A stretch of DNA of 64,000 bases from the NCBI GenBank assembly GCA_963738405.1, contig CAVTWJ010000018.1, positions 76,294-140,293 on the forward strand, read 5' to 3'. Numbering within the stretch: position 1 is the stretch's first letter; the number at the start of each line of letters is the position of its first letter. The DNA comes from a candidate division FCPU426 bacterium (GTDB taxonomy: Bacteria > Oederibacteriota > Muellerivitia > Muellerivitales > Muellerivitaceae). The position numbers were made by a program, and so were the translations under genes. The notes under the pieces were generated by a model. That model saw only the letters and a list, made by a program, of their open reading frames with translations, ran no database searches and was not told the origin of the DNA. Of the stretch, positions 1-64,000 are shown piece by piece.

Positions 1-407
1 AACCGGTATTAGCCCTATTGAAAGCCGGGGTGGATGTCCACTGCTTGAGGGATCTAACCCGGGGCGGGCTGGCCTCGGCGGTCAACGAAATCGCCCAAGC
101 TTCGAAGCATCCAATACTTCTTGATGAAGCGAATATCCCTATCCCCAAAGCGGTCAATGCCGCCTGTGAGCTTTTGGGGTTGGACCCCCTCTATGTGGCC
201 AACGAAGGCCGGTTTGCCCTTTTTGTCCCCGAAAAAGAAGTTTCGAAGGCTTTGGAAATTCTCAAAGGCTTTGAAGTCAGCGCCCAAGCAGGGGTAATAG
301 GGCAAGTTCTGGAAGGCCCCGGTAAATCCGTTCGGTTAAAGAGTGTTACGGGCGCGACAAGAATATTGGACCTTTTAAGCGGGGAACAGCTTCCCCGTAT
401 CTGCTAA
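1..407 (+). CDS. hypE: hydrogenase maturation protein HypE, C-terminal part; the 5' end lies outside the window
   Basis: The frame is open from position 3, and the track ORF 18..407 begins at an internal TTG. The C-terminal sequence ...LLSGEQLPRIC is the conserved HypE tail (C-terminal Cys), preceded by a TRGGLA block. Confidence 0.8.
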   Translation, partial: PVLALLKAGVDVHCLRDLTRGGLASAVNEIAQASKHPILLDEANIPIPKAVNAACELLGLDPLYVANEGRFALFVPEKEVSKALEILKGFEVSAQAGVIGQVLEGPGKSVRLKSVTGATRILDLLSGEQLPRIC

Positions 408-621
408 GGTCTTAATCGTGGTAAAGATTTTCCCTTTGGGTCCAGCCTGTCATTTTGATGATCAGCTTCGTTGGAACATGTCGGTTTTTAACGATTTAAG
501 GCCCCTTGAGAAGGTGATTCCGTCCCTTGGGGTTTTTATTAACCTAAAAGACCCTTGATTCGTCTAATCTTTAGTTAGAAAATAATCTTACAACGCTTCG
601 ATAAGCTATTAGGAGGCAACT

Positions 622-1035
622 ATGGGTAGCGCAAAATTAAATCTATTACTTTCCCTCGCCGCCGTTGTCGGTTTGGCGATAGGGTGCAGTACCAAGCAGG
701 TTCAAACCACCGAGGTTCCGAAAGAAACGGCGCCAGTTGCGGCGGTTCCGACCCCGACCAGTTTAAAAGATTACATGGTGATGAAGCATGACACCCTTTG
801 GGGCATCGCCGGCAAAAAGAGCATCTACGCTGATAACTTTGCCTGGCCCTTGATCTTCAAGACCAACCGCGACCTGATCACCGACCCGGATTTGATCTAT
901 CCCAAACAGGATTTCAAAATCCGCACCGGTGTTTCGGACGACGACATGTCGGGAGCCCGCACCTTGGCTTCCAAGACGCCGAAGTTCACCCCCCACAGCG
1001 AACCCCGTTCCACCCTGCCGATCGATTATTTCTGA
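622..1035 (+). CDS. LysM-domain lipoprotein
   Basis: There is a GGAGG ribosome-binding site at 612. The protein has a signal peptide with a lipobox (LAIGC), and a LysM-like block (DYMVMKHDTLWGIAGK...YPKQDF). Confidence 0.65.
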   Translation: MGSAKLNLLLSLAAVVGLAIGCSTKQVQTTEVPKETAPVAAVPTPTSLKDYMVMKHDTLWGIAGKKSIYADNFAWPLIFKTNRDLITDPDLIYPKQDFKIRTGVSDDDMSGARTLASKTPKFTPHSEPRSTLPIDYF

Positions 1036-1052
1036 TGACCGCTGTCAATCAA

Positions 1053-1084
1053 GCCCGTCCCTCTAGGGGGACGGGCTTTTTTGT
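1053..1084 (+). terminator. rho-independent terminator after the LysM lipoprotein gene
   Basis: A GC-rich hairpin (cccgtccc-tctag-gggacggg) is followed by a TTTTTTGTT run. Confidence 0.6.
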
Positions 1085-1117
1085 TGAATGGGCCTTTTTT
1101 TCCGGGAGTGAAAAAGA

Positions 1118-1333
1118 ATGAGCGGCGACTTTAAAGAGGAAATCCAGCAAAGTGCCCTTCAGGCGGCCTTGAGGACACTGGAAGCCAAGACGGCTTCCTT
1201 GGTATGCCCCGTCCACGGCCAAAGCCCCAAGTTGAAGATGACCGAAGGGGGCGGCCCCGGAAAGCAAAACATGGGTTTTGATTGCTGCTGCGACGTGCTG
1301 GCCAAGATGATGAAAGAAACATTAGAAAATTAA
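1118..1333 (+). CDS. small Cys-rich hypothetical protein (71 aa; CPVHG ... CCCD motifs)
   Basis: This is an ORF with a GGGAG ribosome-binding-like sequence upstream. It has no family I recognise. Confidence 0.35.
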   Translation: MSGDFKEEIQQSALQAALRTLEAKTASLVCPVHGQSPKLKMTEGGGPGKQNMGFDCCCDVLAKMMKETLEN

Positions 1334-1341
1334 AGGCGAAT

Positions 1342-1423
1342 CCACCACCAAGACACCAAGTACGGCAACCATTCTTATGTTTTAAACAATATTTTTTCTT
1401 GGTGCCTTGGTGTCTTGGTGGTG
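1342..1423. repeat. long inverted repeat: an 18-bp perfect stem (ccaccaccaagacaccaag / cttggtgtcttggtggtg) around a 45-nt AT-rich loop
   Basis: I read this directly from the sequence. It sits between the small Cys-rich ORF and the Gfo/Idh/MocA gene. It could be a terminator, an attenuator or a protein-binding palindrome. Confidence 0.6.
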
Positions 1424-1483
1424 AAAATAGGTTTTGTTTTTAAGCTTTAAGTCTCAAACCCCAACATTCCCGAGGTAATCACC

Positions 1484-2500
1484 ATGGCTCAAAAAATCCG
1501 CTGGGGCATCCTTTCCACCGGGGGGATCGCCCACGCCTTCGCCCAAGCCCTCAAGGTTTCCCAAACCGGCGTGCTCGCAGCCGTGGCCAGCCGGGATGAA
1601 AAGACGGCCTTGGCCTTCGCCCGCCAGTATCAAGCCCGCTCCTATTACGGTTCCTACGAAGAACTGTTGATGGACCCGGAAGTGGACGCGGTTTATATCG
1701 CCCCGCCCCATCCCTTCCACGCCGAGTGGGCGATTGAAGCGGCCAAGGCGAAAAAGCACATCCTGTGCGAAAAACCCCTGACCATGAACCCTCGGGATAC
1801 CCAAGGGGTCTTGGAAGCGGCCAAGAAGCACCGGGTCTTTTTAATGGAAGCCTTCATGTACCGTTGCCACCCCCAGACTGAGCGGTTGGTTCAACTGATA
1901 GGGCAAAAAGCGGTGGGTGAGGTAAAGCTGATTGAATCGGTATTCAGCTTTAACCGGCCGCAGGATTTGAAACACCGGCTTTGGAACAAAAAGCTCGGCG
2001 GCGGCGGAATCCTCGATATCGGGTGCTACCCGGCCTCCATGGCACGGTTGTTGGCGGGGGCCGCCTCGGGCAAGCCCTTTTTGAACCCCTCGGTGGTGGC
2101 GGGAACCGGCGTGATTTCCAAATCAAGCCCCATCGACGAGCTTTCCGCCGCGTCGCTGAAGTTTCCCAACGGGGTGTTGGCCCAAATTTTCTGCGGGTTA
2201 AGCCTGGCCAAGGGCGTAGGCGTGACGGTTTGGGGATCGAAGGGGAAAATACACGCGCCTTCCCCCTGGCACCCGGGCAGATGGACGAAGGGCGTCTCGA
2301 CGATTGAAATTCAGCTTTACGACAAGAAGCCCAAGGTCTTGAAAGTGGTGAAGGCCCTGAACCTTTACGCCGTTGAGGCGGATGAGGTGGGGCGCTGCCT
2401 ATTAAAGGGTCTCAAACAATCGCCCCGCATGTCCTGGGCGGACACCTTAGGCAACGCTAAGACTTTGGAAGCATGGTTGAAGGCAGTTCATACGAAATAG
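1484..2500 (+). CDS. Gfo/Idh/MocA-family NAD(P)-dependent oxidoreductase
   Basis: The N-terminus has a Rossmann motif (IRWGILSTGGIAHAF). It also has the EKPL motif and the family's C-terminal alpha/beta domain. Confidence 0.8.
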   Translation: MAQKIRWGILSTGGIAHAFAQALKVSQTGVLAAVASRDEKTALAFARQYQARSYYGSYEELLMDPEVDAVYIAPPHPFHAEWAIEAAKAKKHILCEKPLTMNPRDTQGVLEAAKKHRVFLMEAFMYRCHPQTERLVQLIGQKAVGEVKLIESVFSFNRPQDLKHRLWNKKLGGGGILDIGCYPASMARLLAGAASGKPFLNPSVVAGTGVISKSSPIDELSAASLKFPNGVLAQIFCGLSLAKGVGVTVWGSKGKIHAPSPWHPGRWTKGVSTIEIQLYDKKPKVLKVVKALNLYAVEADEVGRCLLKGLKQSPRMSWADTLGNAKTLEAWLKAVHTK

Positions 2501-2530
2501 GAATAGGCTGAAATTGTTTGGGGAGAGGAA

Positions 2531-3373
2531 TTACGCCGGGACCAGCTCGTCGTAGGTGCGGATGGTGTTGATAACTTCATCGATCAGATAATCCGGGGTC
2601 GAGGCCCCGGCGGTGATGCCGACCTTGGTTTTTCCCTCAAACCATTTGGGGTCCAGTTCCTGGGCGGTTTCGACGTGGTGGGTGGCATCGGGCAAAAAGG
2701 CCTCGCAAGTATCCGCCAGCTTGTGGGTGTTCGAAGAATTGCGGCCCCCGATGACGATCATGATTTGAACCTGCTGGGACAAAGCCGCCGCGGCGCTTTG
2801 CCGGTCTTTGGTGGGCTTGCAGATGGTGTTAACGGGTTTCACTTCCGAACAGCGCTCCCTTAACAGCTCCACGAAACGATCGAATTTTTCCATCAACAAG
2901 GTGCTTTGGCACACCACCCCGATACGGGCGCCTTGGGGCACCTGGGCGATATCCTCCTCGTTATAAACGATGAGGGGGTCCTTCATGCGGCTGGCGATGC
3001 CCTTCACTTCCACGTGCTTGGGGTCGCCGATGATGACGATCTGAAAACCTTGGTCCTGCAGTTTTACGCCCTCGTTGTAGATCTTGGTGACCAGGGGGCA
3101 GGTGGTGTCGATGATCTCCATGCCCTTTTCTTTCATCGTGTCCAAAACCTTGATATCTAGGCCGTGGGCGGTGATGACGACCTTGTTGTCTTCCACATCC
3201 TCGAGGGAATGGACGATTTTCTTGTTGAGGGAGGCCAGCCGGGCCACTTCCTGGGGGTTGTGGATGAGGGAACCGAAGATGAAGGCCTTATCCATGGTTT
3301 CGGCCCTCTGGATGGCGCGCTTCACGCCGAAGCAGAAGCCGGCGGCGGTGGCGACGATGATTTCACGAGACAT
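2531..3373 (-). CDS. ispH: 4-hydroxy-3-methylbut-2-enyl diphosphate reductase IspH/LytB
   Basis: The LytB family pattern is present (MSREIIVATAAGFCFGVKRAI ... conserved Cys/His). The ORF extends in frame to 3457, but the MSREII start at 3373 matches the canonical N-terminus. Confidence 0.9.
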   Translation of the reverse strand: MSREIIVATAAGFCFGVKRAIQRAETMDKAFIFGSLIHNPQEVARLASLNKKIVHSLEDVEDNKVVITAHGLDIKVLDTMKEKGMEIIDTTCPLVTKIYNEGVKLQDQGFQIVIIGDPKHVEVKGIASRMKDPLIVYNEEDIAQVPQGARIGVVCQSTLLMEKFDRFVELLRERCSEVKPVNTICKPTKDRQSAAAALSQQVQIMIVIGGRNSSNTHKLADTCEAFLPDATHHVETAQELDPKWFEGKTKVGITAGASTPDYLIDEVINTIRTYDELVPA

Positions 3374-3485
3374 ACAAGCTCCCCTGGGTTGAAACTGCCC
3401 GCGACCTTTAGGGCTTTGGGAAAAGCGATTATATATAATAGGGTCGAAAGAAAGCACCCTCCCCCCCTTTCCATGGAGCCAACCT

Positions 3486-6400
3486 TTGAGTTTTTCAATT
3501 TATTTAGGCCCCTATCGGCCTTTTCTCGAACGGTCACTCTTTGATGAGGTGAAGAATCTCCGGCAAAAAGACCCCCTGACGCCGCTGGTGGTGCTGGTTC
3601 CCAACCGCTTGCTGGTGCGCCATCTGCGGGAGGCTTTGGCGCAAGACCAGGGGAAAATTTTCAACATCCGGTTCCTGACCTTCCACCAATATCTGCTGGA
3701 AGCCACCGAGGGGAAATGGATTCAAGAGGGGTTTCGGATGCTTCCCGAATCCCTGGTGTCCTGGGTTTTGCGGGAAACGGCCAGGGGACTCAAGCCCGCA
3801 TTAAGGTCCTTCAAGTCGGTGGAAGAAACCCCCGGTTTCCACAGGACCCTCCAGGCCACCCTTTCCGAACTTCGGCAAGCCGGAATCGACCCGGCGGACC
3901 TGAAAGAATCCTCCCGCAAGATCGGGAAGGACAAGACCCGCAAGAGGCTTTCGGAAAAATGGGATGAATTTTCCAAAATTCTTTCAGCCTATGAAGCCTG
4001 GAAGCGCCAGGAGAAATGGAAAGACCGGGAAGACCTTTATGTCGACGCCCTGACCCTGCCGCCGCCCGAAACCCCGATTTGGGCTTACGGCTTTTATGAC
4101 GCACCGACGCTACAAAAAAAAGTGTTACTTCACTTAACAGCAAAACCTGAGATTGCCACGTCGCCAAACGCCCCGATTGGGGCGGCTCCTCGCAATGACA
4201 ATAAAATGGAAAATTATTGGTTTATTCCCTACGAAGACCATCCGGCTTTTGAATACGCCAAGCCTTTCGTGGAATGGGCGAAAGAATATGGGAACGTTAA
4301 AGGCGTCGGGAAATATGAAAGTGAAAAGAAAACGCCGTTAGGTAAGTTACAGAACAACATATTTAAAACCGAACAACCTCAAGGCACCCCTCACCCTGAC
4401 CCTCTCCCTCAAGGGGAGAGGGCGGCTGGTGCTCTAAAGTTTGAGGACTCCGATGTGAAGATTCTTCTGTGTCCCGGTGAACCCCGTGAAATGCGGGAAG
4501 TGGTAAGGTCCATCACCGAGGAAGCCCAGAGGCAGGGAAGTTCCTTTTCCCAATGCGGGTTGATATTGCGGCAGTTCGATGCCTACCGCCGGGAAATCGT
4601 TCCGGCCTTCGACGGCCAGAAAATCCCCATCGCCAAAAAGCCCCCGGTCTTTTTGTTAGAAACCCCGGAGGCCAAGGCCTTTTTGCTTCTGCTCGAATGT
4701 TTCCAGAACGAATTTCCACGTGAGACCCTGATGAATTTCCTATCCAGCCCCAACCTGGATCCTTCGGGTTTTGGCCTCAAGAGCGCCGACTGGAATCCTC
4801 ATTTGTGGGACCAGGCTTCCAAGGAAGCGGGCATCGTGGAAGGCGAAGGCGCCTGGCTTGACCGCTTGCAGGACCATCTACATGAAGGTTCCGACCCCGA
4901 AGGGCGGGATGAGGAAAGCTTCTCGAAAGAAGAAAGGGAAACGCTGAAGGCCTTCCGAAACCAGGTGCTTCATACGCTCTTCCAAGGGCGGCGGTTGTTC
5001 GAGAAAGAAAAGAACTGGGTGGGTAAGACTCGGGTGCTTTTTGACCTGGTCGAAAAGATCTTCCGGCCTTCCGAGGCGAAGGAACAATTGAAGACCCTTC
5101 GACGCGGCGTGGAGATTCTTTCCAAAGATTCTTTCACGGTCGAGAAAGACGAGTTGGCTTCGCTTCTCACTGGACTCATGGATGAGGTATCAATCCCCTG
5201 GGAGATTTCCGGCTTCGGCGGGGTCGAGGTGTCGGACCTCATGCAGGCCCGGGGCGTTCCCTTTGATGTGGTGGTTTTGCCCGGCTTGGTGGAGCAGGGC
5301 TTTCCCCGTGTGCCCCGGCAAGACCCTCTTTTGTTGGATGAGGAACGGCGCTTGCTCAACGGCCTACTTGAAGGCAAGGCCCATATCCCCGAGAAATCGG
5401 AGGGCCGATTGGAAGAAAAGCTTCTCTTTCTTCTCATGGCCCGAAGCGCCAAGAAATGCCTTATCCTCACCGCCTCACATTTGCATCCCGGCACGGGCGC
5501 ACCAAGGGTTCCATCCAGCTACCTGCACGAGACCCTTCGGGCCGTAACCGGCCAACGCCAGGCTGAATGGGGCGCGGATTCCCCCTATATCAAGAAGGTC
5601 GCGGTGTCCGATTGGATCAGGGACGAGGGCGCCACCCGGGTCGATGACCTGGAAGAGGTGCTTACCCGTTTTCAGGAAGCCCGCCAGGGCAACCCCCTGC
5701 CCGCCCAGGCCTATTTGGAAGGGAAGCCCTTCTATCAGGAAGCACGGGAAATGCTTCAGGAACGGCAGGGCAAGCGTCGTTTCACCCCCTATGACGGGGT
5801 CTTTGAGGATGCCAAGACCATCGAAAGGCTCAGCCAGGAACATTCCCTGCAACATAAACCCCTTTCGGCCTCGCGTCTGGAAACCTACGCCACCTGCCCA
5901 CTGCGCTATTTCTACCGCTATGTGCTGGGGTTGAAGATCCACCCCGAGCCTGAGCGGGTCTTTCAGTTGGACCCGGCGGAAAAGGGAAACCTGATGCACC
6001 AGGTTTTGGAGGAAGTTCTTTCCCGGGGCGTGAAGGAAGGCTGGCTGAAAGAACGCGACCAGGAGAAGGCCCGCAAGGTTCTTGGCGAAGAGACCCAGCG
6101 CATCTTCAAAAAGTTTGAAAAGGAAGGCGTGCCCGGATCGCTGGCCTTGTGGCAGTGGAGCCAGTTAATTTTGACCCAGGACCTGGAAAGGGTTTTGCGG
6201 GAGGTTTTGGAAGACCCAAATTGGACTCCTGTCGATTTTGAAAAGGCCTTTGGCCGTCCGGGCCAAGCCGAAGTGGCCTTTACCTCCCCCGCCGGAATCT
6301 TTCGGCTGGAAGGCTTCATGGACCGGGTGGATGTAAAAGCGGACGGGAAACACTTAAGGGTCGTGGATTACAAATCGGGTAGCGCTATCGGGTTCAAGAA

Positions 6401-6755
6401 GAACAGCGTGAAGGAAGGCACCAAGATCCAAATGCCTCTTTATCTCTGGGCCTGCCGCACGCTTTATCCCCATCTGACCCCCGAACAAGCGGTCTATGAG
6501 TTCATCACCGCCAAGGGCGGCTACGGTTCTACGCCCTTCGATGCCACCGATTGGAACAAGGTCGAGGAACCCCTGAAGGCTCTTTTGACAACGGCCTCGC
6601 AAGCAGTGGAGCGGGGCCTTTTCCCCGCGGCGGCCAAGGCTTGCGAGCGATGTGACTTTAGATTGCTCTGCGGGCCGGGCGCTGAAAAGCGGGGAGAACG
6701 GAAGAGGGAAGATATGAAGGTTGGGGATTATTACAAGCTAGAAGAATTATTGTGA
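3486..6755 (+). CDS. addB: AddB-type helicase-nuclease subunit (inactivated helicase plus RecB-family nuclease with an Fe-S cluster)
   Basis: The protein is 1089 aa. The C-terminus has a PD-(D/E)XK nuclease motif (GFMDRVD...VVDYKSG) and four Cys (YATCPLRY ... CERCDFRLLC), typical of the AddB iron-sulfur domain. It lies directly upstream of the UvrD-like AddA gene. Confidence 0.8.
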   Translation: MSFSIYLGPYRPFLERSLFDEVKNLRQKDPLTPLVVLVPNRLLVRHLREALAQDQGKIFNIRFLTFHQYLLEATEGKWIQEGFRMLPESLVSWVLRETARGLKPALRSFKSVEETPGFHRTLQATLSELRQAGIDPADLKESSRKIGKDKTRKRLSEKWDEFSKILSAYEAWKRQEKWKDREDLYVDALTLPPPETPIWAYGFYDAPTLQKKVLLHLTAKPEIATSPNAPIGAAPRNDNKMENYWFIPYEDHPAFEYAKPFVEWAKEYGNVKGVGKYESEKKTPLGKLQNNIFKTEQPQGTPHPDPLPQGERAAGALKFEDSDVKILLCPGEPREMREVVRSITEEAQRQGSSFSQCGLILRQFDAYRREIVPAFDGQKIPIAKKPPVFLLETPEAKAFLLLLECFQNEFPRETLMNFLSSPNLDPSGFGLKSADWNPHLWDQASKEAGIVEGEGAWLDRLQDHLHEGSDPEGRDEESFSKEERETLKAFRNQVLHTLFQGRRLFEKEKNWVGKTRVLFDLVEKIFRPSEAKEQLKTLRRGVEILSKDSFTVEKDELASLLTGLMDEVSIPWEISGFGGVEVSDLMQARGVPFDVVVLPGLVEQGFPRVPRQDPLLLDEERRLLNGLLEGKAHIPEKSEGRLEEKLLFLLMARSAKKCLILTASHLHPGTGAPRVPSSYLHETLRAVTGQRQAEWGADSPYIKKVAVSDWIRDEGATRVDDLEEVLTRFQEARQGNPLPAQAYLEGKPFYQEAREMLQERQGKRRFTPYDGVFEDAKTIERLSQEHSLQHKPLSASRLETYATCPLRYFYRYVLGLKIHPEPERVFQLDPAEKGNLMHQVLEEVLSRGVKEGWLKERDQEKARKVLGEETQRIFKKFEKEGVPGSLALWQWSQLILTQDLERVLREVLEDPNWTPVDFEKAFGRPGQAEVAFTSPAGIFRLEGFMDRVDVKADGKHLRVVDYKSGSAIGFKKNSVKEGTKIQMPLYLWACRTLYPHLTPEQAVYEFITAKGGYGSTPFDATDWNKVEEPLKALLTTASQAVERGLFPAAAKACERCDFRLLCGPGAEKRGERKREDMKVGDYYKLEELL

Positions 6756-6771
6756 AAGGAGTTATTGAGAT

Positions 6772-7302
6772 ATGAAATATTTTACAGGTGATATGTGGAT
6801 GGGAGTTAATTCTTCAAATAAGAAGGTAATTAATAAAGCCGATTTAATGTGGAAAAGAAATATAAAAGCTTATTCAAAACAATTAGATGGATTAAGGAAA
6901 CATTTAGGGAAAAGAAACTATGATTTTTTTAAAAATATTTCTTTGCACGATAGTTGTTTTATTTCATTCAAGTTCAACCAACGTGAAAGTGAAAGTGTTC
7001 AAAAGATATTAAGATCGCCATTTAATTTTCAAAAAAGAATAATTGAAATAATAACTATAGAAGCCGAAAAGAATCAGATAGTTAAATTGATTTATAAAAA
7101 AGTATTTTCTGTCTTTATGGATTTGCCTGAAAAAGCACCTTTATTCGATGACTCTGATTATTTGGGGGGATGGGGTTATGGAGAATTAACATTAGATAAA
7201 AAAGGCCATCTTCAGCATGAAATACTTTTTAGCACTGGTGCGACGATTAAAATCGCCTTTGAAAATTTTGACTTTAAATATTTGTCAAAACCAAAGGTTT
7301 GA
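6772..7302 (+). CDS. hypothetical 176-aa protein encoded by a low-GC insert (about 30% GC) between addB and addA
   Basis: The ORF has an AGGAG ribosome-binding site 7 nt upstream. Its composition contrasts strongly with both neighbours, and I recognise no domain. Confidence 0.5.
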   Translation: MKYFTGDMWMGVNSSNKKVINKADLMWKRNIKAYSKQLDGLRKHLGKRNYDFFKNISLHDSCFISFKFNQRESESVQKILRSPFNFQKRIIEIITIEAEKNQIVKLIYKKVFSVFMDLPEKAPLFDDSDYLGGWGYGELTLDKKGHLQHEILFSTGATIKIAFENFDFKYLSKPKV

Positions 7303-7354
7303 ACATCCATAACGTGGAGCTAGACCGAATGACTTGTAAATACTGGAAAACGAA

Positions 7355-10300
7355 ATGATCTCTGACCAATCAATCCGAACCCTAGTCACACATGACCACG
7401 AGACCCTCTTTGCAGTGGATGCGGGAGCGGGCACGGGTAAGACCACACAATTGGTCGCCCGGCTTATCGCCCTATTACTCGAAAAGAAGGTTCCTTTAAG
7501 CCGCATCGCGGCCATTACCTTCACTGAAAAAGCTGCCGCGGAGTTGGCCCAACGTCTGCGCTTTAAACTTGAGGAAGCTCTCCCAAAATATCCCGAACAG
7601 AAAGCCCTGATCCTGAAAGCCTTAGAGGACATGGAGCGGGCCCCCATTTCGACCATCCATTCCTTTTGCGCTGGGTTATTGAAGGACTACCCGGTTGAGG
7701 CCGGAGTAGACCCTCAATTTGCCCTGATGGATGAAGTTCAATCAGGCGCTTTCGAGACCCAGACCTGGGAACATTGGCTGAAAAAGAACCTTTCCCAACC
7801 CGTCGAGCCCCTCTTCCAGTTCCTCCGCCTGGGCGGGACCTTCGAGCATGTGGATGAATTGAAGCAGTTCCTCAAGCGAAACCGGACCCTTCTGAAAACC
7901 CCTGAAAAACAAGCTCTTCCTTCGGTTGAGCCATTCCGCAAGGAGTGGAAAGAATTCCTCATCTGGAGCAAACAAGCCGCGAAGGACTGTAAAGACCACA
8001 AAGACAAGTTGTATGAAGCCCTCGAAACCTTCTGGGCCGAGAGCCAGGTTCAGGAATCCTCGAAGCCGGAGGAAGCGGATTTTAACCTCGCTTTGTTGGA
8101 TATCCCCAAGGTGAAAAGAACGGGCAATCAAAAGGCCTGGGATAAGGCGGTCTTGGACGAGATTCGCCTGCGTTTTGAGGGGCTCGCGGAAGACCACACT
8201 TCCGCCTTTGCGCCTTTCCGTGAAGCGGTGTTGTTGAACCTCATCCATTGGATTGGGGGTTACCTGACAGAATGGGAAACCCAGAAGGCTAAGAGCGGTT
8301 TCCTCGATTTCGACGATCTACTTTTAAAAACACGGGACCTCTTGCGCGACCACCTGGACAGTCGGGAAGAGATCAAGAAACGGTTCGACACCCTCTTCGT
8401 GGACGAGTTTCAGGACACCGACCCTTTGCAGGTGGAGATCGTGTTTTTCCTCTGTGAGTTGCAGGGTCGCCATGAAAAGGATTGGAAAAAAGCTTCTCTT
8501 GAACCTGGAAAATTGTTTTTGGTAGGTGACCCCAAGCAAAGCATCTACCGGTTCCGGCGGGCGGATGTAGCCATCTATGAAGCCACCAAAGAACGCATTT
8601 TAGCCAACGGGGGGAAGGTCGAGGTTCTGACCGAGAACTTCCGCACTGTGGGCGGGTTGGTGGAGTGGGTCAACGAGCGGTTCCTTCCTCAATTCGAAGG
8701 TTCGGGCATCACCTATCGAGCCCTGAACGCCAGCCGGGAGAAAGGTAAGACAGAAGGCACGCTTCCCATTCTTTGGGGGCTGAAGGTCCCTGTGCCGGAG
8801 GGTTCGGAAGACACCAAGGCCTTTTACCGTCAGCAGGAAGCCGAGTGGGTGGCGGCCTATTTGAAAGACCAGATCCTTCAGGGTGGGTGGACCGTCGCGG
8901 ACCCCAAAACGCATGAGCGGCGGGCCGTTCGGGCGGGGGATATCGCCCTGTTATTCCGGGACCTTTCCAATGACAACGAAGAATACTGGGAAGAGGCCCT
9001 GCGCAAGCGGGACCTGCCCTACCAGATCATCGGGGGCAAGAGGTTCTACAACCGGCCCGAGATTGTGGCCCTCTCCACTCTCCTCACTTGTCTTTCCTCG
9101 CCTGCGGATGAGGCGGCCTGCGTGGCGGTTTTACGGGGACCCCTCTTTGGGTTCTCGGACGAAGAATTGTTCCTTCATCGTGCTGACAAGGGTTCTTTCC
9201 TGTTTCAAGAAGATGCGAAAGAAAAGATGGGAAAAGCCTTTAAGTGTTTACGGGATTGGTTCGACGCCACCCGCACGCTCGGCGTATCGGAAACCTTGAG
9301 CTACCTCTACGAACACACCAACCTCTTAGCCATCACCGCCGGGCAACCCCACGGGGAACAGCGGGTCGCCAACCTCATGAAGGTCTTAGACCAAGCGCGG
9401 AACCTTGAAACCACCCAGCATTTCACCTACCGGGCTTTCACCCAGTGGCTGACCACCCAGCAAGAAGAAGGAACCTTAGAGGGCGAGGCGCCGGGGCCCG
9501 ATTCCTCCGAGGACCGCACCGGTGTCTTTTATGACACCGGTACCGACAAAACCAGCGCCTCGGCTGGTGGCCTCGGCGCAGATCGCATCACCCTCATGAC
9601 CATTCACAAGGCCAAGGGGTTGGAATTCCCCATCGTGTTCGTTTCCGCCTGGTCATCGGACCCCAAGGATTCGGGGAGCCTGGTGGACCGCAAGGCCATG
9701 GTGGGCGCTTTCAAAGTTGGCCGAGCCGACTTAGGCTTAAAGACCACAAATTACGATTCGGTCAAAGAAGATGAAGAGCTTCAACAACTAGCCGAAAACA
9801 CCCGATTGCTCTATGTGGCGGCCACCCGTGCCCGGGACTGTCTTTTACTGCCCCATTTCCAAATGCCTCTCGAGTGCAAATTCCAAAACGAAAACCTTTT
9901 TGCGGGGCCCCTCTTGAAGGCCTTGGAAGAAAAGGACTCGCCAGTGCGGTCTGCGCCGAGGCCACCAGCCGAGGCGGAAGATTTGACGATACTGGCGTCA
10001 ATAAAGACGCCAGTGCGTTGGGCGGAACCGGATAGTATCAAAGAGTCGCTGGGCGACCCGGCCGTTTGGTCGGTGAAACTGAACGTGGACCCGAAAGACC
10101 CGGCGCTTAAGGCGGAAAAAGAAAAACTCGTTTCCGAAAATCAAAAACGCACAGGTCTGATCGAAAGGATGATGGGCAAGCGAACTTTTCAATCGGTTAC
10201 TTCGGTCCTCGCTGTGGATGAAGATAAGAAAGGAACCGAAGAACGCATCTGGGAAGGGCCTGAGCCTTCTTCCCCCTGGGGTGGAAAGGAATTGGGTTCC

Positions 10301-10735
10301 TTCACCCATCTACTTTTGGAAAAGGCCTGGGATTGGAAACCAGCCCAAATCCCTCAGGCCGCGGAATATTACGGTGAAAAGATGGGTCTTTCACCTGAAC
10401 AAAGGGCGGAGGCGGCCCAGTGGGTCGAACAGACCCTTTTGAACCCTCTCATCCAAAGGGCTAAAAAATCCGAAAGGGCCTTCCGGGAATTGCCCCTTAC
10501 GGGAAAATATGAAGATGATTTTTTGAACGCGGTGCTCGACCTGGTCTTTTTGGAAGAAGGGAAATGGGTCATTGTGGATTACAAAACCGACCGGGACCCG
10601 AACAAGTTAGCCGAAAAATACGGGAAGCAATTAAAACATTACGCCAAGCTTTTGGAGCAGACCACCCAAATACCCGTCAAAGAAGCCCATCTCCTCTTTA
10701 TCCGGGAGAATCGGGCCCAAGCTGTCCCCCTTTAA
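7355..10735 (+). CDS. addA: AddA-type UvrD/Rep-family helicase-nuclease subunit
   Basis: It has a Walker A motif (AGAGTGKTT) and UvrD motifs (DEFQDTDP, TIHKAKGLEFP). A C-terminal RecB nuclease motif (IVDYKTDRD) is present. Confidence 0.85.
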   Translation: MISDQSIRTLVTHDHETLFAVDAGAGTGKTTQLVARLIALLLEKKVPLSRIAAITFTEKAAAELAQRLRFKLEEALPKYPEQKALILKALEDMERAPISTIHSFCAGLLKDYPVEAGVDPQFALMDEVQSGAFETQTWEHWLKKNLSQPVEPLFQFLRLGGTFEHVDELKQFLKRNRTLLKTPEKQALPSVEPFRKEWKEFLIWSKQAAKDCKDHKDKLYEALETFWAESQVQESSKPEEADFNLALLDIPKVKRTGNQKAWDKAVLDEIRLRFEGLAEDHTSAFAPFREAVLLNLIHWIGGYLTEWETQKAKSGFLDFDDLLLKTRDLLRDHLDSREEIKKRFDTLFVDEFQDTDPLQVEIVFFLCELQGRHEKDWKKASLEPGKLFLVGDPKQSIYRFRRADVAIYEATKERILANGGKVEVLTENFRTVGGLVEWVNERFLPQFEGSGITYRALNASREKGKTEGTLPILWGLKVPVPEGSEDTKAFYRQQEAEWVAAYLKDQILQGGWTVADPKTHERRAVRAGDIALLFRDLSNDNEEYWEEALRKRDLPYQIIGGKRFYNRPEIVALSTLLTCLSSPADEAACVAVLRGPLFGFSDEELFLHRADKGSFLFQEDAKEKMGKAFKCLRDWFDATRTLGVSETLSYLYEHTNLLAITAGQPHGEQRVANLMKVLDQARNLETTQHFTYRAFTQWLTTQQEEGTLEGEAPGPDSSEDRTGVFYDTGTDKTSASAGGLGADRITLMTIHKAKGLEFPIVFVSAWSSDPKDSGSLVDRKAMVGAFKVGRADLGLKTTNYDSVKEDEELQQLAENTRLLYVAATRARDCLLLPHFQMPLECKFQNENLFAGPLLKALEEKDSPVRSAPRPPAEAEDLTILASIKTPVRWAEPDSIKESLGDPAVWSVKLNVDPKDPALKAEKEKLVSENQKRTGLIERMMGKRTFQSVTSVLAVDEDKKGTEERIWEGPEPSSPWGGKELGSFTHLLLEKAWDWKPAQIPQAAEYYGEKMGLSPEQRAEAAQWVEQTLLNPLIQRAKKSERAFRELPLTGKYEDDFLNAVLDLVFLEEGKWVIVDYKTDRDPNKLAEKYGKQLKHYAKLLEQTTQIPVKEAHLLFIRENRAQAVPL

Positions 10736-12834
10736 CTTCCTAACCCCAACTGTCCCATTTCATATTTCAACCAGGCGTTTCCCGGGGAAAGCTTCTGGGC
10801 CTTTTGGAAAATCTTTTTAGCTTCCGCTTTTTCGCCTTCTACGGCCAAGAGCTTGCCGTATTTTTCACATAGAGTCGCATCCTGGTAGCTTTTCCCAAAA
10901 GATTGATGGAATGTTTCCGAGAAATTATTCCAATTCGCCCAGTTATCCCCCGGGAAAAAAGTATTTTCCCAGGAAAAATTAAAAGCCAGTTTTTCGAAAT
11001 AACAAGATTGAAGAAAGGGGTCGGAAGGGATGGAGGGATAGGCCTGTAACATTTTTTCAAGGACCGCTTGGTGGGGTTTGCCGGTGGGGATATCCACCGA
11101 TTCCAAATTGATCTCCTGCTGAAACGTGTAATAACTTTTCCATCGCTCCAGGAAGGTCCTATTTACCGGAGTCACCGGTAAAATCCCGAGCGCGTGCCGG
11201 CTCAAGACCCCGGGTTGAGGGGTCCCGCCGTTGATCCAACGGCAGTCAGGGAGAGCCTGGGATAAAAAGGGTAGATAGTGGGTTTCCGTAAAGACCGCCG
11301 CCCATTTCACGTCTTGTCCCAGACGCTGGTTCCAGGCCGCGTTGAAAGGGTAGGAACAATAGGCCAGCGAGTAATTTTGGGGGCTGGGAACCATATCCGA
11401 AAAGATCCAACCGGGTCCCTCCGCCCTCGCCAGGTTGTCCAGACTCCTATATCCGTCCCGGTACTCGCTGAAATCGACCTGGGCGGGATTCGGAAGAAAT
11501 AACCGATTGAGGTCCCAAACCGCCGAAGAACCCAGCACCACGACCAGCAGGAGGGGACGTAATCGGCCTGGCAGGGATAAGACCAAGGTTTCTATTCCCA
11601 AGGCCAAAAAGATCAGCAGAAGGGGTAACGCTAGGAGCATCCGGTGGGCTTCCAGGTCCCTGGATAAAAGGCCGGGCAGGAGGAAGATGGGAAAGGCAAC
11701 CAAAAGAATTTTGGATAGTAATTTAAAGCGCCCTCGGACCATTTCAACGAATCCCAAAAGGAAAGCCGATCCCAATAAGGCGTTTAATAGCCCCCCTTGG
11801 GGCGCCAATTCCATCCCCGAGGTCCCGCCCCAAAAAATCGCCTGAAGATAACTGAAAGCGACCCGCGCCTGACCCCATAGGGTAAAAGAAGGATCATTCC
11901 AAGCCGCTACTTCATGCAAATGCCCGCCATAGCCCGTCCCAACCGCCGTGAGAAGAAAAGGAACCATTCCCCCCAAAAGAAAAATGAAAAAAAGTCCTCC
12001 GGCGGCCCACTCCGTTTTTTTCCAAAACCATCCGCCTGCCACCCCCAACCCAAATAGAGTTAATACGGGCCAAGCCATAAAGGTATAGGGCCCCAAGCCC
12101 AAGGCCAGCCCCAAGGCGCAGGCCCAAATTTTTCGGGAGGCGGGATTGGGGGACAAAGTCAAACGGCCGAACAGGTAAAGTACCCCCCATTCCCAAAAGG
12201 GAAGCAAAACCCCCGGTTCATCGCACCGGGAAAGAAGAAGGTCCCATAGGTTGAAAGCCGTTATAACCGCGAGGATTCCCGCGAGGGGCCTTGAAAAATA
12301 AAGGCGCGCGGCGGCATAGCTTAAAACCACGGTCAAAAACGAGACCAGGGCCGAGGGAATTTGGATTCCCAGAAGATTCGAACCCGTCAACCTTGCCGCG
12401 AAATAGAAAAGGTAACTGAGCGTGCTGGGAACCTGGCTTAGGATCACAAAAGGTTTCCATTGCCAATGGTCCATCCACTGGATGACCGACAGGGCCAAGA
12501 GGGAAGAGTCCCCTCCCGGCCAGCGGCTTAAGGAACCGATACCCCAAAATCTCACGAGGGCCGCGAACGTCAGGAGGAAAAACCAAACCCAGACTGGGAA
12601 GGAAGCGTTTTCGCCGGAACCCTTGGATCGAAGAAATGAACGATCCCTGGCCGGGGAAGAGGGGGATAAATAAATCAAAAGCAAGGGCAAGGCTAATCCT
12701 AAAAGAAGAATCCGGATTTTGGAGGGTGGGGAAAGCGGAGTCTGGGATAAAAGCGAAAGGCTGGCGGCCAGTATGATAAAACAAAGCCAAGCGGGAAATG
12801 GAATCGACCGGGCTGTTATTTTGTTTTTTTTCAC
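10732..12834 (-). CDS. polytopic membrane glycosyltransferase-like protein (GT39/ArnT-like fold) with a C-terminal TPR-like tail
   Basis: About 12 hydrophobic segments are followed by a soluble C-terminal region. It is a paralog of 30845..32881. Its 3' end overlaps the addA stop, so the two genes converge. Confidence 0.55.
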   Translation of the reverse strand: MKKNKITARSIPFPAWLCFIILAASLSLLSQTPLSPPSKIRILLLGLALPLLLIYLSPSSPARDRSFLRSKGSGENASFPVWVWFFLLTFAALVRFWGIGSLSRWPGGDSSLLALSVIQWMDHWQWKPFVILSQVPSTLSYLFYFAARLTGSNLLGIQIPSALVSFLTVVLSYAAARLYFSRPLAGILAVITAFNLWDLLLSRCDEPGVLLPFWEWGVLYLFGRLTLSPNPASRKIWACALGLALGLGPYTFMAWPVLTLFGLGVAGGWFWKKTEWAAGGLFFIFLLGGMVPFLLTAVGTGYGGHLHEVAAWNDPSFTLWGQARVAFSYLQAIFWGGTSGMELAPQGGLLNALLGSAFLLGFVEMVRGRFKLLSKILLVAFPIFLLPGLLSRDLEAHRMLLALPLLLIFLALGIETLVLSLPGRLRPLLLVVVLGSSAVWDLNRLFLPNPAQVDFSEYRDGYRSLDNLARAEGPGWIFSDMVPSPQNYSLAYCSYPFNAAWNQRLGQDVKWAAVFTETHYLPFLSQALPDCRWINGGTPQPGVLSRHALGILPVTPVNRTFLERWKSYYTFQQEINLESVDIPTGKPHQAVLEKMLQAYPSIPSDPFLQSCYFEKLAFNFSWENTFFPGDNWANWNNFSETFHQSFGKSYQDATLCEKYGKLLAVEGEKAEAKKIFQKAQKLSPGNAWLKYEMGQLGLGS

Positions 12835-12978
12835 TCGTCACTTTTCCAGGGGGGATGATCGGGGTTAAAGAGAACCATTCGATTTTATCAACTCTTTCCC
12901 CGCGCCTTATCAGTTTCGTCCTAAATATTTTGTGTTATCCGCTTTTGTAATGGAAAGTCCGAACCCTAAAATAGAGCG

Positions 12979-13911
12979 ATGACCCATCCCCATTCCACGA
13001 ACCATTCGCATCGATCCGAGACCCGTGAGCCAAGCGAGCGCATCCGCAAAACCCGAATGCTCTGGGCCATTGGGATTACCGGGGCCATCCTGATTTTAGA
13101 GGCGGTGGGAGGCGTGGTTTCGGGCTCGCTGGCCCTTCTTTCCGATGCCGGGCATATGCTGACCGACCTGGCGGCGCTTCTGATTTCCCTCGCCGCCATG
13201 ATGATGGCCGAGTGGCCCGCCAGTTCCCAGCATACCTACGGGTGGGCCCGCCTGGAGGTCTTGGCGGCGCTGGGCAACTCCATTACTTTCTTCTTTATGG
13301 TCGCCGGGGTGGGATGGGAAGCCATCCACCGCCTCTCCCATGCCGTTCTCCCCGACTGGAAGACCATGGGGCTGATCGCCTTCATCGGGCTTTTGGCCAA
13401 CGCACTTTCCGCCTGGTTCCTCCACGGCTCGGAGGAAGAAGATTTAAATATGCAAAGCGCCTGGATACACGTTCTGGGGGATTTGGCCTCCTCTGCCAGC
13501 GTTTTGATTGGGGTGACGGTCATCGCCGAAACCGGATGGGTCTGGGTGGACCCGATCTTGAGTTTGGGGATCGCCCTTCTCATCGGCTGGAGCGCCATTA
13601 AGCTTTTCAGGAAGGCCCTGCGGATTCTTTTGGAATCGGCGCCCCATGGCATCGCGCCCGAAGCGCTCCGTGAGGATCTGTTGAAGGAAATCCCCGAAAT
13701 CAAGGAAGTGCATCACGTGCATTTATGGGAAGTGGGTTCGGGGGAGATTCACTTGACGGCCCATTTGGTGGTGGAGGACCAAGCCTTGAGCCGGGTTCAG
13801 GAAATTATCCGCAAAGCCTCCCACCGGCTGGAGGAACACCAAGGCATTAGGCATTCCACCCTTCAAATGGAAACGATGATCCGCGTACCCATCAAGGGCC
13901 CGGCCGAATAG
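12979..13911 (+). CDS. cation diffusion facilitator (CDF) family metal efflux transporter (CzcD/ZitB-like)
   Basis: It has a His-rich N-terminus and six transmembrane segments with HxxxD-type motifs (HMLTDLAA, HVLGDLAS), then a C-terminal cytoplasmic domain. Confidence 0.85.
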   Translation: MTHPHSTNHSHRSETREPSERIRKTRMLWAIGITGAILILEAVGGVVSGSLALLSDAGHMLTDLAALLISLAAMMMAEWPASSQHTYGWARLEVLAALGNSITFFFMVAGVGWEAIHRLSHAVLPDWKTMGLIAFIGLLANALSAWFLHGSEEEDLNMQSAWIHVLGDLASSASVLIGVTVIAETGWVWVDPILSLGIALLIGWSAIKLFRKALRILLESAPHGIAPEALREDLLKEIPEIKEVHHVHLWEVGSGEIHLTAHLVVEDQALSRVQEIIRKASHRLEEHQGIRHSTLQMETMIRVPIKGPAE

Positions 13912-13921
13912 CCGTTTTTCC

Positions 13922-14284
13922 TCACCCGCCCCCCGTGCCGCTCAGCCATTCCTCCAATTGAACTTGAATGGCGGCCAGGCGTTTCACCCAGCGGTCGTGT
14001 AATTCATCGGATAACAGATTCTTTTTCAAACAGAGGGACATGAGGGGCACGCATTCATGGGCAAGCCCTAAGGCTTCCTTGAGATGCCGCTGGGTCTTGA
14101 GGGCGCTGGAGGAGGCTTTGGCCCGTTGGACCTGCTCCGGGAGCTCGTGAATCTGCCGTTTCAGACGGGAGACGGCCTCGTTTTTAACGGCCCAGGGAAG
14201 ATGCTGGTAAACCTTGTTGACCTCGCCCGCCAGGGCCTCGCATTGGGCCGGCAAGTCCAAATCCAGAAAATCGGAACGCGACAT
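13922..14284 (-). CDS. hypothetical helical protein (120 aa)
   Basis: This is an ORF downstream of hpnE. The sequence looks like amphipathic helices, and I recognise no family. Confidence 0.3.
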   Translation of the reverse strand: MSRSDFLDLDLPAQCEALAGEVNKVYQHLPWAVKNEAVSRLKRQIHELPEQVQRAKASSSALKTQRHLKEALGLAHECVPLMSLCLKKNLLSDELHDRWVKRLAAIQVQLEEWLSGTGGG

Positions 14285-14319
14285 GCATCCTCCTCAATGG
14301 GGAAAGCCTCAAGACTATT

Positions 14320-15657
14320 TTAAGGCTTTGGCTGGAGGAAGGATCGTACTTTCTCGGCGGCTCGGTGGCCTGAGAAGCAAGCGCCCTCAATGGTGGCGGG
14401 AAGGCCGGTGGCGGTGAAATCCCCGGCCAAAAACACGTTTTCAAAAACCGTTTCGCAGGTGGGGCGACACGAGACGTTCTCCGGGGTTAATTCGACTGTC
14501 GCGGCCATTTCCTTCACTACCTTGGAATGAAGTCTTTGGGCGCCTTGAGCCAGGGGAAAATGGCGCTGTAATTCTTCCACGGCCGTCACCAAAAGTTCCT
14601 TATCGTTTTTCACGGCCAAATCCATGTCCGCGCTGGCGACCAGGCTTAAATATTGTCCCGGGCCTGCGTAGCCCCAATTGGCGTTGCGGTTGAAGACCCA
14701 CTCGAAATGGGCGCCGGGGAGCCCGGCCCAATGGCCTTTCATCACAGGCCGGTCGAGCAAGAGATTTACGGAAAGAATCGGAGAGCGGCCCATTTGTTCT
14801 GCCGAAACCGGGGAGGGAAGATCGGACGTGGTCCAGAGGGCCTCCAGGGACCGGGGGGGGAGGGCCAAGACGAGGGCGTCGCCGGAGAAAATTTTGCCCG
14901 AGGCTGTTTCTACCTCGAAAGGTCCGCTGACCAGCCGGAGGTGGCGGGCCCCATCCCCCAAATGGATCATTCCCCCTTTTTCTTTCAAGTAGCTTTCAAC
15001 TTTGGGAAAGGCCAATTCGCTTAAGGGTTTGGCGGGCAGGGCGATAGCGCTCTGGGCGCGGGTTCCAAAAAAGGCCCTGTGCAGGGCCTCCCCGAATTCC
15101 AAAAGGGAGGATCGTTCGGGCTGCAGGTTCATGACGGCCCGGCAGAGGGGATCCCAGAATCTTTCACGGGAAATCGGCCCCTGACGGGTATGGACCAAAA
15201 ACTGGCCCACCGTTTGGAGGCCCTTAGCAATTGAAAAGGGGCGCCGGGCGAAGGGCTGGAGCGCCCGGGCCAGGGAAAGTTTTTCCCCCATGGGAAAGGC
15301 CTTGGTTTTCAGCAAGCCCACCGCCAGATGGAAGGGAGCCGGAAGATTGGCGCAGGAAAAGGAGGCGGGTACGCCGCCGGGGCTCATCCAGGTGATTTCC
15401 AGCGGGTTGATCCAATGGAAGGAGTTTTCGAATTCCAAGCGCTTGAAAAGCGCCCAGGTGTCTTTGTAACAGCCCAGGAACAGATGGGGACCGTTGTCGC
15501 AGGGAGCTGGAAAGGAATCTCCCGGCGCGATGGTGTAGACCCGGCCGCCGAGGGAAGAGCGGGTCTCCAAAAGTTCCACCCCGATTCCCTGCTCGGCCAA
15601 GGCGGTGGCGGCGGCCACCCCGGAGTAACCTCCTCCCACCACAATAACCCGGCTCAT
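14320..15657 (-). CDS. hpnE: FAD-dependent hydroxysqualene dehydroxylase HpnE (amine-oxidase/phytoene-desaturase family)
   Basis: The N-terminus is a dinucleotide-binding motif (VIVVGGGYSGVAAA ... LGGR). It is the last gene of the hpnC-hpnD-hpnE arrangement. Confidence 0.75.
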   Translation of the reverse strand: MSRVIVVGGGYSGVAAATALAEQGIGVELLETRSSLGGRVYTIAPGDSFPAPCDNGPHLFLGCYKDTWALFKRLEFENSFHWINPLEITWMSPGGVPASFSCANLPAPFHLAVGLLKTKAFPMGEKLSLARALQPFARRPFSIAKGLQTVGQFLVHTRQGPISRERFWDPLCRAVMNLQPERSSLLEFGEALHRAFFGTRAQSAIALPAKPLSELAFPKVESYLKEKGGMIHLGDGARHLRLVSGPFEVETASGKIFSGDALVLALPPRSLEALWTTSDLPSPVSAEQMGRSPILSVNLLLDRPVMKGHWAGLPGAHFEWVFNRNANWGYAGPGQYLSLVASADMDLAVKNDKELLVTAVEELQRHFPLAQGAQRLHSKVVKEMAATVELTPENVSCRPTCETVFENVFLAGDFTATGLPATIEGACFSGHRAAEKVRSFLQPKP

Positions 15658-15676
15658 GCGTTTTCTCCCCCGGGCC

Positions 15677-16513
15677 TCAAGCGAATACCTTCCCCAGCGA
15701 ACAGCGGCCCAGGGCGCCCACCACCGAAAGAACCTTATCCGCGCGGGAAAGGGATCTTTTTCCCTCGAGTATGGTGAAGGGTTGGTCGTAAAGCCGCTGG
15801 TAGAGCTTCACATAAACTGCCGCGATGGCCTCGGCGGTGGGAAGCTCAGCCCTTTGTTTAGTGGAAAGGGCGGCGCGGGATTTCAACAGGAAACCCAGGG
15901 CCCTGTCCAATTGGAACCGTACGAAGGCCGGCCAATGGGAATCGCCCTTTTGAATGTTTTCCGGAACCAGATGAAATTGACGAAAGTCGGAAAGGGGGAA
16001 ATAAAGCCTCTTGAATCCTAGGTCTTCCTTAAAATCGCGGGTCACGTTGACGAGCTGGAGAAAAACACCGAGGTTTTCGGCATAGACCCGGTGGGCTTCA
16101 TCCTTAAACCCGAATATTTCCATGCTAGCCAAACCAGGCCCTCCCGCCACTTGCAGGGCGTAAGAATGGAGTTCCTTGAAATTTTTAAATCGCAGGGGTT
16201 TTAAATCCCTGGCGATGCCGTTCAAGATGCGTTCCAGAGGCTCGGACGAAAGGTTGAAATCCCGGATCACTTCCTGAAATGAGGTAAACAGGGGATCTTT
16301 CGATTTTTGCAAAAAAGCTTTTTTGAGTTCCGCCCTGAACCGGGCGAGCCGGGATTTCTTTTGGGCGGAGGTGCCTTCCCCGTCGGCGATCTCGTCCGCG
16401 TTCCAGCAAAAACGGTAAAGGGACTCCATGGCTGCCCTTTTTTGGGGGGATAGAAGAAGGAGGGGGAAATAAAAACTCGATTTTTTTTCCAGGGAATCTT
16501 TTTGGGGATTCAC
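15677..16513 (-). CDS. hpnD: presqualene diphosphate synthase HpnD (squalene/phytoene synthase family)
   Basis: It has the SSFYFPLLLL block characteristic of HpnD and Asp-rich motifs of the trans-isoprenyl diphosphate synthase head-to-head family. Confidence 0.8.
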   Translation of the reverse strand: MNPQKDSLEKKSSFYFPLLLLSPQKRAAMESLYRFCWNADEIADGEGTSAQKKSRLARFRAELKKAFLQKSKDPLFTSFQEVIRDFNLSSEPLERILNGIARDLKPLRFKNFKELHSYALQVAGGPGLASMEIFGFKDEAHRVYAENLGVFLQLVNVTRDFKEDLGFKRLYFPLSDFRQFHLVPENIQKGDSHWPAFVRFQLDRALGFLLKSRAALSTKQRAELPTAEAIAAVYVKLYQRLYDQPFTILEGKRSLSRADKVLSVVGALGRCSLGKVFA

Positions 16514-16549
16514 GCGGCTTCCTTCAAGGGATATGTGATTGACTTTTTC

Positions 16550-17446
16550 CTAGGGCCGGACGAAACCGGCCAGGGATCGGAGGGCCAGGAGAGCCTTGTC
16601 CAAGGCGTTCCAGGAGGGCCTTTCCTGAAGCACATTGTAGTCCAGGGCCCGAATTTTCGAGAGGATTCCCTGGCCTCCCAGATAGGTGGCGCGAAGCTCC
16701 ATCAGGAACCTGCCCCGGACGGCCTCCAGTAAGGGGAAACCCCGCCGGAAATAGTTATCCGTGAATCGGACCGATTCCCTCACCAAGGCGCGAACCTGTG
16801 GGGAGTCCCTTAAAGCCAAGAGGTTGGAGGGTTTGACCCCGGCTTTTTTAAGTTCCGCCAGCGGGTAATAGATCCTTCCCCTTTTCAAGTCGATGGCCGA
16901 ATCCTGCCAGAAATTAATGAGCTGAAGACCCGAGCAAATAAAGTCCGACCAAAGGTGAAGTTTTTTTTCCCGGTAGCCGGAAATGTATAGCACCATCCTT
17001 CCCACGGGGTTGGCGCTGTGGCGGCAATAATAGAGAAGGGAATTCCAAGTGGAATAGCGGTGGATCTTAAGGTCCATGCGGTAGGCTCTCAATAGGTCCA
17101 AAGGCAGGGACGTTGGTATCTGAAAGGTTCGAAGGGTATGGGCGAAGGCTTTAAGAACCGCTGGAGAATCTTTCCCCTGGAGGGCTTTTCCCAAACCCCT
17201 TTCCCAGGCGTCGATTTCTTTCAACCTTCGGCCCTCGTATCTTTCCTCATCGGCGAAATCATCTGCGGTACGGGCAAAGGCATAGAGGGCGGCCACGTGG
17301 GGCCGGGATGCTTTGGGAAGAAGCAGGGAAGCGACCGGAAAATTCTCATAACGCGCCGAGGCTTGGTTTTCACAGGCCCGGTAGGCTTCTTGCAAATGTA
17401 CAGGAATGGGATAATTCACACCCCAAGGGTAAAGGGGTAGGGGCAA
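16550..17446 (-). CDS. hpnC: hydroxysqualene synthase HpnC (squalene/phytoene synthase family)
   Basis: It has the YENFPVAS motif and DDFADE, typical of HpnC. It is the first gene of the operon on the minus strand. Confidence 0.8.
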   Translation of the reverse strand: MPLPLYPWGVNYPIPVHLQEAYRACENQASARYENFPVASLLLPKASRPHVAALYAFARTADDFADEERYEGRRLKEIDAWERGLGKALQGKDSPAVLKAFAHTLRTFQIPTSLPLDLLRAYRMDLKIHRYSTWNSLLYYCRHSANPVGRMVLYISGYREKKLHLWSDFICSGLQLINFWQDSAIDLKRGRIYYPLAELKKAGVKPSNLLALRDSPQVRALVRESVRFTDNYFRRGFPLLEAVRGRFLMELRATYLGGQGILSKIRALDYNVLQERPSWNALDKALLALRSLAGFVRP

Positions 17447-17596
17447 AACGGAAACCCTAATTTTAGGACTTTTTCTTTACAAGGATTCATTCGGGATAGA
17501 TTTAGCCCAAATTCAACTTTTTATTTGAGATGGTTTGGAGAAAGACGTCGTTTTGTTTGATAAAATCCAGTCCGCATCCCTGGACCAAAATCTGAC

Positions 17597-18706
17597 ATGG
17601 AAAAAATGAACTTTTCTAAACCATTCGTATTAGGAGCCGTGACTTCCTTTTTGGGACTCGTTTTATTAAGCGAGATGCTTCTTCGCCTGACGGTTCCAAC
17701 GGGTTTCTGGTACCGCCATTTCGACTTATCCGCCGATTTCACAAGTTTGGCCGAGGTTCAAGACCGGTTGCGTTACGGGGCCCAGGGAAACCCTGTCGTT
17801 TTTGTAATGGGTGACAGCGTATTGGGGGCCAGCGCCCTCATGGAACACCGCCTCCCAGGAGCCCGAACCCTGACTTTGGGGCGTTCCCTGGGCCGTGAGC
17901 TGGAACCGGATGGCATTCATGCCCTGACCCTTGGCGCCGATGGAATTCTTTTGCCAGATCTTTTGGCCCTTACCAGCGAGTTTCTTCCCCAATATGAAAA
18001 GATCTCAAATGGGCTTAAACCGCAAAAAATACTTTTGCTGCTGAATTTTCGTATGTTTTCTCAGGAATTCGCGTCCGGTCCCAAAGCCCTTTCCAGGGAA
18101 TTTTTAAAGGAAAATTTGCCTCTTTCCCTGGCGGCGGCGCTTGGGACCGATCCTAAGAAGACGGATGAAAACAGGCTCAGCGATAAACTTTTTGAATTCC
18201 TTTGCCGGCACTTCTTTCTTTTCCGCGAATCCCAAATGGCGAAGACCCTTTGGTATTACCCAAACCAGAAAGATTTTTTCCAGCGCCAGTTGGAGAAAGT
18301 CATGGGGCCGTCGAAAGAAGAGGAGGATTTGGTGGAAGCGGGCTTGAAACTCAAGATCGCGACCTATTACCAGGCCTACCACTGGCCGGAAGACGGGATG
18401 CCCTTTCTAAGTCTGGCGCTTTTATTACAAAGGTTGAAGGAATCCAATATCCCGGTCGATGTGATTTTAACTCCCCAAAACCCGGCCTTTTTAGGGGAAT
18501 ACTTGGACCGACCCAGTTTTGAATTCAACCGGAGGAATCTTCAGCTTTTCATGAAGGCCCATGGATTCAAGGGATTGGAGTACAGGGACTGGTCCAACCG
18601 ATATGAATCCCGCCTATTTCTGGATCATTGTCATTTGACCCCTGAGGGAAATCAGGCCTATGCCAGGGATTTGGCAGATCTGCTTGCGCGAAAGGAAAAA
18701 AGCTAA
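17597..18706 (+). CDS. membrane-anchored SGNH/GDSL-family hydrolase or acyltransferase
   Basis: It has an N-terminal transmembrane helix, a block-I motif (FVMGDSV) and a C-terminal block-V DxxH (DHCHLT). It is adjacent to an MBOAT gene. Confidence 0.55.
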   Translation: MEKMNFSKPFVLGAVTSFLGLVLLSEMLLRLTVPTGFWYRHFDLSADFTSLAEVQDRLRYGAQGNPVVFVMGDSVLGASALMEHRLPGARTLTLGRSLGRELEPDGIHALTLGADGILLPDLLALTSEFLPQYEKISNGLKPQKILLLLNFRMFSQEFASGPKALSREFLKENLPLSLAAALGTDPKKTDENRLSDKLFEFLCRHFFLFRESQMAKTLWYYPNQKDFFQRQLEKVMGPSKEEEDLVEAGLKLKIATYYQAYHWPEDGMPFLSLALLLQRLKESNIPVDVILTPQNPAFLGEYLDRPSFEFNRRNLQLFMKAHGFKGLEYRDWSNRYESRLFLDHCHLTPEGNQAYARDLADLLARKEKS

Positions 18707-18842
18707 TGAACCATTCATTTCTGAAGGGCCTGGGTGTGGGAATGGTTTTGTTTTTGCTTTTCCTGGCCATCCTTCTTTTTTCCGGGGATCTTTCTGCTTC
18801 CAAGTTTATTTATGTTGATTTTTAAAAACCGGGGAGCGCTTT

Positions 18843-20045
18843 TTGATATTTAATACGAGCTGGTTTCTTCTTTTTTTTCTCCTTTTTTATCCATTGCTTT
18901 GGCTGATGCCGACTCCCCGGTTCCGACTGGTTTATACGCTTGTCTGCAGCGCCATTTTTCATTACCACTTCGCCGGACCTGCCGGAATAAAACCCATCAT
19001 TGCCATGGCGGTTTTAACTTTTTTTTTCGCCCTCGGGATTGCGGCCAAGCGGCAGAAACCGGGAATGGGAAAGGGCCTTTATTTAGGAGCGGTTCTTATA
19101 CCGGTTTTAGGGCTGTTATTTTTCAAGTATCAATACCTGCTGGTTACTTCCCTGGGAAACATGATGGGAGGAGACATGGGGAGTTGGTTTCAAACCCACG
19201 CCTATCAGCCGGCCCTGCCCCTGGCCATTTCTTTTTTCACCTTTGAATTTGTCCATTACCTGACGGACGTCTACCACGGCAGCGAACCGGTGAGAAATCC
19301 CGTTAAGTTCGGTATTTTCTGCATTTTTTTCCCTTCCATCGTTTCGGGCCCCATCAAACGCTACCAGCCTTTTCTGGCCCAGCTTCAGGAAGGTTTGAAA
19401 AGGCCCGAGGTGGAAAGGGCCTTGCTGGGATTGTTCCAGGTATTATTAGGCTTCTTCAAAAAACTGGTCATTGCGGATAACGCGACGATGGTCATCCATC
19501 TTCTTGAAAAAAGAACTGATCTGACCTTTGGACCCACCTGCCTTCTTTTGGCGCTTCTTTCTATCCGTATACTTTTCGACTTTTCCGGCTATAGCGACAT
19601 CGCCATCGGCTTAGGCAAATTGATAGGCTTGGATCTGCCAATCAACTTTAATTTTCCTTACATTTCAAGAAATATCACGGAATTCTGGAGACGCTGGCAC
19701 ATATCCCTTAGCAGCTGGATTCGAGATTACATTTACATTTCCCTTGGTGGCAACCGTCACGGCTTGTTTAGAAAATTTTTGAACCTGATGGCGACCATGT
19801 TCGTGTGCGGATTGTGGCATGGAGCCAGCTGGCATTTCGGAATCTGGGGCCTCTATCATGGTTTGGGCTTGGTGCTCCACGGCATTTTTGAGAAAACCCG
19901 GGCCGGGCGCTGGTGGATTAACTTTCCTTTCAGTCGTTGGCTGGATATCGCGTTCACAAACCTCTTTGTCGCCTATGGGTGGCTTTTGTTTTTCTACCCG
20001 ATGGATCAGGTGGAAAAATTCACGAGATGTCTTTTGAGTTTTTGA
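18843..20045 (+). CDS. MBOAT-family membrane-bound O-acyltransferase (AlgI/DltB/PatA-like)
   Basis: It is polytopic and carries the conserved MBOAT histidine region (WRRWHISLSSWIRDYIY ... GLWHGASW). Confidence 0.85.
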   Translation: MIFNTSWFLLFFLLFYPLLWLMPTPRFRLVYTLVCSAIFHYHFAGPAGIKPIIAMAVLTFFFALGIAAKRQKPGMGKGLYLGAVLIPVLGLLFFKYQYLLVTSLGNMMGGDMGSWFQTHAYQPALPLAISFFTFEFVHYLTDVYHGSEPVRNPVKFGIFCIFFPSIVSGPIKRYQPFLAQLQEGLKRPEVERALLGLFQVLLGFFKKLVIADNATMVIHLLEKRTDLTFGPTCLLLALLSIRILFDFSGYSDIAIGLGKLIGLDLPINFNFPYISRNITEFWRRWHISLSSWIRDYIYISLGGNRHGLFRKFLNLMATMFVCGLWHGASWHFGIWGLYHGLGLVLHGIFEKTRAGRWWINFPFSRWLDIAFTNLFVAYGWLLFFYPMDQVEKFTRCLLSF

Positions 20046-20105
20046 TGGGGTGGGCGTATCTTGATTAAGGGTTTTGTTCGTTTGAATGCATCATTGGGAG
20101 GAAAC

Positions 20106-20588
20106 ATGAAAATTGGGTTTATCTTTTTATTTCTAACGGTTGCCGCGGTGGTTTTGGCGCAGGACGCCACTCCAACACCTTTTGCGACAATTCCGACGGG
20201 ACAATGGAAAACTTCATCCGTTCCCTGGGATGACTGGTTCCCCAAAAATGCGCTCGTGACGGATAAAGGGGATTACGTTCATTTCTTTTGGAATGCCGAG
20301 GACGCTAAGGAAAATTTCGCCGGCAAGGACCGCAAAGATCGGCTCGCTGATTCCGCGCTTGAATTGGCTGCGAAACTCCAACCCGCCGGTGCCAAGGCCG
20401 ATCTCGCCAAGGTGGATATTGTTTTTGTATTGGAAAGGGATTCCTACGGCCAGCCTAAATGGGACAGTCTTCAAAGGGTGGCCCATTTTGAGTTTTCGCG
20501 GGCGAAAGCCTTAAAGGTGTTGAATGGAAAGGCCGCCTGGACCGCTGCCGCTATGAAAAAAGTTTTTACTGTTGCCCAGTACTTTTGA
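20106..20588 (+). CDS. secreted hypothetical protein (signal peptide MKIGFIFLFLTVAAVVLAQ)
   Basis: The ORF is directly downstream of the MBOAT gene. The track ORF begins at 20061, and the ATG at 20106 gives a canonical signal peptide. Confidence 0.45.
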   Translation: MKIGFIFLFLTVAAVVLAQDATPTPFATIPTGQWKTSSVPWDDWFPKNALVTDKGDYVHFFWNAEDAKENFAGKDRKDRLADSALELAAKLQPAGAKADLAKVDIVFVLERDSYGQPKWDSLQRVAHFEFSRAKALKVLNGKAAWTAAAMKKVFTVAQYF

Positions 20589-20633
20589 TCCCTCTTTCAT
20601 GATTCTCAGAGGCTAGGGTTGTAAGGCTGGTGT

Positions 20634-20663
20634 TGGTTGAAAAGGCCATTTTTTCGCTATAAA
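20634..20663 (+). promoter_or_regulatory. putative sigma70-like promoter for the tRNA-Val gene (TTGGTT/TTGAAA ... TATAAA)
   Basis: The -35/-10-like hexamers lie about 50 nt upstream of the tRNA. This call rests on sequence alone. Confidence 0.25.
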
Positions 20664-20714
20664 CTACCAGCCCTCTCTCAGATCATGCCATTAGGTAAAT
20701 GGTCGATGGACCTT

Positions 20715-20791
20715 GGACATTTAGCTCAGCTGGTTAGAGCGTCGCGTTCACATCGCGAAGGTCACTGGTTCGAGTCCAGTAATGTCCACCA
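20715..20791 (+). tRNA. tRNA-Val: tRNA-Val (anticodon CAC)
   Basis: I folded the cloverleaf by hand. The acceptor stem GGACATT/AATGTCC is perfect, with a D-arm GCTC...GAGC, an anticodon stem TCGCG/CGCGA around loop TTCACAT, and a T-arm ACTGG-TTCGAGT-CCAGT. A CCA 3' end is encoded. Confidence 0.9.
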
Positions 20792-20796
20792 TAAAT

Positions 20797-20827
20797 GCCC
20801 CTCCCTTTTGGGCGGGGCTTTTTTATT
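20797..20827 (+). terminator. rho-independent terminator after tRNA-Val
   Basis: The stem pairs gcccctccc with gggcggggc, with one mismatch, and is followed by a TTTTTTATTT run. Confidence 0.55.
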
Positions 20828-20935
20828 TGGGTTGTTTTATGGATTGAATGGACCTTAAGCATAATCACTGGATCTGTTCCTAAAAGGTTGGGTTCGGGAT
20901 TTAAGCATGCGGAAGGAAATTGATGGAGGCGTGAT

Positions 20936-23023
20936 TTGGGGAATTTTCTTAAAAATTCTTCCTGGCCGGGAAGGTTTTACAAAAGAAGCTTGAAGGGGAA
21001 GGCGGTTAAATGGCGCCCGATCCTTTTTTTCCTCATGGGACTTGGGGTATCCCTTCCCCAGAGTTCTTGGGCCGTTCGCCCCATGTACCATTCCATCGCC
21101 CTGGTGGCTGGCAGCGGTTCCCAGGGGTTCCTCGACGGATCTTTCACCTCGGCGCTTTTTAATAATCCTCTTGGATTGGCCATCAATAAAGATGGAACCC
21201 TGCTTTTTGTGGCCGATACGGGAAACAATCGCATCCGCGTTGTCCATCTTGACCAATCAAATAGGGTTTCAACCCTCACGGGCCAGGATTCCCCGGGGAG
21301 CCAGAACGGTCCTTTGACAGTAGCCAATTTCAACCAACCCAGGGGTGTACTTTGCATCCCGGGGGAACGGCTCGTCGTCAATGACTTTGGCAACGGCTTA
21401 CTGCGTCTTATAGACCTGAAAACCGGTTGGGTCTCCAATCTTGCTGGAGGTCCCACAGCCAATTTATCGGAAGGTCCCGCGTCCCAGGTATCTATGGGTG
21501 GAATCCGAGACATGGCCTATTTGCCGGAAGCCGACTCGCTTTTCTTAACCCAACCGGGGGAAAAATCGCTCAAAAGGCTGGATTTGAAAACCGGGGAAGT
21601 GACTTTTGTCCTGCGGGAAAACGCGGATATTCCGGCACCCATTTCGATTTGTGGGGTCGGAGGAAAACTTTACATTGCCGATTCGGATCGAATCTTCAGC
21701 ATGAATTGGAAGGCCGGCTTGGACCCTAAAATCGCCTTGATCGCCACCCTCTCCTCAAATATACAGGCCCTGGCGGAAAACGGGGACCGGCTTTACGCGC
21801 TCAATTTAAACAGCGTGACACCGTTGGTGAGAGTTCTTCCCCAGCTGGAACCGGTGACTTTTACCACAACTTCCGGCGATGTGATGCCTGATCCGGGAAA
21901 AAACTTGCCCACCTTCTCGACCCAACAACCCCCTTGTTTCGTCTCTGATCCCACGGACGAAAGCAAATTTTTCATCATGAATCCGTCTCTCAACATCATC
22001 ACATCCTTCAGGGATCTGTTTGGTCGCGAACCTGACTGGTACGCATGGAGGAATTCGAATGGTTTGAATGAAGACGAGTATCCAGCGCACAAGCCTCCCC
22101 GGACTTTCCGCATTCTCTTCTGTGGTGATTCCCGGTCCTGCGGGGTCGTCAATTACCCTTTCAAGACGACCTGGAATATCCAATCCTGGAAAAACGTGAC
22201 CGGGGACGTAAATGGGGCCCCTCCGCGCCAGGTCAGCATCGCCAAAAGGATGGAAGTCGAGCTGAATACACTCGCGGCCCTGGACGATTTACCTTTTAAC
22301 TTTGAAGTCTTAAGTTTATTCCACAATGCCAACGATCCCCCCCTTCTCGTATGGCCGGCTTACGAAATCCCCGATGCGGTTAAAAAGAATGACATCGATT
22401 TAGTCATGATTTTCTGGCCTCCCCCCGAAATTATGCCCGATCTCCCCCCTGTCATTTCTTATTACCAACGCCCTATTAATTCAGAGGGGATTCCCGAGAA
22501 ATGTATCGATCCCGAGTATCTCTTGAAGCCTCTCCAGGAAAGAATTCCCGAGGGTGCGCCAAGGCAATTCTATGAAATGTGCAAAGCCCGTCATTTCGTC
22601 AGGGAGAGCGAGAGTTCTTATTTTTTCGATTTGAAAGTATACAAGGATCCGGCTTTTCGCGATCTCCTCATACAGCTGTACGGCAAACCCTTCGAAGTCC
22701 TAAAGAAAAAACTTTCCATTTTGAAAACCTCCGGGGGCCAACCCGTCCGGTTGCTTTTTTGTTCCGCCCATACGAGCGTATTTGACAAACCGGTGGAAGA
22801 CCCGGTCATGTGGAAGGAAATAACCAAAAATCTGGATATCTCCTTCCTGAATTTAAACGATGAAGTGTCGGCTTTAACACCTTCCTTTTTTCCCTTGGCT
22901 GAAGTCGGAGGGAATGACCATTTGGATCCGGACGGCCACCTTTTCTTCAGCTGGCTTCTAGTCCATGACCTCATTCGGGATGGATATTTGCCATGGGGCA
23001 AGACGCCTCCATCCAACCCCTGA
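20936..23023 (+). CDS. secreted NHL-repeat (beta-propeller) protein with a C-terminal SGNH-hydrolase-like domain
   Basis: It has a signal peptide. NHL-type repeats are present (LGLAINKDGTLLFVADTGNNRIRVV and others). The C-terminal region has GDS (ILFCGDSRS) and DxxH (GGNDHLDPDGH) blocks. Confidence 0.5.
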   Translation: MGNFLKNSSWPGRFYKRSLKGKAVKWRPILFFLMGLGVSLPQSSWAVRPMYHSIALVAGSGSQGFLDGSFTSALFNNPLGLAINKDGTLLFVADTGNNRIRVVHLDQSNRVSTLTGQDSPGSQNGPLTVANFNQPRGVLCIPGERLVVNDFGNGLLRLIDLKTGWVSNLAGGPTANLSEGPASQVSMGGIRDMAYLPEADSLFLTQPGEKSLKRLDLKTGEVTFVLRENADIPAPISICGVGGKLYIADSDRIFSMNWKAGLDPKIALIATLSSNIQALAENGDRLYALNLNSVTPLVRVLPQLEPVTFTTTSGDVMPDPGKNLPTFSTQQPPCFVSDPTDESKFFIMNPSLNIITSFRDLFGREPDWYAWRNSNGLNEDEYPAHKPPRTFRILFCGDSRSCGVVNYPFKTTWNIQSWKNVTGDVNGAPPRQVSIAKRMEVELNTLAALDDLPFNFEVLSLFHNANDPPLLVWPAYEIPDAVKKNDIDLVMIFWPPPEIMPDLPPVISYYQRPINSEGIPEKCIDPEYLLKPLQERIPEGAPRQFYEMCKARHFVRESESSYFFDLKVYKDPAFRDLLIQLYGKPFEVLKKKLSILKTSGGQPVRLLFCSAHTSVFDKPVEDPVMWKEITKNLDISFLNLNDEVSALTPSFFPLAEVGGNDHLDPDGHLFFSWLLVHDLIRDGYLPWGKTPPSNP

Positions 23024-23138
23024 TCGAGAGGCCGGTTCCTCCCATGAGCTCAAAGGGAGCGGTGTCATAGGTTGGGATGAACAAAGGTTTAAAAAGTCGG
23101 GAAAGATACGATCAAAGAATCTGTTACAATAGCTTTAT

Positions 23139-23828
23139 ATGTGCACTCGATATGTATTGAAAAGTCCTTCGAAGGCCATTTCCCAATTATTCAAGCTGGA
23201 AAAGACGTTTGAATGGAAATCCAGCTATAACATCGCGCCTTCCCAAACCGTCCCCGCGGTCATTCGTCCGATGGAAAATAAAAAAAGAGAAATCAAAATG
23301 CTCCGATGGGGCTTCGTGGCTTCTTGGACCCAGGGCGGGCGGTTGGTCGTGAATACACGCTCGGAAGACATTCAGGATCGGCCCCTTTTTCAGGAAAGTT
23401 TCGAGCACTGGCGCTGTTTGGTGCCCATGGACGGGTTTTACGAATGGCGCCATGAGGCCAAGGAAACCCGCCCTTATTATTTTAAGATGAAGGATGAAAA
23501 ACCTTTCGCGGTGGCTGGAATTTGGGCCACACAGAAGTTGGAAACGGGTACGGTAGATTCCGTGAGCCTCATGACCACTACCCCCAATGAAGCGGTGAGG
23601 GCTATTCATGACCGGATGCCCGTGATTCTTGAAGAAAAGGACTTTGGCCTGTGGTTGGATATTGAAGACGTGCGGGATTTTAAGAAATTGCGGGAATTAT
23701 TAAGACCCTTTCCTGCCGAGAAAATGACCAGTATTCCGGTCAGCTCCAAAGTCAATAAGACGACTTTTGACGAATCCGGTTGCATTGAAATCTCATACGA
23801 ACCGGAAACCCTTTCCTTCAATTTTTGA
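23139..23828 (+). CDS. SOS-response-associated peptidase (SRAP/YedK-family, abasic-site processing)
   Basis: The N-terminus is MCTRY... with the catalytic Cys2 layout, and the SRAP core is conserved (WRHEAKETRPYYF, RMPVIL). Confidence 0.8.
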   Translation: MCTRYVLKSPSKAISQLFKLEKTFEWKSSYNIAPSQTVPAVIRPMENKKREIKMLRWGFVASWTQGGRLVVNTRSEDIQDRPLFQESFEHWRCLVPMDGFYEWRHEAKETRPYYFKMKDEKPFAVAGIWATQKLETGTVDSVSLMTTTPNEAVRAIHDRMPVILEEKDFGLWLDIEDVRDFKKLRELLRPFPAEKMTSIPVSSKVNKTTFDESGCIEISYEPETLSFNF

Positions 23829-23833
23829 TCTTT

Positions 23834-24292
23834 TTATTTTTTGAAAGTGGCGAAGTTAGAAGGGGTTTCCCACAGGGTGAGCTCTTGCAAGACTACCTTT
23901 TCCCTTTTCAGCACAGGCTCCAGCCTCTTCCAAATGACCACCAGAAGGTTCTCCACCGTGGTCTGGAAAAGCGGGTCGCTTTTGAAGGGTTCCACTTCCC
24001 GGTTGATGAACCGATGATCCAATGAATCGAAAATTTCCCGCTTTAATATTTCTTTTAAAATTTTAAAATCCACCACAAAACCGGTTTCGGGATGGATAGG
24101 GCCCTTAACGGTCACCCGGAGGCGGTAAGAATGCCCGTGCGGATAAAGGCTGGCTTGAGGGTCATCCTTTCGGAATCCGGAGCATTTTTTAAATATCTCC
24201 AGATTTTTGTCCCGGTTCCATTTGGGATGATGCAGGTAATGGGCTGCCTCAAAAGTTATTTCCTTGGTGAGTTCAAGCAGAATGCGTTTCAT
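23834..24292 (-). CDS. queD: 6-carboxy-5,6,7,8-tetrahydropterin synthase QueD / 6-pyruvoyl-tetrahydropterin synthase family
   Basis: It has PTPS motifs (FEAAHYL ... HGHSYRLRV ... ETGFVVDF). The track ORF extends to 24379, but the MKRILLELT start at 24292 fits family length. Confidence 0.8.
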   Translation of the reverse strand: MKRILLELTKEITFEAAHYLHHPKWNRDKNLEIFKKCSGFRKDDPQASLYPHGHSYRLRVTVKGPIHPETGFVVDFKILKEILKREIFDSLDHRFINREVEPFKSDPLFQTTVENLLVVIWKRLEPVLKREKVVLQELTLWETPSNFATFKK

Positions 24293-24323
24293 GGAAGCCT
24301 CGATGGGGAAACGGGAAAGGGGT

Positions 24324-25970
24324 TCAATTTTCCGGTTCCTTGAATTTTTGGGCGATGGGGACCCGTCGTCCCAGGCCAAAGGCCTTTGTCGTGACCTTGA
24401 GACCGGGAGCCATCTGTCGGCGCTTGTATTCGTTTCGGTTGATCATCTTTAGAACGTTTTGTACCAGATCCTTTTCGAACCCCGCTTTTTTAAGCTTGGA
24501 AGGCGGCTGGTTTTCCTCAATGTAAAGTCGAAGGATGCCGTCCAAGAGGTCATAGGGGGGCAGTGAATCCTGATCCTTTTGGTCAGGCCGCAATTCCGCG
24601 GAGGGGGGTTTTTCAAAAACCGCTTCAGGTATCAGGGGCTTGATCCGGTTTGCGTGTCTCGACAGTTGATACACCATTCCCTTGGGAACGTCTGAAATGA
24701 CCGCCAAACCTCCGCACATGTCGCCGTAAAGGGTGCAATAGCCGACCGCCAATTCACTTTTGTTGCCGGTGGAGAGAACCAACCGGTTGAACTTGTTAGA
24801 TAAAGCCATCAACAGTAACCCCCGCAGGCGGGCCTGGATATTTTCCTCAGTGGTGTCGGGGGTTAGCCCTTCGAAAATAGGTTTCAAGGCCGCGAGAGAC
24901 GCTTGGTAAAGAGGCGTTATGGGAATTTCTTTGAATTCAATCTGTAGGGCTTCAGCCAATTGCCGCGAATCCTCAATGGAACCCATGGAGGAAAAGGGGG
25001 AAGGCATGGTGACGCCCATGACATTGACGCTGCCCAGGGCCTCGGAGGCGATGGCCGCCACTAGGGCCGAATCAATGCCGCCGGACAAGCCCACGAGCAC
25101 CTTTTCAAAACCGCATTTGCGCACGTAATCCCGGGTGCCTGTCACCAGGGCCTGGTAAATCCATCCAACCTCGGTGCTCGGGGGAGGAGGGTTTTTGGCG
25201 GAAGGGTTTTCGGTGTCATAAACAAAAAAATCCTCCTCAAAGGCCTTTCCCACCTGAAAAAGATTTCCTGCCCCATCCATCACCATGCTGCAGCCGTCAA
25301 AGACCAGTTCGTCATTACCGCCAACCAGGTTGCAATAGAGTATGGGTGCGCCTGTTTTCTTGGTCACTTTCTTTAAAAGGGCCTGACGCACGGGAAGTTT
25401 GGCGGCGTGAAAAGGTGAAGCGGACAGATTTAATATTAGATCCGGTTTCCCTTTGGCGATCTCAACCACAGGGTCTTTTTCATATAAGCGGTTCGGGAAT
25501 ACCCCCTCCGCGTTCCAAATGTCCTCGCAGAGGGTCATGCCGATCTTGAGTCCACCATATAAAAATGGCGGAGTGGGGTGGGGAGCGGGCGCGAAATAGC
25601 GAGCCTCATCGAAAACGTCATAATTAGGAAGAAGAACCTTATGGTAAGTATGGAGAACCTTTCCATCCTTGACCGCGACGGCGGAATTAAATAGGGCTGG
25701 CCCTTTTCCTTTGTTTTCAAGGATAGTGCCTACCACGGCTAAAATTCCCTTAGAGGCCTTGGCCACTTGGTCGAGAGCCCTTTGGGCGGCCTCAAAAAAG
25801 GAGAAGCGGTCTAAGAGATCCCTGGGGGGATAACCCGTCAGGGTTAACTCGGGAAAAAGGGCCATCTCACAACCTTGGGCCTTGGCTTTCTCAAGGGAAA
25901 GGATCACTTTGGCGATATTGCCGTCAAAGTCGCCCACCGTAGTGTTAATCTGGCAAATGGCGATTTTCAT
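24324..25970 (-). CDS. nadE: glutamine-dependent NAD+ synthetase NadE (CN-hydrolase domain plus NAD synthetase domain)
   Basis: The N-terminus is a nitrilase-like domain (MKIAICQIN...). The C-terminal part has the PP-loop SGGIDS. Confidence 0.9.
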   Translation of the reverse strand: MKIAICQINTTVGDFDGNIAKVILSLEKAKAQGCEMALFPELTLTGYPPRDLLDRFSFFEAAQRALDQVAKASKGILAVVGTILENKGKGPALFNSAVAVKDGKVLHTYHKVLLPNYDVFDEARYFAPAPHPTPPFLYGGLKIGMTLCEDIWNAEGVFPNRLYEKDPVVEIAKGKPDLILNLSASPFHAAKLPVRQALLKKVTKKTGAPILYCNLVGGNDELVFDGCSMVMDGAGNLFQVGKAFEEDFFVYDTENPSAKNPPPPSTEVGWIYQALVTGTRDYVRKCGFEKVLVGLSGGIDSALVAAIASEALGSVNVMGVTMPSPFSSMGSIEDSRQLAEALQIEFKEIPITPLYQASLAALKPIFEGLTPDTTEENIQARLRGLLLMALSNKFNRLVLSTGNKSELAVGYCTLYGDMCGGLAVISDVPKGMVYQLSRHANRIKPLIPEAVFEKPPSAELRPDQKDQDSLPPYDLLDGILRLYIEENQPPSKLKKAGFEKDLVQNVLKMINRNEYKRRQMAPGLKVTTKAFGLGRRVPIAQKFKEPEN

Positions 25971-26031
25971 GAAGCCCCATATGGAACCGGCAAGTTGATT
26001 GTGCCGGAGTGATTTGAGGGCCTAGTGTAAG

Positions 26032-26577
26032 GTGAAGGAAGGGCTAAGTCAAAAAGGGAGGGTTTGGGTGGTATTTGGGGTCTTGGCCGATACGGCGGGG
26101 TTGTTAACCCTTTCCGATTTGAATTTACTTCGGCGCGCCTTCAAGGGCGTGGATGCCATTTTGCACGCGGGGCCCGTGGGGGATCTGCGGGTCCTGGAAC
26201 AACTCTCCCAATTGGCTCCCACCAAGGGGGTTTGCGGAAACGCCGAAAGCTCCATCGTGCGGTCCGAAATGTATGTTCGGATCGCCTGGCGACAAGGCGC
26301 TCTCACCATGGGACTCATCCACGGATACGGAAAACCGCAGCATCTGAAACAGTTTTTGTTGCGTCAATTCGAGGAAGATCCTGTTCAAGTCATTGTCTAT
26401 GGAAGCAATTTTGAGCCCCTGGCCCGGCAATACGGTGAAACATTCTTTTTCAATCCGGGATCCTTTTCGGGAAGACAACCCGAAGGTCAAAAGGGAACTG
26501 GAAAAAGAAGGGTCGGTCTCCTCTATATCCAAGGGCGTAAAGTGGAAGGCCAACCCGGGATTCTTTTGGCCCCTTGA
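26032..26577 (+). CDS. YfcE-like metallophosphoesterase family protein with partly degenerate metal-binding motifs
   Basis: The calcineurin-like fold blocks are recognisable (VVFGVLADTAG, HAGPVGD, GNAES). The true start is probably the GTG near 26062, after a GGGAGG ribosome-binding site. Confidence 0.55.
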   Translation: MKEGLSQKGRVWVVFGVLADTAGLLTLSDLNLLRRAFKGVDAILHAGPVGDLRVLEQLSQLAPTKGVCGNAESSIVRSEMYVRIAWRQGALTMGLIHGYGKPQHLKQFLLRQFEEDPVQVIVYGSNFEPLARQYGETFFFNPGSFSGRQPEGQKGTGKRRVGLLYIQGRKVEGQPGILLAP

Positions 26578-26651
26578 CATAAGCCCAAGGAATGATCGTA
26601 TAATTAATTGACTGATAACCGTTTTCATTTGACGGAAGAAGTGAGGAACAA

Positions 26652-26975
26652 ATGCTTCAACTGACCGATTCGGCGATTACCAAGGTCAAGGATTTCGCCA
26701 CCAAGAACGCCTCCTACCAAGGAAAAACCTTCAGGGTCTATGTCCAAGGGGGAGGCTGCAACGGCTTCTCTTATGGTTTTGCTTTCGACCAAAAGCGGGA
26801 TGACGACGAAGTAACCAAAGCGGGGGATGTGGAAGTGCTGGTGGACCCCCAAAGCGCCCGTTACCTGAACGGTTCGAAGATTGATTACGTTGAGGATTTG
26901 AAAGGGGCCGGATTCGTGATTGAAAACCCCAATACCACCGGAACTTGCGGGTGCGGAAATAGCGTTAGCTTCTAA
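26652..26975 (+). CDS. erpA: A-type iron-sulfur cluster carrier (ErpA/IscA, HesB family)
   Basis: The three conserved Cys are present (GGGCNGFSY ... GTCGCGNS). Its 107-aa length is typical. Confidence 0.85.
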   Translation: MLQLTDSAITKVKDFATKNASYQGKTFRVYVQGGGCNGFSYGFAFDQKRDDDEVTKAGDVEVLVDPQSARYLNGSKIDYVEDLKGAGFVIENPNTTGTCGCGNSVSF

Positions 26976-27002
26976 ACTTAAAGTTTAAACTTAATTTCAT
27001 AA

Positions 27003-27032
27003 AAGCGGCCTTGGCCGCTTTTTGTTTTTTGG
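27003..27032 (+). terminator. rho-independent terminator after erpA
   Basis: A hairpin (agcggccttggccgct) is followed by a TTTTTGTTTTTT run. Confidence 0.5.
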
Positions 27033-27051
27033 GGGCATTGAAAGGCCACGT

Positions 27052-27297
27052 ATGGAAACCATGGAAAAAGTTGTTTTAAACACCGATATTTTGGCGGGGA
27101 TGGACGGGAAAGTGAATGAAGCTTCCGTCCAACTGAAATATCCCCAATTCAATCCAGAAGATTACCGGGGCAAGCATGTGGTGGTAAAGGGCTGCGCGCC
27201 CACCTGGACGGTGATGCTGCTTCAGCATAAGCTTCAGGGGGTCGCGGTCAAGTTATCGTTCGTTTTGTATGACGGCAAGGAATACCCCATTTATTGA
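27052..27297 (+). CDS. small hypothetical protein (about 81 aa)
   Basis: This is an ORF upstream of the lipoate ligase-like gene. I recognise no family. Confidence 0.3.
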   Translation: METMEKVVLNTDILAGMDGKVNEASVQLKYPQFNPEDYRGKHVVVKGCAPTWTVMLLQHKLQGVAVKLSFVLYDGKEYPIY

Positions 27298-27352
27298 TTT
27301 TGCCTCGCGGTTTTATCCCCCAAGTCCCCATCTCAAACCTAAAATCTCCTCT

Positions 27353-28027
27353 ATGATCGCTTGGCGCTATATACCTTCCCGTTTCGTTCCCGCTATGGGA
27401 CAAATGGCCTACGATGAGGAGCTTTTTTCTCAGTTCAGGCCAAGTGATTTCCCAATTCTAAGGTTTTTTATTTTCCAAAAACCCACGCTTACCCTGGGGC
27501 GATTGGAAGCCAGACGATTGAACCTCCAAAACTTACCCTTTCCTCATGAAATCCGCCCTACCGGCGGCCGGGGGGTTCTCCACGGGTCGGGCGACCTTTG
27601 TTACACACTCCTAGCCTCTAAGAAAGATCCGATTGTTGGAGGGGGACTCATAGAAAGCTATTGCCGTATCGGAAAAATATTGTCCCGGGGCCTTCAATCA
27701 CTGGGGCGGGACGTCCAGATGACCGAGGAGAAACATTTAGGGATGGGTGATCCACATTGCTTTTCGGCTCCCAGCCAGGCGGAGCTGACCTTGAACGGAA
27801 AAAAAGTAGCGGGCGGTGCCCAGGCCCGGCGGGAAGGCGTTTTTCTTCAACAGGGGGTCATTCTTTTTAAAGTGGCGGATGAATGGAAAAAAGCATTTCC
27901 AGGATCAGGATTTGAAGCCATGACAGGATTGAACGAGGACCCGGTTCAACCTTCGATAACCCCCAACGACTTGGAACAAACGTTACTTTACTCTTTTGAG
28001 GAAGAAAAAATCCGGTTTCATGAATGA
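27353..28027 (+). CDS. lipoate-protein ligase / octanoyltransferase family protein (LplA/LipM-like BPL catalytic domain)
   Basis: It has the BPL_LplA_LipB motifs (RPTGGRGVLHGSGDLCY, NGKKVAGGAQ). The track ORF starts at 27269, and the MIAWRY start was chosen from family length. Confidence 0.65.
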   Translation: MIAWRYIPSRFVPAMGQMAYDEELFSQFRPSDFPILRFFIFQKPTLTLGRLEARRLNLQNLPFPHEIRPTGGRGVLHGSGDLCYTLLASKKDPIVGGGLIESYCRIGKILSRGLQSLGRDVQMTEEKHLGMGDPHCFSAPSQAELTLNGKKVAGGAQARREGVFLQQGVILFKVADEWKKAFPGSGFEAMTGLNEDPVQPSITPNDLEQTLLYSFEEEKIRFHE

Positions 28028-28129
28028 AAAGAACCGTAACCTCAAGGACAAGGCGTCCATTTTCCAGATGCCTTCTCTGCCGCCAAGTGCGAAACTAAAT
28101 CTGTTGTTAAGGGCAGGGCGGGAGAAATC

Positions 28130-29419
28130 ATGAAGAAATTCGATGCCATGGTGATCGGCGGCGGGCCCGGTGGCTATATGGCGGCCCTGCGCTTGGCGCG
28201 CCAAGGCAAAACCGTGGCCCTATTTGAGAAAAAGAAAATTGGAGGTTCCTGCCTCCATGTGGGTTGCATCCCCACCAAACTTCTTCAATCCGCCGCGACT
28301 CGCTTCCACACCTTTTCCAAAGAAGGAAAGTCTTGGGGTATCGAAGCCGAAAATATAAAAATGAATTTTCAAACTTTGACTGAGCGAACCCGAAAAACAA
28401 TCGACATCCTTGAAAAAGGAATTCAATTCCAATTGGTGGCCGCAAAGGTTGAAGTGATCCAGGGAGAAGCGAGCGTTAAGGGTCCCGACCTGGTTCTATG
28501 CGGAGGGGAAGAATACAAGGGCGGTCTTCTCGTCCTCGCCCTGGGTTCCAGGCCCCGCCGCCTTTCCGATTTTCCCATCGGTGAAACCATCGTGACCAGC
28601 GATGAGCTGTTGGTTCAGCCACGCCTTCCCAAATCCCTTCTTATCGTCGGCGCGGGGGTTATCGGCCTGGAATTCGCCTGCCTCTACGCCCAATTGGGAA
28701 CCAAAGTGCGGGTGGGGGATGTGCTGCCAAATATCCTTCCGACGATGGATGAGGATGCCGCCCAGCAATTATTGAATTCCATAAGGCGGCTTGGAGTGGA
28801 AATCGAATTAGGTTTAGCCCGGGTCCAGGCGAAAGATGAGGAACTGATTTTGGTGGCGGCTGGTAGGGTGCCCAATTCGGACCAAGCCGATCTCCCTGCC
28901 CTTGGGTTGGAGCTCCAAGGTTCCAAAATCAGAACCAACGGGCACCTGCAAACATCCCTTCCTGGGGTTTACGCTATCGGGGATTTAACGGGAAACTACC
29001 CTTACGCCCATTCGGCCTACGAACATGCCCGGCTAGTGGCCCGGCACCAAGAACCGGGCGGAGATTCGGAGGTTTTGGACGATAACCGAATTCCCCACGT
29101 GGTTTTTACCTCTCCGGAAATCGCCTCGGTTGGTTTGACGGAAAAGGAAGCCAGGGCAAAATATCCCAATGTGACAGTTCATAAAAACAACTTTGCCGCC
29201 AACAGTAAGGCCCGCATCTTGGGGGACATTCAAGGTTGGGGCAAGATCCTATCGGATGGGATTTCGGGAAGGATTTTAGGCGTTCAACTCGTGGGCCCCG
29301 AGGCGACGGACCTGATTGGCGAGGCGTGTTTAATCATTTCCAAGGGGGTCACTTTAGGGGAGCTGGAAAGGGTTGTTCATCCTCACCCAACCCTTAACGA
29401 GATATTCGGCCTCCACTAA
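28130..29419 (+). CDS. lpd: dihydrolipoyl dehydrogenase (E3, pyridine nucleotide-disulfide oxidoreductase)
   Basis: It has the FAD-binding GGGPGG motif, the redox-active disulfide motif (GGSCLHVGCIPTK), an NAD-binding domain and a C-terminal HPHPTLNE dimerisation motif. Confidence 0.8.
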   Translation: MKKFDAMVIGGGPGGYMAALRLARQGKTVALFEKKKIGGSCLHVGCIPTKLLQSAATRFHTFSKEGKSWGIEAENIKMNFQTLTERTRKTIDILEKGIQFQLVAAKVEVIQGEASVKGPDLVLCGGEEYKGGLLVLALGSRPRRLSDFPIGETIVTSDELLVQPRLPKSLLIVGAGVIGLEFACLYAQLGTKVRVGDVLPNILPTMDEDAAQQLLNSIRRLGVEIELGLARVQAKDEELILVAAGRVPNSDQADLPALGLELQGSKIRTNGHLQTSLPGVYAIGDLTGNYPYAHSAYEHARLVARHQEPGGDSEVLDDNRIPHVVFTSPEIASVGLTEKEARAKYPNVTVHKNNFAANSKARILGDIQGWGKILSDGISGRILGVQLVGPEATDLIGEACLIISKGVTLGELERVVHPHPTLNEIFGLH

Positions 29420-29546
29420 ATATAAAAAACCTCAAAATTCCTAGAATTATGATCCAAATGAGGGCTTTAGATTTTTGGTTTTCAACCGTTAGGAATTACA
29501 TCAACATCCGGTAGGGTTATTCGAAATCAGGCGATGAGGTCCAATT

Positions 29547-29900
29547 TTGAAAAAAATGACTTTTTTTCTCTTCCTTTTCCTGGGCACGGCCGCTTTCGCC
29601 AACCCACCTTTAAAGGTGATTTCCAGCACAACCACCACGACCCATTTTCTCATGAAATGGCCCTACCACACAGTGACCACTTATAACGCTACCCAAACAA
29701 AGCCTTATTATTCGACGGGCCGAATCCTTTATCTGGTGACCCATCAGGATGTTTCAAAATATCGATATTATTACCCTCAAAATACCTGCCAAAACGAATG
29801 GGGTTATTTCTTCCCGCCTGGAACCAAACTTTGCAGTCACCGTCCCGCCCGAGCCTTTGGCGAACCAGATTCTTACGTTGTTGAGATTTACTCCAAGTAA
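29547..29900 (+). CDS. secreted hypothetical protein (low GC, Tyr-rich)
   Basis: The ORF has a signal peptide (MKKMTFFLFLFLGTAAFA) and AT-rich composition. It lies in an accessory islet. Confidence 0.4.
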   Translation: MKKMTFFLFLFLGTAAFANPPLKVISSTTTTTHFLMKWPYHTVTTYNATQTKPYYSTGRILYLVTHQDVSKYRYYYPQNTCQNEWGYFFPPGTKLCSHRPARAFGEPDSYVVEIYSK

Positions 29901-30077
29901 GTTTCCCCCTTGCGGCCCCAAAGCTGACGGGTTGGCTTTACCAACCTTTGTAACAGGTTTCCATCCCCTATGTAACATCTGGTTAACAAACCTTTCCGAC
30001 AATAATACACAACCACACCGACCCAACGCCCTTCAACGCCTACTTAACACTTTATCCTGTAGGGCCTTGGAGGACGT

Positions 30078-30266
30078 ATGTTGAAGCTAGACCAATTCTC
30101 GGAATGCGTCTTGTTCCAATGCGACCGGTGTCGGCATGTGGGAGAACTTTTCACCGACATCGTCGAGGAGGACGGCAGTTACCACTGTTGGAGCTGCCTG
30201 AACGAGATGAAAAGGTCGGGGAAAAAAACCAGCGAAGAAAAGGAAACACATGTTATTAACGGATAA
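30078..30266 (+). CDS. small zinc-ribbon-like protein (CxxC ... HCxxC), paralog 1
   Basis: It is 62 aa with a CDRC ... HCWSC motif, and is paralogous to the next ORF. Confidence 0.4.
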   Translation: MLKLDQFSECVLFQCDRCRHVGELFTDIVEEDGSYHCWSCLNEMKRSGKKTSEEKETHVING

Positions 30267-30432
30267 AAGCCCCAAAGGCGAACCGTTGTTTGAGTGCGAG
30301 GAATGCCGTGCCGTCGGCGAAATAGGAAATATTTTTATTGATGAGAAGGGATCGCATCACTGTCTCTCATGCTGGTGCGAGCGCAACTTGAGCAGGGCCA
30401 AGCAGCGCCGTTTGATCGTCGTTGAGCGTTAA
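30250..30432 (+). CDS. small zinc-ribbon-like protein (CxxC ... HCxxC), paralog 2
   Basis: It is 60 aa with a CEEC ... HCLSC motif. Its start overlaps the end of paralog 1 by 17 nt. Confidence 0.4.
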   Translation: MLLTDKSPKGEPLFECEECRAVGEIGNIFIDEKGSHHCLSCWCERNLSRAKQRRLIVVER

Positions 30433-30544
30433 GTTTTTCCCGCCGGGCCGGGGATCCCCCGGCCGTTAGAGATGTTCCGTCCGTAAATCAAAATGGCCTA
30501 ATCTATTCAATGATTTTTTTGCCTTCTAAGTCAGGGTTCATCAT

Positions 30545-30691
30545 CCCATGCCCGCAAATTTTTGGTCTGGGCACTTGCGCTGGGAATATTCTTTGTCCCA
30601 GGAATTAATAAAGATTATAGGGCGGTCACGGGGGTCTCTCGTTTTCAAAACCTGCATCAGCGTGTCGAAGGTTTCCGGGTCCCCCACGAGC
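30545..30691 (-). pseudogene. about 150-bp remnant copy of the 3' end of prfC
   Basis: The segment aligns by eye, in the same orientation, with 32919..33067, the C-terminal codons of intact prfC. I estimate about 75-80% identity. Confidence 0.6.
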
Positions 30692-30844
30692 TAAACAATG
30701 TCGTCTGATTGCCGTGGAGCATTACGCCTTTTCCATCGGGCCAGGATTCCCGCATCCGTTAAAGAAAGTCTTTAAGCAGTGTTTTTACCCATATAAAAAT
30801 TATTAAAATTTCCTTTAATAACCTTGAAGGGCCAGTTTTGCCGC

Positions 30845-32881
30845 CTAAACAAAACTTTTCTTTGACTCTTCATCTCGTTTTTGAAATTGAAGGCATAATC
30901 CCAGGTTGTAGTAAAGTTGGGCGGCCGGTATTCCCAAATGGATTGCGTTCTTAAATGCTTGAGTTGCTTGCACGAAATGACCGTCCAAAACCTTGAAAAA
31001 CGCGAGTTTTTCCCAGTAGACCGCGGTTAAAAAGCGGTCGGCGGGAAAGGAATCGGGTAGGGTTGGCCGGGACTCCAAAAAACTAGCCCATCGTTCATTC
31101 TGCCTTTTATTCATAACCTCAAACTGGGCATCACCGTAAACCCGGTCGGCGCTTTTCCAAGCTTCAAGCATAGGCGGGGGAATTTGGGCTGTTGGAATTA
31201 AAAATACCGCAAAAGGTTTGGGGTCCTCTGGACGACGTTTGTCTGTATCAAGGATTTTCCACCTCACGCCGGGAAATCTTTTCTCGAAATAAGGCGCGTA
31301 ATGAGCGTTGGTGATCAATGCAGTCCAAGAAGGGTTTGGATTCCTTAGGGATGGGTTGTGGATCGCGTCAAAGGGGTAACATGCGACATCTAATGTTCTA
31401 TTTACATAGTCCGTGTTGAACTCGGTGAAAAGGTTGAGGGAACCTTCCGGTTTGCTGAACGCCTTTAAAATTCGATAAGCGTCGTAATATTGAAAATTTC
31501 GCCATTGCTGGTTCAAATTTCCGCATAGCCGGATATCGTCATATAAATTGAAGAAATGATAAAAATTGAGGAGAGTGGGTGTCAGCAATAGACCGAGGAA
31601 AGCCCATTTCCTTAAAGGAAAAGATATATTTGTAAAAAGGTCACGGAGACCGAATGAAGCAAAAAGCATAAAAAAAATGAACACAGGCGTGGCTCTCTGC
31701 AATTCCAATCCGTTGGAAAGGATGCCGGGAAAAAGGGAAAGAAAGGTTCCGGAAACCAAAAGAAAAAAAACCTTTCGGTCTAAACACCGTGCCGAGTATA
31801 AAATTCCATTTAAAACAAGGGTTCCGGTCACTGCGTCAAAATACCCGCCCCAAATGGGGCCAAGGGGATAACTGTCCTTTCCGTTCAAAAAAAATCCACG
31901 AAGATACGAGAAAAAAGAAGAAAAAAATGATGAACTAATAACATTTTCTTGAAGGTGCTGGGTCGCTCCGGGTGCAAAACGAGCGAGGACTAAGGGCAAG
32001 GAAAGCGCCAACGAAAGAACAATAAATAGAAAACCTTGGGATCTTTTAATTCGATCGGGATAAGAAAAGATGACCATCGCAAAGAATAACCAGGCGACGA
32101 TCCAATTGGTGTAACTATAAAATCCAAAGCCGCACCAAATTCCCAAAACCACTGTCCAAAACCAAGAATTGGAATTTCTTTGGGTTTTCATGAGGATTCC
32201 CAAAAGAATGAAGGCGATGAGTTGAAAAAGCGGGATTAAGTCATTGGGAGTGCACTGACGGGAGAAGCCGATCTCCCAAAAGGATAGGGTAACAAACCAG
32301 CAAAAGACAAAAGCGAGAAAAGGCTCAAAAACTCGTTTTGCGGCGGCATAGGCCGAACCGCCGATGGCGATTGATATAAGGACGGTAAAAAACCTTTGCG
32401 TCAGCAGTGAAACTCCGACCCATCGATAGAACAAAGCTAACAACCATAGCAGCAGGGGTTCCATCTGACCTTGGGCCCAAAGAAGAGTAGTGCTCCACTT
32501 TTTCATGAGGCCGATCGCCAAAAAAGAAAAAATACCTTCGTCAGTTAGGGGCCAAAAAGGGATGCTGGACAATCGGTAAAACCTTGAGAAAACAAAAAAA
32601 ACAAAGAAGAGAATCCAAAAGAAAGGGAATAAATGGATTGTCTTTTCAAAAGTTGTTTCCGGCACATCTTTCAATTTTCTCGTACGGATTCCAAAAAAAA
32701 TGCCCAATAGGAAAGGAAGAAAAAGACCCATCCATCCAATCCATAGAATGGCTTGTGGAGGAAGTGAAAAATAAGATAGAAGAACGTTGGAAGCTAGAAA
32801 CAAGCAGAAGTAGGGCCAGGGATTAAAGTGTGGATGTTTTTTAAGGAGAACTAAAATATTCTGAAAATCTTTCATAGGCAT
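30845..32881 (-). CDS. polytopic membrane glycosyltransferase-like protein with a C-terminal TPR-like tail (paralog of 10732..12834)
   Basis: Its architecture matches the other paralog, and the C-terminal soluble domains are alignable (YFEKLAF / YWEKLAF). Confidence 0.55.
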   Translation of the reverse strand: MPMKDFQNILVLLKKHPHFNPWPYFCLFLASNVLLSYFSLPPQAILWIGWMGLFLPFLLGIFFGIRTRKLKDVPETTFEKTIHLFPFFWILFFVFFVFSRFYRLSSIPFWPLTDEGIFSFLAIGLMKKWSTTLLWAQGQMEPLLLWLLALFYRWVGVSLLTQRFFTVLISIAIGGSAYAAAKRVFEPFLAFVFCWFVTLSFWEIGFSRQCTPNDLIPLFQLIAFILLGILMKTQRNSNSWFWTVVLGIWCGFGFYSYTNWIVAWLFFAMVIFSYPDRIKRSQGFLFIVLSLALSLPLVLARFAPGATQHLQENVISSSFFSSFFSYLRGFFLNGKDSYPLGPIWGGYFDAVTGTLVLNGILYSARCLDRKVFFLLVSGTFLSLFPGILSNGLELQRATPVFIFFMLFASFGLRDLFTNISFPLRKWAFLGLLLTPTLLNFYHFFNLYDDIRLCGNLNQQWRNFQYYDAYRILKAFSKPEGSLNLFTEFNTDYVNRTLDVACYPFDAIHNPSLRNPNPSWTALITNAHYAPYFEKRFPGVRWKILDTDKRRPEDPKPFAVFLIPTAQIPPPMLEAWKSADRVYGDAQFEVMNKRQNERWASFLESRPTLPDSFPADRFLTAVYWEKLAFFKVLDGHFVQATQAFKNAIHLGIPAAQLYYNLGLCLQFQKRDEESKKSFV

Positions 32882-32923
32882 GCGTGGATTTTAACATAGG
32901 TTTTTAAGACCTTTTGGAAAGTT

Positions 32924-34525
32924 TCAACCCATGTCCACTAATTTGTGATCGGGGCATTTGCGCTGGGTGTATTCCTTTTCCCAGGAAGTCTTAAAAAGAA
33001 TCACGGGACGGTCGTGTCGGTCGCGCGTTTTCAAAACCTGCACTGGCGGGTCGAAAGTCTCTGGATCTCCCACGAGCCAGGCGCTGGATTGGTAAGGAAG
33101 AAGTTCTAAATGGCTTTCAGCGCTGTACTCGTTTTTAAGGCGATACTGCAATACGTCAAACTGCAAGCGCCCCACGGCGGCAACGTAAATATCTAGATCA
33201 TTCCAACTTTTTAACAATTGGACCGTTCCTTCTTCGGTCATCTGCTGCAAACCCTTATCAAAAGATTTGCGCTTGGAAACGTCCTTCGGCCTCACTTGGG
33301 CGAAGATTTCGGGTTGGAACTGAGGCAGGGGCTTGAAGTCGAACCCGCCTTCCAGCGAAAGGGTGTCGCCGATGGAAAAAACGCCGGGATTGATCACGCC
33401 CACGATGTCGCCCGGATAGGCCACGTCTAGGATGTTACGGTCTGAGGCCAGCATGGAGTGGGGGCGGGAAAGGCGCAGTTCCTTGTTTAAACGGTGGTGC
33501 TTGACCACCAGGTCCCTTTCGAACCGGCCTGAGCAGACCCGCATAAAAGCGGTGCTGTCACGGTGTTTGGGGTTCATGTTGGCTTGAAGCTTAAAGACAT
33601 AAGCTGAAAAGGGTGTCTCCACCGGGTCCACCAGGATCTCCTCACCCGAGGGGGTGTCGGCAATGCGTGCCCCGGGGGGAGGGGCCATTTCCACAAAGGC
33701 GTCGAAAAAAGGTTCCACCCCGAAATTGGTCAGGGCGGAGGCGAAGAAAACCGGAGTGACTTCGCCGTTTAAGAATTTACCCGGTTCAAAGGGGTTCCCC
33801 GCCACTTCGAGCAATTCCAGGTCATGCCTCAGCTTTTCCAGAAGTTCAGGATTTAGGCGGGATTCGGTCGCCGGGTCTTTCAGGGAAAGGCGTTCCACCG
33901 AGGCCTTGGCCGCTCCCCCTACTGAAACCTTTGCGAACATCAACAGTTCCTGGGTGCGCCGGTCCATGACGCCCGAAAAATCCCTGCCGCTTCCCACGGG
34001 CCAATTGATGGCGGAAGAGCCGATCTTTAAGACTTGTTCCACTTCCTGCATCAGGTCCAGAGGATCGCGCCCTGGCAGATCCATTTTGTTGATAAAGGTC
34101 ATGACAGGGATGCCCCGCAAGTGGCAAACATCGAAAAGCTTGCGGGTCTGGGTTTCCACGCCCTTGGCGGCATCGATCACCATGATGGCGCAATCGGCGG
34201 CGGTGAGGGTACGGTAAGTATCTTCCGAGAAATCTTGATGGCCAGGGGTATCCAACACGTTGATGATGGCGTTCTTGTAGGGAAACTGCATGGCCGAGGC
34301 GGTGATAGAAATACCGCGCTCCTGCTCCATGCCCATCCAGTCGGACACGGCGACTTTTCCGCCCTTGCGGCCCCGCACCATGCCCGCAGTTTGGATCATG
34401 CCCGAATACAAGAGCAGCTTTTCGGTCAATGTGGTTTTGCCGGCGTCCGGGTGGCTGATAATGGCGAAAGTCCGCCGTTTGGCGATGGCGTTTTTGATTT
34501 CAACGGTTAAGGCGGGGTCGGTCAT
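32924..34525 (-). CDS. prfC: peptide chain release factor 3 (translational GTPase)
   Basis: The N-terminus has the G1 motif (RRTFAIISHPDAGKTTLTEKLL), followed by DTPGH and NKMD GTPase motifs. Confidence 0.9.
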   Translation of the reverse strand: MTDPALTVEIKNAIAKRRTFAIISHPDAGKTTLTEKLLLYSGMIQTAGMVRGRKGGKVAVSDWMGMEQERGISITASAMQFPYKNAIINVLDTPGHQDFSEDTYRTLTAADCAIMVIDAAKGVETQTRKLFDVCHLRGIPVMTFINKMDLPGRDPLDLMQEVEQVLKIGSSAINWPVGSGRDFSGVMDRRTQELLMFAKVSVGGAAKASVERLSLKDPATESRLNPELLEKLRHDLELLEVAGNPFEPGKFLNGEVTPVFFASALTNFGVEPFFDAFVEMAPPPGARIADTPSGEEILVDPVETPFSAYVFKLQANMNPKHRDSTAFMRVCSGRFERDLVVKHHRLNKELRLSRPHSMLASDRNILDVAYPGDIVGVINPGVFSIGDTLSLEGGFDFKPLPQFQPEIFAQVRPKDVSKRKSFDKGLQQMTEEGTVQLLKSWNDLDIYVAAVGRLQFDVLQYRLKNEYSAESHLELLPYQSSAWLVGDPETFDPPVQVLKTRDRHDRPVILFKTSWEKEYTQRKCPDHKLVDMG

Positions 34526-34611
34526 AGGCCGGGTATCCTACCACAAACCCTTTCCCGCTCAAGGCGATTGGTTCTTGATGGGTTTAAGGTGAGCCGATAA
34601 ACTAAACCCTC

Positions 34612-35277
34612 ATGAAATTTCTCAAGAAAATCATCCGCGAAATCCGGTTTTTTATCCGCCGGACCTGGTTTTTAACCGCTCTGTTGGGATTGGCCTTTCT
34701 GGTTTATGTTTTCAACGGCGACAAGAACGAGGTAATCCTTTGGATCACCCTTTCTTACATTTCATCCTTCGTTTTCTACACATTGACCATCTACCTTCCC
34801 GACCGGGTCAGCCGAAAGAATATCCACCGGGTGATCACGCCCTATTTGCAGACGGTTATTAACGACACGAAGGGGATTTTTTACAGCTTTCTGGCGGCTT
34901 CCAACCACCCCTGCGACGTGGATCATTTGAAAGAAGAAGATTTCCACCAAATTTTCACCAAGATCAATCCCATGGACCGTTCCACCCGCCTGGACTACCT
35001 GGGTTTCGGCAATTGGTTTGAGTATCTGGAGCATCAGAAGGGCCGGATCCGACGGACCATGGATAAGATCCTTACCTACGAGCATTACCTGGACACTGAT
35101 TTCATCCTCATTCTTGAGAAAATCAACAACTCCACCTTTTTTGAGATATTGGATTTCATTGAGCACAAGCCTATGCCCTACAAGGACTTCGCTTTTTTGG
35201 CCGATTCCTACCGCCACTGCTATAACCAGGTGGAAAAGTTGGAAGTGTTTTTAATGAAATACCTAGCGGACGCTTAA
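34612..35277 (+). CDS. hypothetical membrane protein (low GC, two N-terminal transmembrane segments)
   Basis: The ORF has about 40% GC and lies between prfC and gcvT. I recognise no family. Confidence 0.4.
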   Translation: MKFLKKIIREIRFFIRRTWFLTALLGLAFLVYVFNGDKNEVILWITLSYISSFVFYTLTIYLPDRVSRKNIHRVITPYLQTVINDTKGIFYSFLAASNHPCDVDHLKEEDFHQIFTKINPMDRSTRLDYLGFGNWFEYLEHQKGRIRRTMDKILTYEHYLDTDFILILEKINNSTFFEILDFIEHKPMPYKDFAFLADSYRHCYNQVEKLEVFLMKYLADA

Positions 35278-35302
35278 ATTTGCTACTAAGAGAGGATTTC
35301 CT

Positions 35303-36400
35303 ATGCGCGACACCTTTTGCCTGGCCTGGGACCAAGCCCATGGCGCCAAACTGGTCGATTTTCACGGCTGGAACATGCCGGTTTCCTACGCCAAGGGAAT
35401 CCTTCACGAGCATGAAGCCACCCGCACTTCCTGCGGCCTTTTCAACATTACCCACATGGGACGGCTGAGAATCGAGGGACCCCAGGCCTACAAATTCTCG
35501 AACTATGCCTTTAGCAACGACCTCACCCTTTGCCCTATCGGCAGCGCCCTTTATGGTTTTCTCCTCAATTCCAAAGGGGGAATCATCGATGACGTGATTA
35601 TTTACAAGGAATCCAACGATAAGTTCCTTTGGATTATCAATGCGGGGGGGCGGGAAATAGATGTCGAGCATTTGCGTAAACTTTCGGCGGGAAAAGACCT
35701 TAAGATCGACCTTCTTTCAGACCAGACTGGGTTTATCGCCTTGCAGGGCCCCAAGGCCCATGAGGTTTTGGGACGCTTGGTTCAAAATGCGGACCTGACC
35801 AAGATTCCCTACTTTGGGTTTGGAAGGGGAACGATCCAGGGAAGACCTGTTTTCATCATGGCGACAGGTTATACGGGGGAAGACGGTTATGAATTGATGG
35901 TGGATGTCCAAGATGCGCCCATGATTTGGGATCTATTGGCTTCCCAAACGGAAGTTACCCCCTGCGGACTGGGTGCCCGGGATTCTCTGAGGCTGGAAGC
36001 GGGCCTGCCCCTGCACGGAAACGACATCGATGAGACCACTCAGCCCTATGAAGCGGGGTTGGGTTGGGCAGTCAAAATGGAAAAAGAAGGCGGTTTTTTC
36101 GGGCGCGAATCCTTGAATAGAACTCCGGGCCGCAAACTGATCGGATTAACCCTTGAAGGCCAAAATATTCCCCGTTCCCACTATAAGGTTGTTTCGGAAG
36201 GCCAAGAAGCCGGGGAAGTGACCAGCGGAGTCTTTTCACCGACCCTCAAAAAAGGCATCGCTTTGGCTTATGTGAAAAAAGAATTTTTGGAAAAACCCCT
36301 GGCGGTTGATATTCGTGGGAAAGCTGTTCTAGCTATGGTCGCCAAGCTTCCATGGGTGAGGCATATCACGAAATCAAAAGCACAACCCCTCAAAGCCTGA
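35303..36400 (+). CDS. gcvT: glycine cleavage system T protein (aminomethyltransferase)
   Basis: It has the GcvT N-terminal pattern (LVDFHGWNMPVSYAKGILHEHEATRTSCGLFNITHMG) and a length of 365 aa. Confidence 0.9.
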   Translation: MRDTFCLAWDQAHGAKLVDFHGWNMPVSYAKGILHEHEATRTSCGLFNITHMGRLRIEGPQAYKFSNYAFSNDLTLCPIGSALYGFLLNSKGGIIDDVIIYKESNDKFLWIINAGGREIDVEHLRKLSAGKDLKIDLLSDQTGFIALQGPKAHEVLGRLVQNADLTKIPYFGFGRGTIQGRPVFIMATGYTGEDGYELMVDVQDAPMIWDLLASQTEVTPCGLGARDSLRLEAGLPLHGNDIDETTQPYEAGLGWAVKMEKEGGFFGRESLNRTPGRKLIGLTLEGQNIPRSHYKVVSEGQEAGEVTSGVFSPTLKKGIALAYVKKEFLEKPLAVDIRGKAVLAMVAKLPWVRHITKSKAQPLKA

Positions 36401-36404
36401 ACCC

Positions 36405-36968
36405 ATGTCTAATTCTGTGGGAATTCCGACGGATTATGATCCCTCAAAAGACCCTATCGAAATCGTTGAATATGACTCCACATGGCCCGAAAAGTTTGCT
36501 CTGGAAAAAAGGGCCATTATCCATACTTTGGGTTTTATACCCGGCTTGAAGGTTGAGCATTTTGGAAGCACATCGGTGCCCGGTCTGGCGGCTAAGCCTA
36601 TTCTTGACATCATAGTGGGAGTTTCTCACAAAAAAGATTGGCCCAAACTAATAAAGCCTCTCGAGATGGCAGGTTATGTTTATTGGGAAGAGAACCCCAA
36701 AACGGACGAGATGTTTTTCGTTAAGGGAATGCCTCCCTTTGGAAAAAAACGAACCCATCATGTTCATATCTATGAGCTTTACGAGGAACGCTGGAACAGG
36801 GAACTGTCTTTCCGGGATTATCTAATCGCTCATCCGAATGAAGCCAAGAACTATGAATCGATCAAAAAGAATTTAGCTACGCGATTTCAATATGACCGTG
36901 AGGCCTATACGAAATGGAAGAAGCCTTATATTGAGACGGTTATGACAAACATAAATAAAGGGATTTAA
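36405..36968 (+). CDS. grpB: GrpB-family protein (UPF0157; minimal nucleotidyltransferase fold)
   Basis: It has the GrpB motifs (VEHFGSTSVPGLAAKPILDI). The gap after gcvT is 4 nt, and the gene's GC is lower than its neighbours. Confidence 0.7.
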   Translation: MSNSVGIPTDYDPSKDPIEIVEYDSTWPEKFALEKRAIIHTLGFIPGLKVEHFGSTSVPGLAAKPILDIIVGVSHKKDWPKLIKPLEMAGYVYWEENPKTDEMFFVKGMPPFGKKRTHHVHIYELYEERWNRELSFRDYLIAHPNEAKNYESIKKNLATRFQYDREAYTKWKKPYIETVMTNINKGI

Positions 36969-36972
36969 GCCC

Positions 36973-37509
36973 ATGCCCAACATTGAAATTAAAGCCTATT
37001 ATCCAGAACTTGCCAAGGGCAGGCGAATCGCCCGGCAATTAAAGGCTCGCTTTGTCGGGCGCGCCAAGCAGATCGATACCTTCTTTAAGGTGGCCCAAGG
37101 GCGGTTGAAATTGAGGGAATCCAGCCTCAAGGGCGCTGAGTTGATCCCTTACGTCCGGCCTAATGTCCGGGGTCCTAAAACAAGCCAATATGTGGTGCTT
37201 CCAGTGGCTGATCCCGCCAAGACCAAGGTTCTTTTAAAAGAACTTTTGGGAGTGGAAGGGGTTGTGGAAAAAACCAGGGACCTATTCCTCTTGGGTAATG
37301 TCCGAATTCACCTCGACCAGGTCAAAGGTTTGGGAAATTTCTTGGAATTCGAGGCCGTCATGCCGAAGGTTTCATCCAAGATCCGAAAGGCCGAGACAAA
37401 GAAGGTGAAAAGGTTGCTCAAACTATTTCAGGTCGTTTCCAAAGACTTGATCGATCTTGCCTACCGGGACCTTCTGAAAAAGAAAAAAGCGAAAGGGATG
37501 AAGTCCTAA
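36973..37509 (+). CDS. CYTH-domain protein (triphosphate tunnel metalloenzyme; class IV adenylate cyclase/CyaB-like or triphosphatase)
   Basis: The N-terminus is EIEIK-type (NIEIKAYY), with Lys/Arg/Glu-rich beta-strands typical of CYTH. The gap after the GrpB gene is 4 nt. Confidence 0.65.
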   Translation: MPNIEIKAYYPELAKGRRIARQLKARFVGRAKQIDTFFKVAQGRLKLRESSLKGAELIPYVRPNVRGPKTSQYVVLPVADPAKTKVLLKELLGVEGVVEKTRDLFLLGNVRIHLDQVKGLGNFLEFEAVMPKVSSKIRKAETKKVKRLLKLFQVVSKDLIDLAYRDLLKKKKAKGMKS

Positions 37510-37618
37510 TTTGGCTGGAAAACGACATTCGTTTTTAATATAGTCAATTCCGTTCCCAACGCTTTCCCCACGCCCTCCAAACATCCCACGCCCGATCCGG
37601 TTTTATCAAGGAGCCTCC

Positions 37619-37984
37619 ATGCGCAAGTTCGCCAAGTCCCACGAATGGTACGAAGACTTAGGGAATGGAAAAGTTCGAATCGGTATTTCTAAGCACGCGG
37701 CCCACGAGCTTTCCGACATCGTTTTCGTCGAACTTCCCGACCTAGGAAAAAAACTTGCAGATAAGCAAAGCGTCTGCGTTTTGGAATCGGTGAAGGCCGT
37801 GGCCGATGTTTATTCCCCCGCCGGGACCGTGGCAGAAGTGAACGGCAAGCTCAAGGACCAGGCTGGCTTGGTCAACCAAGACCCGGAAGGCACGGGCTGG
37901 ATCGCTGTGGTGCAGTTGGACAACCCCAAGGCGCTGGAAAATCCCGAATATCTGGCCGAACAGGATTATTTGAAAACCGTTTAA
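37619..37984 (+). CDS. gcvH: glycine cleavage system H protein (lipoyl carrier)
   Basis: The lipoyl-lysine motif (VLESVKAVADVYSP) is present, and the 121-aa length is typical. Confidence 0.9.
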   Translation: MRKFAKSHEWYEDLGNGKVRIGISKHAAHELSDIVFVELPDLGKKLADKQSVCVLESVKAVADVYSPAGTVAEVNGKLKDQAGLVNQDPEGTGWIAVVQLDNPKALENPEYLAEQDYLKTV

Positions 37985-38017
37985 GTTTTTAGCTGTTTTG
38001 AATTCATCCTTTGCGGA

Positions 38018-40750
38018 GTGAAAGTGTCCTACATTCCTATTACCCCCGAAGATGAAAAGGCCATGTTGTCGGTCATTGGGGTGAAAAACATCGACGATCT
38101 TTTCGCTGACGTGCCGCCCTCCGTTATTCTCAAAAAAGGCCTGAACCTTCCTCCCGGCCTGACCGAACCCGAACTCAAGCGTTTCTTCAACATGATCGGA
38201 AAGAACAATCAGCCGGTTTCCGACCGTCCCTGTTTTCTAGGAGCTGGGCTTTATTACCATGAGGTTCCCGCCGCCGTGAAGGCCGTGGTAACCCGGCCGG
38301 AATTTTTAACTTCCTATACGCCCTACCAGCCCGAGATCGCCCAGGGAACGCTCCAGGTTCTCTTTGATTTCCAAACCTATATGGCTGAATTGACAGGGCT
38401 GGAAGTTTCAAACGCCTCCCTTTACGACGGCGCCTCCGCCGTGGCGGAAGCGGTGCTTTTGGCCCTCAGGGTCAAAAAGGCCGAATCCTTTGTTTATGTG
38501 TCCCGGGGATTGCACCCCGAATACCGCCAGACCATCCAGACTTACTTAAACCCCCAGGGGCATAAGATCCACGAGATCGGTTTAAAGGGAACAGAAACCG
38601 ACCTGGAACAGCTCAAGACCGATCTTTGGCCCAATGCGGTGGTGGTGGTCCAATATCCCAATTTCCTTGGAACGGTCGAGGATCTATCCGCCATCTCAAA
38701 AGCTTGCAAAGAAAAGAACGCCTATTTGGTAGTGGCCGTGGCCGAAGCCATGAATCTGGCCCTGTTGCCTTCCCCTGGGTCGCTGGGGGCGGATGTATGC
38801 GCTGGGTCCGCCCAATCTTTCGGAAATCTTCTTTCTTTCGGCGGGCCCCACGCCGGGTTCTTGACCGCCCGCTTTGAGGATATCCGCCAGATGCCGGGCC
38901 GCATCGTGGGCGAAACCACCGACCGCAACGGAAAAACCGGCTGTGTGCTTACCTTTCAAGCCCGGGAACAGCATATCCGCCGTGAAAGGGCGGCTTCCAA
39001 CGTCTGTACCACCCAGTCCCTCATGGCCAATTTCGCCTCCGCCTGGCTCTACTTTAAAGGCGGCAAGGGCGCCCAACAGGCGGCCAAGGACGGCGCGGCC
39101 ACGGCCCACGCTTTGGCGGGAGAAATTCAGAGAATTCCTGGGTTTAAAATAGAAACGGTTCGATACGCCAATGAGTTTGTAGTTCGTCCGCCCTCCTCCA
39201 GGTTCGCTGATTTCCTGGCCGAATGGGGCTTGGTAGCGCCCTACGATTTATCCAACGACTATCCCGAGTTCAAAGACTGCGTCCTAGTGGCTTGTACCGA
39301 ATTGACCAGCCTGGAAGACATGGAATCTTTTTTCTCGGCCTGCGAGGAATTCTCAACCAAGGGCCACGCCGGGAAGGTCCACCAAAAACCAACCGAGCTT
39401 CCTTCCTGGATCACGGTCCGCAAACCCGCCGCCATCGCCGAACACCCGGAGGTGGATTTGATCCGCTATTACACGGCCTTGGCCCGTAAAAATTTCTGCA
39501 TCGACAACGGCTTTTACCCCTTGGGTTCCTGCACCATGAAGTACAACCCGAAAGTGAACGAGGAAATCGCCCTCGCGGACGCCTGGGCCAACCTGCATCC
39601 CACCCAGCGTGAGGATGAGGTTCAAGGCGCCCTGCAGGTAATTTTCGAACTGGAACATTGGCTAAAGGAAATTACCGGCTGTCACGCCCTGACGCTCCAG
39701 CCCGCCGCTGGCGCCCATGGGGAACTGACGGCTCTTTTGATGGCAAAGCGCTATTTCGCCGACCGGGGCGAGCACCAAAGGGTCAATGTCATCGTTCCCG
39801 ATTCGGCCCACGGCACCAACCCGGCCTCGGCCACCATGGCGGGTTGGAAGACCATTTCCATCCCCACCGATGCCAGGGGCAACATGGACGTGGAACTATT
39901 GAAGGCGAAATTGGGTAAAGACACGGCTGTCTTGATGTTGACTAATCCAAGCACCTTAGGTCTTTTCGAAGAGAACATTCTTGAGGTGGCCAGGCTGGTA
40001 CACGAAGCGGGGGGTCTTCTTTATTATGACGGCGCCAACATGAACGCCATTGTAGGGATCTGCCGCCCGGCGGATATGGGGTTCGATTTGGTGCACTTGA
40101 ATCTTCACAAAACTTTTTCCACACCCCATGGCGGCGGCGGTCCAGGCTCGGGCCCGGTAGGCTGCACGAAGGCTCTGGAACCCTATTTACCTGAACCCAG
40201 GGTCTTCAAAGAAGGCAACCGGTATTTCTTAAAATCCGGGTCGCCCCAGTCCATCGGCCGCATGAAGGCGAACGTGGGCAATTTCGGCGTGCTCATCCGG
40301 GCCCTGGCCTACTGCAAGCGATTGGGCAAGCAGGGACTGGAAAGGGTGGGGCGTGTCGCGACCTTGAACGCGAATTATATGTTGGCCCGCTTGAAGGGCC
40401 CCTATACGCCCGCTTATGACCGCCTTTGCAAGCATGAGTTTGTCTTAACCGCCGAGCCTCTTAAGGAAAAATACGGTATCTCGGCTTTGGATATCGCCAA
40501 ACGGCTGATTGATTTTAATTACCACCCGCCCACCATCTATTTCCCGCTGGTGGTCCATGAGGCGGTCATGATCGAGCCCACCGAGACCGAAACGAAAAAG
40601 ACGTTGGATGAATTTTCGGAGGTCATGCTCCAGCTGCGCCAGGAAATGGAAACAAACCCGGATGTCTTCAAAAGCGCGCCCTATTCCACGCCCGTCTCAA
40701 GATTGGATGAGGTTAAGGCGGTCAAGGAACCGAGATTAGTGAAGAAATAA
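38018..40750 (+). CDS. gcvP: glycine dehydrogenase (decarboxylating), a single-chain fusion of the P-protein subunit 1 and subunit 2 regions
   Basis: The protein is 910 aa. The N-terminus is MKVSYIPITPEDEKAML, and the PLP-lysine region is in the C-terminal half (NLHKTFSTPHGGGGPG). Confidence 0.9.
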   Translation: MKVSYIPITPEDEKAMLSVIGVKNIDDLFADVPPSVILKKGLNLPPGLTEPELKRFFNMIGKNNQPVSDRPCFLGAGLYYHEVPAAVKAVVTRPEFLTSYTPYQPEIAQGTLQVLFDFQTYMAELTGLEVSNASLYDGASAVAEAVLLALRVKKAESFVYVSRGLHPEYRQTIQTYLNPQGHKIHEIGLKGTETDLEQLKTDLWPNAVVVVQYPNFLGTVEDLSAISKACKEKNAYLVVAVAEAMNLALLPSPGSLGADVCAGSAQSFGNLLSFGGPHAGFLTARFEDIRQMPGRIVGETTDRNGKTGCVLTFQAREQHIRRERAASNVCTTQSLMANFASAWLYFKGGKGAQQAAKDGAATAHALAGEIQRIPGFKIETVRYANEFVVRPPSSRFADFLAEWGLVAPYDLSNDYPEFKDCVLVACTELTSLEDMESFFSACEEFSTKGHAGKVHQKPTELPSWITVRKPAAIAEHPEVDLIRYYTALARKNFCIDNGFYPLGSCTMKYNPKVNEEIALADAWANLHPTQREDEVQGALQVIFELEHWLKEITGCHALTLQPAAGAHGELTALLMAKRYFADRGEHQRVNVIVPDSAHGTNPASATMAGWKTISIPTDARGNMDVELLKAKLGKDTAVLMLTNPSTLGLFEENILEVARLVHEAGGLLYYDGANMNAIVGICRPADMGFDLVHLNLHKTFSTPHGGGGPGSGPVGCTKALEPYLPEPRVFKEGNRYFLKSGSPQSIGRMKANVGNFGVLIRALAYCKRLGKQGLERVGRVATLNANYMLARLKGPYTPAYDRLCKHEFVLTAEPLKEKYGISALDIAKRLIDFNYHPPTIYFPLVVHEAVMIEPTETETKKTLDEFSEVMLQLRQEMETNPDVFKSAPYSTPVSRLDEVKAVKEPRLVKK

Positions 40751-40762
40751 AGTTCACTAATT

Positions 40763-41935
40763 TTAAGGATTCCACTTCTTTTCCATTTCCTTATATTCAG
40801 GCGTGTTAATAATGTTTTTAAATTGGGTGTCATCATATATTTGTTTTTTATAGGTCGGATCTAAAAGATAAATCTGACGTATTTCTTCGATCGCTTTCGT
40901 GTTTTGAGATTGTGCCCAATAAACAATTGCCAGATTGTAGTGGGACATTATTAAATTAGGATTGATATAAAGGGATTGTTGCAGTGCTATCTTGGCGTCA
41001 TCTAATTGTCCATTTCTATAATAGGAATAGCCAATCAACCCATATGTTTCTGCATCCTGTTTTTTGTCATCGAGTGCCTTTTTATATTCAGAAATCGCGT
41101 TAATGTATTGGTGTTTTAAATATAACTTTTTTCCTACTGCTATATGATCTGTTTCCACTACCCATTTTAGAAATGAGTTGTCCGAATGACCTGAAGTTAT
41201 AACGTAATCTGTGTTTTTTTTAATGTCGTAAACATGTATTTGACGGTCACCAAAAGCTAATGGCCCTCCATCCACCCAAACAATCCAATTTCCTTCATCG
41301 GAAATTATGAATTCTTGGCCTGTTCCAATATGAATCATGGATTTTGCTTCGGGATTATATTGGTAAAAATTATCTGCCCGTATATCCGTCGTTCCACCAG
41401 GCAATGAAAGAAAAAACAAATCGTGATAGTTAGCCCAACCCAAAAATTCCCAATCAAACAAGCTGGATTCTGTGCCTGCCAATTTGATAATTTTATTTAT
41501 AGAATTATTTTTGTAGCGAATACCTATTTCTGGTGATCCATCGAAACAAACTGACCACCTGCCATCAGTTGAGGAAATTAAAACTGGAGACTCAGCCGTG
41601 GCAGATGCGATTTCGTTTTCCAAACTAATTAAATCATGTCGCTTTTCGAATCTAGGATCAAATTGGGATGTGTAATCGGGTAAAGATTGATCTTGGAAAT
41701 AAGTTCCATCTGATTTGACCAAATTGGGTTTAAAAATACTTTTTCCTTTATGTTGGTAAACTCTGCGCCAAATATAAAAAGATGGAAAATCAGGTTTGTC
41801 TTTGACCAAATTTCCTTGAATCACTTTAATCGTTTTTGCGGTAACTGCTTCAGATTGAGCATTCAAGTAAGGGGTTGGAAATGTGTATAGAGAGACTATA
41901 AAGAGAAGTAATAAGCTCAATATTTTTCTAAACAT
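40763..41935 (-). CDS. secreted hypothetical protein with C-terminal TPR repeats (low GC, about 35%)
   Basis: It has a signal peptide and TPR-like repeats (AETYGLIGYSYYRNGQLDDAKIALQQSLYINP...). Its composition contrasts sharply with gcvP and lipA. Confidence 0.5.
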   Translation of the reverse strand: MFRKILSLLLLFIVSLYTFPTPYLNAQSEAVTAKTIKVIQGNLVKDKPDFPSFYIWRRVYQHKGKSIFKPNLVKSDGTYFQDQSLPDYTSQFDPRFEKRHDLISLENEIASATAESPVLISSTDGRWSVCFDGSPEIGIRYKNNSINKIIKLAGTESSLFDWEFLGWANYHDLFFLSLPGGTTDIRADNFYQYNPEAKSMIHIGTGQEFIISDEGNWIVWVDGGPLAFGDRQIHVYDIKKNTDYVITSGHSDNSFLKWVVETDHIAVGKKLYLKHQYINAISEYKKALDDKKQDAETYGLIGYSYYRNGQLDDAKIALQQSLYINPNLIMSHYNLAIVYWAQSQNTKAIEEIRQIYLLDPTYKKQIYDDTQFKNIINTPEYKEMEKKWNP

Positions 41936-41983
41936 AGTTATCTCCTAAATTAGGAAAATAAAATTCGAATTATTTTATCAAAC

Positions 41984-42946
41984 ATGATTCAGAGAAGACC
42001 CTTGCACCTTATAGATTCAGGGTTTTCAATTCATAGAGTTTCGAATATCCTTAATCGACCGATGAATTCTACCAACCTTCAAACCGCACCGCACCCTTTG
42101 CCCAAATTTCTACTTAATCCCCATCCCAAGCATGTATTTCGTGACGCCATCGCCAAGATTCCCATGAACGGCATCCACACTATTTGTGAGGAAGCCAAGT
42201 GCCCGAACCGGGGAGAATGCCTGCCCCACCACGGAACCATTTCCATCATGGTGATGGGGTCCATCTGCACCCGGGGATGTCCTTTTTGCGCTGTCACGAC
42301 AGGAAAACCCCTGCCGCTAGATTCGTTTGAACCGGCCAAGGTGGTGGAGATCGCCAAGTCCTTGAACGTGCGCTACCTGGTCATGACCTCCCCCAATCGG
42401 GATGAGCTGGAAGACGGCGGGGCTTCTCAATTCGTGCGCATCGTCACGGCTCTGCGTGAGTTCAACCCTGCTTTGAAAATCGAAATTCTCGTGCCCGACT
42501 TTCAAGGAAAGGAAACCTCCTTCAAGGTTTTGCTCCAAAATCCGCCGGATGTCATCGCCCACGACCTTCAGACTATCCCTCGGCTTTACGGGCCCATCCG
42601 CCCTGGGGCGGAGTACCAGCGTTCGCTTAATTTATTTAGGTGGTTCAAAAAAAACGCAGATCCCCAAAAGGTAACCCTCAAGGCGGGCCTGATGGTGGGC
42701 TTTGGTGAAACTGAAGATGAAGTGGTGGAAGTGTTAAGAGATGCCAAGGAAGCCGGGGTCCAGTTCTTCACCATTGGCCAGTACCTCAAGCCACCGGGTT
42801 CAACCTTGGATGTCGTTGAATATGTGCCCCTCGAGAGATATGAACATTGGTCGCAGGCAGGAAAAGAAATGGGTTTGGCGGTGCAGGCCTCGCCCTTGAC
42901 TCGAAGTAGTTACCTGGCGGACCGGCTTGCGGCACAGACCCGTTAA
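41984..42946 (+). CDS. lipA: lipoyl synthase (radical SAM)
   Basis: Both Cys triads are present (CEEAKCPNRGEC and CTRGCPFC), and a C-terminal RSSY motif. Confidence 0.9.
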   Translation: MIQRRPLHLIDSGFSIHRVSNILNRPMNSTNLQTAPHPLPKFLLNPHPKHVFRDAIAKIPMNGIHTICEEAKCPNRGECLPHHGTISIMVMGSICTRGCPFCAVTTGKPLPLDSFEPAKVVEIAKSLNVRYLVMTSPNRDELEDGGASQFVRIVTALREFNPALKIEILVPDFQGKETSFKVLLQNPPDVIAHDLQTIPRLYGPIRPGAEYQRSLNLFRWFKKNADPQKVTLKAGLMVGFGETEDEVVEVLRDAKEAGVQFFTIGQYLKPPGSTLDVVEYVPLERYEHWSQAGKEMGLAVQASPLTRSSYLADRLAAQTR

Positions 42947-43282
42947 ATGGAATATTTTTCCGATTCGATGGTCAAGGCGACCCTCTACACTTCCCAAAAA
43001 AAGCCTTTTCTCGTGGGGGAAATTCCGACCTTGGTTCAATGGGGTATCCGCAATTTGGAACGCCGGTTTCCCGGTCTCAAGGTGGTTGTCTCCACCGTTT
43101 ATCCCGAAAGGGTTGAAATGGTTCTGGATTTTAAAAGGCTGGACGATGATCTTTTAAGGGTTCTGCAATCCTTCAAATCGGAAATGAAGAACCTGGCGAA
43201 AAAGAAGGGGCTTCATGAAGACCCCCTGTGGCAATGGCAGTACGATGAGAAAATGGTGGAAAAGGTTCAAATTCCGGGTTAA
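42947..43282 (+). CDS. hypothetical protein (111 aa) translationally coupled to lipA
   Basis: Its ATG immediately follows the lipA TAA stop, and I recognise no family. Confidence 0.35.
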   Translation: MEYFSDSMVKATLYTSQKKPFLVGEIPTLVQWGIRNLERRFPGLKVVVSTVYPERVEMVLDFKRLDDDLLRVLQSFKSEMKNLAKKKGLHEDPLWQWQYDEKMVEKVQIPG

Positions 43283-43291
43283 CGAAAAAGC

Positions 43292-43849
43292 CTACTTTTC
43301 TGTTTCGCTCACGATTTCCGAAGATTCAATCAGGGTCACGCCGGCCTTGGCCATGGCCTTCAAGGCCTTGGCTCCGTCCCCTTCCTTCACGTTGACGGCT
43401 GCTACGGCGTCCTCCACCACGAAGGTCTCAAACCCCCGCTTGTCGGCGTCCAAAGCCGTAGCTTTCACGCAGTAGTCGGTAGCCAGCCCCGCGATAAAGA
43501 GGTCCGTAACCTCCTTTTTTCTCAAAAATTTTTCCAAATCGTCGCTGGTGGCCTCAAAGGCGGAATAACCGTCATCCTTGTTTTTTGATCCCTTCAGGAA
43601 GACCTTGCTGATTTTCGAGGCGTTAAGCGCCGGATGAAATTCAGCTCCGGGGGTGTTCTGGACGCAATGGGGAGGCCATTTCTGGAAATGGACAGTGTCC
43701 TTGGGGTGCCAATCCTTGGAAGCGATCACGAGGGGAAAAAGGTCCATCAATTTGTTGATAACGGGCAAGATCTTATCGCCCTCCGGCACGCCCAAGGCTC
43801 CGCCGGGGCAAAAGTCATTTTGAACGTCCACGATTAATAACGCCTTCAT
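43292..43849 (-). CDS. pncA: nicotinamidase/pyrazinamidase (isochorismatase family)
   Basis: The N-terminus is LLIVDVQNDFCPGGAL, with a catalytic Cys motif. It is adjacent to pncB. Confidence 0.8.
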   Translation of the reverse strand: MKALLIVDVQNDFCPGGALGVPEGDKILPVINKLMDLFPLVIASKDWHPKDTVHFQKWPPHCVQNTPGAEFHPALNASKISKVFLKGSKNKDDGYSAFEATSDDLEKFLRKKEVTDLFIAGLATDYCVKATALDADKRGFETFVVEDAVAAVNVKEGDGAKALKAMAKAGVTLIESSEIVSETEK

Positions 43850-43910
43850 TGAATACCTCGAACATCATTTGATTCATGGGTTTGATTACAAACGAGAAGG
43901 GGGTTCTTCG

Positions 43911-45329
43911 TCAATTCGTAAAATGCGCGATGATTTCATCCCTTAGGTGCGCCAATTTGGGGCTCAACCCCACCTTGTAAACGTGGGGGTTCTCGAACCG
44001 CTTGCGCTCAGGCGAGAGCTTCAATAACCGTTCCTTCGCGTAAGCTGCTGCCTCGTGAATTCCCAAGGGGGTTAGTCTTTTGCCCGCCTCCATCACCTTA
44101 AAGAGGATGTTCTCGGGAAAACAATGGGTCACTTTGCTTTTTTTATCAGGGGAAAAGGGGTGGTAAATCCATTCGGTGCTTTTTTCATCCTCTAATAGAA
44201 CCGCGTCAGCGTAAAAGAAACCTTCCGGATCGGTGTATCGGACAATTTTTTTCGCCCCCGGCAGGGTACCCTTGGCTGAATTTTCTGAAATCTTGAGGCA
44301 GGGTTTTCCGTTAAGAATCGATAGTTTATAAACCCCGTCCAAGGCCGGTGAATCCTGTCCAGTGACGAGGCTCGTGCCTACCCCAAAGGCGTTAATGGGC
44401 GCCCCCTGGTCGAGCAGGCTCTTGATGAGGTATTCATCCAATTGGTTGGAAACCACGATCTTGACCCCATGCAGGCCCGCGTTATCCAACAGGGTTCGGG
44501 CTCTTTTGGAAAGATAGGCCAGATCGCCGCTGTCCAATCGAATGCCGGATAACTTTTGCCCCTTTTCCTCCATTTCCTTGGCCACGGTGATGGCGTTGGG
44601 AATTCCGCTTTCAAGCGTGCTGTAGGTATCCACGAGAAGCGTGCATTGGTTGGGATAGATACGGGCGAATTCGCGAAAGGCCGTCAGCTCGTCGGGAAAA
44701 CTCTGCACCCAGGAATGGGCCAGGGTGCCGGAAGGGGGAATGTCGTAGGTCATGGCGGCTAACACGTTGGAAGTGCCTTCCACCCCCCCGATGACCGCGG
44801 CGCGGGAAGCCTGAAGACCGCCCAATCCCTGGGCTCGGCGGAGGCCAAAATCCACCACCCGTCGGCCCCGGGCGGCCTGGACCATGCGGGAAGCCTTGGT
44901 GGCGATCAAAGACTCGAAATTAAGGAAATTACAAACCAGGGTCTCGATCAGCTGGGCTTCAAAGAGAGTGCCTTCCACCCGCAAGGTGGGTTCCAAGGGA
45001 AACACGAGCTCCCCTTCCCGGACCGAATAAAGCTTTCCCTTGAAGGTAAAGGTTTTGAGGAAGCTCAGGAAGGGTTTTTGAAAACCCTGTTTTTCCAGGT
45101 AGGCCAAATCGTCGGCCTCGAATCGATAATCCTCCAAAGCCTCCAGAAGGGTTTCCAGCCCCGCGAACACCACATAGGCCCCCTTGAAAGGGGGATTGCG
45201 GTAAAAGTAGTCAAAACAGGCGGGCCATTCCGCCTTACCCGAAAGAAAATACCCTTGGGCCATGGTGAGTTCGTAGAGGTCCGTGAAGAGGCCGACGTGT
45301 TTGGGAAGGATCGAGGACATGGGTGCCAT
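43911..45329 (-). CDS. pncB: nicotinate phosphoribosyltransferase
   Basis: It has the NAPRTase family N-terminus (LFTDLYELTMAQGYF) and a length of 472 aa. Confidence 0.85.
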   Translation of the reverse strand: MAPMSSILPKHVGLFTDLYELTMAQGYFLSGKAEWPACFDYFYRNPPFKGAYVVFAGLETLLEALEDYRFEADDLAYLEKQGFQKPFLSFLKTFTFKGKLYSVREGELVFPLEPTLRVEGTLFEAQLIETLVCNFLNFESLIATKASRMVQAARGRRVVDFGLRRAQGLGGLQASRAAVIGGVEGTSNVLAAMTYDIPPSGTLAHSWVQSFPDELTAFREFARIYPNQCTLLVDTYSTLESGIPNAITVAKEMEEKGQKLSGIRLDSGDLAYLSKRARTLLDNAGLHGVKIVVSNQLDEYLIKSLLDQGAPINAFGVGTSLVTGQDSPALDGVYKLSILNGKPCLKISENSAKGTLPGAKKIVRYTDPEGFFYADAVLLEDEKSTEWIYHPFSPDKKSKVTHCFPENILFKVMEAGKRLTPLGIHEAAAYAKERLLKLSPERKRFENPHVYKVGLSPKLAHLRDEIIAHFTN

Positions 45330-45391
45330 TATAACCAGAGCGGAAGGTGGAACGGACGAAGAAGGGCCCTTCAGGACAGGGCCCGAGGGAA

Positions 45392-47299
45392 TTATTTATT
45401 GAAAAGGCTGGGGATAAATCCCGTCAGGAAAGGTACGTAAGTGATAAGAAACACCATGGCCACCATTAAGAGGTACATCGGGAGTATGGCCTTGTAAACC
45501 TCGGTCATGGGTTTCTTGAAGCGGTAGGAGGAAAGAAACAGGTTCAACCCCAGGGGCGGGGCCATGAAACCCAGCTCCATATTGCAAAGAAAAACGATAC
45601 CCATGTGCACCGGGTCCACGTGAAAGGCGTCGGCCATGGGAACCAAAAGGGGAACCACCACCACGATGGCGGCGAAAATTTCCAAGAGTCCGCCGATAAA
45701 GATCAACATCACATTGACCATCAAGAGGAAAAGCCATTGTGAATGCACATTGGTCGAAACCCAATCGGCCAGCTTGGCAGGGATCTGGGCATCCACCATG
45801 TCGTTCGTGAACCCGAGGGACACTCCTAAAATGAGGAGAACGCCTCCCACTAAGATGCCGCACTCGGTGATGACAGCAGGGATGTACTTGAGTTTTAGAT
45901 CCCGGTACACGATCACTTCCACCACGAAGGCGTAGAGGGCTGTCAGGGCGGCCGATTCCACCAGGGTCACCTTCACCACAAACAAAAAGATAAATACGAC
46001 CAGGGGAAGAAAGAACTCCCATTTTGCTTTCCAAATGGCATCCCGGGCCTCGGCGAAAACAAACGGATGTTTGCTCGCCTGATCGCTTGAACCCTTGACG
46101 ACTCCGAAAATCGCCGTCATCACGATCAAAAGAAAACCGGGCAAAAGCCCGCCCAAGAAAAGCTTGTCGATGGGAGTGTGGGAGACGACGCCGTAAAGAA
46201 TGACTGGAAGGCTGGGAGGGAAAAGAAGGCCGAGGGAACCGGCGGAAGTCAAAAGACCCAGGGAATTTCGTTCGGTATATTTTTCGGCAATCAGGATGGG
46301 CATCAGAAGCCCGCCCAGGGCCAAAATCGTCACACCCGAGCCCCCAGTGAATGAGGTAAAGAAGGCGCAGACCAGGCAGGTCACGATGGCGGGCCCACCC
46401 TTCATGGAACCGAAAAGGGCTTGGAAGACGCGGAGCAGCCGCTTGGAAGCCCCGCCTTCGGCCAAAAAGTAACCGGTGAGGGTGAAGAGGGGTATGGTGG
46501 GGATCGTTGGGGAAACCACCATGCGGTAGGTTTCAGCCGGGATGGAATCGATGGGGGTATCGGAGTTCCAAAGAAAAATCAGGGCCGCCCCGCCCAAGGC
46601 CACGAAGACCGGTGTGCCCAAAACGACAGCCAATAGCAAAACGGCGAAAGCGATATAAAGGAAAGTTTCCGAGGGGCTGTGCAAAAGAGGCCCCAGGGAG
46701 GCCAGCCCTGCGGCCATGGCGAGGGTGGCCAGGCGCATGTACCAGTGGATGCCGGACCGCCAGATCAACCGGATTAGGATCAACGTGAATCCCAGCGGCA
46801 GGAAAGCCAGGACAATCCACTTGGGAATACCAATGGCGATGATATCGCCCACCTGCTGTTCGATCAGTGCGAAGTTAAAGGAGGCCTTAGCCAGGTAAAG
46901 GGTAATGGCGGCCCCGAAGGCCGAGGTCATGACCCGGGTAAAGGCCTTGTACTTGTCGGGGATCATGCTGGAGGTGGAGGAGAGTGCAAGCAATTTACCC
47001 TCACGCGCGGCGATGGCCCCGCCGAACATCATAATGGCCAAAACAGTGTGCTGGACCAGGGTGAGGGAACCCGGGACCAGGGTGATGGGAACAAACTGAA
47101 AAAAGCCGTGCAGTTTCCGCCCCAAAATGTCCAGCAGGGGCAGGATCATCATGAAGGCGAAAAAGAAAGTCAGAAGCAGGTTTTCGGCGGGGTGCCAGAA
47201 AGCCTTTTGAACCGGGGGCTCGCCCGGATGATCTTCCACCGCTAAAACGGACCCCGGTTCGGGAAGCTCTATATTTTCCGGGTTTTCGATCGAACTCAT
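45392..47299 (-). CDS. TRAP transporter fused small/large permease (DctQ-DctM fusion)
   Basis: It is 635 aa and polytopic, with a 4-TM segment followed by a 12-TM segment. Its start overlaps the stop of the upstream substrate-binding-protein gene. Confidence 0.8.
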   Translation of the reverse strand: MSSIENPENIELPEPGSVLAVEDHPGEPPVQKAFWHPAENLLLTFFFAFMMILPLLDILGRKLHGFFQFVPITLVPGSLTLVQHTVLAIMMFGGAIAAREGKLLALSSTSSMIPDKYKAFTRVMTSAFGAAITLYLAKASFNFALIEQQVGDIIAIGIPKWIVLAFLPLGFTLILIRLIWRSGIHWYMRLATLAMAAGLASLGPLLHSPSETFLYIAFAVLLLAVVLGTPVFVALGGAALIFLWNSDTPIDSIPAETYRMVVSPTIPTIPLFTLTGYFLAEGGASKRLLRVFQALFGSMKGGPAIVTCLVCAFFTSFTGGSGVTILALGGLLMPILIAEKYTERNSLGLLTSAGSLGLLFPPSLPVILYGVVSHTPIDKLFLGGLLPGFLLIVMTAIFGVVKGSSDQASKHPFVFAEARDAIWKAKWEFFLPLVVFIFLFVVKVTLVESAALTALYAFVVEVIVYRDLKLKYIPAVITECGILVGGVLLILGVSLGFTNDMVDAQIPAKLADWVSTNVHSQWLFLLMVNVMLIFIGGLLEIFAAIVVVVPLLVPMADAFHVDPVHMGIVFLCNMELGFMAPPLGLNLFLSSYRFKKPMTEVYKAILPMYLLMVAMVFLITYVPFLTGFIPSLFNK

Positions 47300-48348
47300 T
47301 CCGCCTTGGCCGCCTTGGCCCGGTACTCATCCCGGTACTTGATGGCCATATCCATAATATCCGTCGGGATGATGGTTCCTGAGATCTGGGGATAGACACT
47401 CTGAAAGAGTTTTTCCCACTGGTCGTATTGATCTTCCGTGATGTCGTGGACCTGAAGCCCATACTTCTTCATGCTTTCAATGGCCTTGTCGTTGCTAATG
47501 CGGATGTCGTCCCGGAAGGACTTGCCAGCGACGGCTGCGGCCTTCAAAACCGCGGGCCGGGCGGAAACGGGAATCTTGTCCCAGCCTTCCTTGGTGATGA
47601 TGGTAGCGCCCACCAGCGGGCACCATTTCATGTTGGTCATGTGTTTGGCCAGGGCGAACCACTGGAAGGAAAGGGCGGCGACCGGGGTGGTGTCGAAACA
47701 GTTGATCATGCCGGTTTGAAGATTGGGCAGGATGTCGGTTGCGGACAGGGGGATGGGGGAAAAACCGGCGGATTTCCAGATATTCATGGTGTCAGCATCG
47801 TCTCCCCAAATGAAGAACTTCATTTTTTTCAAGTCGTCGGGAATCAGGATGGGGGTTTTGCCGAAGAAATAAACCCAACCCGCCTCGCCCCAGTTCAACA
47901 CCTTGAAACCCTTGGCTTCCAGGCGTTTTTCCAGGATGGGCTGCATCTTGGCGCGGACGTAATCGCTTTCTTTGTAATTTTTGTACAACATGGGAATGGA
48001 AAGCACTTCCACGGCCTTGTCGATCGCGGAAAGCCCCACCACCGTGAAGACGCCTACTTGAAGCTGGTGGATGCGCAGTTTGCTGACCATGTCGGGCTCG
48101 TCGCCCAAAACACCTCCAGGGTAGATCTGCAATTTCACCCCGGACTTAAGCCAGGAGTTGCCCATGTCGTCCAGGATGTTATAGAAAGGCGAATGGTCGG
48201 GGGCCAGGGTACCCAGTTTCAAGGTAACGGCGGCATTCTGCGCGCGGGCGGAAAGGGGCAACAAGGTTGTTCCCAATGCGACCAAAATTAAACTTATGCG
48301 TCGTAGGGTCTTCATGAAATTTCCTTTTACTGCTTTCTTTAGAATCAC
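47296..48348 (-). CDS. TRAP transporter substrate-binding protein (DctP/TatP-like)
   Basis: It has a signal peptide (MKTLRRISLILVALGTTLLPLSARA) and the DctP fold length. An upstream GTG start at 48348 overlaps the TatT-like stop as GTGA, and ATG 48315 is an alternative start. Confidence 0.75.
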   Translation of the reverse strand: MILKKAVKGNFMKTLRRISLILVALGTTLLPLSARAQNAAVTLKLGTLAPDHSPFYNILDDMGNSWLKSGVKLQIYPGGVLGDEPDMVSKLRIHQLQVGVFTVVGLSAIDKAVEVLSIPMLYKNYKESDYVRAKMQPILEKRLEAKGFKVLNWGEAGWVYFFGKTPILIPDDLKKMKFFIWGDDADTMNIWKSAGFSPIPLSATDILPNLQTGMINCFDTTPVAALSFQWFALAKHMTNMKWCPLVGATIITKEGWDKIPVSARPAVLKAAAVAGKSFRDDIRISNDKAIESMKKYGLQVHDITEDQYDQWEKLFQSVYPQISGTIIPTDIMDMAIKYRDEYRAKAAKAE

Positions 48349-49265
48349 AAGAACAGCTTGTCTTCGTTCGCCAAGAGCCAGCGGGCTCTGTCCTGCATCA
48401 GCAAATTGACGAGGCGGGAACTGGGTTCCTGATCCGCATCAATGGCCAAGGCTTTGTTCAGCATTTCCTCAAACTCGGCCTTGTTTTGTTGTTTCTCGTC
48501 CACAGCCTCCGCGTAATTGATGTAAGTGGAAGCGTGCAACCCTTTGTTCAGCACCAGGGCCCGGTCGAAATGCTCTTTTGCTTTCACCACCGAACCACCC
48601 ATCATGGCGGGTTTGCCGCCTTCATAGGTGATCAGGAAATCATGGATGGCGCCCTCATCGTAATCGGGGTTCAATTCGTAGGCGCGATAGAGTAGGGCCT
48701 CGGCCTGGGGCTCCTCGGCCATACGGTCGTTGTCGTCCTTGTCGATCACAATGGCTCCCAGCCAAGAAGCGGCGGTCCAGTAAAGAAGTTCCACGTCGTC
48801 CTTGTCGGCCTTGGCGACCGTTCCCTTGGGGTCCAGTTTCAGCATTTCGCTGAACTTGTCGTGACGGGCGTCCAAGCCCCTTAAACCGTAGCCCTGGGCC
48901 CGCAGGTAAAGGTTCTTGGCGCGGTGGGTCCAGACTTTCTTTTTTTCGTACTGGGCGTCTTCCATCTTCTCCTCGTCCGATTGGACGAAGGCATAGGCGT
49001 ATTCGGTAAAGCCTTTGGCGAGGGCGGTCAAAAGGCCCACGTGGCGGGGAGTTGCGGAAAGCACGCTTTCCATCAGCTTCAAGCTGAAAGGAACGGCTTC
49101 CCGGATGAGTTGCGGGTCGTTATCTGAGCTAAAGGTGTCGCCCGTGCCCGCCAAGCTGTCCGCGATGGAATCCACCGCCATGGATTTCAGAAAGCAACCA
49201 TGCAGGGATAAGCCCAATCCCAATAAAAGGACAAGAAGTAGAACTATTCGTATCGTGGAACTCAA
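48345..49265 (-). CDS. TatT-like TPR/helical lipoprotein associated with TRAP transporters (TPAT accessory protein)
   Basis: It has a signal peptide with a Cys (LSLHGC) and an all-helical repeat sequence. It is the first gene of the three-gene TRAP operon. Confidence 0.5.
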   Translation of the reverse strand: MSSTIRIVLLLVLLLGLGLSLHGCFLKSMAVDSIADSLAGTGDTFSSDNDPQLIREAVPFSLKLMESVLSATPRHVGLLTALAKGFTEYAYAFVQSDEEKMEDAQYEKKKVWTHRAKNLYLRAQGYGLRGLDARHDKFSEMLKLDPKGTVAKADKDDVELLYWTAASWLGAIVIDKDDNDRMAEEPQAEALLYRAYELNPDYDEGAIHDFLITYEGGKPAMMGGSVVKAKEHFDRALVLNKGLHASTYINYAEAVDEKQQNKAEFEEMLNKALAIDADQEPSSRLVNLLMQDRARWLLANEDKLFL

Positions 49266-49410
49266 AAAAACCTCCTAAAAAAGAGGGCCCATGTGGGCTC
49301 GTAAAACGGCTTATCGTTTTACCGTTAGACGGTTGAGGTGTCAATGACGGCCTTAGCTATAAGAAAACAGTAGAATTATAGGGTTTTCGGGCTAAAGGGG
49401 CCTTAGAAAA

Positions 49411-49443
49411 TAAAAAAAGCGGATCTAGGGGATCCGCTTTTTG
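49411..49443. terminator. bidirectional rho-independent terminator (A-run, hairpin agcggatc-tagg-ggatccgct, T-run)
   Basis: A perfect 9-bp GC-rich stem is flanked by poly-A on one side and poly-T on the other. It lies 3' of the minus-strand gene 49469..49927. Confidence 0.6.
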
Positions 49444-49468
49444 AACCTATCGGGACGACAAAAACAGG

Positions 49469-49927
49469 TTAATTTGCCGCCGGGGACGTTGAGGCGTCAG
49501 GCGTCGCTGAAGCGCCGCTATCGGTCGAACCTTCCGCCTTCTGGTCGTGGATGGCGGTGGAATTATCGTCCAACTCCTGGTTCAGCTGTTTGGATTGGTC
49601 CGAGGTTAGTTTCCCATCGCCGTTGGCCTTGATGTCGCTTTGCATTTCTTCCCGGATGGATTTGACCTTGGCATGGAGTGCCTTGGCCTCGTCCTTAGTC
49701 AATTTCTTGTTCTTGACCCCGGCCTTAATGCGCATGTTTTGCTCCTCAAACCGGCCATGAAGTTCTTTAATCATGGGGTGGTTTCCTTTTCCCATAGGGC
49801 TCATGGGGGTGGCTTCGGCGGAGGGGGCGGTAGCAGCGGCAGGAGTCGAGGTATCGTTTTGGGCAAGCAGGATCCCGGCGGCACCGGCGAACAACAAAGC
49901 GGACGTCAACGACAGAATTTTTTTCAT
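49469..49927 (-). CDS. periplasmic Spy/CpxP/ZraP-like protein (LTxxQ motif family)
   Basis: It has a signal peptide (MKKILSLTSALLFAGAAGILLAQ), LTxxQ-type motifs (KLTKDEAKAL, KLTSDQSKQL), and a Lys-rich helical sequence. Confidence 0.45.
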   Translation of the reverse strand: MKKILSLTSALLFAGAAGILLAQNDTSTPAAATAPSAEATPMSPMGKGNHPMIKELHGRFEEQNMRIKAGVKNKKLTKDEAKALHAKVKSIREEMQSDIKANGDGKLTSDQSKQLNQELDDNSTAIHDQKAEGSTDSGASATPDASTSPAAN

Positions 49928-50036
49928 GGGTACATCCTCCAAAAAGTTTGTGCCTCTCAACATGGATTGGACGGGGAAAGAAGCGAAAAAGTTCAAGGAG
50001 TCAGGAACAGGAATGTTAAATCTTGAGGTGGGAACA

Positions 50037-50078
50037 ATAAAAAAGGGGCCCGATCATTGACCGGGCCCCTTTTGAAAA
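50037..50078. terminator. bidirectional rho-independent terminator (hairpin ggggcccg ... cgggcccc flanked by A and T runs)
   Basis: An 8-bp GC stem sits directly 3' of the minus-strand small gene 50087..50323. Confidence 0.55.
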
Positions 50079-50086
50079 ATTTGAAA

Positions 50087-50323
50087 TTACTTGCTGGGTG
50101 CGGTGCTGGTAGTGGTATCCGTGGTGCTGGAGGCGCTGCTGGCAGAAGCGCTCTTCTTGTGTTTTTTGTGGCCCTTAGACTTGTGGCTCTTGTGAACTTT
50201 CGGGGGAGCCGAACCCGTCGTGTCTTGCGCCATCACTAAACCGGATGTAACGGCCAAGAAGGCAACCGCCAAAGACAACACAATCAACTTTTTCATTGAA
50301 ATCCTCCTCAAAGTTTTAAACAA
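50087..50323 (-). CDS. small secreted His/Lys-rich protein
   Basis: It has a signal peptide (MKKLIVLSLAVAFLAVTSGLVMAQ) and then an HKSHKSKGHKKHKK stretch. It is monocistronic between two terminators. Confidence 0.35.
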   Translation of the reverse strand: MFKTLRRISMKKLIVLSLAVAFLAVTSGLVMAQDTTGSAPPKVHKSHKSKGHKKHKKSASASSASSTTDTTTSTAPSK

Positions 50324-50450
50324 GCAGGCTTATCCTACCCAAGTTAGACGAAAAGAAGCTTTTAAATGTTTCGCGATTTGATAAGGCCTTCGGACGATAT
50401 TTGTCATTCGTTTTCCCTCTGTTAAAAAGCGTTTTTCAACCTTGTTATTT

Positions 50451-50466
50451 TACCGACCGGTCAGTA
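50451..50466. promoter_or_regulatory. imperfect 16-bp palindrome TACCGACCGGTCAGTA (core GACCGGTC), a candidate operator for the TetR gene
   Basis: It ends 11 nt upstream of the probable ATG (50478) of the TetR-family gene. TetR regulators commonly autoregulate through such palindromes. Confidence 0.3.
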
Positions 50467-50477
50467 GGTTATTGCCC

Positions 50478-51092
50478 ATGGTCAAAATTTTAAACGAAAT
50501 AAAACACGCGGATCAAAAAAAGCGCTTTGTCGCCCAGGCGAGAAAGCTCTTCGCCTCCAAGGGCGTCATGGAAACCAGCATGTCCCAAATCGCCCGGGCC
50601 TGCAAGGTCACCAAGCCGGCGCTTTACCATTACTTCAAAAGTAAGGACGCGATCCTCAAGGAAATATTTCTTTCCCATGTGGTCGAAAAAAAGGAAACCA
50701 TCGCCCAATTGTTAAGCCGGGCGAAAAACCTCGAAGAATCCCTCTACATCATCGGCAAGTACCATCTGCAGGACATGGCCCGGCCGGACCATTTCGAGCT
50801 TTTGAAAATCCTCTTGAGCGAAACCATGAAGAACGCTGAGATGAGAAAGTTCTACCTGCGGTTCATCACCGAGCAAATTCAAACGGTGGTTCAGGAAATT
50901 CTCATCCCCAGGGTTCCCCATCCGAAGGGAGAGAAGGAAACCCGCATGCTCTTTTTTCAGTTTTTCGCCTGCATCCTCCATTACTCCTGGCACCAGATGA
51001 TGGTGGGAGATATCACGCCTCTGATCGGCGATTCGGAAGTTTTCATCCGCACCCTCTCCCAAACCTATGCCCGGGAGCTTCAGAGAGCGTAA
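50478..51092 (+). CDS. TetR-family transcriptional regulator
   Basis: It has an N-terminal helix-turn-helix (GVMETSMSQIARACKVTKPALYHYFKSKD). The track ORF starts at an upstream TTG (50442). Confidence 0.8.
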   Translation: MVKILNEIKHADQKKRFVAQARKLFASKGVMETSMSQIARACKVTKPALYHYFKSKDAILKEIFLSHVVEKKETIAQLLSRAKNLEESLYIIGKYHLQDMARPDHFELLKILLSETMKNAEMRKFYLRFITEQIQTVVQEILIPRVPHPKGEKETRMLFFQFFACILHYSWHQMMVGDITPLIGDSEVFIRTLSQTYARELQRA

Positions 51093-51141
51093 TTATTTTT
51101 CAACTCGATAGACAAAAGGCGAGCGCAAAGGATCTTTCTTC

Positions 51142-51708
51142 ATGAAAGAGGTCGAGGCCCAACCCATGCAAGTTTTTCGGCAGGAGGAGGATTTTCAGGC
51201 TTTCGTATACGAACACCGAAGCCTGTGGCTTCGCCTGGCCTACCGTGTGCTGGAAAACAGGGAGGAAGCGGAGGATACGGTCCAGGAAACCTTGGCGATC
51301 CTCTGGGAAAAACGCCATGACCTGGAAGTAGAAAATCCGGCCGCCTATGCCGCGCGATCGGTTTGGCTGAATTCCATCAAGAGACGCAGCCGCAAAAAGC
51401 CGCAGATTCCGCTGGAGGAGATCGCGGAACTCCAAGCCCCGGAGGAAGAGGGCCCCGGGGAAGGACTGGGTGATCTGGATCCGCTGGAACTGGAAGAAGC
51501 CCTCATGGAATTGCCGGAAGCCCAGCGGACGGTAATCCGGATGAAATATTACATGGGTCTTTCTTTCCGGGAAATCGGGGAGGCCTTGCAGATTTCGTTG
51601 AATACCGCCGGCAGCCGCTGCCGGTACGCGCTGGAGACCCTTCGGGAATTGTTGACGCCCGACGATAACCCTCAAGAGCCGAAAAAAAAGTTGGAGGAAG
51701 CCTTATGA
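51142..51708 (+). CDS. ECF-subfamily RNA polymerase sigma-70 factor
   Basis: It has region 2 (EEAEDTVQETLAILW) and region 4 (YMGLSFREIGEALQISLNTAGSRCRYALETL). Confidence 0.85.
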   Translation: MKEVEAQPMQVFRQEEDFQAFVYEHRSLWLRLAYRVLENREEAEDTVQETLAILWEKRHDLEVENPAAYAARSVWLNSIKRRSRKKPQIPLEEIAELQAPEEEGPGEGLGDLDPLELEEALMELPEAQRTVIRMKYYMGLSFREIGEALQISLNTAGSRCRYALETLRELLTPDDNPQEPKKKLEEAL

Positions 51709-52100
51709 ACGAAGAACCGAAAGAAAACGAAAAAGTGCAGGCGAATGTCCAGTTCCGGACCGGGGGCAACACCATCGCGGTGGCGGGTATCTTGGGGGGA
51801 GCCGGCATCGCCCTGGGCCTGCCGCTCATCGTACTGGTTTACGGCCAATCCCTGGGCGCCACCCTTTTGACCGTCTTTGTGATCGCGTCCCTTTTAATCG
51901 GCGGGACCGTGGCCCTGGCCTCGGCTGTCTTAGGGCTCGTCATTCCCCAGCAAGTGAACGGGGCCGGGCACGGCCCTTGGGGGCGCCGGGCTTTCAAACA
52001 TTGGGCCAGGCGCCATTGGTGCGATCAGCCCGAGGGCGACTGGAAAAACTGGACTGAAGAGCAATGGATCGCCTGGGCGGACAAGAAAAAAGAAGAATAA
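51705..52100 (+). CDS. membrane protein, candidate anti-sigma factor
   Basis: Its start overlaps the sigma-factor stop (ATGA). It has two or three transmembrane helices (Gly/Ala/Leu-rich) and a Trp-rich C-terminal tail. Confidence 0.4.
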   Translation: MNEEPKENEKVQANVQFRTGGNTIAVAGILGGAGIALGLPLIVLVYGQSLGATLLTVFVIASLLIGGTVALASAVLGLVIPQQVNGAGHGPWGRRAFKHWARRHWCDQPEGDWKNWTEEQWIAWADKKKEE

Positions 52101-52140
52101 CCTTTTGTATTTCCGAGTTGAATCACAATTGAGGAATCGT

Positions 52141-53133
52141 ATGAAAAAAACATTTCTATTGGGATTGGGTCTTTGGCTCGCGGCCGGCTTAAGCCTCGCC
52201 CAGCAAAAACTGTCACTGGAGAATTATCTTCAACAGGTCCAGCAACAAGGCCCGGACTTCCAGGCCTCCAGCGCGGCGGCGGAAGGCTACGAGAAACAAT
52301 CCCACCAGCAGGACCTGGTCTATTCGCCCCAATTAGTGGCCTCCTACAACCACATGGATGACCAGTCCCAGCAATCAACGGTTTTGGCCACCACCCAAAC
52401 CCTGGCCGACTCGGCGGGCCTGTCCATTGTGGACAAATTACCCTTCGGGCCATCAGTGGCGGTGGGTTACGCTTTCAACGACATCAACCTGACCTACGCT
52501 CCCCAGCTGGTTAATTTTTTCGGAGGCAACAGTTCCGCCTTCTTAAATTCTTACTATCAAATCAGCCCTGTGGTCTCCCTGTCAGTCCCCCTCTTCAAGG
52601 ATTTCGGAGGCGCCCAAACCAATGCCGGGGTGAAGGCCGTCCAGTACGGCTTGGAATCGGCGCAAAAACTTTCGGCCTTCCAGCGCGAAGGCGTCCTCTA
52701 TAACGCCAAGGTCGCCTATTGGAACCTGGCCCTCACCCGGGAAGAAGTGGATATCCGCCAAGACACCCTGGACCGCAGCCAAAAGATATGGGACTGGACC
52801 AAACGCCGGGTCGCGCGCAACCTGGCCGACCCCCCGGATGCCCTGCAGGCCGAGGCCTCGGTGCGGGAAGCAGAGCTTGATTTACAAACCGCCGAAAACC
52901 GCGAGCGCTCTGCCCGGCTGGCCTTTAACCGTTTCCGCAACGGCGCCACCGAGGATGTGCCCGAACAGCTGGAGGCCCTGGAAGATTCGCTGACCCTGGT
53001 GAAGGTGGATTTTCCCGCCGACTTACCCCAGCGCATCGACCTTCAGGCTGTGGAGGCCCAAACCCGCCCAGTGTTCCTGCTGGGTGAGGCCAGGCTTATT
53101 CGCTGGCATCAGGAGAGCGGCGGCCGACACTAA
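52141..53133 (+). CDS. TolC/OEP-family outer-membrane efflux protein, apparently C-terminally truncated at the compositional breakpoint
   Basis: It has a signal peptide (MKKTFLLGLGLWLAAGLSLAQQ) and OEP-type coiled-coil/beta repeats. Only about 330 aa are present against about 450 expected. The ORF ends where GC content and gene content change. Confidence 0.55.
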   Translation: MKKTFLLGLGLWLAAGLSLAQQKLSLENYLQQVQQQGPDFQASSAAAEGYEKQSHQQDLVYSPQLVASYNHMDDQSQQSTVLATTQTLADSAGLSIVDKLPFGPSVAVGYAFNDINLTYAPQLVNFFGGNSSAFLNSYYQISPVVSLSVPLFKDFGGAQTNAGVKAVQYGLESAQKLSAFQREGVLYNAKVAYWNLALTREEVDIRQDTLDRSQKIWDWTKRRVARNLADPPDALQAEASVREAELDLQTAENRERSARLAFNRFRNGATEDVPEQLEALEDSLTLVKVDFPADLPQRIDLQAVEAQTRPVFLLGEARLIRWHQESGGRH

Positions 53134-53176
53134 ATGGACAAGGAGGCTTAAATGGCCCGAACGCTCACCTTGGTAG

Positions 53177-54115
53177 GTGGCGATATTGGTTGCGCTGACT
53201 GTTCCCTTCGCGATTTTGCAGTCCACCACGCAGCCGAAACCGCCGCCCACGCCGATCCGCGTTGTCGATCTACCGATCGCTAATTTCACGCCGCTCCTGG
53301 TCGCCCGCGACAAAGGCTACTTTGCCAACGAAAATCTCTCGGTGACCTGGACACCGGTCGCACAGGGTGCCGTCGCCATAGAAGCGGTATTCGGCGGCAG
53401 CGCCGAGATCGGCGCCAGCGCGATCTATGAGACGATCGTGGCGCGCGGCAACGGTTTTGACCTCATGTTTCTCGCGCCCGGCGTCCATATTAATAACCAG
53501 CCGCCTGACAATTCGGCGCTGCTCGTGCGCACCGACGGCTCGGTGAAAGGCGCCGCCGACCTGGTCGGCAAGAAGGTTTCGGTCGGGCTGATCAACAGCG
53601 TCAATTACGTGCACATGCTGGAATGGCTGGAAAAGCACGGCGTCGATCCAAAACGCGTCGAATTTCTGGAGATTCCGTTTCCGCAAATGGCCGACGCGCT
53701 GTTACAGAAGCGCCTGGAAGCGGTCTGGAACGTCGAGCCGTTCGTCACCTTCATGACGCAGAGCGGCAAAGCGAAGGTTTTGGCCTATCCTTACCTCGAG
53801 ACGATCCCGGGCATGGACATTGCCAACTACTTTGCCAAGGAGAGCTGGATCAAGGCGCATCCGGAACTCGCGCGCGGTTTCAGGCGCGCCATCGACCACG
53901 CGACCAGCGACGTCGCCGCAATGTCGAAGGATGAACGCGACGGCTGGGTATCGAAATTCACCGGCATGAAGCTTGGCGTGGTCAAGAACGTCACCCTGCC
54001 GGTGTTCTCGACCGCGTACAATGTCCCCAGCCTCCAGGCCAATCTCGAGCTTGCGCTCAAGCACAAGATGATCAACAGGTCGTTCGACGTCAACACGATG
54101 ATCTGGAAACCGTAG
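53177..54115 (+). CDS. ABC-transporter substrate-binding protein, NMT1/SsuA/TauA-like (high-GC segment)
   Basis: It has the SsuA-like start of the mature protein (PIRVVDLPIANFTPLLVARDKGYF) and the NMT1 fold. The N-terminal signal region lies at the junction and is uncertain. Confidence 0.65.
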   Translation: MAILVALTVPFAILQSTTQPKPPPTPIRVVDLPIANFTPLLVARDKGYFANENLSVTWTPVAQGAVAIEAVFGGSAEIGASAIYETIVARGNGFDLMFLAPGVHINNQPPDNSALLVRTDGSVKGAADLVGKKVSVGLINSVNYVHMLEWLEKHGVDPKRVEFLEIPFPQMADALLQKRLEAVWNVEPFVTFMTQSGKAKVLAYPYLETIPGMDIANYFAKESWIKAHPELARGFRRAIDHATSDVAAMSKDERDGWVSKFTGMKLGVVKNVTLPVFSTAYNVPSLQANLELALKHKMINRSFDVNTMIWKP

Positions 54116-54137
54116 GAGGCGGACATGTTGCGGACAC

Positions 54138-54794
54138 TTGCCGAGAAGGTCGCAGCCGGAACACTGCGCGCTCCTGATCGTCGACGTGCAGAACGACTTC
54201 TGCGCCGAAGGCGGGGCCATGCATCGCGAGGGGCGTGACTTGACGCTGGTCAAGGCGATGGTGCCGCGCCTTGCAGCGTTCGTGGACGCGGCACGGGCGG
54301 CTGGCGTTCCGCTGATCTGGATCCGCAATGTCTACAACACCGGGCCGAACTGGTACCTGTCGGAGGTTTGGCTCGAACAGGCACACCGCCGCCGGCGTGG
54401 CGCTTATCTGTCGATTCCGGTTTGCGAGCCGGAACAGTGGAACGGCGATTTCTTCCAGATCAGGCCGATTGCTGATGAAGCGATCGTGACCAAGCACCGC
54501 TACGGCGCATTCGAATCCAGCGATCTCGACCTGGTGCTGCGCTCACGTGGCATACGCACCGTGGTCATGACCGGGGTCGCGACGAATGTCTGCGTCGAAA
54601 CCACGGCCCGGCAGGCGTTCCTGCGTGACTATTACGTCGTCTTCACCAGCGACTGCACGGCGACCTACAGCCAGGCCGAGCATGATGCGACACTGCACAA
54701 CATCAATTCGTTCTTCGGCGCTGTCGTTAGCTCCGAGGAAGTGCGCGCCTGCTGGCCGCTGCCGAGCATTCGCCTGCGCGCGGCTGCTGGTTAG
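54138..54794 (+). CDS. isochorismatase-family cysteine hydrolase (N-terminus possibly frameshifted)
   Basis: It has ALLIVDVQNDF and VVMTGVATNVCVETTAR motifs. An ATG at 54125 is in another frame, suggesting an indel near 54165. Confidence 0.65.
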   Translation: MPRRSQPEHCALLIVDVQNDFCAEGGAMHREGRDLTLVKAMVPRLAAFVDAARAAGVPLIWIRNVYNTGPNWYLSEVWLEQAHRRRRGAYLSIPVCEPEQWNGDFFQIRPIADEAIVTKHRYGAFESSDLDLVLRSRGIRTVVMTGVATNVCVETTARQAFLRDYYVVFTSDCTATYSQAEHDATLHNINSFFGAVVSSEEVRACWPLPSIRLRAAAG

Positions 54795-54824
54795 CGGGCG
54801 AGCCGCACCCTGCCGGGACAATCC

Positions 54825-56600
54825 ATGACACAAAGACCGCGTATTGCCCATTTCGCCGGGCCAAACGCCACCATCCAGAACAGCCCGCCACTCGTCACCA
54901 GCAACAAGGCGCGGAAGCAATACGGTCTGCCGCTCGGCACCAATCCGGACGGTACGCCGGCGCGTTTCGACGTGCTGCGTCCGCAGCGCCTCGCCGCGCC
55001 GGTGACGGTCTACGTCGAGCAGTTCAGCGCCCATCCGCTCGAGCGCGACGCCGCCGAGCTTTATGGTCCGCCTGACGGCTATGTCGACGCGGACGGTCGC
55101 TTCCACAAGGAGCGGCAGCGCCCGAAGGACAAGCCAGTCTATGAGATCGTGCTGTCGCCGGAGGACGGGCTCTATCCGCTCCCCTACATGGCGCGGCAGG
55201 CCGATCGGCACCGCCTGGGAGGAGGACATGCGCGACGCCCGGCGCGCCGGAGGAACGCGCGCGCCAAGCCGTTCTATCCCGACGGCTCGCGCATCTTCGA
55301 GGAGATCGACCGGCTGGGCATCGGCGAAAACGGTCTCGGCAATCTCATCGCCGCGCGCGCCGACGGTCGATTTCTACCGCGTGCTTCCGCCGGGCGGCTA
55401 TACCAAGGGCCTGCCGCCGGCGAACGCACCGATATCGGCGACGGGCGACATCCCGCCCGGAACGGCGCGGCCGCGACTTCTTTCCCTACCGGCCGCGTCA
55501 CCTCGATTCCACGAGCCGCGGCTTGGCCTCGCGCGCATCGCCAACGGGGTGCAGCGAGGTCCTCGTCGAGCGGACAATATCAGGGCGGCATCTGGTCGCA
55601 GGGCAGTCCGCGCATCGAGGAGACGATCTATTGGCTCACCTCTGCTCGAATCACCGTGCCGGTCTGCGGCAACTCGGCGCAGCGCCCGCACGGCCAGGTG
55701 AGCGAGGACGGCTCCAAGAACCTGACCGATTCCGTCGACTACATCGCCTCCCGCGTCTGGGCTGACGAGGCGGGCGCAATCGCGCCGGTGCGGTCCTCAT
55801 CCAGGAGCAGCAGATCTTCGCTGCACGCGACGTGCAGAAAGGCGATGCACGGCCGGGCGGATACTCACGACCGGCGGACACGGCGGCATCATCGGCGCGG
55901 TCGGCTATGACGGGCCGCCGCGGCTCACCTACCTGCCCCACACGTTGCACAGCTATCTGTCGGAAGTGAATATTTCGCGGCTGCCGGACAAGACGGTCGG
56001 CGTGCGCAGCGACGGCGCGAAGGCAAACCCCGTTGAGGTGCCTATCAAGGACGGCGCCGGCAAGCTGCTCGACGGCGCCATCCCCAAGGTCGTGATCGTC
56101 AAGGACGGTACCTACGATAGTGACGATTTCGACGTCGATCTCAATCGCGAGATCGATCTCTTGGCGCGCATGGAGCACAATCTGCGGCACGCGCCACTCG
56201 CAGGCTTCATCGTCGAAGGTCTTTCGCCTTACGGCATCATGACCTCGGTAGCGCGGCACCGGCTGATGCTGCGCGCGGTGCATCGCGGCATGCCGGTCGT
56301 GCGCGTCGGCCGCGGCAACAACGCCGGCTTCACGCCGCGGCGCGACCGAATGATCGGCGGGGGCAATCTCACCGCCACCAAAGCCCGCCTGCTGCTGATG
56401 GCCTGTCTGATGAAGTTCGGCGGCTTGCCGCCGGCGGCCGATCCCGATCATCCGACCGAGGCCGAAGCGGCCGCCATCCGCAACAAGGTCTCGGCTTATC
56501 AGGCGTGTTCGATACGCACTGACGCGTTCCAGCAGCAATCCGCGGCGGCCCGCAGGCAAGCTTCGCTTGGCCGCCTGCCGTCCGATGCTATAAGCGACGA
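54825..56600 (+). pseudogene. L-asparaginase-family gene disrupted by apparent frameshifts
   Basis: The C-terminal domain is recognisable in ORF 55945..56835 (GMPVVRVGRGNNAGFTP ... TATKARLLLMACL). The N-terminal part is in ORF 54825.., and the middle is unreadable in any single frame. Confidence 0.45.
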
Positions 56601-56628
56601 TCGAATCCGCCCACTTAAGAGGAAAAGC

Positions 56629-57636
56629 ATGCCGATCGACGTGCACGCGCATTACGTGCCCAACCGGCTCATCGACACGCTGGAGGAGCATGCTCGGGAG
56701 TACGGTGTTTCGCTGATCAAAACACCGCCGCAATGCGCGCTGCATTTCCACTACGGGCTGAAAATCCGTCCGTTTTTTCCCAAGCTCGTCGAGGCGTCGA
56801 TCAGCGGCTCGCCGGAATGGCCGCGCAGGGCGTGACCTGCCAGGTGCTCTCGGTATGGCCTGACATTTTCGCCTATGGATTGCCGGCGCGGATTGCGGTG
56901 CGCTGGCACCGGCTCTTGAACGAAACTCTATCCGATCTGTGCGCCAAGCATCCGGGCCAATTCGCGTTGTTCGCGTCCGTGCCGCTACCGGACGCGGCTG
57001 CCGCGGCGCGCGAGGCCGAATACACCATGAAGCAGCTCGGCGCCGCGGGTCTTGTGGTCGCCACCAACGTCGAGGGCACCAATCTCGGCGAGATTGCGCT
57101 CGATGAGTTCTGGGACGCAGCAGTCAAACTCGATGCGCCGGTATTCATGCATCCGGTGCAGGCAATGCCAACTCCGCGCATCGCCAAATTCGCTCTGGTG
57201 CAGATCGCGCAATACACGTTCGACACGACGCTTTGTGTCGGCTCACTGATTTTTTCTGGCGTCCTTGATCGCTTCCCTGACCCTGCGCCTGATCCTGTCG
57301 CATGGCGGCGGCGCATTTCCCTATTTGCTTGGCCGCTTCGACTGCATGCACGCGCGCATGGACCGTGCGGCACAAGCCGATGTTGCCGTTTCAACCCCGT
57401 CGGCTTACGTCCAGCGCTTTCACTACGACACGGTTCTGCATAATCCCATGCAGTTGCGCTGGCTCGCCGAGGCCGTGAGCGTCGACCGCATCGTTTTGGG
57501 CAGCGACTATTCGTTCCCGCCCGCCGATCTCGACCCGATCGCGACAGTGCGCATGGCGGGCTTTGCCGACGCGGATGTGGCAAAAATCCTCGACCAGAAC
57601 GCGCTCAAGCTGATGCCGCGGCTGCGAACAGCGTGA
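56629..57636 (+). pseudogene. amidohydrolase-2 (ACMSD-like) family gene with two apparent frameshifts
   Basis: MPIDVHAHYVP at the start and a C-terminal LGSDYSFPP motif are in different frames (ORFs 55945.., 56733.., 57265..). Together they reconstruct one gene of about 335 aa. Confidence 0.55.
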
Positions 57637-57698
57637 ACGCGCGGGACAGAGACAATAGTTGGCCGCGCGGCCGGTGCGGATCCCGGAATCAACCTGCT

Positions 57699-58865
57699 TC
57701 AGAGCAGGAAATCCTGGCTCTCAAGACCGAACATGACGGCACCCCAGTTAGCGCCGTAATGCTCATATTGATTGGAGACATGCTGGCGTGCGGCCAACAG
57801 GTCATTGAGTATTCTGCCGAAAGGCAAATCTTCGGATAGGCCCGCGGCCCCGGTCGCCTTGAAGATTCGCGCCGCGAGAAGCGTACAGCGCTCAATCACC
57901 GCGCTCGATTGAAACTTGAATTGCAGCCGTAATTCGAGCGGCGGCGCCTCATCACGCTGCGCATAGTCATGCAGCGTGCAGCAATTGCGATGCAGCGTCT
58001 GCCGCATCTCATCGAGCGCCGCCGCCGTCTCGGCGCAGAGCAGCTGGATGGTGGGATTTTGTGATGAGAGGCCGCCGGCCCGAGAGGCCCGGCCGCGGCT
58101 ATGCGCGATGAGCGCCGTGAGCATGGCCTGCAGCGCGCCGAGGCCGGCGGTGGAAACGCCGCGCACGAAGATCTGCCCAAACGGCAAACGGTAGAGGCTA
58201 GACGGATTGGCCGCTTGACCGGCACCTTTAAGCCGAAAATTGTCCTGCAGGCGTTGCGCGCGATAGTGCGGAACGAAAACGTCCTCGACAACCACATCGA
58301 TGCTTCCCGTGCCCTGAAGACCTGCGACCTGCCAGTTGTCGACGGTCCGATAGTCCTGACGCGGCACAACGAAGAAATACCAATCGGGCGGCGCATTGCC
58401 GGCATGCACCATGCCGCCGAGCAAGGCCCAACCGCTGTGCTCGCAGGCGCTGGCGTAGCGCCAATGACCGGTGAGACGGAACCCGCCGTCGACCGCGGTC
58501 GCCTTGCCCGCCGGCATCGTGGAAGAGCAGATCAGCGTCTCGGTATCCTGGCCCCAAACTTCTTGCGCGACGCGGTCGTCGATCAGGCCCAGAAACCAAC
58601 TGACGACCCCAAGCACGCCGTAACCCCATCCCGCAGACATATCGCCTTCGCCCAGCGCCATCTCGATGTCGTAGAAGGTATTGAGGTCCATCTCGTAGCC
58701 GCCCCAGCGCTTCGGCTGCAGCACGCGAAAGAACCCCGCCGCCTGCATCTCGGCGATGGTCTCGGGTAGGATTCCTCGCCTGCTTTTTTGCTCGATGGAA
58801 CGCCCGGCGAGCGCTGGAATCATCGATCGGGCGGCTGCAACCAGCTCTGCCGGGTCAGGTGTCAT
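57699..58865 (-). CDS. acyl-CoA dehydrogenase-fold flavin-dependent oxygenase/dehydrogenase (intact)
   Basis: It is 388 aa with an ACAD-like fold (WGGYEMDL ..., C-terminal four-helix region). There are no frame breaks. Confidence 0.65.
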   Translation of the reverse strand: MTPDPAELVAAARSMIPALAGRSIEQKSRRGILPETIAEMQAAGFFRVLQPKRWGGYEMDLNTFYDIEMALGEGDMSAGWGYGVLGVVSWFLGLIDDRVAQEVWGQDTETLICSSTMPAGKATAVDGGFRLTGHWRYASACEHSGWALLGGMVHAGNAPPDWYFFVVPRQDYRTVDNWQVAGLQGTGSIDVVVEDVFVPHYRAQRLQDNFRLKGAGQAANPSSLYRLPFGQIFVRGVSTAGLGALQAMLTALIAHSRGRASRAGGLSSQNPTIQLLCAETAAALDEMRQTLHRNCCTLHDYAQRDEAPPLELRLQFKFQSSAVIERCTLLAARIFKATGAAGLSEDLPFGRILNDLLAARQHVSNQYEHYGANWGAVMFGLESQDFLL

Positions 58866-59331
58866 TTTTTGAATGGGGTCGGACCTTCATCCGGCCTTCC
58901 ATGTACGCTTGAGAGGATCGTGGTCAGGATAGCGTTGACGCCGCCCGACACGCAATTCACTTGGCCCGCGAAGTCGGGACCGAAGCAAATCTTCCCCGCC
59001 GTAATTATAAGCACTCTGAACTGTCGAGCCCCAGGCGTTTGGACATACGCAGAATGTCCGGCGCTGCCTAGGAGCCGATCGGAGGAACATTATGGCAGGC
59101 GTATGCTCGGTCCGGTTGAAGCGCCCCGGCCTCCGATGCGGCTAGGAACGCCGAGCGCCTTTCGCGAATCATAATCCGCGACCCACATCGAGCCCTTCCG
59201 GCCATTCGGGCAGGCCTTGCCGATACGTTTGCGCTTGGGAGGCCTGCGCATCGAGAGGAGCGTGGCGCGAGGCTTCGGGAATAGAATAATATCCAACGAA
59301 AATCCGTCCGACTAACTGGGAGGCGGCCAAT

Positions 59332-60308
59332 ATGATGAGGGTCCTACTTACGGCACTGCTGTGCGCCGGATGGGCGTTGCACAGCGCCAGTCCAGCGAAC
59401 GCGCAGGCCTATCAGACCAAGGAGCCGATCAAAGTCATCGTCCCCTTCCCGCCGGGCGGCCCGACCGACGGCATGGCGCGCATCATCTCCGAAAAACTCG
59501 GCGCTATCCTGGGCCAGACCATCGTCATCGAGAATCGCGGTGGCGCCGGCGGCGGCATCGGCGGCAAGTTCGTCGCGGAGTCCGCCTCCCGGTGGCTACA
59601 CCATCCTGATGACGCCGGGCGGCGCGCTCACGACCGGGCCCATCATCAATCCCAACATCGGCTACGATCCGGTCAAGGTATTCGCTTCGGTGTGCGAGCT
59701 GATCGAGACGCCGCTAATCGTCTCGGTCAATCCGAGCCTGCCGGTAACGTCGATGGCCGAGATCGTAGCTTACGCCAAGGCGAATCCCGGCAAGATCAAA
59801 TGGGGCTCGCAGGGTTTCGGCACCGCGCCGCATCTGCTCGCCGAAATGTTCAAGCTCGAAGCCAACGTCAACGTCCTCCACGTGCCGTATCGCGGAACAG
59901 CGCCGACGCTGAACGCGATTCTGGCCAATGAGGTACAGATGGTTGCCGATCCCGCCACCACGAGCCTGCCTTATATCCAGGATGGCAAGCTGCACGCCAT
60001 CGCCATCGCGGGCGATACCCGCGATCCGAAATTGCCCGATGTGCCGATCGTCGGCGAGGAAGGCTTCCCCAAGCTCCTGTCGCCCTTCTGGCTCGCCGTC
60101 GTGGCGCCGGCCGGAACCCCGCATGATGTCATCGCAAAGCTCAACGGGCATTCCGTCAGGCTTTGCCGCACCGGAGACGCGCTCGCGGCTCGACGCGCTT
60201 GACGCACAGAGCAAGGTCGGCAGCCCCGAGGATCTCGACAAGATGCTGGCCGCGGAACGTGCGCGCTGGAGCGAGGTCGTCAAGGCGGCCAACATTAAGA
60301 TGGAATGA
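59332..60308 (+). pseudogene. Bug/TctC-family tripartite tricarboxylate transporter substrate-binding protein with two apparent one-base frameshifts
   Basis: It has a signal peptide and PFPPGGPTDGMARI in frame 1. It continues as PPGGYTILMTPGG... in frame 2 from about 59,585, and the C-terminal RSRLDALDAQ...ANIKME is in a third frame. Confidence 0.6.
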
Positions 60309-60379
60309 CGCGCGCACGCCTGGCTTTGCCGAAGCCGGTTTGCGCTTTTGTTCATGCTCAGCAGTGAGAGTTCCCCGCC

Positions 60380-61531
60380 ATGTTTCGCCGCGATACGCCT
60401 GACGAAGCCGCGTTCCGCACTGAGGTGCGCACGTGGCTTGAGGCCAATCTGCCGGCGGCGTTGCGCTGGCGCACGGCGCGGCCGCCGCCCGCGGAGCTGA
60501 TGCCCTGGTACCAAACGCTCTCGCGCAAAGGCTGGGTCGCGCCCCATTGGCCCAAGCAGTACGGCGGCATGGGCGCAACACTGAATGAACAGATCATCAT
60601 GACCGAAGAGCTGGCGCGCGTCGGCGCGCCGCAGCTCCCGGCCCAAGGCCTCAATCACATCGGGCCGATCATCATGGAGTTCGGCACCGCTGCGCAGAAG
60701 GCGCAGCATCTGCCGCCGATCATCGCCGGCACGGTGATCTGGGCCCAGGGTTATTCCGAACCGGGCGCCGGCTCCGACCTTGCCAGCCTTTCGACCCGCG
60801 CGACGCTGGAAGGCGATCATTTCGTCGTGCAGGGACAAAAAATCTGGACCACCTGGGGTCATCATTCGCAATGGATGTTCGCGCTCGTACGCACCGATCC
60901 GCAGGCGCAGCCGCGGCACGCCGGCATCAGTTTCCTGCTCATCGATCTGCAGAGCCCAGGCATTCGCATCAGGCCGATCAAGACGATCGCCGGCGATGAC
61001 GAATTCAGTGAGGTGTTCTTTGACGGCGTGCTAGTGCCCACGGAAAACCTGATCGGGAAGGTCAACGACGGCTGGCGGATCGCCAATGCGCTGTTGGGAT
61101 ACGAACGCCTGGGCACTTCGAATCCCCAATTCGCCTGGATCGCGCTGGAGCGTATCAAGACGATGGCGCGAGCATCGGGCGTGATCGCCGATCTGGCGTT
61201 CCAGGATCGCCTCGCGGCCGCGAGCATCAATGTGACGGCGTTGGCAGCCATGTTCAGCCACACCGTCAAACTCACCAACCAGAAACAGAGCCCGGGCCCG
61301 GAAGCCTCTGTGGTCAAGATCTTTGGCTCCGAGCTGCTGCAGTCGCTCAATGAACTTCTGATCGAGGCGGCCGGCGGTCACGCAACCGCCGCGGATCCGA
61401 TCACCACGAACTTCGGCACGGTCGACGTTGCCGGGCCGTTCCTGCAGGTGCGGCGCGCGACCATCTACGGCGGCTCCTCGGAGATCCAGCGCAATGTACT
61501 CGCCCGCCGCGTCCTGAACCTGCCAAGCTAA
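60380..61531 (+). CDS. acyl-CoA dehydrogenase family protein (intact)
   Basis: It has ACAD motifs (YSEPGAGSDLASL; IYGGSSEIQRNVLARRVL). Confidence 0.8.
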   Translation: MFRRDTPDEAAFRTEVRTWLEANLPAALRWRTARPPPAELMPWYQTLSRKGWVAPHWPKQYGGMGATLNEQIIMTEELARVGAPQLPAQGLNHIGPIIMEFGTAAQKAQHLPPIIAGTVIWAQGYSEPGAGSDLASLSTRATLEGDHFVVQGQKIWTTWGHHSQWMFALVRTDPQAQPRHAGISFLLIDLQSPGIRIRPIKTIAGDDEFSEVFFDGVLVPTENLIGKVNDGWRIANALLGYERLGTSNPQFAWIALERIKTMARASGVIADLAFQDRLAAASINVTALAAMFSHTVKLTNQKQSPGPEASVVKIFGSELLQSLNELLIEAAGGHATAADPITTNFGTVDVAGPFLQVRRATIYGGSSEIQRNVLARRVLNLPS

Positions 61532-61552
61532 CGAGACCCGCAGTCGATCGAC

Positions 61553-62647
61553 ATGGACCTGCATCTCACATCGGAGCAAAGCCTGCTGCGCGACAGCGCC
61601 GCCAAATTTGCCGCGGCTGCGGGGCCCAAGGTGGCCCGTGCACTACGCGAACAGAATCCGAGTTCTCGCGGCCCAGGTTGCAGCAAGCCGGCGAGCTCGG
61701 ATGGCTTGGGATTCTCGTCCCGGATGCGGCGAATGGCCTTGGTTTGGGCCTTACCGAATTGGCCTTGGTGCTTGAACAAGCCGGTCGCGGCCTGATCTGC
61801 GAGCCAATCGGGCTTGCGGCCATATCGGCTGCGATGCTTGCGCTGGCGCCCACTCCTCATCCGAAGCTACAACAGGTGCTGGAGGGCGACTGGCTTGTCG
61901 TGCCGGCCCTGCAGGAGACCGCGCAGGGCGACGACCCGCTTGTGCCGCGCACCCAAGCCGCAGGCCGCGACGGAGCGGTTCGCCTGACCGGGCCAAAAAG
62001 TATTTGTGTGTGCCGACGGCGCCGATGGTTTTCTGGTCAGCGCCAGCGGGCGCGATGGACTTGTGCTCGGCCATGTAGCGCGCAACGCGCCCGGCTGCAC
62101 CTTGACGACGACGCAGACTGTGGAGGGCCGCAAGCTTGCGACCTTGAGCCTTGCAGATACGCCGGCGGATTTCATCCCGCCGCATCCGTCATCGCCCAAT
62201 GCGGTAGAGTCGCTGCATCATCTCACGCTGTTCGCGCTCGCCGCTGAACTGCTTGGCGTGATGGAAAAGGCGCAGGAGATCACGTTCGACTACCTGCGCC
62301 TCCGTAAGCAGTTCGGCAAGCCAATCGGCAGCTTTCAGGCGCTGCAGCATCAGGCGGTCAACACTTACATCAGGACCGAGGCGACACGCTCGCTGGTCTT
62401 TCAGGTCGCGGCCAACAACGAGGCCTATCGCATCGATCCCGCATTGGCCATCGCCATGAAAGCGAAAGCGTCGGAGGACGCCATGTTTGTGACCGAGGCC
62501 TGCATCCAGCTGCACGGCGCCATCGGCTTCACCGACGAGCACGACATCGGGCTTTATCTCAAGCGGGCCATGCTGCTGTCGTCGCTGTCAGGCAACGCGG
62601 CGGCCCAGCGGCGCCGCTATGTGAAAATAGCCGAGCTGGCGCTATAG
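61553..62647 (+). pseudogene. acyl-CoA dehydrogenase family gene with apparent frameshifts
   Basis: The ACAD C-terminal domain (GKPIGSFQALQHQAVNTY ... IQLHGAIGFTDEHDIGLYLKRA) is in ORF 62006... The N-terminal and middle parts are in ORFs 61553.. and 61678.., in other frames. Confidence 0.55.
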
Positions 62648-62713
62648 ATTTGCGAAGCCGCGCGTGCAATCCATCGCAAAACTGCATAACGCTGCACGAA
62701 TGGCTTTGCCGGC

Positions 62714-63514
62714 TTGGATCAGGAGAAGTTCATGAGCGAAGAACAGACGGTCACCTACGAACTCGAGGGCGAAGTCGCCCTCGTCGGCCTGAATCGTCCC
62801 GACAAGCGCAATTGCTTTAATCCGACGTCTGAAGCAATTGCGCGAGGCCATCGAGCGTGCCGGCGAAGAAGCCAAATGCGGCATCATCTTCGGTCACGGC
62901 GATCGAATTTCTGCGCCGGGCTCGACCTGCAAACGGGCGGCGGAGAACTGGAAGAACGGGCGCGCTCAGCGGCTGCCGTTTCCGTTCAATCGCAATACTT
63001 AGTTCGAAGCGATGGCGCGCGGCAAATCCCGTTCATAGCGGCGATGCACGGCGCGACGCTCGGGCGGCGGACTCGAGACGCCGCTGCCGCGCATATCCGG
63101 GTGGCGGATGAAACCACGTTTTTGGGCTGCCCGAGGCGACCCGCGGGATCTTCCTCGGCGGCGGCGGATCGGTCCGCATCGCGCGGCTGATCGGGTTTGC
63201 GCGCATGCAGGATCTGATGCTCACCGGCCGCGCGCTCAGCCCCGAGGAAGCCGAGCGTTACGGGGCCGTCCAATACGTCGTGCCCGAAGGGCAGGCGCTG
63301 GCGAAAGCAAGGAACTCGCAGCGAAGATTTGCATGAACGCACCGCTGTCAAATTTCGCCATCACCAACAGCCTGCCGCGGATTCAGGACCTGTCCTACGA
63401 CGACGGCCTCTATTTCGAGCGCATGATCGGGGAGTTCACGCGCAGTCCTGAGTCGTTCACGCGGCTAATAAGTTTCTCGACAAAACCGCTCCGCGCGTCC
63501 GCATGCCGGATTAA
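62714..63514 (+). pseudogene. enoyl-CoA hydratase/isomerase (crotonase) family gene with apparent frameshifts
   Basis: The N-terminus is VALVGLNRPDKRNCF, and the C-terminal FLDKTAPRVRMPD* is in another frame. At least three frame changes are needed to read the whole gene. Confidence 0.5.
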
Positions 63515-63537
63515 CGACAATACAGGGAGGGTGAACC

Positions 63538-64000
63538 ATGGGTTTGCGCGACAACGCGATCGTTGCCTACGCCGAAACCAAGGTGATGGAGAAGAGCGAC
63601 CGGGACGTGTTCGTGCTGGGCGGCGAAATTCTTGAGGAATTGCTCGACAAGACCGGCGTTGAAAAAAACGAGATCGATGGCCTGGTGATGGCGGGCCTGA
63701 CCGGCACCGGCGCCGCCAATCCGTTCTGGGCGCAAACCACGGCCGACGTGCTCGGCCTCGACGTCGGTTTCTGCGAGCAGGTTCACACCGGCGGCTGTTC
63801 GGCCGCCGGATGCGTCGTGCGGGCGGCGGCGGCGATCGATTATGGGCTGTGCGACGTCGCGTTTCTGCTCTTCGCCGACACCCACGTGCTAGAGGACAAG
63901 ACCGACCACAGCCACTCCTATCGGCGCGAGTGGACCGATCCCTACGGCCTGATGGGGCCGCCGGGCGCCTTTGGGCTGCTCAGCCGCGCCTACGAGGCGA
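63538..64000 (+). CDS. thiolase-like (SCP-x/nonspecific lipid-transfer-type thiolase) protein; the 3' end runs off the window
   Basis: A GGGAGG ribosome-binding site sits 7 nt upstream of the ATG. The thiolase N-terminal pattern is present (IVAYAETKVME ... GLVMAGLTGTG ... CSAAGC). The frame is open to the window end. Confidence 0.6.
   Translation, partial: MGLRDNAIVAYAETKVMEKSDRDVFVLGGEILEELLDKTGVEKNEIDGLVMAGLTGTGAANPFWAQTTADVLGLDVGFCEQVHTGGCSAAGCVVRAAAAIDYGLCDVAFLLFADTHVLEDKTDHSHSYRREWTDPYGLMGPPGAFGLLSRAYEA

Follow-up and report, generated by a model that had tools for sequence, protein, structure and literature searches.

A very probable artefactual join of candidate division FCPU426 and Xanthobacteraceae DNA inside a TolC gene of a public metagenomic contig

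Our analysis of the window (the whole stretch of 64,000 nucleotides studied here) indicates that the contig from which it comes is very probably an artefactual chimera, in which DNA of candidate division FCPU426 (positions 1–53,071) was joined to DNA of a soil alphaproteobacterium of the Xanthobacteraceae, which begins at 53,072 and reaches 64,000 or beyond. We favor this explanation because the sides derive from two phyla, the native continuation of each is found elsewhere, both genes at the boundary are cut in the middle of their reading frames, no hallmark of a mobile element is seen, and the error profile of the sequence changes at the join. This points to no new element or mechanism; rather, its value is that of a contamination flag for a public metagenome-assembled genome (MAG), as a public 142-kb contig, apparently binned into the poorly known candidate phylum FCPU426, holds at least 11 kb of alphaproteobacterial DNA.

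Position of the join and affinities of its two sides

A preliminary description of this DNA had placed an abrupt compositional and taxonomic breakpoint at 53,070–53,180. This breakpoint is real, and homology sets it most likely at 53,071/53,072, within a range of 53,068–53,072: homology to FCPU426 genomes stops at 53,066–53,068, and that to Xanthobacteraceae contigs (L021, L001, and L002) starts at 53,072–53,074. The left block (1–53,071) is FCPU426 genomic DNA with intact genes. It shows blastn synteny with 18 FCPU426 loci (L003–L020; 38.7 kb covered) up to 53,066–53,068, and its housekeeping genes, including those for an AddAB-type helicase-nuclease, the glycine cleavage system, NAD synthase, and tRNA-Val, are syntenic with FCPU426 chromosomes. 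The right block (53,072–64,000) is Xanthobacteraceae (Alphaproteobacteria) DNA, which, from exactly 53,072, is collinear over all 10.9 kb with the Xanthobacteraceae MAG contig JBAUYV010000228.1 from NCBI (L021). Its identity to this contig ranges from 85% to 99.9%, with about 5 kb at 99.6–99.9%. The FCPU426 loci have no match right of 53,068 except for a 24–26%-identical NMT1 paralogue located elsewhere in L018 and L019, and within 11 kb on either side of the join every gene is syntenic with its own taxon. Hence, the taxonomic comparison of each side, which had been proposed earlier, shows on the basis of homology that they belong to different phyla: FCPU426 on the left and Alphaproteobacteria, specifically Xanthobacteraceae, on the right.

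Profiling of GC content and tetranucleotides, also proposed earlier, confirmed a compositional step, with GC rising from 0.516 (1–53,071) to 0.633 (53,072–64,000). In chunks of 5 kb, the GC content is 0.48–0.54 on the left and 0.63 in both right chunks. For the tetranucleotide profiles, the correlation of the left chunks is 0.90–0.96 with the remaining left sequence and 0.11–0.36 with the right block, that between the two right chunks is 0.946, and that between the left and right profiles as wholes is r = 0.27. The right block displays zero amelioration toward the left composition. At a resolution of 200 nt the change looks gradual, as the final 400 nt of the TolC fragment that ends at the join are already GC-rich (0.62–0.67); thus, from composition alone the change can be narrowed down no further than to about 52.7–53.3 kb. 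This apparent gradient would also suit a locus native to FCPU426, with an unusual composition or a naturally short TolC and neither foreign DNA nor a join. We regard such a locus as extremely improbable, given that identity to Xanthobacteraceae DNA reaches 99.9% on the right side, that the FCPU426 loci offer only the above-mentioned distant paralogue as a match to it, and that the TolC gene itself, as laid out below, differs at its end from all its full-length homologs.

The two genes cut at the join

The gene on the left of the join is the 5′ fragment of a TolC/OEP outer-membrane factor (52,141–53,071, + strand), which, as delineated by Pfam OEP, alignment, and tblastn, retains codons 1 to ~310 of ~485. 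The ORF in which it lies (52,141–53,133) codes for 330 aa, only about 310 of which are TolC. While a complete TolC/OEP protein of about 450–490 aa has two tandem repeats, the Pfam OEP profile matched a single repeat here, at residues 40–276. The TolC homologs are 475–495 aa long, with all of the more than 90 full-length versions at about 480–490 aa, and the sole entry of 330 aa among them is the window's own gene call (P0001). Alignment of the window's protein with P0072 and P0002–P0012 diverges past ‘…AVEAQTR(Q)’, and in a tblastn search with residues 1–312 of the 483-aa TolC from L004 the match ends at 53,067. At ~53,068 the relatives read CGN CAR and the window reads CGC C CAG, suggesting that the TolC fragment probably carries one extra C at this point. 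P0072, a TolC from the same species, is 100% identical to residues 145–309 of the window's protein, except for its own GTG-encoded first residue, and passes uninterrupted through the breakpoint into a normal C-terminal half.

A TolC of ~480 aa is present in all 18 FCPU426 relatives, and in all 18 an AcrB pump gene lies downstream of it, as part of an RND efflux operon with the gene order TetR–ECF sigma–anti-sigma–TolC–AcrB. AcrB follows within about 20–170 nt in 16 of them; in L004 it comes after two FMN_red genes, and in L013 it is about 3 kb away. The first ~310 residues of the window's version are those of a bona fide ortholog of this operonic TolC (77–81% identity), with the same upstream neighbors; however, where the relatives have a second OEP repeat and then AcrB, the window has unrelated DNA. 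As no AcrB gene is found in the window, the conserved TolC–AcrB operon is severed at the join. The earlier proposal that TolC is truncated at the boundary is therefore borne out, and the search for a full-length ortholog in related genomes, meant as a test for a naturally short TolC, returned proteins of 480–490 aa. A naturally short version was rejected, since all the relatives are full-length and the final 20 codons of the window's ORF come from an ABC permease.

This permease is the gene on the right of the join. It is of the NitT/TauT type (BPD_transp_1), with only its last 20 codons and stop codon remaining (53,072–53,133, + strand), and 61 of these 62 nt are identical to L021. The remnant is in frame with the TolC fragment, and its translation, FLLGEARLIRWHQESGGRH followed by the stop, matches the C-termini of the 261-aa permeases from L021 and L002. 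In three independent assemblies (L021, L001, and L002) the full permease gene and that for an ATPase are found upstream of the SsuA gene. Judged from these alignments, the 330-aa ‘TolC’ joins 310 codons of TolC to the 20 terminal codons of an ABC permease unrelated to it and, as such, is biologically meaningless. The permease is the truly 5′-truncated gene, which the preliminary description had overlooked; it had instead taken the next gene, coding for the SsuA-like protein, to lack its 5′ end. That gene has an ATG at 53,152, preceded by its own RBS (AAGGAGG, 53,140–46), and is affected by a frameshift at 53,179/80 rather than by truncation.

Gene content and indels of the right block

The content reported earlier for the right block, namely NMT1/SsuA, TctC, Amidohydro_2, three acyl-CoA dehydrogenases, crotonase, and thiolase, was recovered along with an isochorismatase and a 565-aa asparaginase-domain gene; the frameshifts in most of these genes had been overlooked. 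All but one lie on the + strand. The NMT1/SsuA-type substrate-binding protein gene (53,152–54,115) is complete, with a 1-nt insertion: the extra G at 53,179/80, absent in P0106 and L021, shifts the frame such that MARTLTLVG is encoded in one frame and the remainder in the next. It is followed by an isochorismatase-family hydrolase (54,125–54,794; Pfam Isochorismatase 1–175/175), whose first ~10 codons are displaced by a 1-nt insertion at 54,154. The asparaginase-domain gene (54,825–56,522), intact with 565 aa in L021, carries 14 indels, with fragmentary Asparaginase and Asparaginase_C matches split over different ORFs; at the DNA level it forms a single continuous match to a Rhizobium ‘asparaginase domain-containing protein’. 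The Amidohydrolase_2 gene (56,629–57,636) has two frameshifts (56,794 and 57,280), with Pfam profile positions 65–171 and 170–286 in two frames and a 346-aa ORF from L002 matching three frames in tblastn.

Further to the right, an acyl-CoA dehydrogenase-family gene on the − strand (57,699–58,865) is intact: it shows one mismatch in 1,167 nt relative to L021, and its product is 100% identical to a protein from a Xanthobacteraceae bacterium MAG (P0221, MGA8613072.1). The Bug/TctC-family binding protein gene (59,332–60,308), 99.7% identical to L021 in DNA, contains three frameshifts from single-nt indels, with Pfam profile positions 2–38 and 36–223 in two frames. Of the two acyl-CoA dehydrogenase genes that follow, the first (60,380–61,531) is intact, with complete N, M, and C Pfam domains, 99.0% identity to L021, and no indels, and the second (61,553–62,647; 99.6%) has two indels, which place the N- and C-domains in different frames. 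The enoyl-CoA hydratase (crotonase) gene (62,732–63,514), intact with 261 aa in L021, has nine indels and a fragmentary ECH_1 match. Finally, the 5′ part of a thiolase gene (63,538–64,000), collinear with the 389-aa Thiolase of L021 at 94.6% identity and with no indels, leaves the window.

Overall, we found 33 indels in the right block relative to L021 (29 of 1 nt, 4 of 2 nt, and none a multiple of 3), i.e., about 3 per kb over 10.9 kb, and these break 7 of the 10 genes. When compared with two references, 28 of the 33 are specific to the window. The substitutions relative to L021 fall at codon position 3 in 70–76% of cases, which is the pattern of functional genes under selection. In contrast, no frameshift was found in the left 53 kb by comparison of gene lengths with relatives, completeness of Pfam domains, and ORF lengths. 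Here, each of the 11 genes in the interval 41,984–52,100 has the full length seen in the relatives, neighboring ORFs that looked suspect all hold a whole Pfam domain of their own, and the mean ORF length is 319 aa. A frameshift screen based on tblastn with stop-to-stop ORFs produced many antisense-shadow false positives on both sides and was replaced by gene-by-gene length comparison and direct alignment to L021.

The homopolymer bias of the 1-nt indels is weak, with most cases between the window and L001 at a run length of 1; accordingly, the indels look like low-coverage consensus noise and not like classic homopolymer error. They are also not enriched at GANTC (CcrM) sites, where only 2 of the 33 are found, and a Nanopore methylation artefact at these sites was rejected on this count. 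A low-coverage Nanopore consensus likewise shows 1–2-nt indels that break ORFs in sequence whose identity to an intact reference reaches 99.9%; unlike classic residual Nanopore errors, those in the window, for which we infer the platform, are not concentrated in homopolymers. Assembly with metaFlye and a single round of Medaka leaves indels at low coverage. The same kind of indel damage is seen in the related ENA contig L001, and the genomes of the closest FCPU426 relatives were assembled with metaFlye from Nanopore reads only and polished with one Medaka round, which is the pipeline of the Microflora Danica MAGs (PMC12313526).

Origin of the join and its consequences

The preliminary description had left open whether the boundary marks a chimera or a genomic island. 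The chimeric join is supported by the two taxa, their native continuations, the cut genes, and the jump in errors, and the island is not supported. The sides belong to different organisms, and in independent assemblies each has its native continuation beyond the breakpoint (P0072 and the 18 relatives for the left; L021, L001, and L002 for the right). This corresponds to inter-genome chimeric contigs, in which two blocks with different phylum-level best matches and composition meet at a sharp boundary and continue differently elsewhere. Tools of the GUNC type are designed to flag such chimerism in metagenome assemblies and MAGs. While misassemblies are usually called from a coverage step or clipped reads, the join here was set to one nucleotide, inside two genes, by homology alone. 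It likely arose from a chimeric long read or a mis-join during long-read metagenome assembly. An abundant FCPU426 bacterium would have supplied many reads and thereby a clean consensus on the left; a much rarer Xanthobacteraceae bacterium, represented by a small number of reads that may stem from more than one strain, would have left 1–2-nt errors on the right. We infer both the low coverage of the right block and the step that created the join. A single chimeric read may not explain the long tail, as the right block measures at least 10.9 kb, and a low-coverage island in a minority strain would give the same error profile.

The boundary does resemble that of a genomic island in its abrupt GC and oligonucleotide shift, its change in taxonomic affinity, and its disrupted gene, and the right block deviates in composition from the presumed host, as islands do; such deviation is equally expected under a chimera. 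Unlike in an island, integration machinery and its signatures are absent. The genes that Pfam detected are restricted to efflux and regulation left of the join and to transport and catabolism right of it, with no integrase or transposase, and no IS was seen; no tRNA lies at the join, the only one in the window being at 20,715–20,791; and the junction has no meaningful flanking repeats, att-like repeat, or target-site duplication. What is joined is ordinary chromosomal catabolic DNA cut mid-gene. Moreover, only one boundary is in view, as the window ends, at 64,000, while still within the right block, and an intact copy of the recipient gene is known from the same species.

A genuine and very recent inter-phylum transfer, in which illegitimate recombination placed at least 11 kb of a Xanthobacteraceae chromosome within the TolC gene of an FCPU426 bacterium, therefore appears unlikely. 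The presence of both sequences on one contig, the sharp change in composition and taxonomy, the in-frame join, and a possible microhomology of a few bases (CGCC) between TolC and the permease would all fit it, and its indels might reflect either a minority sub-population with low coverage or decay into pseudogenes. Against it stand the missing mobile-element signatures, the cutting of both partners mid-gene, the severed operon, the uninterrupted same-species TolC, and the 99.6–99.9% identity over about 5 kb with zero amelioration. Between 57.6 and 62.6 kb, about 6 indels accompany only about 20 mismatches to L021, nearly all of them at third positions, which is not the spectrum of pseudogene decay. 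Junction 24- and 25-mers, with and without the suspected extra C, had no exact match in JGI metagenome contigs, which is weak evidence, as these contigs may not include the species at all. The left-side proteins that were looked up have identical sequences on the 142-kb contig only. A capture of this kind present in a minority of the population, hence with a poor consensus, is in our estimate quite improbable; if the join were real, the segment would bring in two binding proteins, one of the ABC type and one TctC, along with a β-oxidation-like gene set.

It is very unlikely that a single genome underwent a real rearrangement or deletion, in which case the contig would be Xanthobacteraceae-like along its entire length or a plasmid that both taxa share. 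Nothing specific favors this scenario beyond distant homologs of some right-side genes on proteobacterial megaplasmids. Searches of plasmid collections at the DNA and protein levels yielded just such distant matches, of single genes at 45–70% identity, which agree with a proteobacterial affinity but support no plasmid origin, and the left 53 kb carries housekeeping genes in the order of FCPU426 chromosomes. We also considered an 18-nt imperfect inverted repeat over the junction (53,065–53,082/54,153–54,170) as a clue to foldback or template switching; it is probably due to chance, because its partner arm includes an indel specific to the window and shows lower complementarity in L021.

Returning to the chimera, a face-value reading of the contig would ascribe to FCPU426 a catabolism based on acyl-CoA dehydrogenase, crotonase, and thiolase and uptake of the TctC/SsuA type, along with a shortened ‘TolC’ and a spectacular transfer between phyla. 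A jump in the rate of consensus indels, combined with third-position-biased substitutions, can expose such a join without reads. With the contig read at face value, frameshifted pseudo-proteins would likewise enter the protein databases, where P0001 and P0101 are already present.

Position of the breakpoint

The GC content of the window is 0.516 over positions 1-53,071 and 0.633 over 53,072-64,000, with all ten left 5-kb chunks at 0.48-0.54 and both right chunks at 0.63. Correlations of strand-symmetrised tetranucleotide profiles between 5-kb chunks placed each left chunk at 0.90-0.96 with the remaining left side versus 0.11-0.36 with the right, and the two right chunks at 0.946 with each other. 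Thus, the compositional change near 53.1 kb reported in the preliminary description is real. Since GC already reaches 0.62-0.67 in the final ~400 nt of the TolC fragment, composition alone places the switch only within ~52.7-53.3 kb, and we took the exact position from homology. Homology to candidate division FCPU426 stops at 53,066-53,068 and that to Xanthobacteraceae (Hyphomicrobiales, Alphaproteobacteria, FCPU426 being a separate candidate phylum) starts at 53,072. The window has CGC-C-CAG where the relatives, and also P0072, a same-species TolC from another contig, have Arg-Gln (CGN-CAR in the relatives). On the simplest reading, TolC would extend through CAG (53,069-71) with one extra C, putting the join at 53,071/53,072. 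With the join there, the 330-aa ORF is a fusion of ~310 TolC codons and 20 permease codons, its being in frame amounting to a 1-in-3 coincidence.

The junction is without any mark of an integration site: there is no tRNA at it (the sole one in the window is a tRNA-Val at 20.7 kb), no direct or inverted repeats of note flank it, and a Pfam search found no integrase or transposase domains among the neighbouring genes. One arm (53065-53082) of an imperfect 18-nt inverted repeat (16/18) lies exactly over the junction, and the other (54153-54170) holds a window-specific 1-nt insertion (54,154). The position of the first arm could be read as a foldback or template-switch origin of the junction; chance is more probable, and the repeat is probably just that.

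The FCPU426 side and the severed TolC locus

The TolC ORF (52,141-53,133, forward strand) gives a single Pfam OEP match, and its homologues are 475-495 aa long. It tracks them as far as '...RIDLQAVEAQTR' and diverges completely beyond. P0072, on a 374,579-bp NCBI/ENA contig, is identical to it from residue 145 to the divergence point, except for its GTG-encoded first residue, and then runs on into an ordinary C-terminal half of TolC. Scanning the GTDB representative genomes yielded 18 loci, mostly labelled candidate division FCPU426, many with 'MFD...bin' names and Flye-style contig names. By blastn, they are collinear with window 38.7-53.07 kb, and all alignments end at 53,066-53,068. TolC is ~480 aa long in all 18, and an AcrB-family RND pump gene lies 3' of it in every case (in 16 of them ~20-170 nt away; in L004 after two FMN-reductase genes and in L013 ~3 kb off); there is no AcrB gene anywhere in the 64-kb window. 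All 11 genes in 41,984-52,100 align with their homologues over the whole length and are of similar size. Given this synteny, the full-length neighbours, and the TolC and AcrB of the relatives, the left side is FCPU426 chromosome, with a TetR–ECF sigma–anti-sigma–TolC–AcrB locus severed within TolC. The earlier claim that the TolC-like ORF is cut at the boundary is borne out by P0072 and the 18 full-length relatives; a naturally short TolC is refuted by the length of the homologues and the normal continuation of P0072.

Across the FCPU426 relatives, the same genes precede TolC (49469-52100): one for a small Lys/Ala-rich secreted protein, one for a TetR regulator, one for an ECF sigma factor and one for a membrane protein of 131 aa that matches no Pfam family and is likely an anti-sigma factor; the arrangement suggests sigma-factor-controlled efflux. 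The P0072 gene call starts at the internal GTG of residue 145 and reaches the normal C-terminus, corresponding to window 52573-53071 and beyond. No sequences identical to the sigma and anti-sigma proteins of the window were found on its contig, which may start or break within TolC and be the stretch in which the FCPU426 genome truly carries on. Separately, a gene for a 390-aa TPR-repeat protein (40763-41935, reverse strand) has a GC content of 0.347 within a 0.52-GC genome. At the matching site, L005, an FCPU426 locus, lacks it, having a GcvP homologue, ~70 nt and then the homologue of window 41,984-42,946; a genuine strain-specific insertion is plausible.

The Xanthobacteraceae side

The 388-aa acyl-CoA dehydrogenase at 57,699-58,865 (reverse strand) is 100% identical to MGA8613072.1 ('MAG: acyl-CoA dehydrogenase family protein [Xanthobacteraceae bacterium]'), encoded on JBAUYV010000228.1 of GCA_049584975.1 (50,821 bp; L021). 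This contig holds all right-side genes intact and in identical order: ABC ATPase, ABC permease, SsuA (320 aa), isochorismatase (222 aa), asparaginase-domain protein (565 aa), Amidohydro_2 (335 aa), acyl-CoA dehydrogenase (388 aa), TctC (325 aa), two acyl-CoA dehydrogenases (383 and 364 aa), crotonase (261 aa) and thiolase (389 aa). The proteobacterial-style catabolic set recognised earlier lies in Xanthobacteraceae DNA. Its alignment with the window is a single block from exactly 53,072 to 64,000, and window 53,072-53,133 matches the final 20 codons and stop of its permease (ending ...FLLGEARLIRWHQESSGRH) at 61 of 62 positions. Two further assemblies, L001 (ENA ERZ25039507 contig_22031) and L002 (the 7.2-Mb OY970184.1), share its organisation upstream of SsuA.

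The first gene past the boundary, SsuA/NMT1-type with homologues of ~320 aa, had been thought to lack its 5' end. This loss is an artefact: the true start is an ATG at 53,152, preceded by AAGGAGG at 53,140-46 and reading MARTLTLVG, as does the N-terminus of the homologue P0106, one base out of frame owing to an extra G at 53,179/80.

Identity to L021 is a mosaic, 97.6-99.9% over 56.6-62.6 kb, 85-92% at 53.2-56.5 kb and in the crotonase gene (62.7-63.5 kb), and 94.6% in the terminal thiolase fragment, the differences falling mainly at third codon positions. The pattern points either to recombination between strains of soil Xanthobacteraceae or to a consensus that mixes reads from two or more strains. 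L001 is also damaged, with ~42 indels absent from L021 and gene calls that are broken up or run together, e.g., a 552-aa TctC-ACAD 'fusion'; in L002, the isochorismatase is split across two frames (11123-11632).

Probable consensus errors and the origin of the junction

The key discriminating evidence for the origin of the junction is the error profile. Aligned with L021, the right side differs by 478 mismatches and by 33 indels, 29 of them 1 nt long, four 2 nt long and none a multiple of three; 32 of the indels lie within coding sequence and disrupt seven of the ten genes: asparaginase (14), crotonase (9), TctC (3), Amidohydro_2 and the third acyl-CoA dehydrogenase (2 each), and SsuA and isochorismatase (1 each). 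The breaks are confirmed by Pfam, with successive profile segments of TctC, Amidohydro_2 and acyl-CoA dehydrogenase in differing frames. In the comparison with L001, 28 of the 33 indels were seen again and are therefore window-specific. Third codon positions take 70-76% of substitutions in the divergent genes (SsuA 62/80, isochorismatase 58/82, crotonase 88/116), the pattern of ordinary divergence of functional genes under purifying selection. Over 57.6-62.6 kb there are only ~20 mismatches to L021 yet ~6 single-base indels, and 57,572-59,571 has one mismatch. Such frameshifts in near-identical, selection-shaped genes are best explained as consensus errors.

On the left, ORF lengths, Pfam domains and gene-by-gene length comparison revealed no frameshifts; suspicious adjacent ORFs each hold a complete, separate domain, and the 11 genes closest to the junction are of full length, in keeping with the earlier description of the upstream genes as intact. 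ORFs average 319 aa at 0.98/kb on the left versus 183 aa at 1.65/kb on the right. Thus, consensus quality changes where taxonomy changes. A change of this kind is expected where a long-read assembly crosses from a well-covered genome into a poorly covered one. The closest FCPU426 relatives were assembled from Nanopore reads only, by metaFlye with one Medaka polishing round (PMC12313526), a procedure that leaves indels where coverage is low, and we infer that the window comes from a dataset of this type.

The preliminary description had left open a chimeric join or an acquired island. Taxonomy, cut genes and error profile favour the former: the junction is very probably an artefactual join of the FCPU426 genome with low-coverage Xanthobacteraceae DNA, via a chimeric read or assembler mis-join. 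A genuine transfer between the two phyla in the very recent past, possibly confined to a minority strain, is highly unlikely—it would have left no integration signature of any kind, cut both boundary genes mid-ORF, severed the conserved TolC–AcrB operon, and kept donor-lineage identity of up to 99.9% with zero amelioration, whereas the same-species TolC is uninterrupted and an exact-match search of JGI metagenome contigs, where the species may be missing, found the junction nowhere else.

In all likelihood, then, the junction is a well-known kind of artefact and not a biological feature; the publicly deposited contig ought to be divided at 53,071/53,072, and neither the 'short TolC' nor the right-hand genes should be attributed to FCPU426. 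Public collections (NCBI/ENA) already hold the chimeric 330-aa TolC–permease fusion (52141-53133) as protein P0001, and the N-terminally clipped SsuA call (53185-54115) is likewise a public entry, P0101.
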